Source of the DNA: Promethearchaeota archaeon
GTDB lineage: Archaea > Asgardarchaeota > Lokiarchaeia > Sigyniarchaeales > SOKP01
Direction of reading: 5' to 3'
NCBI GenBank assembly: GCA_008080735.1
Contig: SHMW01000002.1
Span: 1 to 54,274 of the forward strand
DNA: 54,274 nt
Below the pieces are notes generated by a model, which was not told the DNA's origin, did not search any database, and worked only from the letters and a program-made list of their open reading frames with translations. The translations under genes were made by a program, and so were the position numbers. Positions 1-54,274 of the stretch are shown here, in pieces; within the stretch, counting starts at the first letter, position 1; every line of letters begins with the position of its first letter.

Positions 1-126
1 ATTAGTATCTTTAAAAAAGATATATAGAATAAGGACAATTTGAAAAAATAAAGAAAAGGAAATAAGATTAAAAAAATATTAATTAACTGGAGAGTAAATT
101 ATTCCACGTTTAAAATCTTCCTAAAT

Positions 127-1038
127 ATGAAAAAGCATATTCTAATTTCGGCTAAATCTGACCTTCCATTAATAGAAAAAATAATAAACAGACTAAAAAC
201 TGAAAATGAGCTTAAATTAGATATTCATGATCCTATTAAGGATTCTATTCATTTAAAGGATTTCTATGAAAAAATAAATGATTATAATTTAATAATTGCT
301 AAGGTGGCAGGGGAATCTTCAATTGATTTGCTCCATATGGCTCAATTATTTAATATTCCTACGATTAATAACTTATATGCGATATTAAATTGTAAAAACA
401 AAATAGCTTTAGATAGTGCTTTAAGACATGCATTTAAAAGATATGAAAAAGAATTAACAGACTTTAATCTTCCAGAATCTTGGATACATCCATCCCCTCT
501 TAAAGATTTAAATCATTTTAAGGATTGGGCAATTTCAAAATTGCCTTTGGTTTTTAAAAGCCATGATCAACATAATGAATTCTTTCGATTTAATTTTTTA
601 GCACGAGACCAAAGTGAAATTGATGACTTCATATTATCTAAAAAGGATTTTCTTTATTTCGATTTGTATATTCAAGAGTTTATAGATTGTGATGGCATAG
701 ATCGGAAAGTATATGTTGTTGGAGATAAAATCTTTGGGATTCAGAGAGAAAATCCAATTTATATATTTCTTAGAGATAAGCCTAATTCTATAGATGTAGA
801 TGAAATTGAGAGAAAAGAGTTCAAATTAGACGAAAAAATAAAGAAATTGAGTAAAATACTTTCCAAGGAATTAAATCTTTCAATATTTGGTTTTGATTTA
901 GTAAAACCATTAGATAAAAATGGATATTATTTGCTTGATTTAAATGATTTTCCGGGGTTTAGAGGTATAAAAAACATAGATCAAGTAATCGTAGAATATA
1001 TATTAGATTATTTAGAAGGACTTGAAAACAATAAATAG
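127..1038 (+). CDS. ATP-grasp enzyme, ITPK1 (inositol 1,3,4-trisphosphate 5/6-kinase)-like / RimK-like
   Basis: ATP-grasp motifs YIQEFI..DRKVYVVG, IFGFDL and LLDLNDFPGF; the DxNxFPGF ending resembles ITPK1 (DINYFPG) more than RimK (EVNxxPG). Confidence 0.7.
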   Translation: MKKHILISAKSDLPLIEKIINRLKTENELKLDIHDPIKDSIHLKDFYEKINDYNLIIAKVAGESSIDLLHMAQLFNIPTINNLYAILNCKNKIALDSALRHAFKRYEKELTDFNLPESWIHPSPLKDLNHFKDWAISKLPLVFKSHDQHNEFFRFNFLARDQSEIDDFILSKKDFLYFDLYIQEFIDCDGIDRKVYVVGDKIFGIQRENPIYIFLRDKPNSIDVDEIERKEFKLDEKIKKLSKILSKELNLSIFGFDLVKPLDKNGYYLLDLNDFPGFRGIKNIDQVIVEYILDYLEGLENNK

Positions 1039-1045
1039 GTTATAT

Positions 1046-1891
1046 CTAAAAAACTAATAAGAAAGGTAAAATTATTACAAAGGCTATAAGACCATATGTT
1101 ATACAGAAATATCCAAAATTAATTCTTTTTGCAAGTTTCAGCAATCCTTCAATTGACAAATACCCCACGATAAAGCTTACTCCCGTTGAGATGAGAATTA
1201 TGGAGATATCGAGAGTAAAAAACACCGAACCACTTCCAAAAACAATATCCGCCACCACAGAGCCGATTACTGCTGGCACGGAAATGAGAAAACTCAACTT
1301 CAGGGCATTATCCTGAGTATAATTCTGAAGCAAGATAGAAGAAACAGTTACTCCAGATCGAGAAACACCCGGCAAGATTGAAACTCCTTGAGCCAGACCT
1401 GAAATCAAACTATCCGATTGAAAAATTTTTTCTGGAAGATCCTCAACAGTCTTTTTTCCAATGACTTTCTTAGTGAGAAGGATAAGGAAGCCTGTAATTA
1501 TCAATAATCCCGCAATGATTAAGGTTATAATATCTCCTTGAGTCGCTCTAAAATAATCCTCCAACACAGTCTTAAATAGGAAATAAAGTGGCAGTGCTGT
1601 TATAGCGGTTCCGATAGTTGCGATAATTAACCAATTTCTCTCATTAATGGTTTTTTTCGCATAATCCTTTTTAATAAGGAATAGAGATTTAATAATGTTG
1701 GAATAGTCCGTTCTGTATTTCAATAGGACTGCAAGCATCGTTCCCATATGAAGCCAAATCGCCAGACTAAAAGCTTCAGTGGGGCTGATACCAAAAAATG
1801 CTATAGACACAATCATCACTTGACCAGATGAGGAGATCGGTAGCCATTCAAAAAATCCTTGGAGTATCGCAATAATTATATATTCAATCAA
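1046..1891 (-). CDS. uppP: Undecaprenyl/polyprenyl-diphosphate phosphatase (BacA/UppP family)
   Basis: QGFFEWLPISSSG and QGVSILPGVSRSGVT signatures, multiple TM helices. Confidence 0.92.
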   Translation of the reverse strand: MIEYIIIAILQGFFEWLPISSSGQVMIVSIAFFGISPTEAFSLAIWLHMGTMLAVLLKYRTDYSNIIKSLFLIKKDYAKKTINERNWLIIATIGTAITALPLYFLFKTVLEDYFRATQGDIITLIIAGLLIITGFLILLTKKVIGKKTVEDLPEKIFQSDSLISGLAQGVSILPGVSRSGVTVSSILLQNYTQDNALKLSFLISVPAVIGSVVADIVFGSGSVFFTLDISIILISTGVSFIVGYLSIEGLLKLAKRINFGYFCITYGLIAFVIILPFLLVF

Positions 1892-2433
1892 TTTGAATCC
1901 TTCCCATTATTTAATTTATTCAATAAATTTGAGAATAAAATATCCTCTGAGAACCATTTTTTCAAACCTTTTACCAAGCAATCCTTTATTTCATCGCGCG
2001 CTTTTCGAAAGCCTTCTACCCCTTTCATAGAAGGGTCTTTAATATCTCCTTTTTCTCCTGCAAATTCTTTCAATGTGAAAATATTCCCGTTAAAAATTCT
2101 TTTTGCGCCATTTAATTGGAATATAGATTTCTTATGTTGTTCTGTAAGGGTTAAGATCAAATCAGCATTTCCTAAATATTCCTGATGTTTTTTTAGGTCT
2201 ATCGAGGTAGAAGTTTCGGGTAGATCAATTCCCTCTTCTTTCATAACTAGCTTAGCATCAAGAGAAATAAGCATCCCATCTCGAGCATTCGAAGCGACTC
2301 CACCCGAATGAACTTCAACATCTAATCCAAGACTAGTAAAAAGCTCTATTAAATAGCCCTCAACTATTGGGCTTCGTGCCGTATTGACGCTACAGACTAC
2401 TAAGATCGATTGATAAGGGAATGAAAAGTTCAT
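1888..2433 (-). CDS. Low-molecular-weight protein Tyr/Arg phosphatase (LMW-PTP, YwlE-like)
   Basis: P-loop CX5R (VCSVNTARS), ADLILT, FTLKEF and DIKDP acid loop; 4-nt overlap with uppP. Confidence 0.85.
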   Translation of the reverse strand: MNFSFPYQSILVVCSVNTARSPIVEGYLIELFTSLGLDVEVHSGGVASNARDGMLISLDAKLVMKEEGIDLPETSTSIDLKKHQEYLGNADLILTLTEQHKKSIFQLNGAKRIFNGNIFTLKEFAGEKGDIKDPSMKGVEGFRKARDEIKDCLVKGLKKWFSEDILFSNLLNKLNNGKDSN

Positions 2434-2541
2434 GGACGTTATCTTAAATTATTTAATATATACATTTTATAATAATGTAAATAGAAAGGTAGCGCGTAAA
2501 ATAAATTTATATCAGTTCAAAGAACAAAATCAAATAATAAC

Positions 2542-3498
2542 TTAAAATGCAATATTCATGAAGAGCTCATCGATCCCTTGACCAGTTTGAGCGGATGTTT
2601 CAAAAAATTGGCAATTGTGCTTCATTGCTATTTCTTCCGCCCTTGTTCTCATGTGTCCTGCATCATCAATAAGATCCACTTTATTTCCGACTAAAATATA
2701 ATTAACGTCTGATTCCTTATTGAATAGATTTGCCTCATCGAACCAATCACTCACATCGTTGAGAGTTGCTTCTTTTGTATAATCAAATACAATCATGATT
2801 GTTTTCGCATCAAGTTTTTGGTAAAAATATTTCCGAATTTTTGCGAAGGTTTTGAGCCCTCCCATATCAAATAAATAGAGAGTAGATTTGATTTGTTGAG
2901 TTATTTGTAATTCCTTCTCCGCAATCGATATTCCGATTGTAGGCTTATACATTTCAGTGAATTTCTGTTTTGTATATAGGCGAGTTAAGGTGGTCTTCCC
3001 TACTTGGGATGACCCAATTACAAGTACATTTTTCACCGAACCACTATCGGAATTATGCGAATTAAAGCGTAATGTTCCATCCTCTAACAATTTTGGCAAA
3101 GCAGTGTCAATTTCTCTGTCATATAAGGCTAATGAGACTTTTTCGGCCACTAAGTAAGAATAAGGAATATATTTATCAATATCAGAATATGGGTCAGCAA
3201 CTAATACAAACAGAGCGGGTACATCTCCCCCCAGTTCAAGATAAAATAACCGAAACTCGTTTGTATCTAAGGTCCCACTTCCAAAAGAAGTTTCTGCAAA
3301 ACGCTTCACTTTGTTCATGGTTTGATCCAAGATTGCCATGATCGCCCCGATTATTTCCTCATCAAATCCCTTGATTGACTTTTGGGCAATGATTAAACCA
3401 TCCACATCTACTATCAGTGCTGCGGTTAATTCAGGTATGTTTTCAATGAAGTTTTCAAGAAGGTTGTCAAGAGTTTCGGTTTTAATCATTTTACTCAC
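2542..3498 (-). CDS. Roadblock/LC7 domain fused to a Rab/Ras-like small GTPase
   Basis: N-terminal roadblock pattern (AALIVDVDGLIIA); G1 GSSQVGKT, G2 YKPTIG, G3 DMGG, G4 NKVD, G5 SAQ; GTG start. Confidence 0.88.
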   Translation of the reverse strand: MSKMIKTETLDNLLENFIENIPELTAALIVDVDGLIIAQKSIKGFDEEIIGAIMAILDQTMNKVKRFAETSFGSGTLDTNEFRLFYLELGGDVPALFVLVADPYSDIDKYIPYSYLVAEKVSLALYDREIDTALPKLLEDGTLRFNSHNSDSGSVKNVLVIGSSQVGKTTLTRLYTKQKFTEMYKPTIGISIAEKELQITQQIKSTLYLFDMGGLKTFAKIRKYFYQKLDAKTIMIVFDYTKEATLNDVSDWFDEANLFNKESDVNYILVGNKVDLIDDAGHMRTRAEEIAMKHNCQFFETSAQTGQGIDELFMNIAF

Positions 3499-3506
3499 GC
3501 AAATTA

Positions 3507-4064
3507 TTAGGTATCTAAAATAGTATTTATCTTATTAATTCTCTTTTGAATATGCTGCATTGAATACTGAATATGCATTTGCATTTCTTTGATTTCTGAG
3601 AGAATTGATTTGATTGTTGAGATTTTCTTGTTAGAAATATGCTCCTTGCTAATTTTACTATTTACTTTATCAAGGGATATTTTTTTTCCTTCTATTTTTA
3701 GTTTCCGAGATTCCCCAGGATAATCTAAATCCATTCGGCCTTCATCAATTTCGCTAACAATAACTTTAAACTCTTCCGGTTCCCGTCCTTGTTTGATTAG
3801 TTCATAGTTGAAATTATAGAATGGCTTTTTGCTTTTCAGTTTACCCGCCCACGAAGATGCGATATATCGATGAAATAACCGGGATTTCGCTCCCGCCCAT
3901 ATCCATATTAAGCTCATATTTTTATCGATAATTAGGTACACTTCTTGAGGGTCAAATATGGTTTCAGGATTCTTTTTAATGTTCTCTCCAACCACTTTAT
4001 AAATATATTTAGTATATTTTTCACTAGCCATTCTTATTTCCCTCTTATATTTCTCCCTTTTCAT
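3507..4064 (-). CDS. Single gelsolin-domain protein with C-terminal coiled coil (true start may be ATG at 4031)
   Basis: Gelsolin-repeat pattern FDPQEVYLII..LIWIWAG..S and IKQGREPEEF; amphipathic heptad helix at the C-terminus. Confidence 0.75.
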   Translation of the reverse strand: MKREKYKREIRMASEKYTKYIYKVVGENIKKNPETIFDPQEVYLIIDKNMSLIWIWAGAKSRLFHRYIASSWAGKLKSKKPFYNFNYELIKQGREPEEFKVIVSEIDEGRMDLDYPGESRKLKIEGKKISLDKVNSKISKEHISNKKISTIKSILSEIKEMQMHIQYSMQHIQKRINKINTILDT

Positions 4065-4135
4065 TAGATAAAGTCATTATTATAATCAAGTCTTCAGATT
4101 TTCAAGAAAAATAATAAAAATAAAATTTGGATGCT

Positions 4136-6085
4136 TTATTGATAGAATTCATCTAAAGCATTCAAAAGCTCATGTAAAGTTTCTATTTGTGGGATCAGGA
4201 TAAATGTGCCTTGAATTTCTATATCAGTAATTATTACATTTGTCGTAATAACTAATGATAATTTTTTCAAGAACCCAATTTCTTGTTTTAACAGATTGAA
4301 TAATTTTTCCGCATTTTCAATGAGCACGTCGGGCGGTTCTGTCATGAAACGAATATCTAAGAGATCTCCGAGAGCAGTCACATAATTGGAGGCTAATATG
4401 TTGCCCAACTCTTCCATTGCACTCTGATATGTATCTGGAAAATCACTAATTGTATCATAGCGTTTGCGAAGGTCAACTTGTTTCTTTTTCTCATCATCAA
4501 CTAAAATAGCTGTCAATTCTATGATATCTCTAACTTCAAAGATCGTTAAAACGGTTGCCCTTGTCTTTCCTTTGACATTACTCCATGAGGTGTAAAGTTT
4601 CTCATTCTTTTGAATTACCTTTTCAGAATATTTGTCTAATTCAACCATCTCGACTGCTGGAATATCTATAGTGACTTTTTTATTAATCATCTTCGCAAGG
4701 GCATTTGCCGCATTCCCAGAACCAATATTACCAACTTCTCTGAGTGCATCTTTCTGACGCTCCGATAAAGCTAAGCTTTTTGCTCCGGCACCTGCTCCTT
4801 TTTCTCCTTTCATTAAAGGTTCATAGCTTATTCCAAGATTCTCAAAAAGATTATACAGTGTATCAAGATCTGGAATAAATAGGAAAACTCCATTAAGTTC
4901 ATAATCGACAACTTGTATTGACGTTTTAATCACCACTATAAAGGTATAGATTGACTCCAATTCTTTTCCTAGAAATCTTCCTAATGAATTTACATCGCTC
5001 ACAGTAAATTCTGGAACACCAGTCATCATTTTAGTATCAGTCAAATCTGCTAACGCTGACGCATAGTGTCCCGCCAATATGTTCCCCATTTCTGTTATTG
5101 TTGATCTTGCATATTCATCAATATCCTCTTTAGATTTCACTTTATCTGGATCTATATCGGAATCTTCGCCTGTGATAGATTTTACCATTTTCATAAGTGG
5201 TGTTAACTCAAATGCTTGGAATATGGTTGATTGAGAAGTGCCCTCAATTTGGGAGAAAATACCACAGACCTTTTGATTTGGACCTCCAAACTGTGCAGCC
5301 AAATTCTCAAATGATATGATGCCTACATTTGTTAGGTCAACATTGATCTTTTTCTTTATAAGTCTAGAAAGCGCAGTAATTGCGTTTCCAGAACCGATAT
5401 TTCCAATCTCCTTGAGCATATCTTCTTGTTCGTCATTTAAGTTAATCTTCTTATCAACATTTCCTGGTTTATCAATGATGTCATAGGTATCCTCGAAAGT
5501 CGAGATAATCTCCTCTTGATCCTTCCTAAAAATTGCCTTCTTTTCCGGTTTGAGAGTAGTAGGTTCTTTTGCCTCTGCTTGTTGTTTTGCTTTTTCCGTT
5601 TGATCTCGTCTATAGTTTTCATTGATATTAAAACTTCTAATAAACGCATCCAGATTTAGTAGAATATAAGTGCTTTCATTAAGAATGCCAATTGCATTAA
5701 TGAATTCAAAATCTAAATCTGTCTCAACAATTTTATTTGTATCGTTGAAAATTGACATTGGCACTTCTTGGACACCGATGACTTCATCAACTAGTATTCC
5801 TAAATTTAGCCCATTTCGCTCTAATAATAGAATTCTTGTGTCCTTATCCATCTCGTAGGTATTTTCTGCTGTGTAGATTTTTCTCCTGAGAGATAATATT
5901 GAATACAGATCGCCTCGTATATCTATCACACCAACAATTGATTTATCCGCGAGTGGAATTGGGATAATTTTTTCACCAGGAATATAAATTTCTTTTACTT
6001 TATTGACCTGTACCAAGTATTTTTCGTTTTTAACCCTAATAATAACGACATTAAGGTTCTTTTTGGTTGATTCTGCTTCGATCAT
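4136..6085 (-). CDS. CheW-CheC-CheC fusion protein
   Basis: N-terminal CheW (IVGVIDIRG, GILVDEVIGV); four CheC ExxN motifs (KEIGNIGSG, TEMGNILAG, REVGNIGSG, EELGNILAS). Confidence 0.92.
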   Translation of the reverse strand: MIEAESTKKNLNVVIIRVKNEKYLVQVNKVKEIYIPGEKIIPIPLADKSIVGVIDIRGDLYSILSLRRKIYTAENTYEMDKDTRILLLERNGLNLGILVDEVIGVQEVPMSIFNDTNKIVETDLDFEFINAIGILNESTYILLNLDAFIRSFNINENYRRDQTEKAKQQAEAKEPTTLKPEKKAIFRKDQEEIISTFEDTYDIIDKPGNVDKKINLNDEQEDMLKEIGNIGSGNAITALSRLIKKKINVDLTNVGIISFENLAAQFGGPNQKVCGIFSQIEGTSQSTIFQAFELTPLMKMVKSITGEDSDIDPDKVKSKEDIDEYARSTITEMGNILAGHYASALADLTDTKMMTGVPEFTVSDVNSLGRFLGKELESIYTFIVVIKTSIQVVDYELNGVFLFIPDLDTLYNLFENLGISYEPLMKGEKGAGAGAKSLALSERQKDALREVGNIGSGNAANALAKMINKKVTIDIPAVEMVELDKYSEKVIQKNEKLYTSWSNVKGKTRATVLTIFEVRDIIELTAILVDDEKKKQVDLRKRYDTISDFPDTYQSAMEELGNILASNYVTALGDLLDIRFMTEPPDVLIENAEKLFNLLKQEIGFLKKLSLVITTNVIITDIEIQGTFILIPQIETLHELLNALDEFYQ

Positions 6086-6120
6086 TATAATCCTCTTTTT
6101 AAATTTTTGATTTTAATTTT

Positions 6121-6984
6121 TTATTTAAATTTATTCTTAAGCATAATTCCTTTCCAAATTAACTCAATTTGAGACTTTCCATCATAAGACTCGGAAAAGA
6201 ACCCTTGCTGCTTATATATCGCTATTTGGCCACCATTGGAGTATTTATAAATATAATCGAGTAAATTTTCTATGCTACTGAAATTAAAACCCGCGACCTC
6301 CATTTCTTTTTCGTTATTGACGAGAACGATCAAGAGGTCTTCTCCATTAAATGGCTTTTCTAATTCATTCCATTCAACCCATAGTTCTTGTTCAACATCA
6401 TTCCCTCTTACAATAAATTTATCATCTATGGGTATATCTCTATAAGTTTTATAGGTGGAAAAAATAACTTTATTAGGAATCTTTCCAATTTCTTTCGAAA
6501 ATTTTGCTATTTTTTCTCCGGCATTAAAATAATATTCTTTATCAAGTATGTAATTACAGTTTATAAAAATATGTCTATTCTCCTTAATTTCTATAATATA
6601 GTCTATAAAATCATCTTTTTTTGTATCCGCTCTTATATGTACCGACTTTATTGAAATATCTTTTTGAGTTTTTAAGAATTTGAAAAATCGCCATTTTATT
6701 GCATCTTTATCATTCTTTTCTTTGCTGATAAATGTTTCATAGATTTTCTTGAATTGATCTTTATTAAGTTTCGAGAGATCCGCATCTTTTTCATTTTTAA
6801 AGTCCACTTCTATGAATGAACCATCGAATGGTGATTTATTCTCTTGTTTTAGTTTTTTTAGGCTAACTTCCCCCAAAAATAGCGCCAATTCCAGTTCTAA
6901 GATATTTGGGACTATTTCTTCAATCAGTGCAAATAAGGTTTCTTTCGATTTATCCAATAAAGTTTTATAATATTGAAAATTCAT
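6121..6984 (-). CDS. Hypothetical protein within the chemotaxis gene run
   Basis: 287-aa ORF with AGAGG upstream and 17/35-nt gaps to neighbours; no confident motif. Confidence 0.75.
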   Translation of the reverse strand: MNFQYYKTLLDKSKETLFALIEEIVPNILELELALFLGEVSLKKLKQENKSPFDGSFIEVDFKNEKDADLSKLNKDQFKKIYETFISKEKNDKDAIKWRFFKFLKTQKDISIKSVHIRADTKKDDFIDYIIEIKENRHIFINCNYILDKEYYFNAGEKIAKFSKEIGKIPNKVIFSTYKTYRDIPIDDKFIVRGNDVEQELWVEWNELEKPFNGEDLLIVLVNNEKEMEVAGFNFSSIENLLDYIYKYSNGGQIAIYKQQGFFSESYDGKSQIELIWKGIMLKNKFK

Positions 6985-7001
6985 TTTTTTTAAACCTCTT
7001 T

Positions 7002-10000
7002 TTAGCTTAATAGGTATGATTCTAATTTTTCTTGATCCATAATTTCTCCATCTTTGCTTTTCACATAATATCGTATTTCTCTTTCTTGATATGGGAGAAT
7101 CGATTCTACTGTGAATGAAATCATATCCGTTCCTTCAATTTCCGACTCCATAATTTCATATTTAGTATTAGCAGAAACAATTTCAAATGATTTAGAAATA
7201 GTATCATTGATGTCAATATCATTAACTTCGATATTTGAATTATTATTAATGATGATGCTTATTGCAAACTCATCAACATCTCTACCTGGAAATATTTCTT
7301 TCCCTATCAATAAATCTCTCCTCTTATGGGCAATATCTAACTTCGGAAGCTTTTCTGTTTCCAGAGACTCGTTCAAGTAATAGAAATTCTCGGGGCTCCG
7401 CTTTTCTTGTGGATAATAATGGGTGACTTCGAGTGGGAATTGATACGTTTTTTTGTGATTTGGTTTAATTGCCTTAAAGGGATATGAAATTTTAAGAAAC
7501 TCATCTACATCAATCAACACTTTTGATTTAATATTATCTAAATTGAGACTAATCTTAACATCGTGAGGAATTGAGTGATCCAGATTGTCAGGCACTACTT
7601 CAATGCTCACATGGTCTGAAATGTCTCTCCCCGAAGAAGTTGATATTTGGAATTGAGTTAGATCTTCTGGAGGAGCAAAATCTGCTGGAATAATATCTTT
7701 TACCATAATCCCTTTCATTGGGGTTGTTCCTATATTTTTAACAGTGATCTTGCTTTGAATTTCCGCTTCTTCAAAGGATTTAATTTCAGATTCAGAGAGC
7801 TTTTTATCCAAATGAATATCGATTATTTCGAATACCGATTCTTGTAATCTTAGATCAATAACAGCATTCTTTTTGACTGAATGAGTAATTGAATATTCTA
7901 GTTTTCTGAAAAATTTTGGTTCATTTTCATCTGCGACTTCCCATTCTTCACTTATAAATTTCTCTTGGGGTGCCAATAATTTTCCCCCATTTGAATTAAA
8001 ATCTATATCTAAATATTTTGTTTCTTTATCCTTATCCAAAACTAATATAGATTTTAATTCCATATCGATCTCACTATTATTTTTAAAAATTAGAGAGCAT
8101 CTCCATTTATTTGGCTCTGTCTCTTTCTCCTTTATCTGCATCGCATGCATCGCATGGGAATAGCCACGGAGGTGATCAATCTCTAAATTTGACATTATTT
8201 GGTTTTTATAAATATATGAAAGTTGAATATTCCCTGTTCCTATCATTTGTCTATTTTTAGGGCTGATACTAGTATATACAATAATTTCTGCTTTCTTTCC
8301 TGGTTCTAAAGAATTTATGGAAAAAATAAGGCTTCCTTTTTGAATTTCCACATCTGAAACCGATGAGCTATCATACTTAAAGTCCCTAAATTCCTCAGAA
8401 AATTGTTTTGCTATCCTTAGATCTTCTACAAGATCCTCTGAAGTATTTTCTATAAAGATTGAATACTTTAACCGATTCTCTTGATTAAATAAAAGAAAAT
8501 AGTTATCTCTTACAAATTCTCCTGTTATTTCATGATATCCTTCAAGAATTTTTTCTTTTCTTTCTTTTTCTTTTTGAGAGATTTCTTCTAATTTTTTATT
8601 GAGCTTATTTTCTTTTTGCTCATTAAGCTCAACAATCTTCGCCCGAAGAGAATTTATTTCAGATTCGACATTTTCTTTCTTTTCTTGCCATTCATCACTT
8701 TTTGTATTAATATTTTTCAAATTCTCTTGATTCTCTTTCAGTTGGGCCTTAAGTTCCTTAATTCGGGCATCATAAGTATCCTTAATTTTTTCAAGATGTG
8801 AAATTAAATTTTTTGTATTTTGGAGCTTTTCTTCAAGAGTTTCAATAGTGTCTTTCTTGGAATTATCGATCTTATTGTTTTGTGATTCCAACTCATTTTT
8901 CTTCTTGTCTTCAAGATCTTCTATATTGTCTTCCAAATCATCGATTTTGTCTTCCAAATCCTTTTGTCTCTCTGATTCCTCATCAGCTTTCTTTTCGGCT
9001 TCGTCAAGCTTTTTTTCAATCTCCTCAAATTGTGTTCGTTTATCGTTGATTTGTACATCAAATTCTTTTTCAACGATATTTATTTTTGCTTCATCTTCAA
9101 TATCTTTAGTCGCTTTTTTCTTCTCCTTTTCCAGGTTTTTAATTTCCTTCTTTTTTTCTTTTAGTTCTGTCTTTAATTTATCTTGTTTTTCTTCCCATTC
9201 TTCTTCTTTTTTCTTTGCCTTTTTATTATTCTCAATGCAATTCTCCATTTCTTTTCTCAATTTCTTTATCTTTGGATCATAGTGATTCAATATGTTTTCT
9301 ATATTCACCGCTTTCTTTTCTGAATATTCTGTCTTCACTTCTGGAATTCTTTCCGTGATCTGTTCCAATTTTTCTTTCGCGTTTTTTAGTTGGGTTTCGG
9401 TCTCTTCTTTAAATTGATTTTTATTAAGATATTTAGAAATGTTTTTTTCTTTGTATTTTTCTTTATCTTCAATTAAACTATCTATTTCTTTCTTCAATAA
9501 TCCTGCTTGATTGAGGAGTTTCTTGTTTTTTTGAGAAAGTTTTGAGATTTTGTCTAAAGCTTCATCTAATTCATTGTTTTTCAGATGTATTTTATCCTCA
9601 ACGGAACTGATTTTATGTCCATAAGACATTTTAATCTTTTTTTTTGTAGTTTCTCTCTTTTCTTGTATCTCTTGTTCAATTTTTTTTAGCTTTTTCTGCT
9701 TTAGCTTTGCTCCTAGATCATCGGTTTGAATATTCATTACTTTAATTTTTTCAAAAACTTTGATTGGATTGACTAAATCCTCAGAATCTTTTATTTGATA
9801 ATTGACTTTTTTATTTGTTTCTGGTTCAAAATTCCCCAGATTGATGATTTTATCTTTTTCTAATGAGAGGTTATCATCGGAACTATAATCTAATTTAACA
9901 TCCCAAATCCTATCTTTCTTTGAATTATTTAGAACGTTTATACTTCCTGTTCCAATAAAATTGATTAATGTACCATTTTTGCTATATTCATATTTTAAAT

Positions 10001-10172
10001 TCTCACTGTTGCTTACGAATACTTCTGATTTGGCAAAACCAAATTGTTTCTCAACATCTGATCTTCGTTCCTTAAGTAGATCAATTTCTTCTACATGTTC
10101 CAAGGGCGCTCCTAAAAATGCAGGAGCTTGACTAGAGACCAATTCATCTTTACTAATTTTTTTAAATCCCAT
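7002..10172 (-). CDS. Large soluble protein: beta-rich N-terminus, ~400-aa Lys/Glu coiled coil, several Ig-like/DUF11-like beta-sandwich repeats
   Basis: 1056-aa ORF; heptad K/E-rich region ~aa150-545; repeats of ITVKNIG..GIMVKDIIP and IIINNNS..DIDINDTI type; no signal peptide or TM helix. Confidence 0.75.
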   Translation of the reverse strand: MGFKKISKDELVSSQAPAFLGAPLEHVEEIDLLKERRSDVEKQFGFAKSEVFVSNSENLKYEYSKNGTLINFIGTGSINVLNNSKKDRIWDVKLDYSSDDNLSLEKDKIINLGNFEPETNKKVNYQIKDSEDLVNPIKVFEKIKVMNIQTDDLGAKLKQKKLKKIEQEIQEKRETTKKKIKMSYGHKISSVEDKIHLKNNELDEALDKISKLSQKNKKLLNQAGLLKKEIDSLIEDKEKYKEKNISKYLNKNQFKEETETQLKNAKEKLEQITERIPEVKTEYSEKKAVNIENILNHYDPKIKKLRKEMENCIENNKKAKKKEEEWEEKQDKLKTELKEKKKEIKNLEKEKKKATKDIEDEAKINIVEKEFDVQINDKRTQFEEIEKKLDEAEKKADEESERQKDLEDKIDDLEDNIEDLEDKKKNELESQNNKIDNSKKDTIETLEEKLQNTKNLISHLEKIKDTYDARIKELKAQLKENQENLKNINTKSDEWQEKKENVESEINSLRAKIVELNEQKENKLNKKLEEISQKEKERKEKILEGYHEITGEFVRDNYFLLFNQENRLKYSIFIENTSEDLVEDLRIAKQFSEEFRDFKYDSSSVSDVEIQKGSLIFSINSLEPGKKAEIIVYTSISPKNRQMIGTGNIQLSYIYKNQIMSNLEIDHLRGYSHAMHAMQIKEKETEPNKWRCSLIFKNNSEIDMELKSILVLDKDKETKYLDIDFNSNGGKLLAPQEKFISEEWEVADENEPKFFRKLEYSITHSVKKNAVIDLRLQESVFEIIDIHLDKKLSESEIKSFEEAEIQSKITVKNIGTTPMKGIMVKDIIPADFAPPEDLTQFQISTSSGRDISDHVSIEVVPDNLDHSIPHDVKISLNLDNIKSKVLIDVDEFLKISYPFKAIKPNHKKTYQFPLEVTHYYPQEKRSPENFYYLNESLETEKLPKLDIAHKRRDLLIGKEIFPGRDVDEFAISIIINNNSNIEVNDIDINDTISKSFEIVSANTKYEIMESEIEGTDMISFTVESILPYQEREIRYYVKSKDGEIMDQEKLESYLLS

Positions 10173-10225
10173 CTAATCCTTACCTCTTTGTATTATTTAT
10201 TATCGTTAAAAAAATTCAATTTTAA

Positions 10226-12313
10226 TTATTGTTCTATTTCTACTAAGCGTACAAGATCCTTCCTAAGGGAAGATATCAGATTTATGACATCTATTATCAA
10301 GCAGATAGAACCGTCACCAGTAATAGCAACACCTAATATGGATTGAAACTTTGAATATTTTGATTTAAACGGTTTAATAACCACTTCCATTTGTTGCAGA
10401 ATTTTATCAACAATGAATATTGCTGAATTGTGCTCATCCTTTTGACATAATATCGCAATTTTCTTTTTAGAATTATCATTGTTTATATTCAATTCTGATG
10501 ATTCATTTTCCGAAGAGAAATCAAAATATTCTCCTAATCTTATTACAGGGACCAATTCATTCGCGACTTTATAATGTTCCACTCCTTTTACATAATCAAT
10601 TTTTTCTCTATCATAGAAGTAAATCTGTTTGATATTATCTATGGGTACAGCAAAGAGATCTCCACCTACTTCGAATAATTGCGCCTTAAGAATTGCTCGT
10701 GTGAATGGGACGTCAATAGAAAATGTAGTTCCTTTACCAGGAGTGGTATAAAGATTAATCGACCCTCCTAATTCTTCTATCTTCTCCTCAACTATCGCTA
10801 AACCCATACCTCTGCCAGAAATTTGATTAGCAGCCCCTAAAGTTGAAAATCCTGGTTTAAAAATCAAATCCTTAAGGTCCTGATCTGTAAGTTTTTCAGC
10901 TTCCTCTGGAGTATATAATCCATTATTCACTGCTTTTCTTCGAATTCCCTCAAAATCTAACCCTCTTCCATTATCTTCCACAGTAATGTTAATTGATCCG
11001 GCTTTTCTTGTGGTTATCAGTTTTAATGTTCCTATTTCATCCTTTCCTTTTCTTTTTCTTTCTTTTGGGGTTTCAATTCCGTGATAAATCGCATTTCTCA
11101 GTAAATGGATAAGAGGGCTATTCAATTCTTCCAAGACGGTACGATCTATTTCCACATCTAAACCTCTAAGAACAAATTTTATCTTTTTCCCCGTATCCTT
11201 TGCAACATCCCTAACTAGTCTCCGATATCTCCTGAAAGTTTTTTCCACTCTCACTAATTTCAGTCGAAACACGATTTCTTGGATTTCTAAGAACAATTTA
11301 TCCATATTATCGAAAACCCGTGTTTCTTCTCTTCCTCTAGTTTCCTTCAATTGCTGGGAGATTTGATTCTTAAGAATAACCAGCTCGCCAAAGTAATCCA
11401 TTAATCTCTCCAGAGTTTCAATATCTACTTTCACTGAAGTTATTGTGCTTAATTCCTCTCCAAAATCATCATCTATTATAGATGAAATTCCTGTCTCAAA
11501 TGTTTCTTCAGCTTGATTGGTTTTTTGAGGTTCAGAAGCTGCCTTTTCTGCGCTAAACTCTTCGACATAACTATAAAATTCATTAGAACTAATTTCTTCT
11601 ATTTCTCTGCTTTCGATTTCTAGAATTTCGTCAATAGTAGCAGCGATTTTATCTTTTGTTTCTTTGGTCATAAAATAGATTTCAAAATCGTTGTCAAAAT
11701 TCCCCTTTTCTAATTTATCGGGGCTTGGGTTACTTGAACAAATCCGCCCAATCTCATTAAGCGCCCTGAATATTATAAATAACCTAACTTTTTTAAAAAC
11801 ACAAGTTGCTTGAATTTCAATTGCGATTTTATAAAAATTATAATTCTCTTTCTTCTCTTTTAATTTTTCTGGTGAAATTGGCTTATAAAACGTAATATCG
11901 TATTCTGACTTTTTATCCGCCTTATAATCTTTGAAAGTTTCTTCAATTTCCTGTAATACTTGTGCGTCTAAGTCTTTCTCGTTCCCTTTTTTGATACTAT
12001 TAACCAAATTCCTAATAACGTCATGGCTCTCAAATAAAAGATTGATATATTCGTCCTTCTTGTCTTTTCTTTTATTATATTTTTTGTTTTCGTCCAGAAA
12101 ATTTTCAAATATATGACAAAATTTAGAGAATCTGTCAAAACCTACCATCGCTGTTGAGCCCTTCAATGTATGGAATGCAAAGTAGAGATTTTGGATAGGA
12201 TCATCATCTTTGAAATTCTCCTCAAGGTCTAAGATATTTTTCTCAACCTTATTTACTAACTCTTCAGCCTCGTCAATAAATAATTTCATCTCTTTATCTT
12301 TTTTCGATGACAT
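10226..12313 (-). CDS. cheA: Chemotaxis histidine kinase CheA
   Basis: Hpt FHTLKG, P2 domain, HLLRNAIYHG, VEDNGRG, IFKPGFST, SGRGMGL, C-terminal CheW-like P5. Confidence 0.97.
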   Translation of the reverse strand: MSSKKDKEMKLFIDEAEELVNKVEKNILDLEENFKDDDPIQNLYFAFHTLKGSTAMVGFDRFSKFCHIFENFLDENKKYNKRKDKKDEYINLLFESHDVIRNLVNSIKKGNEKDLDAQVLQEIEETFKDYKADKKSEYDITFYKPISPEKLKEKKENYNFYKIAIEIQATCVFKKVRLFIIFRALNEIGRICSSNPSPDKLEKGNFDNDFEIYFMTKETKDKIAATIDEILEIESREIEEISSNEFYSYVEEFSAEKAASEPQKTNQAEETFETGISSIIDDDFGEELSTITSVKVDIETLERLMDYFGELVILKNQISQQLKETRGREETRVFDNMDKLFLEIQEIVFRLKLVRVEKTFRRYRRLVRDVAKDTGKKIKFVLRGLDVEIDRTVLEELNSPLIHLLRNAIYHGIETPKERKRKGKDEIGTLKLITTRKAGSINITVEDNGRGLDFEGIRRKAVNNGLYTPEEAEKLTDQDLKDLIFKPGFSTLGAANQISGRGMGLAIVEEKIEELGGSINLYTTPGKGTTFSIDVPFTRAILKAQLFEVGGDLFAVPIDNIKQIYFYDREKIDYVKGVEHYKVANELVPVIRLGEYFDFSSENESSELNINNDNSKKKIAILCQKDEHNSAIFIVDKILQQMEVVIKPFKSKYSKFQSILGVAITGDGSICLIIDVINLISSLRKDLVRLVEIEQ

Positions 12314-12344
12314 TGCAACAATTACCTCAGTTTTTTTTTCCTAT

Positions 12345-12731
12345 TTATTTATTATTTAATAGAGTTCTTTCTAATACTTCCAAAACTTGCTCATTTTTAA
12401 AGGGCTTTTGAATAAAATCTTTTGCTCCTTTTTTGGCAGCTTCCAAAACAAGTGCTTCTTGCCCTAATGCTGAAACGACGATTATTTTCGCATTCTCATC
12501 AAGTTGTAACAATTCCTCGATAGTTTCAATACCGCCTTTTACTGGCATAACCAAATCCATTGTGACAAGATCCGGTTGTACCTCTTGGTATTTTTTAATT
12601 GCCTCTTCTCCGTCTCCTGCTTCTGCAACAACCTCACTGAAATCAGTTTTATTTATTATCTTTTTTAAGATATTTCTGGTAAACTGGGCATCATCTACGC
12701 ACATTATCTTTTTTTTATTATTTTTTGGCAT
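12345..12731 (-). CDS. cheY: Chemotaxis response regulator CheY
   Basis: VDD, TMDLVMP, SALGQ and KPF motifs; 128 aa; adjacent to cheA. Confidence 0.95.
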   Translation of the reverse strand: MPKNNKKKIMCVDDAQFTRNILKKIINKTDFSEVVAEAGDGEEAIKKYQEVQPDLVTMDLVMPVKGGIETIEELLQLDENAKIIVVSALGQEALVLEAAKKGAKDFIQKPFKNEQVLEVLERTLLNNK

Positions 12732-12756
12732 ATTTATCTCCTTTTTTATTAAGTTT

Positions 12757-13347
12757 TTAATTTAAAGATTTAAGTTCTTTTTTTATCATTAATTGCTCAG
12801 TTTCGGTTAAAATTTTGCTTAAGTCCATCAATATTCGTGGTCTGTCCTCAAATTTAATAACACCTTTAATATATTCGATACTGATGCTGGTTTGGAAGAT
12901 CCCCCCCAAATCAACAATATCTTCAGTTTTAATTTGAGAAACATTGTAGATCTTATCCACGTAGAAACCAATATTTCTATTATTGACATTCACAATAATT
13001 ATGTATGTATTTTTGGAGTCTGAATCTTCTTTAGTTTGAGTTGGTGCTTTGGGCTTTTTCTTTTCTTCTCCTTCTTTTTGAGCTAATAGTTCACTTTTAG
13101 TTTTATAAAGGCGATAATCATCTAAATCCAATTTTTTTCGCAGATTTATTACATGGATAATCTCGCCTCTGTAATTATAAATACCATCGATGAAATCTAA
13201 ACTCTTTGGAAGTCTCCTAATTTGCCCTGCTTTGATAATTTCTTTTACATCCAGTAAATCAATTGCGAATTGTTCCCATCCAACTTCAAAAACAATAATA
13301 GAAACGTTTTCTCGCTCCTCATAAATTTCGTTCTGCATTTTTTTCAC
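12757..13347 (-). CDS. cheW: Chemotaxis coupling protein CheW (with charged insert)
   Basis: VKEII, GIYNYRGEIIHVINLR, IGFYVD. Confidence 0.92.
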   Translation of the reverse strand: MKKMQNEIYEERENVSIIVFEVGWEQFAIDLLDVKEIIKAGQIRRLPKSLDFIDGIYNYRGEIIHVINLRKKLDLDDYRLYKTKSELLAQKEGEEKKKPKAPTQTKEDSDSKNTYIIIVNVNNRNIGFYVDKIYNVSQIKTEDIVDLGGIFQTSISIEYIKGVIKFEDRPRILMDLSKILTETEQLMIKKELKSLN

Positions 13348-13365
13348 TTTTGTATTGAATTTATT

Positions 13366-14181
13366 TTATAGTTTAAAATATTGATTTAGTATATCTTCAA
13401 AATCTTCAAATGGAGAAATGTCTCCATTAAAATTCTTTAATTCGTTATCATAATTGCTGAAAAATTCATCAACAATCAAATACATATATCTTTTAAGTAA
13501 TTGATTAACTTTTTCGACAAGATATGCAAAAATAATATTTTTTTTAATTATTACATAAAATCTTTGATTTCCAAATACAATCTCTTTTAAATTCCCTCCC
13601 GATTCCTTTCCAATAATTTCTTTTGAAAAGGTCAATAAGGCAGATATAAATCCACTTATTTGGACATCTTTTTTCGCTAAATTTGCTTTCTTCTTGTCAA
13701 TTTTTGAAAAATATGGACTCCCGGAAGGGTTTAATATAAATATTCCTAACAAACCTTCGCTTCTTGGAATCTCCAAATATTCATTACATGATTCCTTAAC
13801 TTCTCCAGCGTCCATATCGGCGTTATATTGATTAAAAATCTTCCTTGAAACTAAATATAATTTTGTATAATTTACTTCACTTTCCTTATCGTCCATAAAA
13901 ATATTAACTATCTTGTTCTGGTTGCTATCTTCATAAAAATGAATAATAATAATATAATCATCTAAAGGAATAGTCGAATTCCCCTTAGTTTTTTGGGTAA
14001 TTTCACTTTTACATAACTCCATGATGTTTTGGATCAGGGGTACATCGAATCCCTTTTTATAAATAATATCATAATCGTGAGTCTTTCCTTCATTACAGAA
14101 TTTTAACATGCAAAATCCCATTAATTCAATAATGTTTTCCTTAAAGTCCATGTTCGATGCTTTATTTTTCATACCGATCAT
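13366..14181 (-). CDS. Longin-domain protein (C-terminal Mon1/Fuz/TRAPP-type longin; possibly a second degenerate N-terminal longin)
   Basis: IFILNPSGSPYF ... ISGFISALLTFSKEI ... FF.NY...L..FNGDISPFEDFEDIL, the pattern typical of Asgard longin domains. Confidence 0.72.
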   Translation of the reverse strand: MIGMKNKASNMDFKENIIELMGFCMLKFCNEGKTHDYDIIYKKGFDVPLIQNIMELCKSEITQKTKGNSTIPLDDYIIIIHFYEDSNQNKIVNIFMDDKESEVNYTKLYLVSRKIFNQYNADMDAGEVKESCNEYLEIPRSEGLLGIFILNPSGSPYFSKIDKKKANLAKKDVQISGFISALLTFSKEIIGKESGGNLKEIVFGNQRFYVIIKKNIIFAYLVEKVNQLLKRYMYLIVDEFFSNYDNELKNFNGDISPFEDFEDILNQYFKL

Positions 14182-14286
14182 TTTTCTTCAGTTCTAACCC
14201 TTTTTTTGTTAAAATAATGAAAAAAGATTGTGGATAAATAAAATAAAATTCCCACTTTTTTGGTTTAAATTTAAAAAACTTTTTGA

Positions 14287-15393
14287 TTAACTAGCCTCTT
14301 CTAGCTTTATTTTCTTTTTGCTTATCGTTTTGATTTTAGGTTTATCTGCGCTCCCTTTGACTCTTATACCTTCGGGTTCTGATTTGCTTTTTTGTTTTGC
14401 TTTCTTTTTTGTTTTTTTTGCGGTCTTTCCGTGAATATCTAATGATTCTTGTAGCTCCAATGCCAGTTTCTCCAGTCTCCTGCCTGTCGCCGAAATCTCG
14501 TCCATCGAAACTACTTGCTGATCTATTTCTGCTTTTACTTGTTCAAGCGCTCTTTCGTTTACTTCTTCATGCTCTTCGGCCTCTGAGAGCTCTTCTGTGA
14601 CTTCATCAATCGCTTGGACTGTAACTTCGATAAGTTTTTCAATATTTCGAATTTTTTCACTGGAACGTGCCACTGATTTTCTTGATTCTTCTGAAAGTTT
14701 TCGGACCTCATCCGCTACAACTGCGAATCCTCTGCCGTGCTCTCCTGCTCTTCCCGCTTCAATACTCGCGTTCAATGCGAGTAAGTTTGTCTCCTCAGAA
14801 ATACTGGTAATTATATCCATAACATCATCAATATCAGTTGTATGATCTAGAATCTCGTGGGCATTCTTATCAATGCCAGCCGCGTGCCTGTCAACTAATT
14901 TCAATGCTTTGACCTGTCCTTGGGCGGCTTTAACAAGCTTCCCTATTGTATCATCAATCTCGTGGGCATGTCTATCAACTTCCACTGCGCTTGCTTCTAA
15001 TTCTGCCGAGATATTTGCTACATTGATCGCAATCTCTTCCGCATTATCGACTAAATTCTCTAAGGAATGTTCGTGTTCTATGATTCTATTCTCAATAGTG
15101 ACGACAAACCCCATCACCATTATTAATCCTACATAAAACATGCTGAACGCTTCACCCATCATATCGAAAGCTAAAACGTCTGTGGAAAATCCATATTTGT
15201 CCAAGGCATTTGCAAGAGTATACATTGACCCACCGCAAGCAATTAAAAACCAGAAAATATCACTCAATGTTTTTCTTTTGAAATATATCCTCAGAGCTAT
15301 AATTGCAGAAAATATTGCAAAAATGAGAGCAATGAGGTTTAAAGTTCCATCTCTGTAATCTGCCATCAATTCCGCGGATATCTGTAGAAACAT
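14287..15393 (-). CDS. Methyl-accepting chemotaxis protein with 3 N-terminal TM helices and basic C-terminal tail
   Basis: Hairpin-tip signature [32 protein letters not shown]; three hydrophobic segments in aa20-100. Confidence 0.95.
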
Positions 15394-15672
15394 TTAAATT
15401 CCACCTCTTTTCATAAATGCACTATAATATTCATAGAATAGAGCAGATGCAAAGGTAATCATAGTCAACATTATAAATACATGTTCTAGAAGATTTAATT
15501 CCTCTAAGCCAGGAACGGCTTCTAAATTTGTGAATATAAACACTAACCAAATACACAAACCAGCAGGAATAAATTTTAATAGCTCTCTATATCTAATCGC
15601 CGCAGCACCTAAAGAAATAATTGCTATACACATCATAATCAAAACAATGACTTCTACTATTTCAATTGCCAA
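15394..15672 (-). CDS. Small 3-TM membrane protein, first gene of the chemotaxis run
   Basis: 92 aa, three hydrophobic helices; TTG start preceded by GGTGA; stop abuts the MCP ATG. Confidence 0.75.
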   Translation of the reverse strand: MAIEIVEVIVLIMMCIAIISLGAAAIRYRELLKFIPAGLCIWLVFIFTNLEAVPGLEELNLLEHVFIMLTMITFASALFYEYYSAFMKRGGI

Positions 15673-15966
15673 ATTTTATCACCTTATAAAATCTTCATTT
15701 TTTTTGTAAGTTTTTTTCCTCACAAAAGTTTACTTTTTGATAACAATATCCAAAAAGTTTTATTTAAACCTTTGTTTTTACAAACCAAATATGTGAATTA
15801 CACATAAAAAGAAAAAAGGGAATCATATGAAAGCAGATAAAAACTTAAATAGCATAATAGTGACTACATTATTGAATTTTTGTACATTAAAGTAGCATTA
15901 TTTATAACAAATTAAATCTTTTATTATTTAATACTGCTTGAATTAAATTAGTATAATGAAAAGAAA

Positions 15967-16620
15967 ATGATTGCTAAAGACCAAATTAGTCATAATGATG
16001 AGGAGAGTTATGAAAAAGTAACTCTTGAATGTCCTATATGTGGAACTCGTAATAATTTACGCATTCCTTGCAAAATCATTAATGAAAGTAAACAATTAAC
16101 GACTATATCAATACCGAGGGGGCTTGTGTGCGATCATCATTTTCAAGCCTTCGTGGATAAAAACTTTCAAACTCGTGGCTATCAAAAGATTGATTTCGAG
16201 CTTTCCAGTATGGAATTTTATGAACAAAACATAGAACAAACTTCTGGGGATCAGGTGCAAAACCTCTCTTCCATACCAGCGTTCGAAGAAATCCTTAATT
16301 TATTACGCACAGCAGTTAAAGATAAAGACATTTTGGGGAGCGCTATCCTCACGGTAAATGGGAAAGTATTATATTCCTCATTACCAGAAAATACTCTTTT
16401 TAATACGATGAAGGAATTTGAAGTTAGAAACGAGAAAGAATTAGTAGCAGTCCGGCGTATGTTCCTGGAATTGGAAAATCGGATGAAAATTTGTTCTAAC
16501 TACATGGAATTGAATGATGTGAATTTTATTCTTGTCCTAGTTTTTTCTAAGAAAATAAAATTGGGAATGGGAAATTTGTTATTAAAAGATTTGTCGAAAA
16601 AAATTATTGCTAAAGTCTAA
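15967..16620 (+). CDS. Zn-ribbon plus roadblock-like domain protein
   Basis: CPICG...CDHHF metal-binding motif; C-terminal ILGSAILTVNGKVLYS and LGMGNLLL roadblock-like pattern. Confidence 0.65.
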   Translation: MIAKDQISHNDEESYEKVTLECPICGTRNNLRIPCKIINESKQLTTISIPRGLVCDHHFQAFVDKNFQTRGYQKIDFELSSMEFYEQNIEQTSGDQVQNLSSIPAFEEILNLLRTAVKDKDILGSAILTVNGKVLYSSLPENTLFNTMKEFEVRNEKELVAVRRMFLELENRMKICSNYMELNDVNFILVLVFSKKIKLGMGNLLLKDLSKKIIAKV

Positions 16621-16722
16621 GAATAATTGAAAAAGAAAATAAGTGAATAGTATATTCCAAAATTTTAATTTCCTGCTTTAAAGCTTTAGGTAAAGAATAA
16701 AAAACTTTTTTTAAAAAAAAGG

Positions 16723-18234
16723 TTATTGTAATAGTTTTCCTGTTGATTTTGAGACTCGGATATCCCTCAACCGGGTTTCATCCTCTTTCAATCGGCTCCG
16801 CCCATTATTAACTATCGGATCTATAATCTCGTTGGGAAAAAGATTTTTCCCTAATAATTCAGTCATCTGCATAATATCGAGACAATTAAGGAGTTGTAAA
16901 CTCTCACATGCATAGTATAATTCCGTAATGAGATCAAAATTAATATCTTTGGATAAATCAGTAATCTCTAGGTTTCTAAAGATACGGGAGATCATTTTGT
17001 CGATTACTTTCCTTGTATTAAAATGGTCTAATTCATCAAGCATATGTTTGCAAAAAAGTACATAATAAGTTGCCTCAGCTGACATGAAACCGTCCCGATA
17101 TTGCTTAATCCCGTCTGGTGTAATTCGCTTTTCTATTTCTGATAAGATTGGGCGTATACGATTTTTATCTAATTTATCTAGCAATCCTAACTTTTTAAAA
17201 ATCATCAGTATTAATACCAATTGAGAGGTTTCTAAACTTTTTAGGTAATTGCTTTGAAAGAAAAGATCGTCCCCTTTCAAGAGCTCTTGGATTTGCCGTT
17301 CTGATAGTCCTAACTCTGTCATCCAAGAAGATTTAAAAAAGAAATACACTTGATTCGTTGCCTCTATAAGCGGGGCTTCAAATTCGTCAATATTTTCATC
17401 ATATATATTCAATAAAAAGTATTTAATGGTGTACTCATCCACAGGAATTTTTAAATAATGGGCTAAAAAGATTCCACAAAAATATAGATCCGGGTTTTTT
17501 AATGAGACTAAGGGAATCGTATCAAGCCATTCATCATAGTGTTTCTGTATATATTCTGAAATGTTAGAAAAGTCAAACATATTTTCCAAATTGAAAAAAT
17601 CAATTAAACGAAAAATCATATAAGAAAGCTGGAGTCTATCCCGTGGATCATCTAAGTTTTGTAGATTTTCAATTTCCCATTTGTTGTTAATTAGTTTCTG
17701 GATTATTTTATCACGAATTTTTAAATATTTCCGTAGACGTGCCTTTTTTGTAGATGATTTATCGAATAATTCTTTGAATTTCTTCAATTCTATAATAAAT
17801 TCTATGGAGAGAAAACCTTCGGACTTAAGAATCTCCATAATTTTAGCAGAATTATTATCAACCAAATAATTAATAAGCTTTTCAATAAATATCTCGTATA
17901 AAAATGGTGAGATCACTTCATATATTTTGTTGATATCTGCTCTATTCCCAATTCGCTCTTCAATATTTGTCTTCCAAATGCGGCATAGATGACTTTCAAT
18001 TTCCTCATCTCTAAATCCAAATTCACTAAGAGAATTATGGCAAAGACTAAGCAATTTTTGTAGGATTTGATCGGAATCTACCAAGAATTCACGTATATTT
18101 TCATGAATTTTTTGCTTGAAATAGTTATCAATATTATTATAGAAGAGATGAATTTCATTTGAACAGAGTTCGATAATTCTAATAAGTCCGTATGTTATCA
18201 TATTTATATACTCGGTAATTAATTCTGTAAACAA
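16723..18234 (-). CDS. Helical protein with prenyltransferase/terpene-cyclase-like repeats; paralog of 34924-36408 (likely start ATG 18201)
   Basis: TIPLVSLKNPDLYFCGI and QYRDG..S.EATYYVL shared with the paralog; EATYY resembles PFTB repeats. Confidence 0.6.
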   Translation of the reverse strand: MFTELITEYINMITYGLIRIIELCSNEIHLFYNNIDNYFKQKIHENIREFLVDSDQILQKLLSLCHNSLSEFGFRDEEIESHLCRIWKTNIEERIGNRADINKIYEVISPFLYEIFIEKLINYLVDNNSAKIMEILKSEGFLSIEFIIELKKFKELFDKSSTKKARLRKYLKIRDKIIQKLINNKWEIENLQNLDDPRDRLQLSYMIFRLIDFFNLENMFDFSNISEYIQKHYDEWLDTIPLVSLKNPDLYFCGIFLAHYLKIPVDEYTIKYFLLNIYDENIDEFEAPLIEATNQVYFFFKSSWMTELGLSERQIQELLKGDDLFFQSNYLKSLETSQLVLILMIFKKLGLLDKLDKNRIRPILSEIEKRITPDGIKQYRDGFMSAEATYYVLFCKHMLDELDHFNTRKVIDKMISRIFRNLEITDLSKDINFDLITELYYACESLQLLNCLDIMQMTELLGKNLFPNEIIDPIVNNGRSRLKEDETRLRDIRVSKSTGKLLQ

Positions 18235-18520
18235 AAAAATATTTTATCACAAATATCGACTAATCTTATAAAAATTTATTCTTATCGATACTTTTTATTC
18301 CTAACCGAAAAAACGAGTATAATAATAAATAGAAGAAGAATATATTCTGATTAAAATAATTTAGAATAACTAGGGGATTTAATAAAAAAAAAAAAATACA
18401 CTGGAAGAAAAATTGTTTTTTCTAAAATAGCTATACTAATCCCTTATATATTTTTGGATTTATTTAGCCTTATATGTATTGAAAAAATTAGTAATTTAAA
18501 ACTTAGAAGAGTTAATACAG

Positions 18521-18931
18521 ATGAAAGTACACGAAGTACCCGGAAAATTAGAAGTTCACTGGGATGGGAGCGCTAAAGCGATAGTTGACGTATGGAGTTC
18601 TTATAATATTTCACTAGAAGAATTTAGAAATGCTGTTCTAATTGATGGATTGGAAATTGCAAAAAAGCGCGGTGCAATTGCCTGGATCGTTGATTCGAGC
18701 AATGCTAGCGGTAATTTTAGCAAAGAAATTCATAGCTTTATTGAGTCAGATGTATTTCCTTCATTTGCTGAAAACGGAATCGAATATTTTATTACTATTA
18801 AACCAGATAACCCTGGTCTTACTAGTATGACAGTAGACAACTACGCATCTAAAGTTGGACCTGCTGGAATCCAATTAGTTGAAGCAGATAACGTGGAAAT
18901 AGCAAAAGACTGGTTAAAAAGTCAATTATAG
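18521..18931 (+). CDS. STAS/SEC14-like (SpoIIAA-like) small protein
   Basis: AWIVDSS, DVFPSFAENGIEYF and terminal AKDWL pattern. Confidence 0.5.
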   Translation: MKVHEVPGKLEVHWDGSAKAIVDVWSSYNISLEEFRNAVLIDGLEIAKKRGAIAWIVDSSNASGNFSKEIHSFIESDVFPSFAENGIEYFITIKPDNPGLTSMTVDNYASKVGPAGIQLVEADNVEIAKDWLKSQL

Positions 18932-19129
18932 TTAATAGTATCTCATCTTTTTTTTATTTTATTTCTAGCCTTATTATTTTATTATCCCGTCGTAATTATT
19001 AGAAAAAAGGCATTATTGATTCTTGATAATTCATAAAAAAATTTAGTAAAATTCTCAAGAGATCTAAATTATTTAATTCTCTAATTTATAGAAAAAAAAA
19101 AATTTGGGATAATGAAAAATATATTTTAT

Positions 19130-19924
19130 TCAATCTACTTTGGGAAACGTAAAATCTTTCATCAGAAATAGGTCCCTTTCTGGTATATTAATCGTGATTC
19201 CACTGATCAAGGCTATATTTCCTTCAAAATGTTCCTTTTTTAGAAAGGTGTCTATTATTTCTTTTGTTTTTTTTGCCACGACATCATGATTCAGTTTAAA
19301 TAATTCTAGTGTTTGGTTATTATAATCATCAATAGCTAGGATCCTTTCCAAATCATCTGCGTAATTTTGTATCAGTTCATTATGTAAGACTACTCTAGTA
19401 GGGTCTATTCTATTCTCATCGGGGGCGATGAAAAACTCCTCTGGACTGCCCGCTTCTTTGAGAGCTGCGATGAATCCCATCATCGCTCCGCAGGACGAGG
19501 TGACTTTTTCTTGTCCTGGACGAATTATTTTCCCATATACAGCTGAACCCGCATCATCCATAATTCCCATATGAGGACTTACGAAAAGAATGAGGTTACC
19601 TTCTTTTCGGTCTCCACCATTTTGCTCATCGGGAGGATGGTGACTGGCGGCTGTTAGCCCCGAAACCCCACCCATAGGATAGGCTCCAAGCCCCCCTAGA
19701 TGAAATTCTCCGTTATATTTTCCTGTAAGAGCATTTTCGATTGTTTCAAGTTCTTCTAACCTATTTACATCATCTGGGCATACGCTGAAAACCAAACGAG
19801 AATTAGCACGGTCAAACCCGTTGTCACTCAGTTTTAATTCCACATTTTCAAGGAACTGAGTTATAGAATAAAGGTTTCCCCAGTTATCAATATCTTTTAC
19901 CAATAAAGTATCATATTCTAACAT
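19130..19924 (-). CDS. LCIB/LCIC-family beta-carbonic anhydrase-like protein
   Basis: SVCPDDVN, FHLGGLGAYP.GG.SG..A..HH.P, PHMGI and RPGQ....SCGA: Cys/His/Cys zinc ligands in LCIB-type spacing. Confidence 0.8.
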   Translation of the reverse strand: MLEYDTLLVKDIDNWGNLYSITQFLENVELKLSDNGFDRANSRLVFSVCPDDVNRLEELETIENALTGKYNGEFHLGGLGAYPMGGVSGLTAASHHPPDEQNGGDRKEGNLILFVSPHMGIMDDAGSAVYGKIIRPGQEKVTSSCGAMMGFIAALKEAGSPEEFFIAPDENRIDPTRVVLHNELIQNYADDLERILAIDDYNNQTLELFKLNHDVVAKKTKEIIDTFLKKEHFEGNIALISGITINIPERDLFLMKDFTFPKVD

Positions 19925-19991
19925 ATTTGTATCACCTTGGAAAAATTGTGAAATGATAATATAAGAAATTGTTTTTAAATTATTGCAAAAG

Positions 19992-20025
19992 CAAAACCCA
20001 TCTCAAAGCGCAATTGGGGGTTTTG
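19992..20025 (-). terminator. Possible stem-loop terminator downstream of cheR-cheD
   Basis: CAAAACCC...GGGTTTTG inverted repeat followed on the minus strand by a short T run. Confidence 0.3.
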
Positions 20026-20098
20026 AATAATCATTTAAAATCACCATAAAAAAATACATAATTACCAATGCAATGGAACCCATTTTCCTAATGAAATT

Positions 20099-22060
20099 TT
20101 ATAATTTAATTTCTTTTTTATTGGATCCAAATTGGATAAGGATTCGCTTTTTCTTGATATTCAATTTGATATCTCGAGGGTATGCTCCTCCAATATGTTC
20201 TTTTTGTATAGAAATATTATATTTTTTTAATTCTAACTTTAATTTCTCCAGAATCCGTTCTACCGAATTATATTTTTTATTGAATATCTGAGCCCCACCA
20301 ATTATACACGCAGTTAGTTTTTCTGAAGCTCCATTTATTAACATTTTTTTTGTTAAGAATGGGACACAAAACTGAGCATATTGATGTTTATTGGTTAGCT
20401 CATCTTTTTTCTGGCCCTTTCTTGGTTTCAAATACATTATGTGAGACATAGCATAGATTTGATTCAAATTATCACAGAGAATTAAAATATATGTTGATCC
20501 AATTCCATTTATAGAAATTTTCTTTGGAATGTGTTTTGAATTATCTTTTGAGGAAGATATGACATATTGGCCAAGGGGTAAAATATGGTCCTCCTCTTTG
20601 TATCCATATTTCAAGACTTTAGCCTCTGATATATGATTTTCTGACGATCCTTTTCTGTTTTTGTATTTTTCAAAGTTTTTTATTTTGTGTTGGAATTTTT
20701 CTACTTGCTTTTTGAACATTTCCTTCTCAATACGAAGCAATTCATTTTTCATTTCATAGCTCTCCCATTTCTTTTTGATAAATCTTCTCTCTTTTTCAAA
20801 TAAGAGCAGGGTATTTTCAAAATCTTTTTTCTGTTCTTGAAATTCTTTTTTTTCCTCTTCGAACTTAAGGATAGCTTCATTTAACTTTTTTCTCTGTTGT
20901 TTAAGAAAGAATAGTTCTTTATTTATTCTAGTTCTAAATTTTTCCAATTCTGCTATCTGTTGCTCATAAATTTCTGATTTTGAAGGTTTTGAAAGAATAT
21001 TTGATATATTTATCAAATTTTTAGGTTTTTTAATTGGGTTTGACTTAATAATTTCTTTATCTGGTTCTTCTTCTGGACTTTCCTTTTTTATTGAAATTTC
21101 AGAAGGTTGTAAATCATCATCTTTTTCTTGAAGGCTTATAGTTTTGTACTTATCCATTATCTTGTCATTAATCCTCGTCTCTAAATTTGCCAGATCTTTT
21201 AATCGCTGAATACTCTTTTCATTTCCTTCTTTCAAATTAGGTAATTCCCCTTTTACATAAATATGGTTGGTTGGATCTACTAATTTGAACGTTTTTTGGC
21301 CATTCAATCGCTCCGTTTTTCCCAATATTAAAAAACCCCCATCATTCAAATACGTTTTTAGATTTCTTATTAAATGGTTTCTCGAAAGCAGATTAATATA
21401 AATAATAAAGTTCCGGCATAAAATAATATCGTATTTTTGTGATTTTTCATGGCAGATAGTAATATCTTCATTGATGAATTCTACTTTATTTCGAAGAGCT
21501 TGGTTTATCTGGTATTTTGTTGTTGAATTAGAAATCTTGGTAAAATATTTTTTTAAATATTGAGGGGGTATCTCGTGAAGCGCATGTTTCCCGTAAATCC
21601 CCTTTTTTGCTTTTTTTATTGCTTGAGAATTAATATCGGATGCTACAATTTTATACTCTGGGAAATCAGAATTTTCAGCTTTTAACTCTTCAAATAGAAT
21701 TGCCAATGAATATGGTTCTTCTCCATTTGCACAAGGACAAGACCATACTTTTATTAAGCTATTCTTAGTCAATTGATATTTTTCTAATAACTCCCCAATT
21801 CTCTTAAAAATTTCATAATTTCTGAAGAAATATGAATAATTTATTGTAAAATTGTCTAAGAATCGCTCTATTTCCAAGGGATTCGTCTTAAGATATTCGA
21901 AATATTTTTCTTCTGTCTTTAGATCTAAAGAACGAATTCTGGCCCTTATCCTTTTTTCAATTAATCTTTCTTGATAATATTCGAATTTAATCCCCGTATA
22001 CCTATTTATTTCTTGGAGTATTTTTTCGTAGTAATCTTTCTGTATTTTTATAGAACCAAT
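20099..22060 (-). CDS. cheR: CheR methyltransferase - coiled coil - CheD-like fusion (start uncertain; frame open to 22096, ORF track starts at 21877)
   Basis: In-frame upstream CheR N-domain (RYTGIKFEYYQERLIEKRIRAR..YLKTNP), TINYSYFFRN, WSCPCANGEEPYS, DIILCRN; C-terminal CheD-like GIGST..AMSHIM..IIGGAQIF..HIGG..R. Confidence 0.88.
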   Translation of the reverse strand: MGSIKIQKDYYEKILQEINRYTGIKFEYYQERLIEKRIRARIRSLDLKTEEKYFEYLKTNPLEIERFLDNFTINYSYFFRNYEIFKRIGELLEKYQLTKNSLIKVWSCPCANGEEPYSLAILFEELKAENSDFPEYKIVASDINSQAIKKAKKGIYGKHALHEIPPQYLKKYFTKISNSTTKYQINQALRNKVEFINEDITICHEKSQKYDIILCRNFIIYINLLSRNHLIRNLKTYLNDGGFLILGKTERLNGQKTFKLVDPTNHIYVKGELPNLKEGNEKSIQRLKDLANLETRINDKIMDKYKTISLQEKDDDLQPSEISIKKESPEEEPDKEIIKSNPIKKPKNLINISNILSKPSKSEIYEQQIAELEKFRTRINKELFFLKQQRKKLNEAILKFEEEKKEFQEQKKDFENTLLLFEKERRFIKKKWESYEMKNELLRIEKEMFKKQVEKFQHKIKNFEKYKNRKGSSENHISEAKVLKYGYKEEDHILPLGQYVISSSKDNSKHIPKKISINGIGSTYILILCDNLNQIYAMSHIMYLKPRKGQKKDELTNKHQYAQFCVPFLTKKMLINGASEKLTACIIGGAQIFNKKYNSVERILEKLKLELKKYNISIQKEHIGGAYPRDIKLNIKKKRILIQFGSNKKEIKL

Positions 22061-22206
22061 AACCTTTCTTACACCTTTGATTGAGACGTCTAAGTTCTAA
22101 CCATATAATATAGGAAATCCTTTTTAAATTATGTATTTCGAAAATCGCTAAATCCGATGTGATTAAATAATAAGAATGTATAATTAATAGCCAAAGGATT
22201 GTAGCT

Positions 22207-23721
22207 TTAATAATATGATTTCTGAACCAAGAAATCTCTAATTTTATAATTTGGGAGTATTCTATCAACTACTCCCTCTTCGATTGCGAATTTTGGCATC
22301 CCAAACAGAATTGCTGTTTCTTCTGATTCACTAATAGTAATTCCACCATTTTCATGAATCTTTTTCATTCCATTTACGCCATCCTCCCCCATTCCAGTAA
22401 GAAGGATAGCTATAACTTTATTTTTATATATTTCCGAGGCAGATTCAAATAAAACATCCACAGAAGGAACACATGAATTAACTGGTTTTCCTTTGTAAAG
22501 TATAATACATGGGCTTTTTTTTTTAGTGCTAATGCTAATATGTCTTCCACTAGGTGCAAAATATACGGTGCTAGGCCTTAAAATTTCATAATGTTCTGCA
22601 ACTTTTACCTTAATCTCACTATTCTTATTTAAATACTGTGCGAGTGGAGAGATAAAATGTTCATTTAAATGTTGGACGACAATGATTGGATAGGGAAAAT
22701 TTCGTGGTATACCTTGAAGGATCATTCTCAATGCTTTAGGTCCCCCGACACTTGCACCTATTACCACGATTTTAGAATCGATTTTTGGAATCTTTCTCCC
22801 TGATATAGTTTTAAAATATTTTTTAGGTTGGCTATCTTCTATTCTGATTTTTTGAGTTCTGATATCTTTCTTATGCTCAATTTCCTTAAGGATACTCTGT
22901 TTATGAACTGACTTATCAGATTTTTTCTCTCTTCTCTTCTCTTTCCTTAATAGGTTTTGATATAATACATCAATATTATCCTTATCATCAAAAGATGTAC
23001 TTTTACCCCGCTTTTGTATATCGCTTTCAATTTTTTTTGGTTTATCAAGATTTTCATGGAGTCTATTTTTATATTCTTTTTGTAATTCCGATTGCCCTTC
23101 GATATCTTCCTTACTTATTTTATTATCCGTTACTTGTTTAGGTTTTTTTTTATATTCTACATAATTTTCCGCCTTAAAGACATTTTTACTTTGTATTTTA
23201 GAGGGTTTTATCTCTTTAAGATATTTTCCAAATTCAAAAACCTCGTCCACCCACTGTTGCCGAAAAGGTAAATTCCCCGTCGAATCTTTTTCATATTCCA
23301 TCTTACCATAAATTTTATTAAATCGGGAATTTGATGCTAATAAAATCTTCTCAATAAGATTCTTTCTGAAATCAGGGAGTTTTTTCGCACCTAAAGTCCC
23401 AGGTTTCAGTATATAATCAAATGCTCCAATCAATAATGCTTGGACGGACGAATCCAGAGTTTGAGGGCTAATACTCGACAAGATGATCGTGGGTGTAGGG
23501 TTTTCTGCCATGATTCTTCTAAATGCCTCAAGACCGTTTATTTTTGGCATCATTAAATCCAATAGAATTACATCAGGATTTTGATAAATCGCTTTCTTTA
23601 TGGCTTCTTTACCATTTTTGGCAGTTCCAATTAGGACAATCTCATCAGAAGAGCTTAAAATTTCGGAGATTCTTTTCCTTAAGAACGCGGAATCATCAGC
23701 GATTAATACGCGTGTTTTCAA
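22207..23721 (-). CDS. cheB: Chemotaxis methylesterase CheB with extended charged linker
   Basis: Receiver ADDS/DLMMP; esterase triad motifs GASVGG, VVQH, LTGMGEDG; FGMP. Confidence 0.95.
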   Translation of the reverse strand: MKTRVLIADDSAFLRKRISEILSSSDEIVLIGTAKNGKEAIKKAIYQNPDVILLDLMMPKINGLEAFRRIMAENPTPTIILSSISPQTLDSSVQALLIGAFDYILKPGTLGAKKLPDFRKNLIEKILLASNSRFNKIYGKMEYEKDSTGNLPFRQQWVDEVFEFGKYLKEIKPSKIQSKNVFKAENYVEYKKKPKQVTDNKISKEDIEGQSELQKEYKNRLHENLDKPKKIESDIQKRGKSTSFDDKDNIDVLYQNLLRKEKRREKKSDKSVHKQSILKEIEHKKDIRTQKIRIEDSQPKKYFKTISGRKIPKIDSKIVVIGASVGGPKALRMILQGIPRNFPYPIIVVQHLNEHFISPLAQYLNKNSEIKVKVAEHYEILRPSTVYFAPSGRHISISTKKKSPCIILYKGKPVNSCVPSVDVLFESASEIYKNKVIAILLTGMGEDGVNGMKKIHENGGITISESEETAILFGMPKFAIEEGVVDRILPNYKIRDFLVQKSYY

Positions 23722-23867
23722 TCTTAAACCTGCTTTAGAAGGTTCTTTGAATATTATAAAAAACTCTTCCTTTTTTAAATTACATTATTTCTCTAAAATT
23801 GAAATTAGATTATCTTTTTTTAAATCTAAATAATGAAATAAAAAGCTTAGTAGGATTCTGAAAATTT

Positions 23868-24542
23868 CTAATAAAAACTCTGCTGATTAAGAAATTTCAC
23901 ACCTTTGTTTTTCATATCTTTCAATGCGTTCGATATGCTTCCTTCGGGATCATCGATACCTCGGGTTAAATCAACAATGAAATTTACATCGAATCCAAAC
24001 TCAATTCCATCTATTGCAGTATAATAACAACAATAATCTAAAGCTAATCCCGATATAAAAATTCGCTTGATATCTAACCCATTTAAAAAACCTCTTAATC
24101 CCGTTTCCTTCTTTTTTAACTGATCACGAAACCCCGAATATGAATCGACTTCAGAATCCATCCCTTTACGTATTATTGCTCTTGCCAAGGTTTTATCTAA
24201 GTCTTTATGGAATTCAGCACCTTTTGTACCTTGAACACAATGATCTGGCCATAAGACTGGGCCTATCCCATCTCCATGAAATTCATCTCCTGGTTCTTTA
24301 CCTGGGTGATTACTTGCGAATGATTTATCATTTTGAGGGTGCCAATCTTGGGTTTGTACTATTGAAGCTCCCTTATTCAGGAATAGAGACCCAATTTTAT
24401 TAATCCCCTCAATTATGTCATCCCCTCCTTCAACAGCTAATGCTCCTCCTGGCAAAAAATCATATTGCATATCAACAATTAGAAATGCATCAGTTTCTCT
24501 TATTTCTATGCCTTGTTCAAATTTTAAATCTTTAATTTCCAA
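23868..24542 (-). CDS. pncA: Nicotinamidase/pyrazinamidase
   Basis: VDMQYDF, TQDWHP, WPDHCVQGT, RKG..DSYSGF, GLALDYC. Confidence 0.95.
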   Translation of the reverse strand: MEIKDLKFEQGIEIRETDAFLIVDMQYDFLPGGALAVEGGDDIIEGINKIGSLFLNKGASIVQTQDWHPQNDKSFASNHPGKEPGDEFHGDGIGPVLWPDHCVQGTKGAEFHKDLDKTLARAIIRKGMDSEVDSYSGFRDQLKKKETGLRGFLNGLDIKRIFISGLALDYCCYYTAIDGIEFGFDVNFIVDLTRGIDDPEGSISNALKDMKNKGVKFLNQQSFY

Positions 24543-24929
24543 TTTTTACACTCCACAAATTCTAATATCTTATTTATTTATTAGGAATTAGTCGTTAAAA
24601 AATGAATTATTTAAAAATTTAAATTTTAAGTTTGGTTATTATATTTCTTATAAGGTTTTTTCTATTACTCCTCTCATCCTATAAGAAAATACCATATAAA
24701 CTAGTTTTCCAATGAACTCTATTAATTTTTACATTTAGCAATATTTTTTTATTGAAAACTGATACGAAACAAAATCTGGTAATTATATCGTTTCTATAAA
24801 CAAATAGTTAAATAGGGTTATTTGTATTCTGCAATTAAGTATTTATAAAAAGCTTAAAATTTATTACAACAAACTGTTTTAATTACATAAAAACTAATAC
24901 TGAATATAAAGGAAATTAAGTAAGAGAAA

Positions 24930-25286
24930 GTGGATAAAATGAATGCCAAAAAAAAGTTCTATCTTTTATTAGCCATATTTCAAGTCGTTTTAACCTTTAC
25001 GGTGTTCTTTTCTGTAGATGGTATTGTGAATATGGTTGCTGCTCAAGCCGATGCTTCGACTGATCCTATGACTCTCTCTATGTTTGCTATTTCTGCTGCG
25101 ATTGCGACGGGCGCTTCTGTTATCGCTAGTGCCTGGGCAATAAGAACCACTGGTACTGCAGCGATCTCAGCATTATCTGAACGGGAAGGTTCGTTTTTCC
25201 AAGCCTTTTTGGTGGTAGCTCTCTGTGAAGCATTGGCCATTTATGGCTTAATTGTTGGTATTTTATTATGGACCAAAATTCCGTAA
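24930..25286 (+). CDS. atpK: A/V-type ATPase subunit K (c, proteolipid)
   Basis: Single hairpin with ALCEALAIYG carboxylate, plus N-terminal hydrophobic leader. Confidence 0.9.
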   Translation: MDKMNAKKKFYLLLAIFQVVLTFTVFFSVDGIVNMVAAQADASTDPMTLSMFAISAAIATGASVIASAWAIRTTGTAAISALSEREGSFFQAFLVVALCEALAIYGLIVGILLWTKIP

Positions 25287-25343
25287 GGATAGATTCATTC
25301 TGAAATCGAGTATTTATAATATATTATTTCTTGGTGAAAGCAA

Positions 25344-26399
25344 ACGAGTAGTGTTATTGTTCCCTCTTATGCATATACGTACATTAAGATTGGATTTTTA
25401 AGAAAGTTGATAATGGATCCTTCTGAACTAGAAGGGTTAGTAGATATAGATGATATTCGGGAATTTATAAACAAAATTAAACCATATTACCCCGATTTAA
25501 ACCTACAAAAGTATACTATAGAAGAAATCGAGAAAAAGCTTTATAACATATACATCAAACTAATTGGAAGGATTATTTCATTCTCACCTGAGAATATGAG
25601 GAATTTCTTGAAAGATTTTTTGATGAAATTTGAAATTTTAAATCTGAAACAGATCATATTAGGATCGATTATTGGGATGGGAATCGAAGAAAAACGAGAA
25701 AACGTAAACTTTTTGGTACATAAATATTTAGAAAATGAAGATTTTATGAGAGAATTAGTGAAAATATCTTCCTTGGATGAAATTAGACTCAAATTAAGAG
25801 GAACAAGATATTATAAGGCAGTTAGAGAAGGTATTCTCTACTTCAAGAATAATAATGAAATATTTGTTTTGGAGTCCTTTTTAGACCAATTATATTATAA
25901 AAACCTCGTGAAAGAGCGAAAAACTCTAAACAAATACGAAGAAGAAATGATTTCTCTATTTACACGATACATAACAGAAATCTATAATATTAATATGATT
26001 TATAGAGGCATAATAAACAAGATTGACAAGAAACTGCTCTCTCAATTTTTGGTCCATAGTTTTTTATTTTTGGATTCTGATGCTTTGAATCTTTTAATAG
26101 AAAAGAACACCATTGAGCATTTTTTCAATCAATTGAATACTAGACTTAAGACAGAAGATAAAATTAAAATATTTTATAAAGAACTTTCCAATGAGATGGA
26201 GCACCCTATTTGGGAATTAGAAAGAATATACCAAAAATTTTATTTTAATGAATTTAAATTAGAAATTGATAAAATAGATTACTCAACGATTTACAGGATT
26301 TTTGAAGTTTTGATAAAGAAAGAAAAGGAAATTAAATTCGAGATTGTTCCTAACGCAATAAGAATCATTCATAAAAAATTTCAAATATTTAATAAATAA
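25344..26399 (+). CDS. atpC: A/V-type ATPase subunit C (d); start uncertain (ACG 25344 or TTG 25407)
   Basis: In-frame YAY motif upstream of the tracked start; FEILNLK..I, LESFLD..YY, EIYNI..IYRG patterns; operon position. Confidence 0.82.
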   Translation, partial: TSSVIVPSYAYTYIKIGFLRKLIMDPSELEGLVDIDDIREFINKIKPYYPDLNLQKYTIEEIEKKLYNIYIKLIGRIISFSPENMRNFLKDFLMKFEILNLKQIILGSIIGMGIEEKRENVNFLVHKYLENEDFMRELVKISSLDEIRLKLRGTRYYKAVREGILYFKNNNEIFVLESFLDQLYYKNLVKERKTLNKYEEEMISLFTRYITEIYNINMIYRGIINKIDKKLLSQFLVHSFLFLDSDALNLLIEKNTIEHFFNQLNTRLKTEDKIKIFYKELSNEMEHPIWELERIYQKFYFNEFKLEIDKIDYSTIYRIFEVLIKKEKEIKFEIVPNAIRIIHKKFQIFNK

Positions 26400-26424
26400 A
26401 GGCATATGAGAATGGTGTGGAGAA

Positions 26425-26736
26425 ATGAGTATATTTGAATTTGTAGATGATATTGAAGAAACTTATAAAGAATTGATCGAAAAAGCAAAAGATGAAAATG
26501 AATCCGAATTAAACAAATTAAGAGAAGAAGAAGAATATAATCTCACACAAACTTTAGATGAAAAGAGAAACTATGTCGAAAGAATTTTAGAAGATTTAAA
26601 AAGTACAATTAATGGTAAAATTAAGAATTTTAAAAAACAAATAGATAAAGAAATTGAAAATACCAAAAAAGATTATGAAATTAATAAAGTGCAAATTATT
26701 AAAAGAGTTTTAAAAGATATTGGAGTTGTATTTTAA
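26425..26736 (+). CDS. A/V-type ATPase subunit H/G (peripheral stalk)
   Basis: 103-aa charged coiled coil inside the ATPase operon. Confidence 0.7.
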   Translation: MSIFEFVDDIEETYKELIEKAKDENESELNKLREEEEYNLTQTLDEKRNYVERILEDLKSTINGKIKNFKKQIDKEIENTKKDYEINKVQIIKRVLKDIGVVF

Positions 26737-27059
26737 TGTCTGAACATCAAAAAATCCATATTATAGGGTATGATGAGTTGGTGATTCTTATGGGACTTTT
26801 GGGAGTTGATGGAACGGTTGTTGAGGATCCAAATAAATTTATGGATATATTTGAAAAAGTAAGCGATAATCCCTCAATCACCATGATATTAATCGCAATG
26901 GATTTACCAGATGAGATTATTGATTATTTGATAGATTTTAAACTGAACAATACAAAACCATTCATTTATCTTATGCCGGATATATTTCAAGAAGAAATTG
27001 AAGAGAGGAGTGTTTTTTTAAAGAAAGTATACAAACAAAAAGGAAAATTACTGATATAA
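26736..27059 (+). CDS. atpF: A/V-type ATPase subunit F
   Basis: KIHIIG.DELV..MGLLGV N-terminal motif; size; 1-nt overlap with the upstream gene. Confidence 0.87.
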   Translation: MSEHQKIHIIGYDELVILMGLLGVDGTVVEDPNKFMDIFEKVSDNPSITMILIAMDLPDEIIDYLIDFKLNNTKPFIYLMPDIFQEEIEERSVFLKKVYKQKGKLLI

Positions 27060-27066
27060 GTGGTGT

Positions 27067-27798
27067 TTGAGAATTTCAGATAAAAATTTTAATATTAAAT
27101 CTAGATTTGGGAAATTGGGAATGCATCTTATTGAGCAAGCAAAGGATAAGATAAAAGACCTAAATCAAGAGATGTTATTCCGAAAAGCAGAAATAAAAAA
27201 ACGCTATCGAAATCGTTTAGATACAAAATCGAATGAAATTCGGCAACAATTTGTTGATGATTATAATAATATTTTAAATATGAATCTCTCCTCAACTCTT
27301 TTAGAATCAAAAGATAGGATATTAGAGTTGAAAAATAATTTGATTAAAGTTTTTATTACAGATCTACATAAAGAAATAGAAAATCACATTAAAAGTAATT
27401 ATCAAGGTTATTTGAATTATTTAATTGGTTTAATTCGAGAGATAAAAGGTCAAAATTATATCCCAGAAAACTCAATTTTTTATTTTAATGAAAAAGATTA
27501 TGAATTCTTTGAAAAAAATAACCATAAACTCACAGAGATTATCCAAAAGGAATTTATAATTAAGCGATCCTCAAGGATAAACATTGGAGGGCTTATCCTA
27601 GAGCAGGCTGATGGAGAAATATCTTTTGATTACACTATTGACAATATCATTGAAGAAAACTATTCTCTTATTGAGATGGAGTTTTCCGATATCATAAAAG
27701 ATGCTGAAATAAAAAAGATACAATCTGAATTTGAAGATATTATTAACGAAAATAAAAAAAAAATCGAGACATATTTAATAGATTATGACAGAATCTAA
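27067..27798 (+). CDS. atpE: A/V-type ATPase subunit E
   Basis: N-terminal coiled coil and IGGLILEQADGEISFDYT motif. Confidence 0.87.
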   Translation: MRISDKNFNIKSRFGKLGMHLIEQAKDKIKDLNQEMLFRKAEIKKRYRNRLDTKSNEIRQQFVDDYNNILNMNLSSTLLESKDRILELKNNLIKVFITDLHKEIENHIKSNYQGYLNYLIGLIREIKGQNYIPENSIFYFNEKDYEFFEKNNHKLTEIIQKEFIIKRSSRINIGGLILEQADGEISFDYTIDNIIEENYSLIEMEFSDIIKDAEIKKIQSEFEDIINENKKKIETYLIDYDRI

Positions 27799-29623
27799 AC
27801 AATCTACTAAAGGATACATTTCGGAAGTCAATGGATCTTTAATAACCGTAAAAGGTTTAGAACATGATGTAAGATTACATGATCTTATTAAAGTTAACAA
27901 ACAAAACCTTATAGGAGAAGTCATCCAAATATATTCTGATAGAATAAGTGTGCAATGTTTTGAAGATACTGATAACCTAAAATTGAATGAAGAAGTCCTC
28001 TATTTAGAAGAACCCTTATCAATGGAATTGGGTCCCGGCTTATTATCGAATATATTTGACGGAATTCAAAGACCATTAGATAAGATTTTTGAAATGGAGA
28101 AATCCGGGTTTATCACAAGAGGCATTGATATTCCGGCTTTGGATAGGGAAAAGAAATGGCACTTTACCCCTCTTAAAGATATCGATGTTCAAGTTAATCC
28201 TGGAGACGTAATAGGGAAAGTTGAGGAAACTCAAGCGATCACTCATTATATTATGGTTCCTCCTAATGTGAAGGGAACTCTGATAAAGATTGCTGAAGAG
28301 GGAGACTACAAGGTTGATCAAGATCTTTATAAAATCCAAAGTGAAGATAAGGAGAGAACTTTTAATATGATTCAGAAATGGTCTGTCACTCGAAATAGGC
28401 CATTTTCGAAAAGATTAACTCCAGATGAACCTCTTATAACCGGACAGAGAGTTATTGATTTACTCTTTCCAATATCTAAAGGAGGAACGGTCGCCGTTCC
28501 GGGAGGTTTTGGTACAGGAAAGACGGTGCTCCAGCAGAATATAGCAAAATGGTCTGATGCAGATATCATCGTTTTTGTTCATTGCGGAGAACGTGGCAAT
28601 GAAGTAGCAGACCTCTTACGACAATTTCCAAAACTCGAGGATCCAAGAACTGGCCGACCGCTTTTAGAGAGAACCATTCTCATTACTAACACCTCCAATA
28701 TGCCCGTGTCGGCTAGAGAGGCAAGTATTTTTTCTGGCATTACTATTGCGGAGTACTATAGAGATATGGGATATAACGTTGCCCTTCAAGCAGATAGTTC
28801 TTCACGATGGGCAGAAGCATTAAGAGAAATCTCTGGTCTCTTAGAAGAGATGCCCGCAGAAGGAGGTTATCCTGCATATTTAGCGTCGCGTCTATCAGGC
28901 TTCTATGAAAGGGCAGGTGTGATAGAAACGATTGGGGATCATGAACATAAGAATAGTAAAACTGGTACCTTAACTGTTATTGGGTCTGTTTCCCCACCCG
29001 CAGGTGATTTTAGTGAACCCGTCACATCAAATACGAAACGATTTGTACAAACATTTTGGGCCTTAGACGCCGAACTGGCTTATGAAAAGCATTATCCGGC
29101 GATAAATTGGCTGGAATCGTATTCGAATTATCCCGGATATATTCGAAAATGGTGGGAAAAAAATATAGACATCCAATGGATTGAGTTAGAACTAGATTGG
29201 TTTCATTGTAGAAACCAAGTCAATCTAATCCTCTCTCGGGAAAATGAATTAAAGAATATGACCCAACTCGTGGGAGAAGAGAACCTTCCCGAGTCCCAAC
29301 AATTGGACTTATTTATTGCCGATTTAATTCGAGAAGCATTTCTCATTCAGAATGCGTTTGATGATATTGACAATTTTACCTCTCCTAACAAGACTATTGC
29401 TTTAATTAAACTTATTTTGTTATTATATCAAGAAGCAAAAGATTTGCTAAGACAAGGGTATATCATTAAGGATATTAAAGATCTTGAAGTAATTGATAAA
29501 ATTAAACGGATTAAAAACACAATTCCTAATGATCAAGTCAATACTATCGAAGAGGTTAAAAGAAACCTTCTTGATCAAATAGAATCCCTCAAGAAATCCT
29601 ATGGAGTAGTGAGAAGTTATTGA
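27785..29623 (+). CDS. atpA: A/V-type ATPase subunit A (catalytic)
   Basis: ELGPGLL, DGIQRPL, Walker [44 protein letters not shown]. Confidence 0.97.
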
Positions 29624-31002
29624 GTGTGAGTTATAAAAAAATCCGACAAATAATCGGACCATTAATATATCTGAAAAATAAGCATGATGTTCAATATGGA
29701 GAAATGGTTAAAATCCATTTAAATGATGGTGAGGTCAGAAACGGTGAAGTCATTCAGATGGATGAGGATATAATTCTAATCGAAGTATTTGAAGATACCA
29801 AGGGAATTTCTTCAAATAATGCGGAAGTGTTTTTCACACGAGACACTTTTAAATTAAAAATTTCAAAAGACATGTTGGGTGGTACTTTTAATTCCTTGGG
29901 GCAACCTATTGATATACAAACAAGAAAAATTTTGGATATTGATATTCTTCCTGAAGTGAAGAGAGATATCAGTAGCACTCCCATCAATCCTTATGCCAGG
30001 GATTATCCTACAAATATCATTCAAACGGGTATTTCAGGTATTGATGGATTGTTTACATTAATTAGAGGTCAAAAACTTCCCATCTTTAGTGGACAAGGAC
30101 TTAATCATAACGAATTAGCAGCTCAAATAGTTACTCAAGCGAAGGTACTAACCGAGGAGCCCTTTCTTATAATTTTTTGTGGAATAGGTGTAATTCAAGA
30201 TCAAGCTATCTCATTTATAGATCGCTTTAAAGAGAGCGGAAACGTGCAAAATATCATTTCCTTCATAAATTTTGCGGACGATCCCGTTATGGCAAGGTTA
30301 ATGATCCCGCATGTCGCACTAGCCACGGCAGAATTTTTTGCATTTGAAAGAGATATGCATGTATTAGTTGTTATGGTCGATATGACAAATTATGCAGAAG
30401 CCCTACGGGAACTTAGCTTGGCAAAGGAAGAGATCCCCAGTAGAAAAGGATTTCCTGGTCATATATATACTGATTTCGCAAAGATCTATGAAAGAACGGG
30501 GCTTATAAAAGGTAAAAAAGGTTCAGTTACCCAAATTCCTATATTGACAATGCCAAATGATGATATAAGCCATCCAATACCTGATACGTCAGGTTATATT
30601 ACAGATGGTCAACTTGTCTTAGATCGAGACTTATTTAAGAAAGAAGTTTATCCTCCCTTTGAGGTTCTTGCTTCGATATCAAGACTGATGAAAGATGCTA
30701 TCGGAAAAGAAACCACGCGTGCAGATCATGCAGATGTCAGTTCCCAATTAATTGCATCTTATTCTAATGCTTTAGATGTCCGAGATTTAGTTTCAATAGT
30801 TGGTGAGGACAGCCTAAATAGAGACCAACGGGCACTACTTGAATTTGCAGATACCTTCGAAAATAAATTTTTAAATCAAGGTTTACAAGAAAATCGAGCA
30901 TTTGAAAATACCTTTTCTTTAGCATGGGAAGTCTTATCTATTTTAGACAGATCTCAATTAAGTAGAATTCATCAAGAGTACATAGATAAATATTATATTT
31001 GA
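29620..31002 (+). CDS. atpB: A/V-type ATPase subunit B
   Basis: [45 protein letters not shown]. Confidence 0.96.
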
Positions 31003-31011
31003 GTTGATATT

Positions 31012-31662
31012 ATGTCTTTTCGAGAAATAAAGCCAACGAAGAGTAATTTATTAGATTTAGAAGATAGATTAGAATTTGTAGACAAGGGGAAAGACTTTTT
31101 AGATTATAAAAGAACGCAGTTAATCCAAGAAATAAGGAATATTTGGGAGAATTATAAAAACCAACGGAAAAAATTTTTTATGCAGCTACAAAAAGCCATG
31201 TGGAATCTTAATGAGACTTATAAAGAACAAGGGAAACGCTCAGTGAGCTTAATAAGTCTCTTGGGAAAGATTCAATATAAACCCAGAGTAGAATTAAAAT
31301 ACTCTAAAAAGATGGGAGTAGCTGTTCCAAGACTCGAACTGGAATTTGAAAAGGAAGAAAAACTTCCTCCTTACGCATTTGATGGTACAAGTAAACATTT
31401 AGATAAACTAATGGGGATATTAAAAGACCTTTTTGAACAGATGATTTTATTGGCAGAAACTGAAGATGTATTAATAAAGTATGCGTTTAATTTCCAAAAA
31501 GTAAGTAGACGAATACAGGGGTTAAAAAATGTAATTAAACCACGAATTCAATCTGATATTAAAAAAATAGAACGCATATTAGAAGAAACTGAGCGTGAAG
31601 ATTTTACCAGATTGAAAAAAACAAAAGATATGATTAAAAATGAGGAAATAATAGGAGAATAA
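31012..31662 (+). CDS. atpD: A/V-type ATPase subunit D
   Basis: IKPTKSNL, G..FL..KR, RRI..L..VI.P, LEE.ERE.F.RLK. Confidence 0.93.
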   Translation: MSFREIKPTKSNLLDLEDRLEFVDKGKDFLDYKRTQLIQEIRNIWENYKNQRKKFFMQLQKAMWNLNETYKEQGKRSVSLISLLGKIQYKPRVELKYSKKMGVAVPRLELEFEKEEKLPPYAFDGTSKHLDKLMGILKDLFEQMILLAETEDVLIKYAFNFQKVSRRIQGLKNVIKPRIQSDIKKIERILEETEREDFTRLKKTKDMIKNEEIIGE

Positions 31663-31668
31663 AACTAA

Positions 31669-33909
31669 ATGTCAAAAATTACCTTATTTAAAGTTATTAT
31701 ACAAAGAAATTTGAAAGATAGTCTTTTGATGGAACTTGCTGACCAAGAGAATGTACACATAAAAGAACGGGAACAAGAGAAAATAGAAAAGAAGACAAAA
31801 GAGTATAAAGACATTATTAAAAATTTAAGGATTAATTTAAGAGACCTTTTCAAGAAATTAAACATCTCTGTATCCGAACTCAACCAAATATCTGTGGAAG
31901 ATAAGGAAAAAAAGGAATTTAAAGTCAAAGATTTGTATGAATTAACCCACCATATGACTGACGAGACTAACTTTTATATGAACCGAATAAATGAACTCGA
32001 AAGATATATTAATAAAGCAACTCTGGAATTAGAAAGTGTACTTGATATTGAATCAACATACAGATTTTTAGATAAATTTAATTTTAGTCGTAAGGAATTA
32101 CGTTATTTTGATCAATTGGATATGAAAACATATATTACATATTCAAAAAACCTTCCAAATCTTAGAGAATTATTCCAATTTGAAGAATTTCCAAACGTAT
32201 ACCAATATTCTTCTATATCAGATGATAGAATTGTATTTTTCATAATTTATCCAAAGAGACAAGAAGAAGAACTAAGAGAACGAATTAATATTATTCATGG
32301 AGAGGAAATTCCAATTCTCAAGAAATATCTCACTTATGATGGTATAAATTTTGAAAGGATTGACAAAGAAATTGACTCAATTAATAAAACTCTAGGTAAA
32401 TATCAAAAAGAATTAGAACGCTTAAGAAACGAAAATCTAAAAAAATTTGCAGCGATTAATGAAGTAGTCGAGAATCTTGAAGAATATAATTGGGCAGAAA
32501 ATCAATTTTCCTCACTTTCTTCGGATAGAGTTGTGTTAAAATTTTATGTACCTTCTGAAGATAAAATGCAGACAAGAAAAAAACTCAAAAAAGAATTTAA
32601 ATCTAAAATCAGGATTGAAGATATTGATATTGAAAAACAAGAAAAAGTACCTAAACGAAAATTAGAGGGAAAAAACATAAAACGAGGGGAAAGAGCAAAC
32701 GAGCAATCAGAGGGAGAGGAAGAGGAGAAAGAAGAAGATTTGAGGAAAGAAGCTCCTTCGAGAGTAACTCATAATAGAATTGTAAGACCATTTGAAACAT
32801 TGACGAAGATGTACGGAATTCCAACCTATTCAGAAATAGATCCTACACCTTTTCTATTTTTTACATTTCCTTTTCTATTTGGAATAATGTTTGGAGATAT
32901 TGGGCATGGTATTGTATTAATAATTTCTGGATTTATTGGTGCAATTACGTTTAGAGAACGATATAAAGTAAGGAATATCTCTTGGATTGTTTTTTATTGT
33001 GGTTGGTGGGCTATTTTATTTGGATTTTTATATGGTGAATTTTTCGGAGGTCATCAAATTCTGGGTTATCATATCCAGCCAGTAGCGATTCCCTTGCCGT
33101 TTATTGGATTCGTCACTTTATTTAGCCCCTTAAATAATGTAATGGCTTTGTTTTATTTAACTATATTTGTTGGAGTTCTTCATATTAACCTGGGTTGGAT
33201 TATCAGATTCATTAATTATTGCGTCCAAAGAAAGTTTTATCAAGCTTTTACAGAACCTATTCTTAAAATCCTGTTTTTAGATTTTCTTGTCTTTCTCGTG
33301 CTAAATTGGGGAATAGATATAAACGCATGGCTCTCTTACCCTTATCCTATATTATTACCCATCGTTCCAGGATTATTATTAATAATTTTAAAACCATTTG
33401 GAAAATTGCTTGGAATTTCTTACCTAAAGGGGGAATCCTATGGAGAATTAATAAGCGAAGGTTCGATGGAGACTTTCGAGACTGTGCTTTCACTCCCAAG
33501 CAATGTATTATCATATCTAAGGTTATTAGCCTTAGCGTTGGCCCATATCTCATTAATGGTGGCAGTCGAGGCAATGATTCAAATAATCACAATCGGTGGG
33601 ATACTCGAACAAATAATAATAATTATTGCTTTGATATTCGGCAATGCGTTGGTAATATTACTAGAAGGTGTTATCGTATTTTTAAATGCGCTGAGACTAA
33701 ATTTTTATGAATTCTTTTTTAAATTCTATGAAGGACGGGGAATCGAATATGATCCATTTATTTTAGAGGATCACTATTCTAAAATAATATTTAGACCAGA
33801 AATGGAAAGAGATGTAATCAGTGAAGAGATTGAGAAAGAAATAGAAAGTAAAAAGGCGAAGCAATTTATTGAAGAAGCAAGACAACACCTTCGTAAAAAA
33901 TACTTATGA
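31669..33909 (+). CDS. atpI: A/V-type ATPase subunit I (a)
   Basis: YGIPTYSEIDPT, FGIMFGDIGHG, SYLRLLALALAH (essential Arg), LRLNFYEFF. Confidence 0.96.
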   Translation: MSKITLFKVIIQRNLKDSLLMELADQENVHIKEREQEKIEKKTKEYKDIIKNLRINLRDLFKKLNISVSELNQISVEDKEKKEFKVKDLYELTHHMTDETNFYMNRINELERYINKATLELESVLDIESTYRFLDKFNFSRKELRYFDQLDMKTYITYSKNLPNLRELFQFEEFPNVYQYSSISDDRIVFFIIYPKRQEEELRERINIIHGEEIPILKKYLTYDGINFERIDKEIDSINKTLGKYQKELERLRNENLKKFAAINEVVENLEEYNWAENQFSSLSSDRVVLKFYVPSEDKMQTRKKLKKEFKSKIRIEDIDIEKQEKVPKRKLEGKNIKRGERANEQSEGEEEEKEEDLRKEAPSRVTHNRIVRPFETLTKMYGIPTYSEIDPTPFLFFTFPFLFGIMFGDIGHGIVLIISGFIGAITFRERYKVRNISWIVFYCGWWAILFGFLYGEFFGGHQILGYHIQPVAIPLPFIGFVTLFSPLNNVMALFYLTIFVGVLHINLGWIIRFINYCVQRKFYQAFTEPILKILFLDFLVFLVLNWGIDINAWLSYPYPILLPIVPGLLLIILKPFGKLLGISYLKGESYGELISEGSMETFETVLSLPSNVLSYLRLLALALAHISLMVAVEAMIQIITIGGILEQIIIIIALIFGNALVILLEGVIVFLNALRLNFYEFFFKFYEGRGIEYDPFILEDHYSKIIFRPEMERDVISEEIEKEIESKKAKQFIEEARQHLRKKYL

Positions 33910-34319
33910 ATGAGCAAAAAAAATCAAAAATTAGCATGACTAGCAAGAAGAAACAGATATCATTAATAGTTTTAACAATCATTTTACTTACTCTCCTTAT
34001 ATATATGGTATTGTCTGGAACCAATTTTCTTGTGTCCATATTAGTGATTATTTTTCTTTTTCTTTTCTTTTTTGGTTTGATTTATAAAAGTAATGAAATA
34101 TCGCTTTCCTCTTATCTACCCAGTTCGAGAGAAAAACCAGAATCCTCCAGGAAAAAATCAAAAAAGCAATATAAAATCGAAACGCCAAAAAGAGATATTC
34201 CGAAATCTTTAAATTTCACATATCACCAGCCCTTGATACGTAAATGCCCTAATTGTGGAATGATACTTACTCGGAGTGCTAATAAATGTCCCAATTGTGG
34301 AAATAATCCAACACAATAA
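33906..34319 (+). CDS. Membrane protein with C-terminal double zinc ribbon
   Basis: Two TM helices; CPNCG..CPNCG; overlaps the atpI stop. Confidence 0.75.
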   Translation: MNEQKKSKISMTSKKKQISLIVLTIILLTLLIYMVLSGTNFLVSILVIIFLFLFFFGLIYKSNEISLSSYLPSSREKPESSRKKSKKQYKIETPKRDIPKSLNFTYHQPLIRKCPNCGMILTRSANKCPNCGNNPTQ

Positions 34320-34443
34320 GTCAAAATTAGGATTTAAGACGCACAACAGATAATATTAATTATTATCAAAATAAACTTAAATATAAATTGAACCGAATAT
34401 ATTAAATTAAAAATATTCCGTAAGGATTATAAATGGTCTGGTT

Positions 34444-34896
34444 ATGTCTGAAGAAATCTCCTATAGAAAAGTTCTTGTGCCGATTGACGGCTCCCCCAAA
34501 AGCATAAATGCATTTAAATATGCTGTGAAATTTGCGAAAAACTTTCCAAATTGTGAAGTGCATATCCTATATGTTATTGATGAGGAAAATATTAAAAAAT
34601 TAAGCGCAAATGAGGATCAGAGTTATTCTGGATTATCCCGAAAATTTAGACAACAGGGAGAGAATTATATTAATAAGGCAAAGCAAGAAATTAAATATCT
34701 TGATTTTAATCATACCTTAATTAAAGAAAAAATGCTTAAGGGAGATCCTGTACAAGAAATAATAAATTACTCTGTGAATTTTGATTTGATTATCATGTCA
34801 GTCCGTGGGAAAAAGCATGTTGTTGATATTATGATGGGCCATGTTACGGAACGAGTTATAAATCTTTCTGAAATCCCCGTTTTAATAATATCTTGA
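34444..34896 (+). CDS. Universal stress protein (USP)
   Basis: YRKVLVPIDGS, DLIIM..RG, MGHVTERV..IPVLI. Confidence 0.93.
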   Translation: MSEEISYRKVLVPIDGSPKSINAFKYAVKFAKNFPNCEVHILYVIDEENIKKLSANEDQSYSGLSRKFRQQGENYINKAKQEIKYLDFNHTLIKEKMLKGDPVQEIINYSVNFDLIIMSVRGKKHVVDIMMGHVTERVINLSEIPVLIIS

Positions 34897-34923
34897 AATA
34901 AAACTTAAACAAGCGTGTTTTTA

Positions 34924-36408
34924 TCAATAGATTGTCTCTCCACTAATCGGATCCACTCTCAGATGTCGGAAATTTTTTGTATCGAATTTGAACTCTTCTT
35001 CATTTTTTATCTTTTGGAAAACTTTCTCAGGGAATAAATACCGTGCAAGATGAATTATTACGGACTTTTTCTCAATACAATTTAAAAGCTTTAAGCTTTC
35101 ACAAGAATAGAAGACTTCGCTAACAAGATCATAGCTCGTATCTTCTGAAAACACCATTAATTCAATATTCCGATAAATTCTTGAAATTATGTTATCTAGC
35201 AATATAATATTTTCAAGTTTGTCCATTTTATTCACCATATAATGATAAAAGAGAACATAATAAGTAGCTTCAGAGGAAAATAACCCATCTCGATATTGTT
35301 GAATGCTATTTTCTTTAATTCTTTTTTCAATTTCTCCCTCAATCGCTTGTTTTTTATCCCTATCTATTTGATTATATAGACTAAGCATATTGTAAATCTT
35401 AAGAATTACCACTAATCGAGCCGTTTCGAAATCTTTTAGTCGATGGGATTCAAAGAATTTTGAATCTGCTTGTACTAATTTCTTAATTTGATCTTCTTCT
35501 AGTTTAATATTTAGATATTCATGAGATTTCACAAAATAATACAAATTACTCGTTCCTTCCATTATTGGAGCTTCATATTCGTCTTTATACTCCAAATATA
35601 GTTCTGATATAAATTCTTTCACTTTTTCTTTAATAATTTTGATGCCTAAATTATGGGCTAAATAAATTCCGCAGAAATATAGGTCGGGATTTCTCAAAGA
35701 CACGAGAGGGATAGTTCTTAACCATTCATCGATATGTTCTTGAAGATAAATTTCTATATGTTCAAAATCAAAAATTCTTTCCAGATGGAAAAAATGAATA
35801 ATGCGATAAATTAAATATAATAATTGAAGTTTGTTGCGAGTTTCGCGTAAATCTTCGAGGCTTTCTATTTGTCTTTTATTTTGGCAATATTTATCAATAA
35901 TTTGTTTTTTGAGTTGAATATAATCTTTCAAAGCTTCTAGTTTCTCTTCATTTTGATTGAAATTGTCCTTTAATTGTCTAATTTCAACTAGTAATTCCAA
36001 AGGAAAAGCACCCTCTTTTCTTAATGTTAGAATCACTTCAGATCCATCCAAATTTACCAAATAATGACAAATCTTTTCAAATATAAGCTCATGGATCATT
36101 GGGGCAATCCTACTATCAAAGAGGTCCAATGTGCTATTAATCGTTTCGTTATCTTTCTCTTTAATTTTCAAGGAAGGGTCGAATAACTTATTAGTCACCT
36201 CAGATTCTTCAAATCCAATTTCTAATAATAAGGGTGCTAAATATTCCGTTAGACTGATCAAATCTTCATTTATGCTTTCTCTCTTAACTTGATCAATCTC
36301 GATAGAATCGCTTAATTTTGTCTTAAAATAGTTGTCAACTTCAATATAGAATAGTTCACTTTCCTTGAAAATATAATCAAGAATATTGAAAAGGCCTTGA
36401 TAAATCAT
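34924..36408 (-). CDS. Helical protein, paralog of 16723-18234
   Basis: Shares TIPLVSL.NPDLYFCGI, EAP..E.T, QYRDG..S.EATYYVL and .YxCESL.LLNC blocks. Confidence 0.65.
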   Translation of the reverse strand: MIYQGLFNILDYIFKESELFYIEVDNYFKTKLSDSIEIDQVKRESINEDLISLTEYLAPLLLEIGFEESEVTNKLFDPSLKIKEKDNETINSTLDLFDSRIAPMIHELIFEKICHYLVNLDGSEVILTLRKEGAFPLELLVEIRQLKDNFNQNEEKLEALKDYIQLKKQIIDKYCQNKRQIESLEDLRETRNKLQLLYLIYRIIHFFHLERIFDFEHIEIYLQEHIDEWLRTIPLVSLRNPDLYFCGIYLAHNLGIKIIKEKVKEFISELYLEYKDEYEAPIMEGTSNLYYFVKSHEYLNIKLEEDQIKKLVQADSKFFESHRLKDFETARLVVILKIYNMLSLYNQIDRDKKQAIEGEIEKRIKENSIQQYRDGLFSSEATYYVLFYHYMVNKMDKLENIILLDNIISRIYRNIELMVFSEDTSYDLVSEVFYSCESLKLLNCIEKKSVIIHLARYLFPEKVFQKIKNEEEFKFDTKNFRHLRVDPISGETIY

Positions 36409-36671
36409 AAGTGGTTGTTAACTTTAGAATGAATTATTTTAATTTAATCTATTTCAATTAAATTTCTTACTATGAATAACTTCCATAATAGATTTAACAG
36501 CTTAATTACCATAGTGTCTTTAGAATTTTTAAAATTAATTTCTAATAGTTATTAATAAAAAATTCGTGTAGGAAGAATCATCTCTTTCTTAAGTAATAAA
36601 TTTAATTTAGTAGTTTTGATTACAAGTTCATAAATATTTTCCTTTCAATTATTTTTTTAAAGAATAACATC

Positions 36672-36773
36672 GCACCTGTTGTATAGTGGTAATATACTGG
36701 CTTCCCAAGCCCGTGTCCCGGGTTCGAAATTTCCCTTCATCTGAGAAGGAACACGAAATTCCCGGCAGGTGCA
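36672..36773 (+). tRNA. tRNA-Gly(CCC) with 31-nt intron (36729-36759) at position 59/60 in the T-loop
   Basis: Acceptor GCACCTG/CAGGTGC+A; anticodon loop TT-CCC-AA; T-stem CCGGG/CCCGG; BHB with TTCG:CGAA helix and AAA/ATT bulges restores the loop TTCGAAT; no encoded CCA. Confidence 0.9.
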
Positions 36774-36986
36774 TTCTTATATTATTGTAGTATCTATTAA
36801 ATATTGAAGTTAAGAAGGTATCTTGAAATTAAGGATAATTATTAATTATTCATCTACACAATAACAATATTTAAGATTGGTCGCAATTAAAGCTCATTGA
36901 TATTCAAAATATGTTAAAAAAATCGATTGTATACTTTTTTCATAAGGAAAGAAGATTGGAAATTCAACCTAAAGAGGTAAATTTTT

Positions 36987-38054
36987 TTGATCAAATATGA
37001 AACTGAAAGATATAAGATATTCAATAAAGATAAAGGTCTATATGGTATAGAAAAAAAACATGATGTATTAAAACAAGATAAGACCGTATTCATTCAAGAT
37101 ATTAGCGAGAAGAAAAATCTCTATTCAAAAGTATCTGAAGCATTTGATAAAATACATGCCGAAACTGTTATTAAAAAAGGTGATCATGTTGCTATCAAAC
37201 TGAATATTGGAGGCGGAATTGATTATATTCAAACATCCTTTTCTGATCCTTTCATATGTGAAGCCATTATCAAAAAAACACGAAAGATGGGTGCTCTTCC
37301 TTTTATTTGTGAAGCTAATATGAGAGCCAGGATTATGGACGAGAAATTACTCAAAGTTCGTGGATATGAACAATTATGTAAAAAAATGAATTGTAAGTTT
37401 GTCAATTTATCGGATTATACAACCGTTAATATGAAATGTCTCAATCTAGATATACCTCTAAAGTTGCCCGAAATTCTAGTAAAACCAGAGACCAAAATCA
37501 TAAGTTTTGCTCCTCCCAAACATCACTGGGAATGTGGTTTGACAGCAAACCAAAAGAACATGTACGGTGCTATAGCAGAATTTAGAAAGTCTATTTACCA
37601 CCGAAAATATTCTAGAATAGATTATGCTGTCGCTGCCGCTGCCAGGATCATATCACCCGATATTAATATTTTAGGTTCGTTTAATATTGGTACGGGAGTG
37701 GGCCCTCATTTCATGTATCCTGTAGAATTCAATCGAATGATAATTTCAAAAGATATGTTAAGGGGAGATAAAGTGGCATCCGAACTATTAGGATATCCCT
37801 TTCAGTATATTAAATATTGTATGATTAATTCAAAAAACCAACCAGTTGATTATAGACTCCATCCAGATTCAAGCTGGCTGAGCGTAGATAGATTACACAA
37901 GATAAAAAAAAAGTCAATGGATTACAGAAATGTGAATTTATGGAAAGCAATCTTATATTTACAGTATTTTCTACCTCACTATTTTCAAATTTGGTTGTTC
38001 CCTCGGATGGAATCCCTATTTACGGAGATAAATATGAAATTTTTTGATAATTAG
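36987..38054 (+). CDS. DUF362-domain protein
   Basis: GDHVAIKLN, FVNLS, PKHH..GLT..KNMYG, K..YH motifs. Confidence 0.8.
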   Translation: MIKYETERYKIFNKDKGLYGIEKKHDVLKQDKTVFIQDISEKKNLYSKVSEAFDKIHAETVIKKGDHVAIKLNIGGGIDYIQTSFSDPFICEAIIKKTRKMGALPFICEANMRARIMDEKLLKVRGYEQLCKKMNCKFVNLSDYTTVNMKCLNLDIPLKLPEILVKPETKIISFAPPKHHWECGLTANQKNMYGAIAEFRKSIYHRKYSRIDYAVAAAARIISPDINILGSFNIGTGVGPHFMYPVEFNRMIISKDMLRGDKVASELLGYPFQYIKYCMINSKNQPVDYRLHPDSSWLSVDRLHKIKKKSMDYRNVNLWKAILYLQYFLPHYFQIWLFPRMESLFTEINMKFFDN

Positions 38055-38225
38055 AAATCTACGAATGAACAAAGATACAGAATTTTATTGTATTGATAAA
38101 ATCTTAGAAATCTAGACTTGGTTTTCTGTATGAGAGAACAATTTCAAATCTTGGCCTTCCCTAAAATCTGAAAATTTTAATAGAAATAAACAAATTTAGA
38201 TTAAAATAACTTTAGGATAATCAAA

Positions 38226-40415
38226 TTACCAAGATAATCCTTTCTTAAACTTCAAATCAGAAATTATTCTATCAGCCTCATTCTTAGGAACTTCTGAAAA
38301 CGCATACAATTCATTTTGCCAGAAGGCTCTCCCAGATGTCGTGGATCGTAGATCTTCGGCAAATTGAACAGAATAGCGCACTGGCAATAAGATGTCGATG
38401 GTAGCTTGATATTCATTATCTTGATCAATTTCTTTTATTTTTGCGGAGTATTTTGATAAGATAGAAAGCGCTTTTTTCACATAATTGGGGGGCAATTGAA
38501 TGATTGTATGATAAATAGGTTCGAGTAACACGAGTTCGGCTTCATTGAGCGCTTTTTTAATCGCATCGTAAAAAAGGACAGATAATTGAGTAAACGCAGT
38601 TTCCTCATCAATCCTCGCAATTGCCAATTCTTTAATAGTAATTTTAAGTTCTGTTAATTTTTCACCACATAAAGGGCCATTAAAATGTATTTTATCAATA
38701 ATACCTTCAATTAAAGACTCGTAAAACTCGTCTAATTCCATCTCCGCCTCGTTTATTAAAAGATTATAATCATCATCGCATTTCCATAAGTTTTGCCGCT
38801 CCTTGTCTTTTAAAGTTGTTTCTTGTTCTAATGCTTCTTCTAATTCTTTCCTCCTCTTAATGTCATGAATGTTTGTAGATTTGAAAAATTCAAGAGTAAT
38901 TTCATCTAAACGAGCTACTTTTAATTCTACATAATTCTGTTCATTAGGCCCTGCGGATCTAATTATGGAAGATTCATTTCTGCAAGATTCTTTAAATACT
39001 GCTCTCGGTTCGGAGATGTCCACCTTCACCCCTCGTTTCTCGATTTCCTTTGCAGTAACCTCCAAATGCAATGGACCCATACCAGATAAGAGAAACTCAC
39101 CGTTTTCCTCATTGATCTCAAATCTTAAATTTGGATCCTCGATTAAAAGATTCTCTATAATTCGCTTCATCTCGTCTATTTGTCTTAAATACTCTGGTTC
39201 AATAGAGACCGTGATAACAGGAGTGGTGACATATTTGACCTCTCCAAAAGGAATAAGATTATTTGATACACTGCTTTCAAAAATACTTTCTCCACTCTTA
39301 ATTGCTTTTAATCCCTCCAGAGCGACAATATTTCCAACGGGAATTTTTTCGACTTGCTCTCTTCTCTGTCCCATATACAATGAAAGGCGTTGGATACGTT
39401 CATAGTTATTTTCTCTTACTAAATACACCTCCGTTTTCTTGGTACATTTTCCCGAAAAAATCCTCCCAGTAGCCACCAAGCCATGCTTTTCTGCTTTTAC
39501 CTTACTCACACACATAACTAAAGGTCCATCCGGCTGGCAATTGATAATTGCATTTCCGATTTTTGAATTTATATCACCTTTCCATAATTTCTTTATCCGA
39601 TATTTTTGAGCATCAATAGGATTAGGCAGGTGATTTATAGCCATTTCCAAAATTGCTCTATCAATAGGCAGATATACGGTTAAATCTGAGTATGTCTCTT
39701 TCGAATAGCTCTCCTTTTCATAGCGTTTGGCGATATCTTTAAACTTGAGTTCGCTTTTTTGTAGGATTTTCAGTGTGAAGCCCCATTTGTGAAGTGCTGA
39801 CCCAAAGGCTACATTCCCCTCAGCTGGACTCACTTGCCATTCTTTATCAAACGGGGGATCCGCAAACCTTTTTATAAGAGTATTGAACGCCTTTATAATT
39901 CTGCTATATTTCTTTCGAATTTGGTCCTCTGTCAGTTGCAATTCTCTAATTAAACGATCAACTTTATTGATATATAATATTGGTTTTACCCCTTCTTCAA
40001 TGGATTGCTTGATAACCGTTTCCGATTGGGCAATGATTTCTTCAACAGCATCTACTACGACGATGACCCCGTCGATTAATCTTAGAGCTCTTGTAACTTT
40101 CCCTGAAAAGTCTAGATGACCTGGAGTATCAACTAAATTTATCAAAAAGGGTTCATTTTTCTCCAAAGGATGTTCATAATAAAGAGAAATATTAGATGAC
40201 TTCATAGTAATCCCTCTTTGCTGCTCCTCCTCTAAATAATCCAATACGCGAGCCTCTCCCGCTAATTCTGGACTTAGTAAACCCGCTTCGCTGAGTAATG
40301 AATCAGAGAGGGTGGTTTTACCGTGGTCTATATGACCCACAAACCCGATATTTCTAATATTTTCTGTATTTTCCATCAGTTCCAGTATTTCGCTGATATC
40401 TTTTCGACGCGGCAT
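38226..40415 (-). CDS. Elongation factor 2 paralog (aEF-2p type, no diphthamide HRG loop)
   Basis: GHIDHGKT, RGITM, DTPGH, NKVD, GSAL, GMGPLHLE, LLEP, LRS.TSGRA; domain IV has LAIARIDEE where canonical aEF-2 has HEDxxHRG. Confidence 0.88.
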   Translation of the reverse strand: MPRRKDISEILELMENTENIRNIGFVGHIDHGKTTLSDSLLSEAGLLSPELAGEARVLDYLEEEQQRGITMKSSNISLYYEHPLEKNEPFLINLVDTPGHLDFSGKVTRALRLIDGVIVVVDAVEEIIAQSETVIKQSIEEGVKPILYINKVDRLIRELQLTEDQIRKKYSRIIKAFNTLIKRFADPPFDKEWQVSPAEGNVAFGSALHKWGFTLKILQKSELKFKDIAKRYEKESYSKETYSDLTVYLPIDRAILEMAINHLPNPIDAQKYRIKKLWKGDINSKIGNAIINCQPDGPLVMCVSKVKAEKHGLVATGRIFSGKCTKKTEVYLVRENNYERIQRLSLYMGQRREQVEKIPVGNIVALEGLKAIKSGESIFESSVSNNLIPFGEVKYVTTPVITVSIEPEYLRQIDEMKRIIENLLIEDPNLRFEINEENGEFLLSGMGPLHLEVTAKEIEKRGVKVDISEPRAVFKESCRNESSIIRSAGPNEQNYVELKVARLDEITLEFFKSTNIHDIKRRKELEEALEQETTLKDKERQNLWKCDDDYNLLINEAEMELDEFYESLIEGIIDKIHFNGPLCGEKLTELKITIKELAIARIDEETAFTQLSVLFYDAIKKALNEAELVLLEPIYHTIIQLPPNYVKKALSILSKYSAKIKEIDQDNEYQATIDILLPVRYSVQFAEDLRSTTSGRAFWQNELYAFSEVPKNEADRIISDLKFKKGLSW

Positions 40416-40494
40416 TCTCTTTGCTTATCTTTTATGATTTGAATATGAAAATTAATATTTTGATTAATAATTTTGTACTTTAATGAGAAGTAAT

Positions 40495-40594
40495 GTGGGG
40501 AGATGAATTCTCTTAACTCAAGATCTTTATCATTGAATTGATACACCGTACCAATCTCATATGGGTCAGAGCAATCATCGAATCATTTCCCCAT
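40495..40594. ncRNA. Candidate structured RNA or MITE-like element (terminal inverted repeat with internal hairpins)
   Basis: TGGGGAGATGAATTC (40496-40510) complementary to GAATCATTTCCCCA (40580-40593); GC-enriched island in an AT-rich spacer. Confidence 0.4.
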
Positions 40595-40797
40595 TTAGAT
40601 AATTAATCTTATCAATTTAAATTAATCGTATTCATGAATTTTAGTGAAATTATTTGGAATTTGGAATTTGCTCTTTTCTTAGAGAATGTAATTGACTTGC
40701 TAAATTATATTAAAGAGAATTTGATCCAAGAGTCTATAAAAGAATCTAATTATTAATGAGAAAAATATCGTTATATATTGAATTAAACGGAACTCTA

Positions 40798-41433
40798 TTA
40801 TCCTAATTCAATCTCTCCTTTAATATGGACGATTCTTCCCTTTATATTAAGTCTCCCATCACAAAAAAGTTCAATCGCTTTCGGAAATATTTTATGCTCC
40901 CAGAGAATTATTCGATCTCCTAACGTATCTTCAGTATCGTCGGCATAGACCGGTACACATTTCTGAATGATAATCGGTCCATGGTCCTCTTTCACATCCA
41001 CAAAATGTACTGTCGCACCGGAAACTTTAACCCCGTAATCTAGGGCGTCTTTATGAGCGTGCATTCCTTTAAAAGAAGGAAGTAAAGCAGGATGGATATT
41101 CATTACATTCCCATTAAAAGCTTCGATAAATGCCCCGCTTACTAATCTCATATAGCCCACTAGCGCAATTAATTGACAGTTAAAGTCTTTCAGAACTTTT
41201 ATCATCTTTCTATCAAATTCCTCTCTCGTTCCATGATGTTTATCGGATTCTATTAAGACACAGGGAATTCTGAGCTTTTCTGCCCTTTCCATACAATAGG
41301 CACCTGATTTATTACATATAAGCACGCTGACTTTCGCCTTCCCCTTTAATATACCAGATCTTGTTGATTGTACGATTGCCTCAAAATTAGAGCCCGAACC
41401 TGAGGCGATGCAACCAATATTAACTAACGACAT
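40798..41433 (-). CDS. purN: Phosphoribosylglycinamide formyltransferase
   Basis: SGSGSNFEA, GYMR, NIHPALLPSF, SGATVHFV, DHGPII. Confidence 0.96.
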   Translation of the reverse strand: MSLVNIGCIASGSGSNFEAIVQSTRSGILKGKAKVSVLICNKSGAYCMERAEKLRIPCVLIESDKHHGTREEFDRKMIKVLKDFNCQLIALVGYMRLVSGAFIEAFNGNVMNIHPALLPSFKGMHAHKDALDYGVKVSGATVHFVDVKEDHGPIIIQKCVPVYADDTEDTLGDRIILWEHKIFPKAIELFCDGRLNIKGRIVHIKGEIELG

Positions 41434-41860
41434 TTTGACAAAACTACAGTAATTTAGTCTATAGAAGTTCGGATTTTTTAAAAAGTATAGTAAACAAAAG
41501 TGATTTTATAATTCCACTATTCTTTATTTTTGGATATTATAGAATAAAGTAAATTTTAAAAAATCTGATGATTAATTCATATTACCCCATTGTTCTATTA
41601 AAATTACCTACTTTTCAAATTTAAGCCTAATTAATGCTATTAGTATAAAATAATAACAAAAACGGTTAATATCAAATCATACCACAATAGAAAGGTTTTT
41701 ATTGTAAAATTTATTCTTAAATCCTAGAGCTTTAGGAAATTTAAAACCCAAGCTTCAAAAACATTCTCTATACGATATAATTCTTATATTAGAGGAGAAT
41801 TAATTACAACTGCTTGTTAAATATGTGTATTTTATACATTACCAATAAAATTTACAAATA

Positions 41861-41901
41861 ATGGGTTTCTGTGTGTCTTTTAATCACGAGACCTATTTTT
41901 T
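41861..41901 (+). promoter_or_regulatory. Hairpin plus T-tract in the leader upstream of aCPSF1 (possible attenuator/terminator)
   Basis: ATGGGTTTCTGTG...CACGAGACCTAT followed by a T run, ~100 nt before the start codon. Confidence 0.35.
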
Positions 41902-42004
41902 GAATATTTAATATCAAGTAGAATTTAATAATCAATCAACATAAATTTTAAAGATAAAAAATTAACAACTGATTAGAACTTTTATCTAACTTATAAATAA
42001 GCGA

Positions 42005-43933
42005 ATGACAATGAGTTTTGAAAGAGAATTAGAAAAAATAAAGAAGGAAATAAGAGAATATCTTCCCGATGATATTCAGATTCAGAAAATTGAATTCGAA
42101 GGACCCGAAATCGCAGTCTACTCGAAAGGCGATTCTGACGGTGCGGACGTAGAGCTTATCCAGCAATCTGACATCTTAAAAGAGCTAGCAAAAAAGATGC
42201 GGAAACGAATAGTGATCCGATGGAATGTTGATAAACGGATGGATCCCGCGGAGACCGAGAAATATATTCGTAATTTGGTGGGCGAGGAAGCAGAGATTAG
42301 TGGTATTGAGTTCGATCATACCAGAGGAGAAGTGATCATAGAATCGGGAAAACCGGGAATAGTTATCGGGAAAAAAGGAGTCAACCTTAAAGAAATTCGA
42401 GCAAATACATTCTGGCAGCCCAGAACGATTCGAACACCCCCATTAACATCTCGAACGATTCAATTAATTAGAGGAATGTTAGCAAAAGAACGCCAAACCC
42501 AAAAGGATATCCTTCTCAGAATCGGAAAACGAATCCATCGCCCTGTGATGTATAAGGACCTTAACATACGTATGACAGCTTTAGGCGGATTTCGCGAAGT
42601 TGGACGTTCGGCTATCCTTATGCAAACACAAGATAGTAATATATTAATAGATTGTGGACTGAATGTCGGAAATCCTCGGGAGAGATTTCCCTTTTTCAAT
42701 CTTCCAGAATTTAACATTCGAGATTTGGATGCCGTTATTGTATCACATGCACATCTCGATCACTGTGGGATGGTACCATTTTTGTTTAAATATGGTTACA
42801 GAGGCCCAGTTTATAGTACTTTACCTACGCGAAACCTCTCTACTATGCTCCAACTCGATTTTGTACAGATTTGCGAGCGAGAAGGCACCACACCTCCCTA
42901 TTCTAAACGGGATGTGAAAAATACTGTACTTCATACCATTCCTTTATCATGGGGTAAGGTAACTGATATTGCTCCAGATGTGAAGCTTACGCTACATAAT
43001 TCAGGACATATTTTAGGATCCTCGATGGTTCATCTCCACTTTGGTAAGGGTGGATATAATTTTGTCTACACTGGAGATTTTAAATTCCAAAAAACGCGAT
43101 TATTAGAACGAGCAAATATAAAATTCCCAAGAGTGGAAGCCCTTGTGGTAGAATCCACTTATGGGGGTCCCCAAGATAGGATTCCAAGCCGACAAGAATC
43201 GGAGCGAGAACTACGACAAGTAATAAACTCTACCATTAAAAAAGGTGGAAAGGTATTAATTCCTGTCTTAGCAGTGGGCCGGGCTCAAGAATTAATTATC
43301 GTAATTGAGGAGTTTATCTCGAAAGGTATGATTGAACAAATCCCAATCTTTTTAGACGGATTGATCTCAGAGGCCACCGCGATTCATACGGCTAATCCCG
43401 ATTATTTGAGCAGTGATCTAAGGGAAAAGATTCTCCATCAAGGAAAGAATCCATTTCTGAGTGATTTCTTTACCACTGTGAATACATATGATGAGAGGAT
43501 GGATGTCTTGACAGGGGGGCCTTGTGTGATTATGGCTACAAGTGGAATGCTTATTGGAGGGCCATCTGTCTATTATTTGAAACATCTAGCTGAAAATCCT
43601 GATAATTCATTGATTTTTGTCTCATACCAAGTTCGAGGAACGCTCGGAAATCGAATTCAGCGTGGATTTAAGGAATTTCAGTATGTTGACGAAAAAGGAC
43701 GAACCCAACTGGTAAAATCGAATTTAAACATTTTTACTCTCGAAGGATTTAGCGGTCATTCTTCACGAAGCCAAATTTCGCAATTTATGCGCCGAATTCA
43801 GCCGCGTCCGAAGATGATTATCACAAATCATGGTGAAGAATCAAAGTGTGTAAGTTTAAGCACTATGATTCACAAAAAATTGAGGAAGGCTACAAAATCT
43901 CCAAAGAATCAAGAGACAATTCTTTTGAAGTAA
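42005..43933 (+). CDS. fttA: Beta-CASP ribonuclease aCPSF1 / transcription termination factor (KH-KH-MBL-beta-CASP)
   Basis: FEGPEI, KPGIVIGKKG KH motif, LGGFREVGRS, SHAHLDH, GHILGS, ESTYG, GFSGHS, HGE. Confidence 0.96.
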   Translation: MTMSFERELEKIKKEIREYLPDDIQIQKIEFEGPEIAVYSKGDSDGADVELIQQSDILKELAKKMRKRIVIRWNVDKRMDPAETEKYIRNLVGEEAEISGIEFDHTRGEVIIESGKPGIVIGKKGVNLKEIRANTFWQPRTIRTPPLTSRTIQLIRGMLAKERQTQKDILLRIGKRIHRPVMYKDLNIRMTALGGFREVGRSAILMQTQDSNILIDCGLNVGNPRERFPFFNLPEFNIRDLDAVIVSHAHLDHCGMVPFLFKYGYRGPVYSTLPTRNLSTMLQLDFVQICEREGTTPPYSKRDVKNTVLHTIPLSWGKVTDIAPDVKLTLHNSGHILGSSMVHLHFGKGGYNFVYTGDFKFQKTRLLERANIKFPRVEALVVESTYGGPQDRIPSRQESERELRQVINSTIKKGGKVLIPVLAVGRAQELIIVIEEFISKGMIEQIPIFLDGLISEATAIHTANPDYLSSDLREKILHQGKNPFLSDFFTTVNTYDERMDVLTGGPCVIMATSGMLIGGPSVYYLKHLAENPDNSLIFVSYQVRGTLGNRIQRGFKEFQYVDEKGRTQLVKSNLNIFTLEGFSGHSSRSQISQFMRRIQPRPKMIITNHGEESKCVSLSTMIHKKLRKATKSPKNQETILLK

Positions 43934-44040
43934 TCTCTCGCGGAGATTTTATTCCCTTCATTTATATATTTCGGGATTAGAATTGTATTATATAAAAGAA
44001 GAATAAGGGGTTCTATTTTGAATTATTCGCCCTTAATCGA

Positions 44041-44679
44041 TTACTGAACTAAAGTAATATAAATAAATCCTTCCGTTTTTACTTTGTTTATATAAGTGTT
44101 CAAATCATCTATAAACGCACCATATCTCTCAAATCCCATTCTTTCATAGAATTTCCAATTACTAAGAGGATCCGTATAAACAGATATCATTTTAGCGTTA
44201 ACCAATTTAGCCCTGTGTAAAAACCGATTGAGTAAAGCTTTCCCAATTCCTTTTCCGCGGTGTTCAGAATCAACAACAAATAACACAATTTCTCCCTCTG
44301 CCTTAGGTGTATATTGTAATACCTTCTGTTCAGTTGCGAATAGTTTTTCAAGAAAAATAAAAGGTTCAGAAAGCCGTCCGTATCTCCCAATTATTATTTT
44401 AAATAGAATATATAAATTGGGAATAATAGCCCTTATTTTATCTATAAATTGTTGGTCTTGTTCGAGCTTCCCAAAAAGGAATCCTACGACGCGATCATTT
44501 ATCGTAGCTATTTCATGCCATGTGGATCCGATCCGATTAATTTCAAGATAAGCTTTCATTATTTTTGGGATATCATCAACTGGGACTAAAGACGAAACAA
44601 TTGGCCATGCATCCACTGCTAATTCGGCTAATCTCTGAGTATCCTTTTTTTGAAAATTTCGAAAGTGAAGGGTATTCAT
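44041..44679 (-). CDS. GNAT-family N-acetyltransferase
   Basis: VDSEHRGKGIGKALL and FYERMGF acetyl-CoA motifs. Confidence 0.92.
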   Translation of the reverse strand: MNTLHFRNFQKKDTQRLAELAVDAWPIVSSLVPVDDIPKIMKAYLEINRIGSTWHEIATINDRVVGFLFGKLEQDQQFIDKIRAIIPNLYILFKIIIGRYGRLSEPFIFLEKLFATEQKVLQYTPKAEGEIVLFVVDSEHRGKGIGKALLNRFLHRAKLVNAKMISVYTDPLSNWKFYERMGFERYGAFIDDLNTYINKVKTEGFIYITLVQ

Positions 44680-44924
44680 TTGTAAATAAATTAAAAACCA
44701 ATGAATAAATATTTAGGTAATTATCCCAACCCGTTCTAAAAAAATGATGGATATATAATTACATGGATTTATGAGTTATTCTTTTTAAAATAATTAGAAA
44801 AAAGGTCATTAATTACCATTTAAAGTTTTTCTATTTCTTATTCTCTTTTTCTCTAAAAAATTTTTTTAACCAACCATAATTTAATAAGTTAAATTTAGTT
44901 TATTTACGAGTTAGTGGTAATCTT

Positions 44925-45866
44925 TTGAGTCAAATAATTCAGAAACTTCGAGAGAAGAAGATAACAATCATTCGAAGGGTCGTCCAGATCGCCTCGTTTT
45001 TAATTATTAATTATATTATTATTGAAGCTATATTTTCGATTAATCTTTTAAGCTTGGAGCCGTTCATAAAAGTTCTACCCGTGATTAATACTCCACGAAA
45101 TCCACTCTCAGAGGGTTCTGGTTTATTGGAATACATTTTTTACTCCATTGCGCAAGGGATTTTTCCCCTATTACTTATTGCGATCTTTGTCTTGATAATT
45201 CTATTTACTGCCCGCTTCTTCTGTGGTTGGGTTTGCCCGATAGGAACGATTCAAGATGGTTTAACCGCCCTGCCTATAGAAACGAAGTCTATGAAAATGA
45301 GCACGCACAATTCCTTGGTAAAGGTGAAATATTTTTTTGTAGTTATTTTAATTCTTATTATTGTGCCATTGGGAATTACCAAATATACCAATATCGCCTT
45401 TTATATCGAATTTCGAGATAATCTCGGAGATTTTGCAAACAAACCTTTTGGTTTTTTCTCCCTTTCTGAATTTATTTTTGTTACTCTGCCGAATATATTA
45501 GTGAGTATCTGGCAGACTGGAGGTCTCACGCCGATCTTTTCGAATTTTTGGACGTTTATTGTATTCTTTTTCTTTTTGGCAATCCTAATATTATCGCTCT
45601 GGTATCCTCGAATGTATTGCAGATATTTTTGTCCATTCGGTGCCTTGGCGTCGGTTATTAGCGGATACTCCTTCCTAAAACTTTCACGTAGTCCAGTCAG
45701 ATGTGTTGGTAGAAAAGAATGCGGGATATGTGAGAAAGTATGCCCTAAACAAATTCGTATTTTGGATGAGCCTTTTGAATTTTTTACTGGAGATGGAGAA
45801 TGTAATCTATGTTCGAAATGTCTTGAAGAATGCCCTTATGATGCAATAGAAATAAAATTCGGATAA
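44925..45866 (+). CDS. Membrane 4Fe-4S protein (NapH/MauN family)
   Basis: RFFCGWVCP, RMYCRYFCP, two CxxCxxxCP ferredoxin motifs, multiple TMs. Confidence 0.9.
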   Translation: MSQIIQKLREKKITIIRRVVQIASFLIINYIIIEAIFSINLLSLEPFIKVLPVINTPRNPLSEGSGLLEYIFYSIAQGIFPLLLIAIFVLIILFTARFFCGWVCPIGTIQDGLTALPIETKSMKMSTHNSLVKVKYFFVVILILIIVPLGITKYTNIAFYIEFRDNLGDFANKPFGFFSLSEFIFVTLPNILVSIWQTGGLTPIFSNFWTFIVFFFFLAILILSLWYPRMYCRYFCPFGALASVISGYSFLKLSRSPVRCVGRKECGICEKVCPKQIRILDEPFEFFTGDGECNLCSKCLEECPYDAIEIKFG

Positions 45867-45984
45867 AATTTTTTGGGTTCTTTTCGATTGACTCTTCTGT
45901 AAAAACGAATGAAAAACTTTTTAATCAAATTCTTTCATTATCTTTAAAAATATTTAACACGAACACACATTCAGTGGACAATTC

Positions 45985-46236
45985 ATGGAAAATACTTTTG
46001 GAAAAATCGCAGTGGTCCTAGGAGCTCTTTCGATGGGGCTCTCTTTTTTAGGGATAGGAATCATTGCTGGACCCATAGGATTATTGATTGGGCTCATCGG
46101 GTTAATAAAAGATGATAAAAAACTGCCTTCAGTAGTAGGAATCTTGCTTTCAGGTATTGGATTAATAATTTCGATTTTGTTTTTTATCTTTCTATTTGAT
46201 ATTATCATGACTATCTTGAGTCCATGGACCTGGTAA
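45985..46236 (+). CDS. Small Gly-rich membrane protein (DUF4190-like)
   Basis: 83 aa, hydrophobic GxxG-rich helices. Confidence 0.65.
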   Translation: MENTFGKIAVVLGALSMGLSFLGIGIIAGPIGLLIGLIGLIKDDKKLPSVVGILLSGIGLIISILFFIFLFDIIMTILSPWTW

Positions 46237-46461
46237 TACTTTGGTAATACAAAAACAATGGGCAAGTTTTTAATCTCTTATATTTTCTTTTTTTCATGCT
46301 TGGTTTCTTCAGTTTACTAAATACTTAATTTCTTGGGAATGGCCGAAAACCAAGATCTTTAATCTGCTTTATACGAGCAAATCTCTAAAATAAATCTTTA
46401 TTTGAAGCTTGATTAATTAAATATAAAATTATAGAGAAATGACTTTTAGAGCCTTTTTATT

Positions 46462-47688
46462 ATGTCCCACCCAATCATAACACGCTTGAGAGGAAGATTC
46501 AAACGCAATTCAGATATCGGACCTTATGGAATTCTCGATAAAGATGCGGTAAGATATTACCCGGAAGAGGATGAAGATAAGGAATATGAAGATATTCGCT
46601 CAGCTTTTTTCAGAGATACTGACCGTATCGTTCATTCGAAATCATATGCCCGATATATCGATAAATCCCAGGTATTTTTCGATCTTGATATCTATAACGC
46701 GAATATTACCCATCGTTCATTACATGTGGTCCTTGTCTCTCGATTAAGTCGCCAAATTGGGAGAATATTAAAACTTAACTTGGATTTAATAGAAGCGATC
46801 GCCTTGGGTCATGATATTGGACACGCCCCATACGGTCATCTTGGAGAACGGATACTTAATGATTTAAGCGAGGAGTATAATCTTGGCAATTTTGCCCATA
46901 ATGCGCAAAGTGTACGCTGGCTCTCAAAACTCGAGAAACGCTTTCCTAAACAACCTGCACAAGGGCTAAACCTTACTCTACAAGTTTTAGACGGGATTTT
47001 ATGCCACGACGGTGAAATTAACGAACGGCAGTTAAAACCTATAAATGTCAATGAAAAAAGCTGGAATGACCATTTTGCTGAATACTATGATTGTTTCAAT
47101 AAAAATAAGATTGTGAGAATCCCAATGTCTTATGAGGGTATAGCAGTTCGTTTTGCTGATACTATCGCCTATATCGGTCGCGACATTGAAGATGCGATAC
47201 TTCTGGAATATATTCAAAGAGAGGAGATCCCTAAGGAATGTGTGGATGTGCTCGGGGATACAAATCGCAAGATCATTAACACCTTAATAATGGACTTGCT
47301 CATGTTCAGCTTAGACAATGAGACAATAGGATATAGTGGGAAGGTCTATCAAGCACTGAAACAGCTTAAGAATTTTAACTATGAATATATCTATAATCGA
47401 AGAGACCTGTTTAAAGATACCGCTTCGACTAAAAATTTTATGGAATCATTATATGAGAAATTCGAATTAATTTTTCATCAATCTCTCAAGGATTTAGAAA
47501 ATGAACGGATGGATTCGTATATCTTTAGAGACCATATCAGTTATATTGATGATGCGAATCTAAATACTTATTATCAACCACTTAGAGAAAAAGAAAAGCT
47601 CCCACTTATCGTGCGGGATTATATTGCTGGGATGAGTGACAAGTATTTTAATGAAATCTATCGTAGGTTGAAATCCACCACTACTTAA
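46462..47688 (+). CDS. HD-domain dNTP triphosphohydrolase (dGTPase-like)
   Basis: F.RD.DRIVHS, HRSLH, GHDIGH.PYGH.GE, HNAQS, DGILCH, ADTIAY..DIEDA, DYIAGMSD. Confidence 0.9.
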   Translation: MSHPIITRLRGRFKRNSDIGPYGILDKDAVRYYPEEDEDKEYEDIRSAFFRDTDRIVHSKSYARYIDKSQVFFDLDIYNANITHRSLHVVLVSRLSRQIGRILKLNLDLIEAIALGHDIGHAPYGHLGERILNDLSEEYNLGNFAHNAQSVRWLSKLEKRFPKQPAQGLNLTLQVLDGILCHDGEINERQLKPINVNEKSWNDHFAEYYDCFNKNKIVRIPMSYEGIAVRFADTIAYIGRDIEDAILLEYIQREEIPKECVDVLGDTNRKIINTLIMDLLMFSLDNETIGYSGKVYQALKQLKNFNYEYIYNRRDLFKDTASTKNFMESLYEKFELIFHQSLKDLENERMDSYIFRDHISYIDDANLNTYYQPLREKEKLPLIVRDYIAGMSDKYFNEIYRRLKSTTT

Positions 47689-47751
47689 CTTTTTTTATAT
47701 CACTTTAGCTTAGGGGAGAAATTATAATACGAGGATCATACATTATCTTTA

Positions 47752-47890
47752 AAATGTGGTGGATGTAAAAGAGGATATAAGTTTTTTACCAATCCAGCTT
47801 TCGGGGTTTTTTCAGTCACGGGGTTTAAGAATAAGTTTTTTTAAGCCGAAATGGGTTATCCTCTTAAATGTTTTAGATCACATCCACCAC
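47752..47890 (-). ncRNA. Candidate ~135-nt rod-like ncRNA
   Basis: Nested inverted repeats GTGGTGGATGT/ACATCCACCAC, AAGAGGATA/TATCCTCTT and TTTCGG/CCGAAA; TTTTTATA box 21-29 nt upstream on the minus strand; T-tract at the 3' end. Confidence 0.55.
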
Positions 47891-48242
47891 TAAGAATATA
47901 AAATACTCAACTATAAAAATTTATCTGTTAGTGTTGTAAGAAAGTAGGAGAAAAGCCATATTCCAAAATTTTTTTGTATGATTGTGAATACATTTTCATT
48001 ATTATCTTTTATTTTCAATAATTATTGCTTCATATAAACTTTGATTCTGATTTAGAATTTGTTCTAATGGAGAGTTGAAAATTAAGCTGAAGGATAAAAA
48101 CACTACGCTATTAAATTTGAATTGATTTTCTCTGTGTTATTTTTTTTGTATGGCATCTCTAATAGAATTCTAGATCTTATTAGTCATAAGTAAGAACTCA
48201 TTGATTAAAGAAGAATTATATATAGTAAAAAATTGTTATAAT

Positions 48243-48393
48243 ATAGATTCTAATTATGATAAAGTTGCGAATGTGCTTTATTTCCTTTTAACTTCTCAAA
48301 AATAAATGTCCACATTACAGAAATATATCTAAAGTAGTATTAATAGATTATGATAAGAAGGGAAAAATAATTGGAATTGAGATTTTCAATTAA
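48243..48393 (+). pseudogene. DUF2283-family pseudogene (frameshifted)
   Basis: One frame reads NYDKVANVLYF then stops; a second frame reads VLIDYDKKGKIIGIEIF*; these are the two halves of the DUF2283 signature. Confidence 0.7.
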
Positions 48394-48455
48394 ATTGAAA
48401 AGAATCTGAACGAAAATAAGCCTATTTTGATGAATGCATTTTAATCATAAGCTTG

Positions 48456-48896
48456 TTATTTACCAAGATCTCCAATGATCTTTTTTATTTCTTCATATTC
48501 AAATTTCATTTGGCGATAGACCCGTTCTTTTCGTATTTCCCTGTCTAGTACCTGTTCTACATTTTCAAACGGTTTTTCTTGGGAACCAGAATCGTGACTC
48601 GTGGCAGTAATGAGCTTATCAAAATCATAAAATGGTAGCCCAAGTCGTGTATACATGAACCTGGCTTTATCGTATCCCTTTTCCAAGAGAATGGCGCAGA
48701 CCATTTCCCGAATTTCAGGAGACGTCAAGACGGGAATTTTATAGGCGATTACACGACGAGCTAGCTCAATGGCTACTTCATTTGCTTCATTTTCCGTTAA
48801 TAATGTTTCTTCCTTCAAGCTTTCATAAATTCGTTTTGGATCAAAGGTTTCTTCGGTATTTTTACTCGTTTTTACTTTAGGCAACAGGTCATACAT
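48456..48896 (-). CDS. Stand-alone ATP-cone domain protein
   Basis: KV.TS....E.FDPKRI..SL..ET, LTSPEIREMV..ILLE.G, YTRLGLP.YD as in the N-terminus of archaeal NrdD. Confidence 0.85.
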   Translation of the reverse strand: MYDLLPKVKTSKNTEETFDPKRIYESLKEETLLTENEANEVAIELARRVIAYKIPVLTSPEIREMVCAILLEKGYDKARFMYTRLGLPFYDFDKLITATSHDSGSQEKPFENVEQVLDREIRKERVYRQMKFEYEEIKKIIGDLGK

Positions 48897-49174
48897 GATA
48901 AGGTTTCAAAACCCCATTATAAGTAATAATAATATTAATAATTATAATTTTTCATAATTTTTAATTGCACTAAAGACTACTTATTAATAAAATAATAAAA
49001 TTTTTCTTATGTACATATTTGGCTCCCTCCCTCCTCATCAATTCTTTTTGATTTTAAGTCTAGGGCAAGGCGCACAAAATAATAATCAATACTAAAAAAT
49101 CTAATCAATAGTAGAATTTCAAGAAAATTTTTTAGGAATCCTAAATTATTTAGATCATCAATAGAAATCATCAA

Positions 49175-49276
49175 AGCCCAGTGGTGTAGAACGATATATG
49201 CCTATATGTCGTGCAGAACGGCCAAGCATTTGGGACTCTGAATCCTAAGACCACGGTTCGACTCCGTGCTGGGCTA
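49175..49276 (+). tRNA. tRNA-Gln(CTG) with 27-nt intron (49191-49217) at position 16/17 in the D-loop
   Basis: Acceptor AGCCCAG/CTGGGCT+A (A1-U72, typical of archaeal tRNA-Gln); anticodon CTG at 49238-40; T-arm CACGG-TTCGACT-CCGTG; BHB-like TGTA:TGCA helix with two GAA bulges. Confidence 0.9.
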
Positions 49277-49393
49277 TTATTTATTTAAACTTCTATTCAA
49301 AAAATTTATTGATTTTTAGACATATTTAGTGCATATTCTTATAAAGATAACCTTGTTTCAAAAGAATTAAGTAAAAAAATATGAATTTCAATA

Positions 49394-49807
49394 TTAATTT
49401 ATGATAAGATATCGGAAATTAGTTATTTCACTTATAGAATTAATCTCTACCACCAATTTATGGAAGTCTTCCAAATACCCTTCATAAACCATGAATATAG
49501 TGAGATTTTCTTGCATATAATGTTGATTTCTACTCACAATATGATTTTTGAAGATTGTCTCGATTTTATTTATTTTTTTCACTACATTATAATCGTTGGG
49601 AATCACAATCATTAAATTTCCATTAATCTTTTTAGAAATTGGGATGGATTCTCCATCTGAATCGACTTCTTCAGAATCAACGGTTGACATTAGCCGCAAT
49701 AGAGCATCTCGAACTAATTTTGATCTGTTATCATAATGTTGTTTTGAGATTAATTTATTTATGAATTTTTTAATACTTTCATTGATGGAGATGCTAATTA
49801 TGGGCAT
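49394..49807 (-). CDS. Ribbon-helix-helix (CopG/NikR-like) regulator with C-terminal ACT-like domain
   Basis: MPIISISI...YDNRSKLVRDAL RHH motif; ATG at 49807 preferred over the tracked TTG at 49843. Confidence 0.8.
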   Translation of the reverse strand: MPIISISINESIKKFINKLISKQHYDNRSKLVRDALLRLMSTVDSEEVDSDGESIPISKKINGNLMIVIPNDYNVVKKINKIETIFKNHIVSRNQHYMQENLTIFMVYEGYLEDFHKLVVEINSISEITNFRYLIIN

Positions 49808-49937
49808 TTTTTTATAACACCTTAAAAATATTCTATAAGACAAAGAGAAAAAAATTCCTTAATATCCTTAATTACACTTTAAATAAATATTCTTTCTTGT
49901 ATTTAAAATTGATTGTTAAATTATGGAAAAAAAGGTT

Positions 49938-52295
49938 TTAGAGTTTAATGCTCCTTGCAAGTACATTCTTAAACTTCTCAACATCATCTCCTAACTTCTG
50001 GGCATCTTCATCGGAAATACTTTCGTCCTTTTCATACTTATTCAATACCGTGAGCCAATATTCGATGCGACCTAAGATTGGGTTGTCATCACCTAAGATT
50101 TTACGTAGTCGAACGAAAGTATCATGAAGTTTATTGCGAATGTTCAATGCCTTCCATTTTAACATGCAGTAGTCGCTAATTTCGGCGAGATTCTGAGTAA
50201 TTGCCATCACATCAATAGTTTTCTCACGTTCATCTGCCCTGATTTTTCTAATAATGTTGATTTCTTCAAATAGGATTTCAATAACTTTTGCGAGAAATCC
50301 GGTCAATTGTCCAGGATTAGCACACCAAACTCGTACTTCTAATGATTGATTTGACTCGGAAACAAAAATTCGTGTGATAATTCGTCCTCCGGTTACTTTC
50401 GCTTCTGCACAGAACCATGCTTCGGCTTTATATCCTTTTTCTTTTTGCGCATCTTCATGAGAGGTAATCATACTTGTCTCAAAGTTTTTTAATGCGCGAA
50501 TAGCTGCTCGAAATGCCAAACGAGGGTCCAGATCCGCGATTAAGAATGCCCGCGCATCATTTGGAAGGGATGAAATTGCGGTTTGGCAATCTTCAATGGT
50601 GGAGAGAGAATTACATACAAGTGGACATTTAATTTGAACCTCCTTCTTTCTGACGGGAATAGAATTCTGTTCTCCCTTCGCATTTTTATAGATAACAGTT
50701 CCGCTAATATTCGAAATTCCGCATTCTTTTGGTTCAATGTAAAAATCAACCCCTCGAGAATTTCCGCTTTCAATTACAGGGATATTGATCATTGGTTCTT
50801 TTATTTGATAACTTGAGGGCGCATCCAAGACCACTTTTACATTATTGATCGCCATCCCACTATTATTTCGAACAACTACCTTGAAGCGAACTTGTCCTCC
50901 GACAAAATCATATTCTCGCACCACTTCAATATCATCTTCTTGTTTTGTCACTTGTTTATGTGCTTCTTTCGCTGGTGAATATTGACGTACAGAGGATACG
51001 CTATATGCTACAAATAACTTCTTAGCCATATCTATGTATCCGTCGATCTCCCCTTTGCCTATCAGTTGCGCTAAAATCTCTTCTATACTTGATTCTGTGA
51101 CTCCTATTCTGTTAGATAATTCTTTTAGCGGCATTGTCCGATAGGCTTTTGCAAGTTCCTTTATTCGTTTTTCAAGGTGTTGCTCCGTGATAAACTCTCG
51201 CCGCTGGGTAAAGATTCCTTTTACTTTACCGTTTTTTATTAAATCGTGGAGACTTCGTCTTGCTAACTCTACGGCAATTTTTAATTCATCGGCTAATTTT
51301 TTGAGTTCAAATTTTCCGTGTTTGTCCGCATAATTCTGTATTTCAGAATATATCTGTTTCGAAGTGATAATTTCGTTTCCTCTATCAGCAAAAAAAGCGG
51401 AAATCTCCTTAGTTCTCATTAAATTCACGCAAAATGATTTCATCAAATCTTTTGGAATATTAAACTCATCCGCTAATTCCTTTAGACCAATACGTCCCTC
51501 TTCATTTATCTCTTCGATAGTTGTGGAGGTGATATATTTTTGCGTATAATAAGTTTTTTTATCTAAAGAGAAGGAACCTTTTATTTGAAATTGGGAGATT
51601 AATTTGTAGATAACCTTCAATGCTATCTCAGAACTCATATCGAGCATCATAGCGATATCAGACACTTTAATTATTCCCTCATCATTAAATTTCGCTAACA
51701 AGTTTTCTTTTAATTCTTGGGGAATATAGTAGAACATTTTGTTCTTCTTATCAATGATTCCATAAATACGCTCCTCATCAAGATATTTTTCTACTAATTT
51801 TACCATCTGACTTTCTTGGATATTAAATGAGCTTGTAATTGTAGAGAAATTGGTAATTGAAGACCGTTTTAATAAATCTAAAAAGCATTTGGGACAGATT
51901 TCTTTACCCTCATAATGACTAAGCTTCTTTCCACATAGTTTGAAGCCATCTATTAAATCATATCGATTCGCCTCTCGAGCAAGCTTCTCCTTGGAGGCAA
52001 AGAACAAACCAGGAGTTTTGAGATATGAATTCCACGAACAATTTGTACACTGCAAATAGTATTGACCGGAACTTAGCTTGTCCAGTTGGAGTAATGAACT
52101 GCATTCAGGACATTTACTATCCTCTATCACGGTACATCTATAACTTGTTTCAGCTGCTTTTGCCTTGGAGTATTTGACGTTGTGCTTTTTACATTCCCAT
52201 TGCTCTGTGGTAGCCATATGATTAATACAAAAACTAGAACCACACTTTTCACACGTAAATTCGATATCCTCACTCTCGCAGAACAAACATTTCAT
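49938..52295 (-). CDS. Multidomain protein: AN1-like and other Zn fingers, tandem winged-helix (PCI/DDRGK/UFL1-like) repeats, Ig-like sandwich plus platform-like domain
   Basis: CxxC..CxxC..FCxxH N-terminus; about five repeats of LA..f.i...L...G.I.G..; VRFKVVVRN..INNVKV beta sandwich followed by an alpha/beta domain and helices. Confidence 0.7.
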   Translation of the reverse strand: MKCLFCESEDIEFTCEKCGSSFCINHMATTEQWECKKHNVKYSKAKAAETSYRCTVIEDSKCPECSSLLQLDKLSSGQYYLQCTNCSWNSYLKTPGLFFASKEKLAREANRYDLIDGFKLCGKKLSHYEGKEICPKCFLDLLKRSSITNFSTITSSFNIQESQMVKLVEKYLDEERIYGIIDKKNKMFYYIPQELKENLLAKFNDEGIIKVSDIAMMLDMSSEIALKVIYKLISQFQIKGSFSLDKKTYYTQKYITSTTIEEINEEGRIGLKELADEFNIPKDLMKSFCVNLMRTKEISAFFADRGNEIITSKQIYSEIQNYADKHGKFELKKLADELKIAVELARRSLHDLIKNGKVKGIFTQRREFITEQHLEKRIKELAKAYRTMPLKELSNRIGVTESSIEEILAQLIGKGEIDGYIDMAKKLFVAYSVSSVRQYSPAKEAHKQVTKQEDDIEVVREYDFVGGQVRFKVVVRNNSGMAINNVKVVLDAPSSYQIKEPMINIPVIESGNSRGVDFYIEPKECGISNISGTVIYKNAKGEQNSIPVRKKEVQIKCPLVCNSLSTIEDCQTAISSLPNDARAFLIADLDPRLAFRAAIRALKNFETSMITSHEDAQKEKGYKAEAWFCAEAKVTGGRIITRIFVSESNQSLEVRVWCANPGQLTGFLAKVIEILFEEINIIRKIRADEREKTIDVMAITQNLAEISDYCMLKWKALNIRNKLHDTFVRLRKILGDDNPILGRIEYWLTVLNKYEKDESISDEDAQKLGDDVEKFKNVLARSIKL

Positions 52296-52493
52296 ATTTT
52301 TATGTGATCCTCTTTCATTATAATTATTCTTATAATAGTTTCAATAATTAAATATTTTTAGATATAATTAATCTATAGTAGTCCAATATTTTAAACTCTA
52401 AATTGGGTTTTCTGTGAATATAATACATTCAATATCTCAAAAAAAAACAATACTACATAAAATTTGAATTTAACAATTATGAAATATATTTCA

Positions 52494-53228
52494 TTATAAA
52501 TTTGCAGAGATGGGCTCTGTTGGAAATACCACTATTTCTAATATACTTAACACCATCACAATGACATTAAAGACGATTATGATGAGTGTCATTGCATAGA
52601 GAATCCGATTCTTCCGATTTGACTTCTTCCTAAATATTTGAGAGCTTCCAAGTTTAGCTAAAGCCAAAGGAAATAATCCAACAAATGTACCTAATGAGAA
52701 AAGGAACACGATCATTAGAGCGATAAAAAATCCTTCACTGAAGGTAAACTGCACGCACTGGGTATAAATAATGAGCTCAAAGATACAAGGGGCAAATCCC
52801 GCAAGCACACCAAAGATAAATGGGGTTTTGGGTCTATCCCAATTCATTTGGGGAGGAATTTCATTCTCTGAAATATTGTGAGGCATATATTTTCCTTTTA
52901 GAATTACACCCAAGAGGATAATTGCAGCGATGATTGATGAGAGAGCACCAAAAAAATTAATCGTACTTGAGTCTGGAGATGGTAATCCAAAAAAGAAGGG
53001 TAAGATGGTCACGAATATCAATGCACCCGCGATAATTAAATTTGCCGCAATGAGCCCAAATCCATAAAGGGCGAGTATGTAAAAACTTCTTTTGGGAGTT
53101 TTTGAAATTCCGAGAGACCAAAAAAGGAAAATTGCTTTATCCTCACAAGGTAGAATTGTATGAAGAAATCCTAGAATAAATGCCATCAGAAAAACAACTA
53201 AATACGGTTCGAAAAAAGATTGGAACAT
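52494..53228 (-). CDS. Ni/Co transporter-like (NiCoT/UreH/RcnA-related) membrane protein
   Basis: LGFLHTILPCEDK and GFAPC motifs, six TM helices. Confidence 0.6.
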   Translation of the reverse strand: MFQSFFEPYLVVFLMAFILGFLHTILPCEDKAIFLFWSLGISKTPKRSFYILALYGFGLIAANLIIAGALIFVTILPFFFGLPSPDSSTINFFGALSSIIAAIILLGVILKGKYMPHNISENEIPPQMNWDRPKTPFIFGVLAGFAPCIFELIIYTQCVQFTFSEGFFIALMIVFLFSLGTFVGLFPLALAKLGSSQIFRKKSNRKNRILYAMTLIIIVFNVIVMVLSILEIVVFPTEPISANL

Positions 53229-53269
53229 TTTCTATCTAATTACGGTTTTGACTTTTTGGATATATTAAT

Positions 53270-54004
53270 TTATATACGTTTATTTTTATATTTAGATTTT
53301 TTTACAATCAAAGGATCAATTTTCTTCTCATAGAATGCTTTTCCGATCACAGCACCATGAACTCCAATTTGATGTAATTTTTCTAAATCTTCCTCGTTTC
53401 TTATTCCCCCTGCTGCTAGGATAGGTATATCAATCGAGTTCACCATCTTTTTTATGTTTATAAAGTCTGGCCCCGTGAACGCTCCGTCAGATTCTATTGC
53501 CGAAAATAATATAAATCCCGCTCCATATTCCCCAATTTTCTTACCAAAACTAAAAGGGTCTTTATTTGTCTGTTTGGTCCATCCATGGGTAGCTACGCGC
53601 CCGTTTTTATAATCTAAAGCGACAACCACGTGTTCTGAGCCTATTTTTTTTGAAAGAATTTTGATTTTTTCGGGGGTTTTAATGGCCATTGTGCCTAATA
53701 TCACGCGATCTACCCCCAAATCGACTAATTCTTCTGCCTCTTCTATGGTTCGGATCCCTCCTCCTACTTGAACTTTCATTCGGCGCTCTGTGTCTTGGAT
53801 CATTTCTCTTAATATTTGCTTATTTTTATTAGATCCCCATGCGCCATCTAAATCAATAAAATGTAATCTCTCGGCGCCTATCTCTTTCCAGTACTCTAAG
53901 GCATCCAGCGGATCTTCATAATATATGGTTTCTGTACCTTTTCTACCTTGGAATAACCGTACACACTTACCATCACTTATATCAATTGCGGGTATTATTT
54001 CCAT
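53270..54004 (-). CDS. hisA: ProFAR isomerase
   Basis: IIPAIDI..GKCVRL.QG, LH.IDLDGA, QVGGGIR, AAGGIR, IGKA.YE. Confidence 0.96.
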   Translation of the reverse strand: MEIIPAIDISDGKCVRLFQGRKGTETIYYEDPLDALEYWKEIGAERLHFIDLDGAWGSNKNKQILREMIQDTERRMKVQVGGGIRTIEEAEELVDLGVDRVILGTMAIKTPEKIKILSKKIGSEHVVVALDYKNGRVATHGWTKQTNKDPFSFGKKIGEYGAGFILFSAIESDGAFTGPDFINIKKMVNSIDIPILAAGGIRNEEDLEKLHQIGVHGAVIGKAFYEKKIDPLIVKKSKYKNKRI

Positions 54005-54274
54005 GTTATTATTTTCCGCGCTCTTGAATAGTAATTGACATCATAAAAAATTCAAAAAAACCGATCTTTTGGGTTTAAAACCTATATATCTGGTTTTATA
54101 ATGACTCAATATAATGTTAACTTTTAAAAAGTTATCTTATTGAATGTAATTCTTTTAATTTTATTAAAATTTAGGTTTATTAAAAACTAGCGAAATTTTT
54201 AATAAGAATTAGAAAAATCTGTGAAGGATTTTCCCAGTTTGCATTACTCTTCTTTATTAAAAACTTCTTTTGTT

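Follow-up and report, generated by a model that had tools for sequence, protein, structure and literature searches.

The window analysed here, a stretch of 54,274 nucleotides from a lokiarchaeial genome, very probably encodes, judging from its genes, a working CheA/CheW/CheY/CheB/CheR/CheC pathway of the Lokiarchaeia with an output other than an archaellum. Two further genes of the same operon, encoding a mu-homology-domain (MHD) protein and a 287-aa protein, are likely to be dedicated members of this pathway, as suggested by their linkage and co-occurrence. Phosphorylated CheY (CheY-P) could act through this pair on the membrane and actin machinery, a reading to which we give slightly less than even chances and whose support comes throughout from genomic context.

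The operon and its chemosensory core

The genes of the operon and its surroundings are the following.

2542..3498, minus strand: roadblock and Ras-family small GTPase protein, 318 aa (Pfam, G1-G5 motifs)
3507..4064, minus strand: one-domain ProGel-like gelsolin, 185 aa, with a conserved C-terminal helical extension (profile against PDB; Atlas structures)
4136..6085, minus strand: CheW-CheC-CheC fusion, 649 aa, with four ExGN phosphatase motifs (Pfam, motifs)
6121..6984, minus strand: 287-aa orphan with a predicted restriction-endonuclease-like (PD-(D/E)xK) fold (AF2 model, structure search)
7002..10172, minus strand: MHD and Ig-like protein, 1056 aa, cytoplasmic (model of orthologue)
10226..12313, minus strand: CheA, 695 aa, H48 and N-box intact (Pfam, motifs)
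12345..12731, minus strand: CheY, 128 aa, phospho-acceptor D59 (Pfam, residues)
12757..13347, minus strand: CheW, 196 aa (Pfam)
13366..14181, minus strand: protein with a C-terminal longin domain, 271 aa (Pfam, Atlas structure match)
14287..15393, minus strand: short MCP, 368 aa, with a membrane N-terminus and without a large sensor domain (Pfam)
15394..15672, minus strand: 3-TM protein, 92 aa, whose gene abuts the MCP gene (TM prediction)
15967..16620, plus strand: Zn-ribbon protein with a possible roadblock-like C-terminus, divergent from the operon
20099..21877, minus strand: CheR-CheD fusion, 592 aa (Pfam)
22207..23721, minus strand: CheB, with REC and methylesterase domains and a long linker, 504 aa (Pfam)

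The eleven consecutive minus-strand genes described in an earlier note on this DNA, with gaps of 0-105 nt, were all recovered as open reading frames at their positions (gaps of 8, 71, 35, 17, 53, 31, 25, 18, 105 and 0 nt), and cheB and cheR-cheD, which had been placed 4-8 kb away, lie 4.4-8.0 kb from position 15672. The CheA, CheW, CheY, MCP and CheW-CheC-CheC assignments were all matched by Pfam. CheA presents the Hpt/P2/dimer/HATPase/CheW domains, CheY has D13, D14, D59, S87 and K109, and the fusion protein matches CheW and four CheC stretches. The phosphotransfer residues are intact, and the adaptation and phosphatase set (CheR, CheB, CheC and CheD) is also encoded in the window. The CheD part of CheR-CheD is probably not a deamidase, since it carries GIGST, without the Cys, instead of the GLGSC found in CheD of Ca. 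Lokiarchaeum ossiferum. The closest solved structure to CheY is that of T. maritima CheY, with profile scores of 174 bits for T. maritima, 165 for P. horikoshii and 122 for M. maripaludis.

True CheA is present in 52 of the 161 Lokiarchaeia genomes, about a third. Within this assembly, no MCP besides the operon's own scores above the Pfam cut-off; relatives encode 1-21 MCPs per genome, many of them 5-21 in dispersed positions. An MCP-free pathway was also considered and was dropped because MCPs are present in 55/58 cheA-positive genomes. A scan for promoters and terminators in the operon, based on a bacterial consensus, gave counts at chance level. A literature search that covered mainly papers outside subscription yielded no publication on the operon or on an Asgard mu-homology protein encoded among che genes.

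A synteny survey across Asgard genomes, proposed in the earlier note, found the linkage of the non-Che genes to che conserved: the operon gene order is kept, beyond chance, in about 40 loci, which are spread over 10 genera and 3 families. The MHD gene comes directly after cheA in 39/39 testable loci and is followed by the 287-aa gene in 34/34, the further gene-order counts being 32/33, 29/30 and 35/35; the longin gene is directly before cheW in 35/35 loci. The gelsolin and GTPase genes are adjacent in this genus only, and in other genera cheR-cheB-cheD-cheC are usually located between them. The 3-TM gene accompanies this MCP type also outside the operon, and one locus (L123) has the order 3TM-MCP-HisKA/REC-longin paralogue. 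One branch of the CheA tree (SH-aLRT 98, in a quick tree with a long-branch warning) separates the CheA of this lineage, where ArlI/ArlJ-like genes are missing, from that of the genomes with such genes. Genomes G130, G133, G134 and G136 carry a divergent CheA (28-32% identical), and the MHD/287-aa pair comes after that cheA too; in the divergent f3 clusters, the CheW-CheC-CheC fusion likewise follows the pair.

This conservation bears on whether the eukaryote-like genes are mere passengers of a block inherited or deleted together. Asgard genomes are full of such genes (this one encodes about 35 small GTPases, along with many proteins of longin type), and in G192 and G227 the block from cheW to cheB was deleted as a unit, so co-loss is partly one physical event. 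However, the genes are interleaved among che genes, belong to che-specific subfamilies, have followed two divergent CheA types and keep their che neighbours after rearrangement (G189, G151, G163, G275 and G282), which makes the passenger explanation very improbable.

The mu-homology-domain and 287-aa proteins

The 1056-aa protein had been described as a coiled-coil/Ig protein. The Ig-like part stood, but the coiled coil is optional, as an insert that most orthologues (662-680 aa) lack, and an MHD with Ig-like domains fits better. In the model of a 673-aa orthologue (G170), the protein is predicted to present a complete two-subdomain all-beta MHD fold, superposing on AP2 mu2 with Z 17.7 and rmsd 3.2 (228 aligned, chain 169-435). 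The modelled likeness to the C-terminal domain of adaptin mu (AP1-4, delta-COP, SGIP1; Z 14-17.7) appears to cover the whole fold with its subdomains in the same order, whereas the operon protein differs in its low identity (11-14%), an extra insert, two further Ig-like domains and its che-operon setting. In the same orthologue model no N-terminal longin domain was found and 45 disordered residues precede the MHD; unlike in the AP-complex mu subunit, the longin of the operon is a separate gene. TM segment and signal predictions were both negative for the operon copy, and profile searches of PDB with the MHD and longin sequences gave nothing significant, with one weak AbpX match (E 0.3).

A che-specific N-terminal peptide of about 25 aa is present in every che-linked MHD copy and is missing from two MHD paralogues in this genome. 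Near the N-terminus, the stretch [IVL]-x-x-[DE]-E-[LI] is conserved and resembles the FliM N-terminal peptide. Because of this likeness, a complex of CheY with residues 1-35 of the MHD protein was predicted; its score of 0.00 speaks neither for nor against binding.

Regarding the 287-aa protein, its AF2 model (pLDDT 88) matched many PD-(D/E)xK structures, the best with Z 7.5, in the background range of the library, and Foldseek E 3.5e-3; the fold also matches Rpb5/YaeQ-like proteins. D128 is invariant and the following strand reads hydrophobic-x-C, but the catalytic D...(D/E)xK motif was not found in the orthologues, which have no conserved acid or Lys after D128. The model thus suggests that the protein is probably a dead restriction-endonuclease-like fold. 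The gene is single-copy and confined to cheA-positive Lokiarchaeia, being present in 47 of 400 genomes, all cheA-positive, and in 0/317 without cheA. Pfam and NCBIfam matches of the 287-aa, gelsolin, longin and 3-TM proteins were weak at best.

The invariant basic residues of this protein (R99, K179, R182 and K283) and its likeness to nucleases and Rpb5/YaeQ-like proteins raise the idea of a nucleic-acid binder through which CheY-P would regulate cell state or the expression of genes and would play no part in motility. The single MCP of this genome would fit with this. Nevertheless, the Z score within the background range, the 5-21 dispersed MCPs and full CheB/R/C/D adaptation of many relatives, typical of taxis, and the unaccounted-for gelsolin and MHD genes make this quite unlikely.

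The MHD and 287-aa genes are the deepest-conserved non-Che partners. The che-type MHD was found in cheA-positive genomes in 46 of 46 cases (versus 108 cheA-negative genomes of the class, as also for the gelsolin and GTPase counts below), in profiles built from che-linked copies of related, hence not independent, genomes. The minimal system of G128 (94% complete), and also those of G130, G133 and G134, comprises the Che, MHD and 287-aa proteins, and searches for gelsolin, longin and GTPase orthologues in these four genomes and G136 found none. The actin link is therefore not universal, and one sub-lineage has acquired gelsolin, longin and GTPase in addition. Since the minimal systems carry only the MHD/287-aa pair, the pair is likelier than the GTPase and gelsolin to be the first output step. 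It would occupy the place that CheF and ArlCDE have in other archaea: CheY-P would bind the pair, perhaps by way of the che-specific peptide at the N-terminus, and the mu-homology domain would set the signal at a membrane site, for and against which we see equal chances.

Mu-homology domains are cargo-sorting modules, and the eukaryotic ones bind membrane-protein tails. Together with the position of the MHD gene right behind cheA, this could indicate that the non-Che proteins serve to place or scaffold the receptor array and do not carry its output, with the MHD sorting MCPs or CheA to a membrane site, the gelsolin and GTPase tying the array to actin, and an unlinked CheY-P target. The MHD family is present in 154/161 genomes of the class, pointing to a general role, and in 13 genomes an MCP gene lies about 2 kb or less from a longin paralogue. 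This possibility is nonetheless doubtful, as other outputs were not found and L. ossiferum, which forms putative arrays (PMC9834061), lacks the che-type pair. Asgard homologues of the adaptin mu-homology domain have been noted before (PMC10307638), and the operon provides a functional context for this domain, whose fold is otherwise known from eukaryotic vesicle coats.

Gelsolin, GTPase, longin and Zn-ribbon proteins

The gelsolin call was upheld: the 185-aa protein had no Pfam match, but the profile of 29 orthologues found Thor ProGel (7c2f) first (E 3.4e-7), followed by 2DGel and villin, and the Atlas structure matches are gelsolins. Like the Asgard ProGel and 1DGelX proteins, it has a single domain without the long-helix Glu of 2DGel; 1DGelX also carries a C-terminal helical extension, although that of the operon gelsolin is much shorter. 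It forms a distinct che-restricted subfamily of putative actin regulators, with 41/41 orthologues in cheA-positive genomes. Asgard one-domain gelsolins act on actin, although actin binding by Thor ProGel itself is weak (PMC7444086). Lokiactin and other gelsolins are also encoded in this genome.

The roadblock-GTPase was recognized by Pfam (Robl_LC7, E 1.6e-5; Ras, E 3e-34). As for its description as Rab-like, the Ras-family G1-G5 motifs are intact, but G3 is DMGGL, without the catalytic Gln, and there is no C-terminal Cys, which full-length orthologues also lack. The form of about 320 aa is a che-specific subfamily (all 33 genomes with that form are cheA-positive), and in all loci read its gene adjoins either a che gene or the gelsolin gene, keeping a cheB or cheC neighbour through rearrangements.

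The longin call is supported for the C-terminal half (Pfam E 0.057; Atlas TM 0.80 over 126 residues). The longin gene is retained in 4 cheA-negative genomes, and this survival after loss of the che block, together with the paralogue often located beside a receptor gene, suggests a role on the input side; both the longin protein and the 3-TM protein probably work with the receptors. The proposed Zn-roadblock gene is indeed a divergent Zn-ribbon gene, but its roadblock part is weak (a weak match shared with the GTPase protein, and no Pfam roadblock match). In roughly half of the loci this gene neighbours the operon, and it is also kept in cheA-negative genomes.

The output of the pathway

The absence of cheF and arl genes from the 54 kb held when the search was widened to the assembly. 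CheF (PF04283) was found neither in this genome (93% complete) nor in any of the 43 cheA-positive family genomes, with positive controls and room for a very divergent CheF. Archaellins, ArlI and ArlJ were likewise not found in this genome and occurred in 0/43 in the family, using Pfam and L. ossiferum queries. The latter were added because the Pfam archaellin model lacks the sensitivity to detect other Asgard classes, with 0 matches where ArlI/J-like genes exist; the combined archaellum queries do find other Asgard classes. ArlJ-like genes are present in L. ossiferum, in 0/51 other cheA-positive genomes of the class and in 26/28 of other classes, and strong ArlI-like matches divide in the same way. 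The MHD/287-aa pair goes with CheA where ArlI/ArlJ-like genes are missing, a contrast that follows class lines, with L. ossiferum as the sole one within the class. A T2SSE match in this genome was rejected as ArlI, being a PIN-ATPase, and the sole CheF match, in G133, belongs to a CheF-LRR fusion lying at the edge of a contig; the CheF portion of this fusion is unmatched in this genome.

A type IV pilus-like locus with a T2SSE (VirB11-type) ATPase and pilin-like, platform-like and A24 prepilin peptidase genes is present in 101/135 family genomes, adjoining rpl3-rpl4-rpl23 in most of them. The lack of this locus in the present genome probably reflects an assembly gap, as rpl3/4/23 are missing too, and a claim of no pilus was therefore rejected as unsafe. 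Bacterial Che systems controlling type IV pili are known, and the pathway could control a simple type IV pilus used in adhesion or twitching; the MHD/287-aa pair would then be a new adaptor that connects to the pilus ATPase. This is unlikely, because the locus does not co-vary with che (it occurs in 29/42 genomes of a genus with cheA in 2/42), was near the operon in none of the loci read, and leaves the che-specific gelsolin unexplained.

The archaeal CheF/ArlCDE systems (Halobacterium, Haloferax, Methanococcus, Pyrococcus) share with the operon a Che core with CheC and CheD, a CheA with P2 and no receiver domain, and a single-domain CheY. The operon differs in five lineage-specific genes, the CheW-CheC-CheC fusion and the CheF, archaellin, ArlI and ArlJ genes not found here. 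L. ossiferum (G138; PMC9834061, PMC13705601) has the Che core and actin cytoskeleton and belongs to the same class, but its CheA falls in the other tree group, archaellins and ArlI/J/H are present, and both of its che loci lack the MHD/287-aa pair and gelsolin. In the surface motility of Myxococcus, Frz-RomR-MglA/MglB links a chemosensory pathway with a roadblock protein and a Ras-like GTPase (PMC4316618); there the MglA-type GTPase is separate from MglB and unlinked to frz, whereas the Asgard roadblock-GTPase is fused, lies in the operon and is tied to the pathway by gene linkage. Actinobacterial conservons (PMC13343842) also combine a histidine kinase, a roadblock protein and a small GTPase in an operon, but with a Class I-type sensor kinase, no Che proteins and metabolism regulation as output.

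The earlier note had proposed a small-GTPase switch and an actin regulator as the output. With linkage conserved, che-specific subfamilies, and no archaellum or CheF found in the lineage, this idea is partly supported as a candidate for the sub-lineage, but the minimal systems without gelsolin and GTPase argue against it as the general output. The full archaellum with CheF and the unconserved linkage that the note had named among the refuting signs were not observed. In the sub-lineage, the added gelsolin and roadblock-Ras GTPase would bias local Lokiactin turnover and hence the growth or retraction of protrusions, a step extrapolated from the in vitro behaviour of Asgard gelsolins that could equally well be right or wrong. 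The full chain, in which CheY-P is read by the MHD and 287-aa proteins and passed to the gelsolin and GTPase to steer actin-based protrusions, is a tentative proposal, somewhat short of an even chance.

Crawling that depends on Lokiactin has been filmed in L. ossiferum, where it is mostly non-directional (PMC13716822), and only in species without this operon type. The cheA-positive Lokiarchaeia other than L. ossiferum have no detectable archaellum, and in such Loki-type cells with no detectable swimming motor the MHD-like, gelsolin-like and GTPase proteins would be, from their sequences, the best candidates for steering. The operon narrows the candidates to a few soluble proteins, which could be produced and assayed in vitro with no culture needed. 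If the proposal is true, chemotaxis would have a third class of output in addition to flagella/archaella and type IV pili, and an Asgard archaeon would be capable of directed crawling. A real link would mean that sensing of the bacterial type was combined with effectors of the eukaryote type in organisms closely related to eukaryotes.

Gene content of the operon and its surroundings

The assembly holding the window comprises 4.15 Mb in 140 contigs (93% complete, 7% contaminated). Those homologues with a taxon label belong to Asgard archaea (Promethearchaeota), and L. ossiferum is a member of the class. Re-reading the window confirmed the eleven open reading frames with gaps of 0-105 nt described in an earlier note, as well as cheR-cheD and cheB at 4.4-8 kb from the operon. 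The catalytic residues of the Che proteins are intact, except in the CheD part, where the usual Cys is missing. Regarding the eukaryote-like genes, the gelsolin call for the 185-aa one-domain protein was upheld by a profile search that placed Thor ProGel first (E 3.4e-7). The longin call (271-aa protein) holds for no more than the C-terminal half. The roadblock-GTPase, previously termed Rab-like, presents G1-G5 and is Ras-family, but it is no true Rab since it lacks the catalytic Gln and the prenylation Cys. The features of the window are as follows.

2542-15672 (-): the che operon
6121-6984 (-): gene of the 287-aa protein
7002-10172 (-): gene of the 1056-aa mu-homology-domain (MHD) and Ig protein
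16723-18234 (-): gene of a ~500-aa protein
34924-36408 (-): paralogue of the former, also ~500 aa, with a third copy on contig C16; within the genus the two often lie close to the che block
19130-19924 (-): LCIB/C-type beta-carbonic anhydrase family gene, adjoining che genes in several relatives
24930-34319 (+): A/V-type ATP synthase operon
38226-40415 (-): EF-2 family GTPase gene, in relatives the far-end boundary of the che block
49938-52295 (-): gene of a 785-aa protein with DDRGK, UFM1-E3-ligase-like, PCI winged-helix and weak VPS28 matches, apparently a ufmylation- or ESCRT-type eukaryotic signature protein

Conservation of the block and its core pair

Genes for chemotaxis have been reported in 27/97 Asgard MAGs (PMC9834061). 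Here, CheA was found in 83/400 genomes of the phylum and in 44/134 other genomes of the family; G165 counts as positive solely through a degenerate CheA offshoot. The proposed linkage of che and eukaryote-like genes was borne out by a synteny survey, in which the order longin-cheW-cheY-cheA-MHD-287aa-cheWCC-gelsolin (cheWCC being a CheW-CheC-CheC fusion) is near-invariant across 40 loci from 10 genera and three families. Downstream of gelsolin, relatives usually carry cheR-cheB-cheD-cheC, then the roadblock-GTPase gene and a second cheB; che genes thus usually lie on both sides, and the eukaryote-like genes sit between them. Even in rearranged blocks the GTPase gene still adjoins cheB or cheC. 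In two genomes (G192 and G227) the cheW-to-cheB stretch is missing, which brings the longin gene directly against the EF-2 paralogue that flanks the block; this is a block loss, so co-loss counts are not independent events. Considering this linkage, it is very improbable that the eukaryote-like genes simply hitch-hike.

Two variants were also observed. Genus g11 carries a second cheY inside the operon (L044:1582-1968 in G170; L136:3047-3436 in G175), with AIGQQ where ALGQE is otherwise invariant. The degenerate CheA offshoot (547-571 aa) occurs at L115:9862-11544 (G275), L116:8952-10646 (G151), L117:5666-7381 (G163) and L118:2810-4453 (G165); two copies scanned with Pfam gave two P2 domains and no Hpt, HATPase or CheW match, and have an actin-related gene cluster two genes away.

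The predicted model of the 673-aa MHD orthologue of G170 (pLDDT 81) matches the full mu-homology domain of AP2 mu2 (Z 17.7, rmsd 3.2, 228 residues); further matches are mu1, mu3, mu4, delta-COP and SGIP1. Ig-like domains follow the mu-homology domain. In the window's copy there is also a coiled coil, an insert that is optional. The MHD family is present in 154/161 genomes of the class, and the subfamily scoring >300 bits is found in cheA-positive genomes (46/46) and in none without cheA. Every che-linked copy, even the very divergent ones, begins with M[GT]F[KI]x[IVL]xxxE[LI]...[FLI][LI]GxP, a motif absent from the two paralogues in the window's genome. Stand-alone mu-homology/Ig paralogues lie there at C29:9748-11850 and C43:9677-11923, and models resembling them are also found in clusters of Thorarchaeota and Thermoplasmatota. 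Mu C-terminal domains in Asgard genomes have been noted, with no context given (PMC10307638).

The 287-aa protein (model pLDDT 88) resembles a restriction-endonuclease fold with a modest Z of 7.5, and the (D/E)xK motif is not there. Its gene is single-copy, occurs in 47/400 genomes and never without cheA. Furthermore, the MHD/287-aa pair follows a divergent CheA (28-32% identical) in G130, G133, G134 and G136 (the last having its MHD gene cut by the contig end), and no orthologues of gelsolin, longin or GTPase were found in these four genomes or in G128. Hence, the pair forms the accessory core, to which gelsolin, longin and GTPase are add-ons.

The longin protein probably belongs, from its gene context, to the receptor side, because it is placed between MCP and cheW, outlives che loss and has a paralogue near an MCP gene (within ~2 kb in 13 genomes). 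A separate receptor cassette at L123:3306-6638 (G201) encodes a 3-TM protein, a 277-aa MCP, a HisKA-REC protein and a longin paralogue, and similar cassettes occur in about 12 more places. The non-Che proteins could instead position the receptor array, which is rather unlikely. Putative chemosensory arrays have been described in L. ossiferum (PMC9834061).

Archaellum, CheF and pilus genes

Archaellum parts and CheF are present in some Asgard genomes (PMC13705601). Their absence noted earlier extends to the window's whole genome, where CheF, archaellin and T2SSF family matches are all absent and no arl gene of L. ossiferum used as query gave a match. Among the 43 cheA-positive genomes of the family, archaellin, CheF and ArlJ-like matches were 0 each, and ArlI queries found just a distant ATPase (22-28% identity). 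ArlJ-like genes are present and the 287-aa protein absent in L. ossiferum and in 26/28 cheA-positive genomes of other classes, a split that is clean, yet mostly along class lines. A quick CheA tree separates both groups with support 98, under a long-branch warning. In G133, a CheF-arch domain fused to leucine-rich repeats (L085:4317-5573) is truncated at the contig edge; this genome carries the pair and has no ArlI/ArlJ match.

The distant ATPase is part of a simple type IV pilus-like locus adjoining rpl3-rpl4-rpl23. At L100-L104 (e.g. L100:6844-11143) it comprises genes for a 720-750-aa T2SSE ATPase, a ~140-aa pilin-like and a ~507-aa platform-like protein, with an A24 peptidase gene nearby. 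The window's assembly lacks the locus, probably through an assembly gap, because rpl3, rpl4 and rpl23 are missing along with it. Control of this pilus by the pathway is unlikely; the locus occurs in 101/135 genomes of the family, che-positive or not.

Possible output of the pathway

As far as sequence can tell, the Che pathway is complete, has no detectable archaellum and carries dedicated accessory subfamilies. In the proposed mechanism, the MCP, with the 3-TM protein and probably longin, would signal through CheW/CheA to CheY, and the MHD/287-aa pair would read CheY-P in place of CheF. In the main sub-lineage, the one-domain gelsolin and the roadblock-GTPase could link this signal to Lokiactin, which is encoded in the window's genome. 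The full chain from receptor to Lokiactin is tentative, its case falling slightly short of balanced, and the link of the operon to actin is possible, though somewhat less likely than not. Asgard one-domain gelsolins act on actin strongly (1DGelX) or weakly (ProGel) (PMC7444086), and crawling, which depends on Lokiactin, has been recorded on film for both L. ossiferum and M. peptidophilum, in a report that does not mention chemotaxis (PMC13716822). An output outside motility seems quite improbable.

No paper describing this operon was found. It belongs to the Che family and its system is not an archaellum-coupled one; Frz-MglA/B and the conservons are its functional analogues, and it may work like Frz-Mgl. 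The operon is genuine and conserved, a chemosensory-system variant that has apparently not been described before.

Follow-up and report, generated by a model that had tools for sequence, protein, structure and literature searches.

A gelsolin-fold protein inherited with a chemotaxis operon of Asgard archaea: a candidate connector of chemosensing and actin

A chemotaxis operon in a lokiarchaeial genome includes a short gene whose product resembles gelsolin, raising the question of whether chemical sensing in Asgard archaea is connected to their actin skeleton. Cultured Asgard archaea rely on Lokiactin-driven protrusions to crawl, and five gelsolin homologues co-precipitate with Lokiactin; the word chemotaxis is never used in the report of these findings (PMC13716822). 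Some cultured Asgard archaea also encode chemotaxis genes, and their receptor arrays have been shown, whereas the cultured P. syntrophicum has no che genes (PMC9834061); the 2022 paper on L. ossiferum describes che genes and arrays and does not name an output. The literature that we searched yielded neither a statement of the output of Asgard chemotaxis pathways nor a link between a gelsolin and a che operon. From sequence analysis and structure modelling, we propose the gelsolin-fold protein as a concrete but unproven candidate for coupling chemosensing to the actin cytoskeleton.

The gene was found in a 54,274-nt stretch of contig SHMW01000002.1 (the window), within a run of genes that all lie on the minus strand in the order methyl-accepting chemotaxis protein (MCP), 271-amino-acid orphan, CheW, CheY, CheA, a 1056-amino-acid protein, 287-amino-acid orphan, CheW-CheC-CheC fusion, gelsolin-fold protein, and Roadblock-GTPase fusion (Table 1).

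Table 1. Features of the gelsolin-fold gene and of its operon in the window
Feature	Position	Strand	Basis
Gelsolin-fold CDS	3507..4031 (frame open up to ATG 4064, 185 aa)	-	ORF list, homologue starts, profile match
GAGGG Shine-Dalgarno-like box	4040..4044	-	Sequence; role inferred
Gelsolin-fold domain, residues 17-109	3738..4016	-	phmmer, alignment, AlphaFold2, Foldseek, profile, VIA
Linker, lysine-rich, residues 118-144	3633..3713	-	pLDDT, sequence, family lengths
C-terminal heptad helix, residues 145-184	3513..3632	-	Alignment, AlphaFold2, heptad analysis
Roadblock/LC7 + Rab-like GTPase fusion, downstream	2542..3498	-	Pfam; closest solved structure Thor Rab 7EZB
CheW-CheC-CheC fusion, constant upstream neighbour	4136..6085	-	Pfam; synteny
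Orphan 287-aa protein	6121..6984	-	Synteny; AlphaFold2
1056-aa protein, DUF11 (PF01345; CLIPPER in precomputed locus tables) + long coiled coil	7002..10172	-	Pfam; synteny
CheA	10226-12313	-	Pfam; synteny
CheY	12345-12731	-	Pfam; synteny
CheW	12757-13347	-	Pfam; synteny
Orphan 271-aa protein	13366-14181	-	Near head of gene run
MCP, head of gene run	14287-15393	-	Pfam

The frame is open for 185 codons (3507-4064, minus strand; ORF list and reading of the sequence), and the gelsolin pattern quoted in the first-pass annotation (DPQEVYLIID...IWIWAG...S...A...L...I.QG.EP.EF) is indeed present in it, at residues 38-99; residue numbers throughout are those of the 185-residue frame. Homologues were found in 81 clusters, a conservation that rules out chance as the origin of the gene. 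In all but the nearest of these clusters the start is equivalent to Met12 (MASEKY...), and in the window a GAGGG box, read from the sequence, stands 8 nt ahead of the ATG at 4031. Taken together, these two features make a 174-residue protein starting at that ATG the most likely product, and the profile match of the gene in its own genome spans 3513-4031. The box is Shine-Dalgarno-like, and its function is presumed from sequence. The gap of 8 nt that had been reported between this gene and the GTPase gene holds for the GTG at 3498; it is 17 nt if counted to the first ATG of the GTPase ORF, at 3489.

Searches of Pfam and NCBIfam assigned the protein to no family, returning only sub-threshold noise (e.g., DUF7809 and Nop), and the Pfam Gelsolin model, PF00626, gave no match at E<=1. 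That model is built on repeats of the eukaryotic type, and the miss lowers the claim to membership in the Pfam family only. Searched with phmmer against sequences in the PDB, the protein matched gelsolin-domain proteins exclusively: 2DGel3 (1.8e-6) and ProGel (2e-5) of Thorarchaeota, a Heimdall 2DGel (3.6e-4), and CapG (0.014). A profile built from 31 family members gave E=1e-8 for ProGel.

The structure model, computed with AlphaFold2 on the 31-member family alignment (pLDDT 84), has strands at residues 21-25, 28-31, 42-47, 52-57, and 86-91; its long helix spans 63-77 and its short one 97-108, and the central beta-sheet lies between the two as in the gelsolin/cofilin fold. The best 50 Foldseek matches in the PDB are without exception gelsolin domains; 27 have E<=0.001, and the best among those listed is ProGel (E=1.4e-6, target-normalised TM-score 0.74, rmsd 2.1 A). 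VIA likewise aligned ProGel (PDB 7C2F) over 85/88 residues with Z=12.1 and placed 114 chains at Z>=8; no Sec23/24 chain is among the Foldseek or VIA matches listed for the model. The D/W/G core of the fold, known as the 'DWG motif' (PMC7444086), is present: D47, W56, and G58 are invariant in the 31 sequences, and W56 and G58 align with the W and G of ProGel. The family proteins are 37-83% identical overall, and against that background the long helix, S61-K77, is near-frozen, with S61, L63, F64, R66, Y67, A69, G74, K75, L76, and K77 nearly invariant. Judged by sequence and model, the head of the protein is a single gelsolin-fold domain. The first-pass annotation had proposed a single gelsolin repeat and had asked for structure prediction as a check; phmmer, the family profile, AlphaFold2, Foldseek, and VIA all confirm the repeat, and the prediction returned a gelsolin fold with ProGel as its best match.

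The published scheme of Asgard gelsolins comprises ProGel, 1DGelX, and 2DGel (PMC7444086, PMC9433394). The window protein, as its sequence and model place it in that scheme, is a short 1DGelX with a head closest to ProGel. It has the 1DGelX architecture of one gelsolin domain (residues 17-109) followed by a non-gelsolin C terminus of coiled-coil type (residues 145-184), and the 1DGelX of Thorarchaeota likewise continues from one gelsolin domain into a predicted coiled-coil region (PMC7444086). That protein is about actin-sized on a gel, roughly twice the length of the window protein, and acts on actin without Ca2+ control (PMC7444086). Thorarchaeota ProGel is the best match both by profile and by structure, and the two proteins are alike in having a single gelsolin domain without Ca2+ sites and in the L-F and A-x-K-L positions of the long helix; they are only about 22% identical. 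ProGel, however, is a bare domain of ~90 residues and has not been reported in a chemotaxis operon, whereas in the window protein a linker and a conserved heptad helix of 40 residues follow. Asgard 2DGel, eukaryotic gelsolin G1, and CapG share the fold and the W-x-G core, but belong to proteins of two to six domains that are regulated by Ca2+.

An exhaustive search left a gap in score between the orthologues, which extend down to about 1e-17, and other gelsolins beyond. With targets of all lengths included, it recovered no fused forms of the subfamily, the longer matches being multi-repeat or 1DGelX-type gelsolins. A quick maximum-likelihood tree of 132 domains placed the operon-linked proteins in one group (SH-aLRT 98, branch length 0.95), separate from a sister class and from long 1DGelX-like proteins. 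By these sequence comparisons, the operon-linked proteins are a distinct Asgard subfamily. The genome that carries the window also encodes two 1DGelX-like proteins (355 and 438 residues), placed apart from the subfamily on the tree, together with a two-domain gelsolin and additional ORFs with gelsolin domains; at least four gelsolin-domain genes exist beside that of the operon. It encodes Lokiactin as well, a protein that is 96-100% identical within the family.

Members of the sister class are 170-240 residues long and consist of a gelsolin head, a linker, and a C-terminal helix with a different conserved tail motif (proteins P0102-P0121); one paralogue (L101:8685-9182, G276:C1) scores 20.5 bits against the Pfam Gelsolin cut-off of 21. 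Its gene follows two genes for unknown proteins of 139 and 330 residues and precedes a gene for a FIST-domain protein. The two upstream genes were considered as Roadblock proteins, an assignment that was dropped when BLASTP to the Roadblock domain of the window returned nothing. With the sister class and the long 1DGelX-like proteins carrying other tails, the design of a gelsolin head plus a helix has been used repeatedly.

The first-pass annotation had described a basic linker and a coiled coil of ~35 residues behind the gelsolin repeat. The linker (residues ~118-144) is lysine-rich in the window protein; its mean net charge across the family is just +0.7. It varies in length from 31 to 65 residues across the family and is predicted to be disordered (pLDDT<50 at residues 124-140 of the AlphaFold2 model). 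As for the coiled coil, a heptad helix is supported: the model has one helix at residues 145-184, and hydrophobic residues at 151, 154/155, 158, 161, 165, 169, 172, 176, 179, and 182/183 follow the 3-4 repeat through five unbroken heptads. Eight tail residues are nearly invariant (E157, I158, E160, H164, Y167, H171, R175, and I179). Six of them (E157, E160, H164, Y167, H171, and R175) make up a second conserved stripe, which is polar; it exceeds the need of a generic coiled coil and suggests a specific interface, either with another copy of the helix or with a partner. A hidden Markov model of the tail helix, run against the six-frame translation of the same genome, found the gelsolin-fold gene itself and no second copy.

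Control by Ca2+, which the first-pass annotation had proposed to test, is unlikely. In the alignment to 2DGel3, residues F64-H65 stand opposite a D-E pair at the start of the long helix, which we take to be type-II Ca2+ ligands in gelsolin numbering. Across the family L63, F64, and L76 are invariant and H65 nearly so, and leucine or phenylalanine occupies the places at either end of the long helix where acidic Ca2+-site residues would be expected. Nor would Ca2+ control be expected from the best match, ProGel, which is reported to be without Ca2+ sites (PMC7444086).

Conservation of gene order was examined in 38 species-representative loci from public Asgard metagenome-assembled genomes of about ten genera, the denominators below being the loci with enough flanking sequence. 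The CheW-CheC-CheC gene lies directly upstream of the gelsolin-fold gene in 34 of 34 loci; the 287-residue orphan is syntenic in 33 of 34 and CheA in 26 of 27, and 24 of 31 loci have the Roadblock-GTPase gene no more than 6.5 kb downstream. CheR-CheB-CheD-CheC is inserted between the gelsolin-fold gene and the GTPase gene in most loci. The placement of the gelsolin gene between cheWCC and the GTPase, as first annotated, is thus general on its upstream side, but adjacency to the GTPase is a feature of the clade of the window. In a closed 3.3-Mb chromosome (L014, CP070831.1; G189:C1) the operon is split, with CheA at 0.356 Mb and the other half, running from CheW-CheC-CheC through the gelsolin-fold gene and CheR onward to the GTPase, at 1.44 Mb.

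Among 400 Asgard genomes searched, orthologues of the gelsolin-fold protein (cut-off E<1e-40) are present in 41, all in the class of the window, and every one of the 41 carries the same Loki-type CheA. That CheA occurs in 46 genomes. Of the five that appear to be without the gelsolin-fold gene, two show CheA right at a contig start and two are drafts of 260 and 560 contigs, so that a contig break could hide the gene in these four. The fifth, G128 (10 contigs), has an operon truly without it, and the gene is therefore not indispensable to the operon. This variant (L100, L104; G128:C5:926000-956000) has a separate CheW and a single CheC, has no Roadblock-GTPase adjoining, and keeps a DUF11 protein of 680 residues and an orphan of 286. 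No such gelsolin was found in 39 other Asgard genomes that have a distant class of CheA.

An orthologue of the Roadblock-GTPase (~320 residues) is nearly confined to the genomes that carry the gelsolin-fold gene and is present in about 32 of the 41. Because it is missing from about nine carriers, including four of the five in genus g5, the gelsolin is the more constant member of the system. A longer paralogue of the Roadblock-GTPase (~440-residue frame, 42-49% identical; e.g., G234:C63:19952-20860 and G271:C31:30515-31423) was seen in genomes lacking both the gelsolin-fold gene and the Loki-type CheA.

The usual targets of archaeal chemotaxis were also sought. CheF (PF04283) was found in one of the 400 Asgard genomes and in none of the 41 carriers, that of the window included, and the window protein itself has no match to PF04283. 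Archaellin was not found in the genome of the window, nor above cut-off in any of the 135 genomes of the family. A platform protein of the T2SSF/ArlJ type was likewise not found in the genome of the window, where T2SSE gave only a weak partial match. This genome is 93% complete, so the motor genes are better described as not found than as proven absent; the pattern is uniform.

A gene fixed in the che operon of genomes in which CheF, archaellin, and a type-IV platform protein were not found may reasonably be given a role in output or coupling. We tentatively interpret the protein as a ProGel-type gelsolin with one domain and no dependence on Ca2+, in the form of a short 'gelsolin domain + coiled-coil X', that would be a dedicated part of a Loki-type chemosensory system without an archaellum. 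Its head would bind Lokiactin through the nearly invariant long helix, much as actin is bound by ProGel, cofilin, and gelsolin G1; we infer this binding because the closest relatives bind actin, Lokiactin is 96-100% identical, and the exposed helix is conserved to the same degree. The tail helix might form oligomers or dock on one of the operon proteins that are constantly inherited with it, CheW-CheC-CheC being the best-placed candidate. Head and tail together would physically connect the chemosensory array, or its turnover of CheY-P, with actin filaments and so bias the growth or retraction of protrusions.

The fixed position after CheW-CheC-CheC and the strict co-occurrence with one type of CheA speak for such coupling, and the near-invariance of S61-K77, together with the near-identity of Lokiactin, fits a conserved partner surface. 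In Thorarchaeota, both ProGel and 1DGelX bind actin and regulate it (PMC7444086). Against coupling stand the failure of PF00626 to match, the operon of G128 that is without the gene, and the weakness of ProGel itself as a binder of G-actin (Kd about 337 uM; PMC7444086). Weighing these points, we give the coupling adaptor as a whole, that is, a dedicated chemosensory gelsolin linking array and actin, slightly less than an even chance. The wider proposition, that archaellum-less Asgard archaea use bacterial-type chemotaxis to steer actin protrusion and crawling, with the gelsolin-fold protein coupling a CheW-CheC-CheC array to Lokiactin, we regard as improbable on present evidence. The first-pass annotation had seen in this gene the most direct hint of the output of the system. 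Its fixed membership in operons of genomes in which no motor was found makes that view reasonable, but an output role is not separable from that of an array tether or of an adaptor that does not bind actin.

Gelsolin-like domains without actin binding do exist, those of Sec23/24 being examples, and this counts against coupling as well. The Sec23/Sec24 domain has the gelsolin fold without known actin binding and sits inside large coat subunits. The window protein could by analogy be a fold put to new use, an adaptor within the chemosensory complex that does not bind actin and whose possible partners include CheC, CheD, CheY, and the orphans. The lack of a Pfam Gelsolin match would agree with this, as would the long branch that separates the subfamily from other Asgard gelsolins, the differences of helix residues L63, F64, R66, Y67, and K75-K77 from 2DGel and gelsolin G1, and the retention in the same genome of no fewer than four further genes with gelsolin domains to serve general actin functions. 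Yet the closest relatives, by sequence as well as by structure, are Asgard gelsolins that bind actin; ProGel has the same L-F and A-x-K-L positions in its helix, and the fold core with its D/W/G positions is intact. On balance we consider this reuse of the fold unlikely, if still a serious competitor.

The same case for actin binding that underlies the coupling adaptor would serve a protein that binds Lokiactin merely to place or hold chemoreceptor arrays, for example in protrusions, with the output perhaps running through the GTPase or another orphan. The gene always follows that for CheW-CheC-CheC, an array-bound protein, and its presence is more constant than that of the GTPase gene, two facts that would suit a tether; however, the sequence holds nothing to separate a tether from an output role, and no gene for a positioning ATPase or the like was seen. 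We rate such a tether as distinctly unlikely. Operons can carry unrelated genes, and one relative (G128) is without this one, but an ordinary actin regulator riding in the operon without any coupling to chemosensing is very hard to reconcile with a position held in 34 of 34 loci from about ten genera, with the restriction of the gene to genomes that have the Loki-type CheA among the 400 searched, and with its staying beside CheW-CheC-CheC when the operon is split (L014), and is highly improbable.

Returning to the coupling adaptor, its closest functional analogy may be the Frz pathway of Myxococcus xanthus, which acts on the Ras-like MglA and the Roadblock protein MglB. There, too, a Che-type pathway steers surface movement by way of a small GTPase, a Roadblock protein, and the cytoskeleton, without a rotary motor. 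The likeness is one of function only: the Frz/Mgl system has no gelsolin and no sequence relationship to the gelsolin protein, and Roadblock and GTPase are here fused, Rab-like, and not constant. CheF and the ArlCDE switch of the archaellum (PMC7534055, PMC9126983) occupy the same logical place, between Che signalling and a motility structure, although CheF belongs to an unrelated family and is absent from the genome of the window and from 399 of the 400 Asgard genomes.

What the locus offers is a gelsolin fold that is inherited with one type of che operon, in genomes in which no rotary or type-IV motor was found, and hence a specific and testable candidate for coupling. If chemotaxis were coupled to Lokiactin in this way, a prokaryotic two-component pathway would be wired to a eukaryote-like cytoskeleton. 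If the protein turned out not to bind Lokiactin, it would be a clear case of the gelsolin fold reused for signalling.

Several other features of the operon were recorded. In the window, CheR and CheD are fused in one ORF of 592 residues (20099-21877, minus strand), and CheB (22207-23721, minus strand) has a long insert between its receiver and esterase; unlike their counterparts in most related loci, these genes lie apart from the main operon, 16-20 kb away from the gelsolin-fold gene. For the 271-residue orphan there is no match in Pfam, NCBIfam, or PDB sequences. The 287-residue orphan gave a confident AlphaFold2 model (pLDDT 86, pTM 0.85) with a small C-terminal beta-sandwich, in which fold searches found only a weak core resembling PD-(D/E)xK nucleases (Foldseek E>=0.019, VIA Z<=7.0), and it was placed in no family. 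In-frame stops noted in this orphan at three loci proved to be true stop codons inside over-extended tblastn matches. Residues ~148-556 of the 1056-residue protein, a coiled coil of ~400 residues, align only in near relatives (L004-L006), and for most loci the alignment is confined to residues 1-147 and ~557-1056; this stretch thus looks like a clade-specific insertion.

At the downstream end of the cluster, many loci (L008-L012 and others) have an extra gene for a CheY-like receiver directly after the Roadblock-GTPase gene, about 1.1 kb after the GTPase start. The window has at that place a gene for a low-molecular-weight phosphotyrosine phosphatase (1888-2433). Convergent to the cluster is a gene for an ATP-grasp protein (127-1038, plus strand) that matches the inositol 1,3,4-trisphosphate 5/6-kinase domain (PF05770, 5.9e-14).

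Follow-up and report, generated by a model that had tools for sequence, protein, structure and literature searches.

The window, a stretch of 54,274 nucleotides from a Promethearchaeota archaeon, carries a run of chemotaxis genes on its minus strand, and among them lies a gene for a protein with two predicted longin domains, which we call longin2 (Table 1). The sequence-only reading placed a longin-domain gene between an MCP gene and cheW, 18 nt upstream of the latter, and a Rab-like GTPase gene in the same run. We found that the coordinates and the Pfam matches of both neighbors agree with this placement and that the spacer to cheW is indeed 18 nt long. The GTPase of the run has a Robl_LC7 domain (25 bits; cutoff, 23) followed by a Ras-family domain (E value, 3.2e-34). 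The MCP has a short signaling domain and a Lys-rich tail and, by sequence inspection, a membrane-spanning N terminus. The small hydrophobic protein that accompanies it (hyp92) matched no Pfam family, and scans of the 287-aa orphan (X287) against Pfam and NCBIfam gave no match. Farther upstream, a CheR-CheD fusion gene and cheB lie on the same strand as longin2. The A+T-rich spacer that separates the MCP gene from longin2 is possibly an internal promoter, because longin2 opens the operon in several relatives (L010-L013 and L016); from its sequence, we list it as a candidate.

Table 1. Features of the longin2 cluster and its surroundings; positions are counted from the first nucleotide of the window.
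Feature	Coordinates	Strand	Basis
Roadblock-Ras/Rab-like GTPase, 318 aa; last same-strand cluster gene in the window	2542..3498	-	Pfam
185-aa protein	3507..4064	-	Pfam matches below threshold only; kept 3' of CheW-CheC in relatives
CheW-CheC/CheX fusion	4136..6085	-	Pfam CheC (E, 1e-39), CheW (E, 1.4e-21), CheX (E, 1.5e-11)
287-aa orphan protein (X287), kept cluster member	6121..6984	-	Synteny
1056-aa protein (X1056), Lys/Glu-rich middle plus DUF11-type domains	7002..10172	-	Pfam DUF11 (E, 1.6e-9); synteny
cheA	10226..12313	-	Pfam Hpt, P2, H-kinase_dim, HATPase_c, and CheW domains
cheY	12345..12731	-	Pfam Response_reg (E, 3.5e-27)
cheW	12757..13347	-	Pfam CheW (E, 1.6e-27)
18-nt spacer, longin2 stop to cheW start (13347)	13348..13365	-	Coordinates
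longin2 (271-aa tandem-longin protein)	13366..14181	-	ORF with ATG start, stop codon included (13366-13368); 70 homologues; AlphaFold2 model; fold searches
Predicted C-terminal longin domain, residues 142-271	13369..13758	-	
Predicted N-terminal longin domain, residues 20-139	13765..14124	-	
105-nt A+T-rich spacer, MCP gene to longin2	14182..14286	-	Sequence
MCP gene	14287..15393	-	Pfam MCPsignal (E, 3.2e-29)
92-aa small hydrophobic protein (hyp92), accompanies this MCP type	15394..15672	-	tblastn
Zn-ribbon plus Roadblock-fold protein, 217 aa, divergent from the operon	15967..16620	+	AlphaFold2, Foldseek
CheR-CheD fusion	20099..21877	-	Pfam CheR (E, 8.1e-45), CheD (E, 1.6e-13)
cheB	22207..23721	-	Pfam CheB_methylest (E, 1.7e-58), Response_reg (E, 9.8e-22)

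Judging by its relatives, longin2 is a real and conserved ORF and not a chance one. We found 70 homologues of 183 to 279 aa (E ≤ 2.4e-40), all of them from Promethearchaeota-type MAGs and either unnamed or annotated as hypothetical; none of the 70 has a precomputed Pfam domain. When we scanned longin2 against Pfam, it matched Fuz_longin_1 (PF19036) alone, over residues 147 to 235, at 14.1 bits (E value, 0.057), which is below the cutoff of 26.1. We then aligned 48 family sequences (alignment A1; mean column identity, 53%), and Fuz_longin_1 matched 9 of these 48 members at E ≤ 1, the best at 0.018. YNR034W-A-like, PilZ-like, and other Pfam matches appeared in few members, scattered and below threshold, and were treated as chance. 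An NCBIfam scan of longin2 gave no match, and a sequence profile compared with PDB chains gave none at E ≤ 10.

Searching 1.84 billion representative proteins with the profile returned 28 matches at E ≤ 1e-30, which are the family itself, and 418 at E ≤ 1e-3. Among the 150 matches listed, those weaker than ~1e-10 nearly all cover profile positions ~142 to 268 only. The archaeon's own genome has 13 paralogous C domains, in ORFs of 136 to 1117 aa. We also collected 36 distant multidomain relatives of the C domain, and these include three longin-small-GTPase fusions, one longin-Roadblock fusion, and two proteins with OmpA; the Fuz_longin_1 cutoff is passed by three of the 36 (P0298, P0333, and P0332). 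Full-length profile matches (best E ≤ 1e-60) were found in 95 of 161 Lokiarchaeia-class genomes, many of which have two or three copies.

We modeled longin2 with AlphaFold2 using the 48-sequence alignment (pLDDT, 80.9; pTM, 0.77). The model has two domains whose elements share one order, ββ-α-βββ-α-α. Domain 1 (residues 22 to 135) has strands at 22-28 and 37-43, a helix at 47-63, strands at 67-73, 76-84, and 90-98, and helices at 105-120 and 125-135. Domain 2 (residues 144 to 268) has strands at 144-150 and 156-161, a helix at 172-190, strands at 199-203, 206-213, and 216-222, and helices at 227-249 and 256-268. In both domains the modeled order is that of a longin, β1-β2-α1-β3-β4-β5-α2(-α3), without a helix before β1. 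A roadblock topology (α-ββ-α-βββ, with a helix before β1) was rejected on this element order, and profilin was rejected as absent from all three of the fold-search tables listed.

Fold searches pointed the same way, with similarity to solved longin domains extending over the whole domain. The top Foldseek chains were Mon1, Ccz1, Fuzzy, and Inturned subunits (E values, 2e-5 to 4e-4); superposition of the whole chain on tri-longin GEF subunits was poor (rmsd, 16 to 20 Å; TM, 0.23 to 0.28). After the tri-longins came single longins, roadblocks, and the Lokiarchaeota Roadblock-Longin protein 8yqg. The N domain scored 11.4 with the Lst4 longin, 11.1 with 8yqg, 10.4 with the C-terminal domain of a Loki Rag-like GTPase, and 10.1 with folliculin and GATOR1 complex chains, and the best single-domain matches were TRAPP, Sec22b, VAMP7, and AP/COPI sigma/zeta subunits; the longin classes differ in Z by no more than ~1 to 2 units, and the longin class is therefore not assignable. 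The ESM Atlas model of longin2 compared with Promethearchaeota clusters carrying Fuz_longin_1 gave TM values of 0.80 to 0.83, normalized by hit. Because of the AlphaFold2 topology and these fold matches, we concluded that, as modeled, both halves of longin2 are longin domains. The sequence-only reading had assigned the C-terminal ~130 aa to a longin and had seen a similar layout in the N-terminal half, and the structure prediction bears this out for both.

Helix 172-190 of the C domain is the most conserved segment of the protein, with a mean top-residue frequency of 0.81. It also has the lowest confidence in the folded part (pLDDT, 53 to 57). This conserved, low-confidence helix might be an interface that needs a partner.

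The best single-domain matches would suit a membrane-traffic longin of the SNARE, coat, or TRAPP type that acts on vesicles or protrusions and is unrelated to signaling. However, sequence inspection found no SNARE motif or hydrophobic segment in longin2, no Bet3/V4R or coat gene is present among the neighbors that we scanned, and the conserved neighbors are signaling genes. We consider a role in vesicle traffic very improbable.

We asked how constant the position of longin2 is in 46 Lokiarchaeia-class genomes with a CheA match at E ≤ 1e-140. In 40 of the 46, longin2 shares its contig and strand with cheA, ~1 kb upstream of it, and cheW and cheY lie in the interval; G065, whose CheA match is partial, has the same longin2-cheA arrangement. 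Gene orders around longin2 were confirmed at L009-L014, L016, L031, L041-L043, and L045, and position and strand in the cluster are conserved across genera. Among the six exceptions, the locus is at a contig edge in G054, G100 has fragments only, G080 has a partial CheA on a separate contig, and the operon of G067 has decayed, with a truncated cheW. G041 and G006 have the operon without longin2. G041 (L036) keeps the che operon and the GTPase, with the MCP gene directly before cheW, and in G006 the operon begins with cheW. The opposite case is seen in G070 and G105, which have no che genes beside longin2 but retain it together with the divergent 217-aa neighbor. In G105, the next gene after longin2 is cheB-like but reduced to a 3' fragment, suggestive of a deletion at this locus. 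For many members of the family, no che gene is found within 10 kb. We concluded that longin2 is a soluble tandem-longin protein and a lineage-specific, putatively cotranscribed part of the Lokiarchaeia chemosensory cluster.

A sister subfamily, with an identity of 31 to 37% (44% for L040), has a gene order of its own. At 12 loci (L019-L024, L026, L029, L030, L032, L033, and L040), genes for proteins of 118 and 161 aa come after longin2, in this order; the 12 loci were recognized from ORF sizes, with sequences for six of them and tblastn for L040. The 161-aa protein has a C-terminal Zn-ribbon (Pfam) and, by sequence inspection, hydrophobic N-terminal segments. The ESM Atlas places the 118-aa protein with Roadblock clusters (score, 0.91). 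The 118-aa protein had no Pfam match, its profile gave a chance-level match only against the PDB, and its hhalign comparison with the Roadblock domain of the cluster GTPase was not significant (probability, 0.2%). BLASTP of the GTPase Roadblock domain against the 118-aa protein produced no alignment, and BLASTP of the 217-aa neighbor against it gave an E value of 4.1. We also modeled the 217-aa protein of the window with AlphaFold2. The model, built from 6 sequences and of modest quality (pLDDT, 61.1), has a C-terminal α-ββ-α-βββ-α order, and its top Foldseek matches were all Roadblock proteins, with 9jue (E value, 5.8e-5) followed by LAMTOR and MglB. A 217-aa-type gene adjoins longin2 in the window and at L010, L011, L015, L018, L037, and L045. 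Contig 7 of the archaeon's own genome has a Roadblock-like and Zn-ribbon gene pair without an adjoining longin2. In a Biopython neighbor-joining tree, which lacks support values and gives a rough grouping only, the G041 copy beside a Roadblock-like gene (L040) groups inside the che-type clade.

These arrangements raise the alternative that longin2 pairs with two proteins, a Roadblock protein and a Zn-ribbon protein anchored in the membrane, in a signaling module independent of chemotaxis; the che location would then be one of several homes of longin2. The gene order of the 12 sister loci argues for it, as do the che-clade copy of G041 in exactly that context, the pair on contig 7, and the divergent neighbor in the window, itself a Zn-ribbon-Roadblock fusion. 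On the other side, the Roadblock nature of the 118-aa protein comes from language-model similarity only, with nothing from hhalign or Pfam, and a module of this kind does not explain why, in 40 of 46 genomes, longin2 is so tightly linked to cheW. We think it quite unlikely that this is the role of longin2.

The strongest rival to the reading that we favor is an array-level adaptor that works without a GTPase. According to this model, longin2 would bind the MCP, CheW, CheA, or CheY-P and have a coupling, positioning, or output role like that of CheF or CheV-type proteins. The place of longin2 between the MCP gene and cheW, only a short spacer from the latter, is consistent with an adaptor, and so is the adjacency of cheW, cheY, and cheA in 40 of 46 genomes. 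A related MCP gene lies 5' of family members at L009, L014, L019-L023, L043, and L045, and tblastn finds hyp92 immediately 5' of the MCP at L009, L019-L023, and L045. Counting the window, members of both subfamilies lie 3' of the hyp92-MCP pair, or of the MCP only at L014 and L043, which fits an adaptor too; the sister subfamily has the same pair upstream at L019-L023. Genes for receiver domains are often nearby as well. In the che type, this gene is cheY; at L021, it is a HisKA-REC gene, placed between the MCP gene and longin2, and ORFs of the same size (the likeness is in size only) are at the equivalent position at L020, L022, L023, and L026. REC-PAS kinases precede the family member at L028, and REC matches lie near the one at L039.

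An adaptor could also bear on the output of the pathway. We searched the archaeon's own genome, which is 93% complete, for CheF (PF04283) and archaellin (PF01917) and found neither; the positive controls matched. With no CheF found, CheY-P would need another target. Against the adaptor, we know of no solved longin that binds Che proteins, the che-less genomes G070 and G105 keep longin2, G041 and G006 have the operon without it, and many members of the family have no che neighbors. We regard an adaptor as possible but doubtful. A further proposal is a small-molecule sensor, in which two PAS/GAF-like alpha/beta domains would bind a ligand in the cytoplasm and signal to the MCP, itself devoid of a sensing domain. 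Both the sensor and the vesicle-traffic readings are weakly supported, and a sensor seems to us highly improbable.

The sequence-only reading also named synteny as a check, and we found that the genomic link between the longin2 cluster and this GTPase is conserved. The orthologs have ≥46% identity and a length of ~320 aa; 14 candidates were scored per genome. Orthologs lie 6.7 to 9.7 kb beyond cheA, on the same contig and strand, in 20 genomes and ~20 to 21 kb from cheA, again on the same contig and strand, in 2 more, for a total of 22. The ortholog is on another contig in 10 fragmented assemblies and is far away in G067. Among the 14 candidates scored in each, 13 of the 46 CheA-type genomes have no GTPase at ortholog level; for G062, we scored all 83 candidates, and none reached it. 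The gene order at L045 is that of the window: hyp92, MCP, longin2, cheW, cheY, cheA, X1056, X287, CheW/CheC, the 185-aa-type gene, and the GTPase. At L041, L042, L043, and L045, the cluster ends with the GTPase or with the GTPase and then a CheB-like gene. At L041 and L042, cheR/B/D/C-type genes come before the GTPase and the cheB-like gene after it, and at L043, a cheR-like gene precedes the GTPase. At L044, the GTPase is ~14 kb beyond the 185-aa-type gene.

GTPases also occur near other family members. At L028, the genes directly after the family member encode a GTPase of the Gtr1/RagA type and a longin-Arf-type GTPase. By a search with a G-domain profile, at least 4 of 28 loci (L023, L028, L032, and L039) had a small GTPase no more than 10 kb away, as did at least 2 of 12 in the sister subfamily (L023 and L032). 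Both counts are lower bounds, since the Rag-like gene of L028 escaped this profile.

We tentatively favor, with somewhat less than even confidence, the reading that longin2 serves as a pseudo-dimeric longin platform between the receptor array and the cluster GTPase, coupling the two in a manner comparable to Frz and MglA/MglB. We favor it because longin and roadblock pairs are GTPase platforms, because the cluster contains a Roadblock-GTPase, and because Frz acts via MglB on MglA. According to this model, the two longin domains in one chain would form a two-domain platform like the longin and roadblock dimers found elsewhere. The platform would bind or regulate the Roadblock-Ras-like GTPase of the cluster, possibly together with the neighboring Roadblock-fold protein, and a signal from the MCP/CheW/CheA array or from CheY-P would thereby change the nucleotide state or the location of the small GTPase. 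The circuit would be an archaeal counterpart of the path from Frz to MglB/MglA, in an organism in which an archaellum/CheF output was not found.

Several observations support the link of longin2 to a GTPase. Longin-GTPase fusions (three) and a longin-Roadblock fusion (one) occur among the 36 C-domain relatives, GTPase genes are neighbors at L028, a Roadblock-fold gene is often the divergent neighbor, and the sister subfamily has the 118-aa Roadblock-like protein. Other observations count against the link. longin2 adjoins cheW, at the end of the cluster that has the receptor and CheW genes, some 10 kb separate it from the GTPase gene, and the GTPase may need no other platform because it has a Roadblock domain of its own. 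There are also the 13 of 46 genomes without an ortholog-level GTPase, the operon and GTPase of G041 kept without longin2, and the rarity of small GTPases near the sister subfamily (at least 2 of 12 loci). Finally, longin2 has no invariant arginine, it superposes poorly on tri-longins, and a gene-order remark has been made for strain MK-D1, in which small GTPase genes are generally outside operons with roadblock or longin genes (PMC10933270). The same source describes longin and roadblock dimers as small-GTPase platforms and notes that gene order in Asgard rarely shows pairing of a regulator with a GTPase (PMC10933270).

We looked for catalytic residues in the alignment of 48 sequences and found no catalytic signature in longin2. 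No arginine is invariant across the 48 sequences; R231, in helix α2, is present in ≥90%. At position 165, in the β2-α1 loop of the C domain, the residue is R in 34 sequences, K in 13, and Y in 1. The C domain has an invariant G154 and, with one residue between, P156 in 34 of 48 (G154-x-P156). In the same alignment, the N domain has nothing like a GP motif before β2. Longin GAPs are described as carrying a GP motif at the end of the β1-β2 loop or the start of β2, with an arginine finger beside it (PMC12290439). The sequence of longin2 does not discriminate between a GEF, a GAP, and a passive scaffold. The role proposed by the sequence-only reading, a Rab-GEF platform for the cluster GTPase, is plausible as a prediction. 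A more far-reaching proposal makes longin2 the coupler that Asgard chemotaxis has been missing: located at the array, it would, upon CheA/CheY signaling, switch the GTPase as a GEF or GAP, and the GTPase would direct a candidate gelsolin-type protein of the cluster and the actin cytoskeleton. We consider this version unlikely.

Asgard archaea have dozens of longin, roadblock, and small-GTPase proteins, and we know of none with a known cellular role. Here, conserved gene order connects a complete chemotaxis system with three such proteins (a tandem longin, a Roadblock-GTPase, and a Roadblock-fold protein), and an archaellum and CheF were not detected. This small, defined set of proteins makes it testable whether Asgard longins regulate GTPases and what the output of Asgard chemotaxis is. 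If our favored reading is true, the coupling of a sensory pathway to a small GTPase, a hallmark of eukaryotic chemotaxis, would predate eukaryotes. If the missing-coupler version is true, a bacterial-type chemoreceptor pathway would drive a eukaryote-type GTPase polarity module in the closest relatives of eukaryotes. Asgard longin domains as such are already known, with one solved from a Lokiarchaeota archaeon (8yqg), and one Lokiarchaeon is predicted to have 41 such domains (PMC10933270). Chemotaxis genes are reported for Lokiarchaeum ossiferum, in which chemoreceptor arrays have been seen (PMC9834061). In the literature that we covered, we saw neither a longin gene described from the chemotaxis operon of an Asgard archaeon nor a tandem-longin family fixed between the receptor gene and cheW in a Roadblock-GTPase cluster; the che gene Table S4 of PMC9834061 may list the locus.

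We compared longin2 with known longin systems. The tri-longin Rab GEF subunits (Mon1, Ccz1, Fuzzy, Inturned, and HPS1/4) resemble longin2 in having several longin domains per chain, and their first longin domain (Fuz_longin_1) is the only Pfam match of longin2, although below the cutoff. In contrast to longin2, in which two longins fill residues 20 to 271, they have three consecutive longins; such subunits are characterized by heterodimers that pair by way of the first longin domains, bind a nucleotide-free Rab, and have GEF activity. The longin GAP complexes for Rag and Arf (FLCN-FNIP/Lst7-Lst4, GATOR1 Nprl2-Nprl3, and C9orf72-SMCR8) have a GP motif and an arginine finger that are not clearly present in longin2. 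The Lokiarchaeota protein of PDB entry 8yqg joins a Roadblock to a longin and dimerizes, whereas longin2 joins a longin to a longin, and the identity is 12 to 14%; we know of no chemotaxis context for the 8yqg protein. The single eukaryotic longins (the TRAPP core subunits 7b6d chains E and H, sedlin, and synbindin, together with Sec22b, VAMP7, AP sigma, COPI zeta, and SRX) have 8 to 19% identity to longin2, which differs from them in lacking a SNARE motif and nearby genes for coat or TRAPP partners and in being encoded in a chemotaxis operon.

Among roadblock systems, the chemosensory Frz pathway in Myxococcus xanthus acts on the Ras-like protein MglA via MglB, a roadblock protein (PMC2907295). 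MglB is a homodimeric roadblock, in contrast to the tandem longin found here, and the output in Myxococcus is pili and gliding motors. The circuits may also differ in their genetic arrangement, since to our knowledge the mglB gene is not inside the frz operon. The "conservon" of Streptomyces combines a sensor kinase, a Roadblock protein, a DUF742 protein, and a Ras-like GTPase. Compared with the longin2 cluster, the conservon is bacterial, has a roadblock in place of a longin, and has a histidine-kinase-like sensor in place of an MCP/CheA array.

We found that the gene for longin2, the tandem-longin protein encoded between the MCP gene and cheW, has the gene for a 217-aa Zn-ribbon/Roadblock protein as a neighbor in the window and in loci L010, L011, L015, L018, L037, and L045. 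In the window, this neighbor is divergent from the che operon. Its AF2 model has a pLDDT of 61.1, and the best Foldseek matches to the model were all Roadblock proteins. Longin2 and the 217-aa neighbor are kept in genomes G105 (locus L038, identical to L015) and G070 (L037), and we found no che genes beside longin2 in either one. Longin2 of G105 is followed by the 3′ remnant of a cheB-like gene, which suggests that the whole che operon has been deleted there. Searches of both genomes for the cluster's Roadblock-Ras-family GTPase gave best matches at the paralogue level only.

In the che operon of G041 (L036), cheW directly follows the MCP gene, without longin2. This genome holds elsewhere (L040) a longin2 copy that groups with the operon-type copies in a neighbor-joining tree without support values, and that copy adjoins a Roadblock-like gene and two Zn-ribbon genes. 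In one relative (L028), the genes directly after the family member encode GTPases of the Gtr1/RagA and longin-Arf types, and those before it encode two histidine kinases of the REC-PAS type and a receiver protein. In our own genome, locus L047 contains the same Roadblock-like and Zn-ribbon genes that lie 3′ of longin2 in the sister subfamily, and there is no longin2 beside this pair. Two tandem 139-aa ORFs at a distance of ~2 kb from this Roadblock-like gene look from their sequences like candidate single longin domains.

The C-terminal longin domain has 13 paralogous copies in our own genome (L002 to L008). Several of these copies form the C terminus of 370- to 520-aa proteins (e.g., at L004, L005, and L007), the N-terminal parts of which look hydrophobic by sequence; if they truly are, this would mean that longin domains are tethered to membrane proteins. 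In G147, G134, and G146, full-length family members have beside them stand-alone ORFs that cover just the N-terminal domain (positions ~8 to 139 of the profile), and the one in G134 contains a stop codon. N-domain-only proteins were also found among the representative proteins (P0224, P0228, and P0235). Within the folded part of longin2 itself, the model is least confident (pLDDT, 53 to 57) in helix a1 of the C-terminal domain, which is the most conserved segment of the protein.

Features in the window and in related loci
Feature	Location	Strand	Basis
Stand-alone N-domain ORF	G147:C13:54626-54991	+	profile match
Stand-alone N-domain ORF	G134:C113:28761-29153	+	profile match
Stand-alone N-domain ORF	G146:C21:35219-35602	+	profile match
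Longin2 C-domain helix a1, residues 172-190	window 13612-13668	-	
217-aa protein, N-terminal Zn-ribbon and C-terminal Roadblock-fold domain	window 15967-16620	+	AF2 + Foldseek
118-aa Roadblock-like gene	L047:8244-8600, G000 (own genome) contig 7	-	
Zn-ribbon gene	L047:7604-8155, G000 contig 7	-	
Two tandem 139-aa ORFs	L047:4934-5353 and L047:5538-5957	+	
Gtr1/RagA-type GTPase	L028:10846-11778	+	
Longin-Arf-type GTPase	L028:11821-12855	+	
CheR-CheD fusion, 592 aa	window 20099-21877	-	
LCIB/C beta-carbonic-anhydrase-like family protein, 264 aa	window 19130-19924	-	E 5e-33
ATP-grasp protein	window 127-1038	+	Ins134_P3_kin match, E 5.9e-14

Around the chemotaxis cluster, the CheR and CheD domains of the window fusion are separated by a Lys/Glu-rich linker of ~280 aa. 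Loci L009, L013, and L043 likewise have an LCIB/C beta-carbonic-anhydrase-like gene in the vicinity of the cluster. The ATP-grasp gene is conserved close to the cluster in L010 to L013, and its product matches the inositol 1,3,4-trisphosphate 5/6-kinase family.
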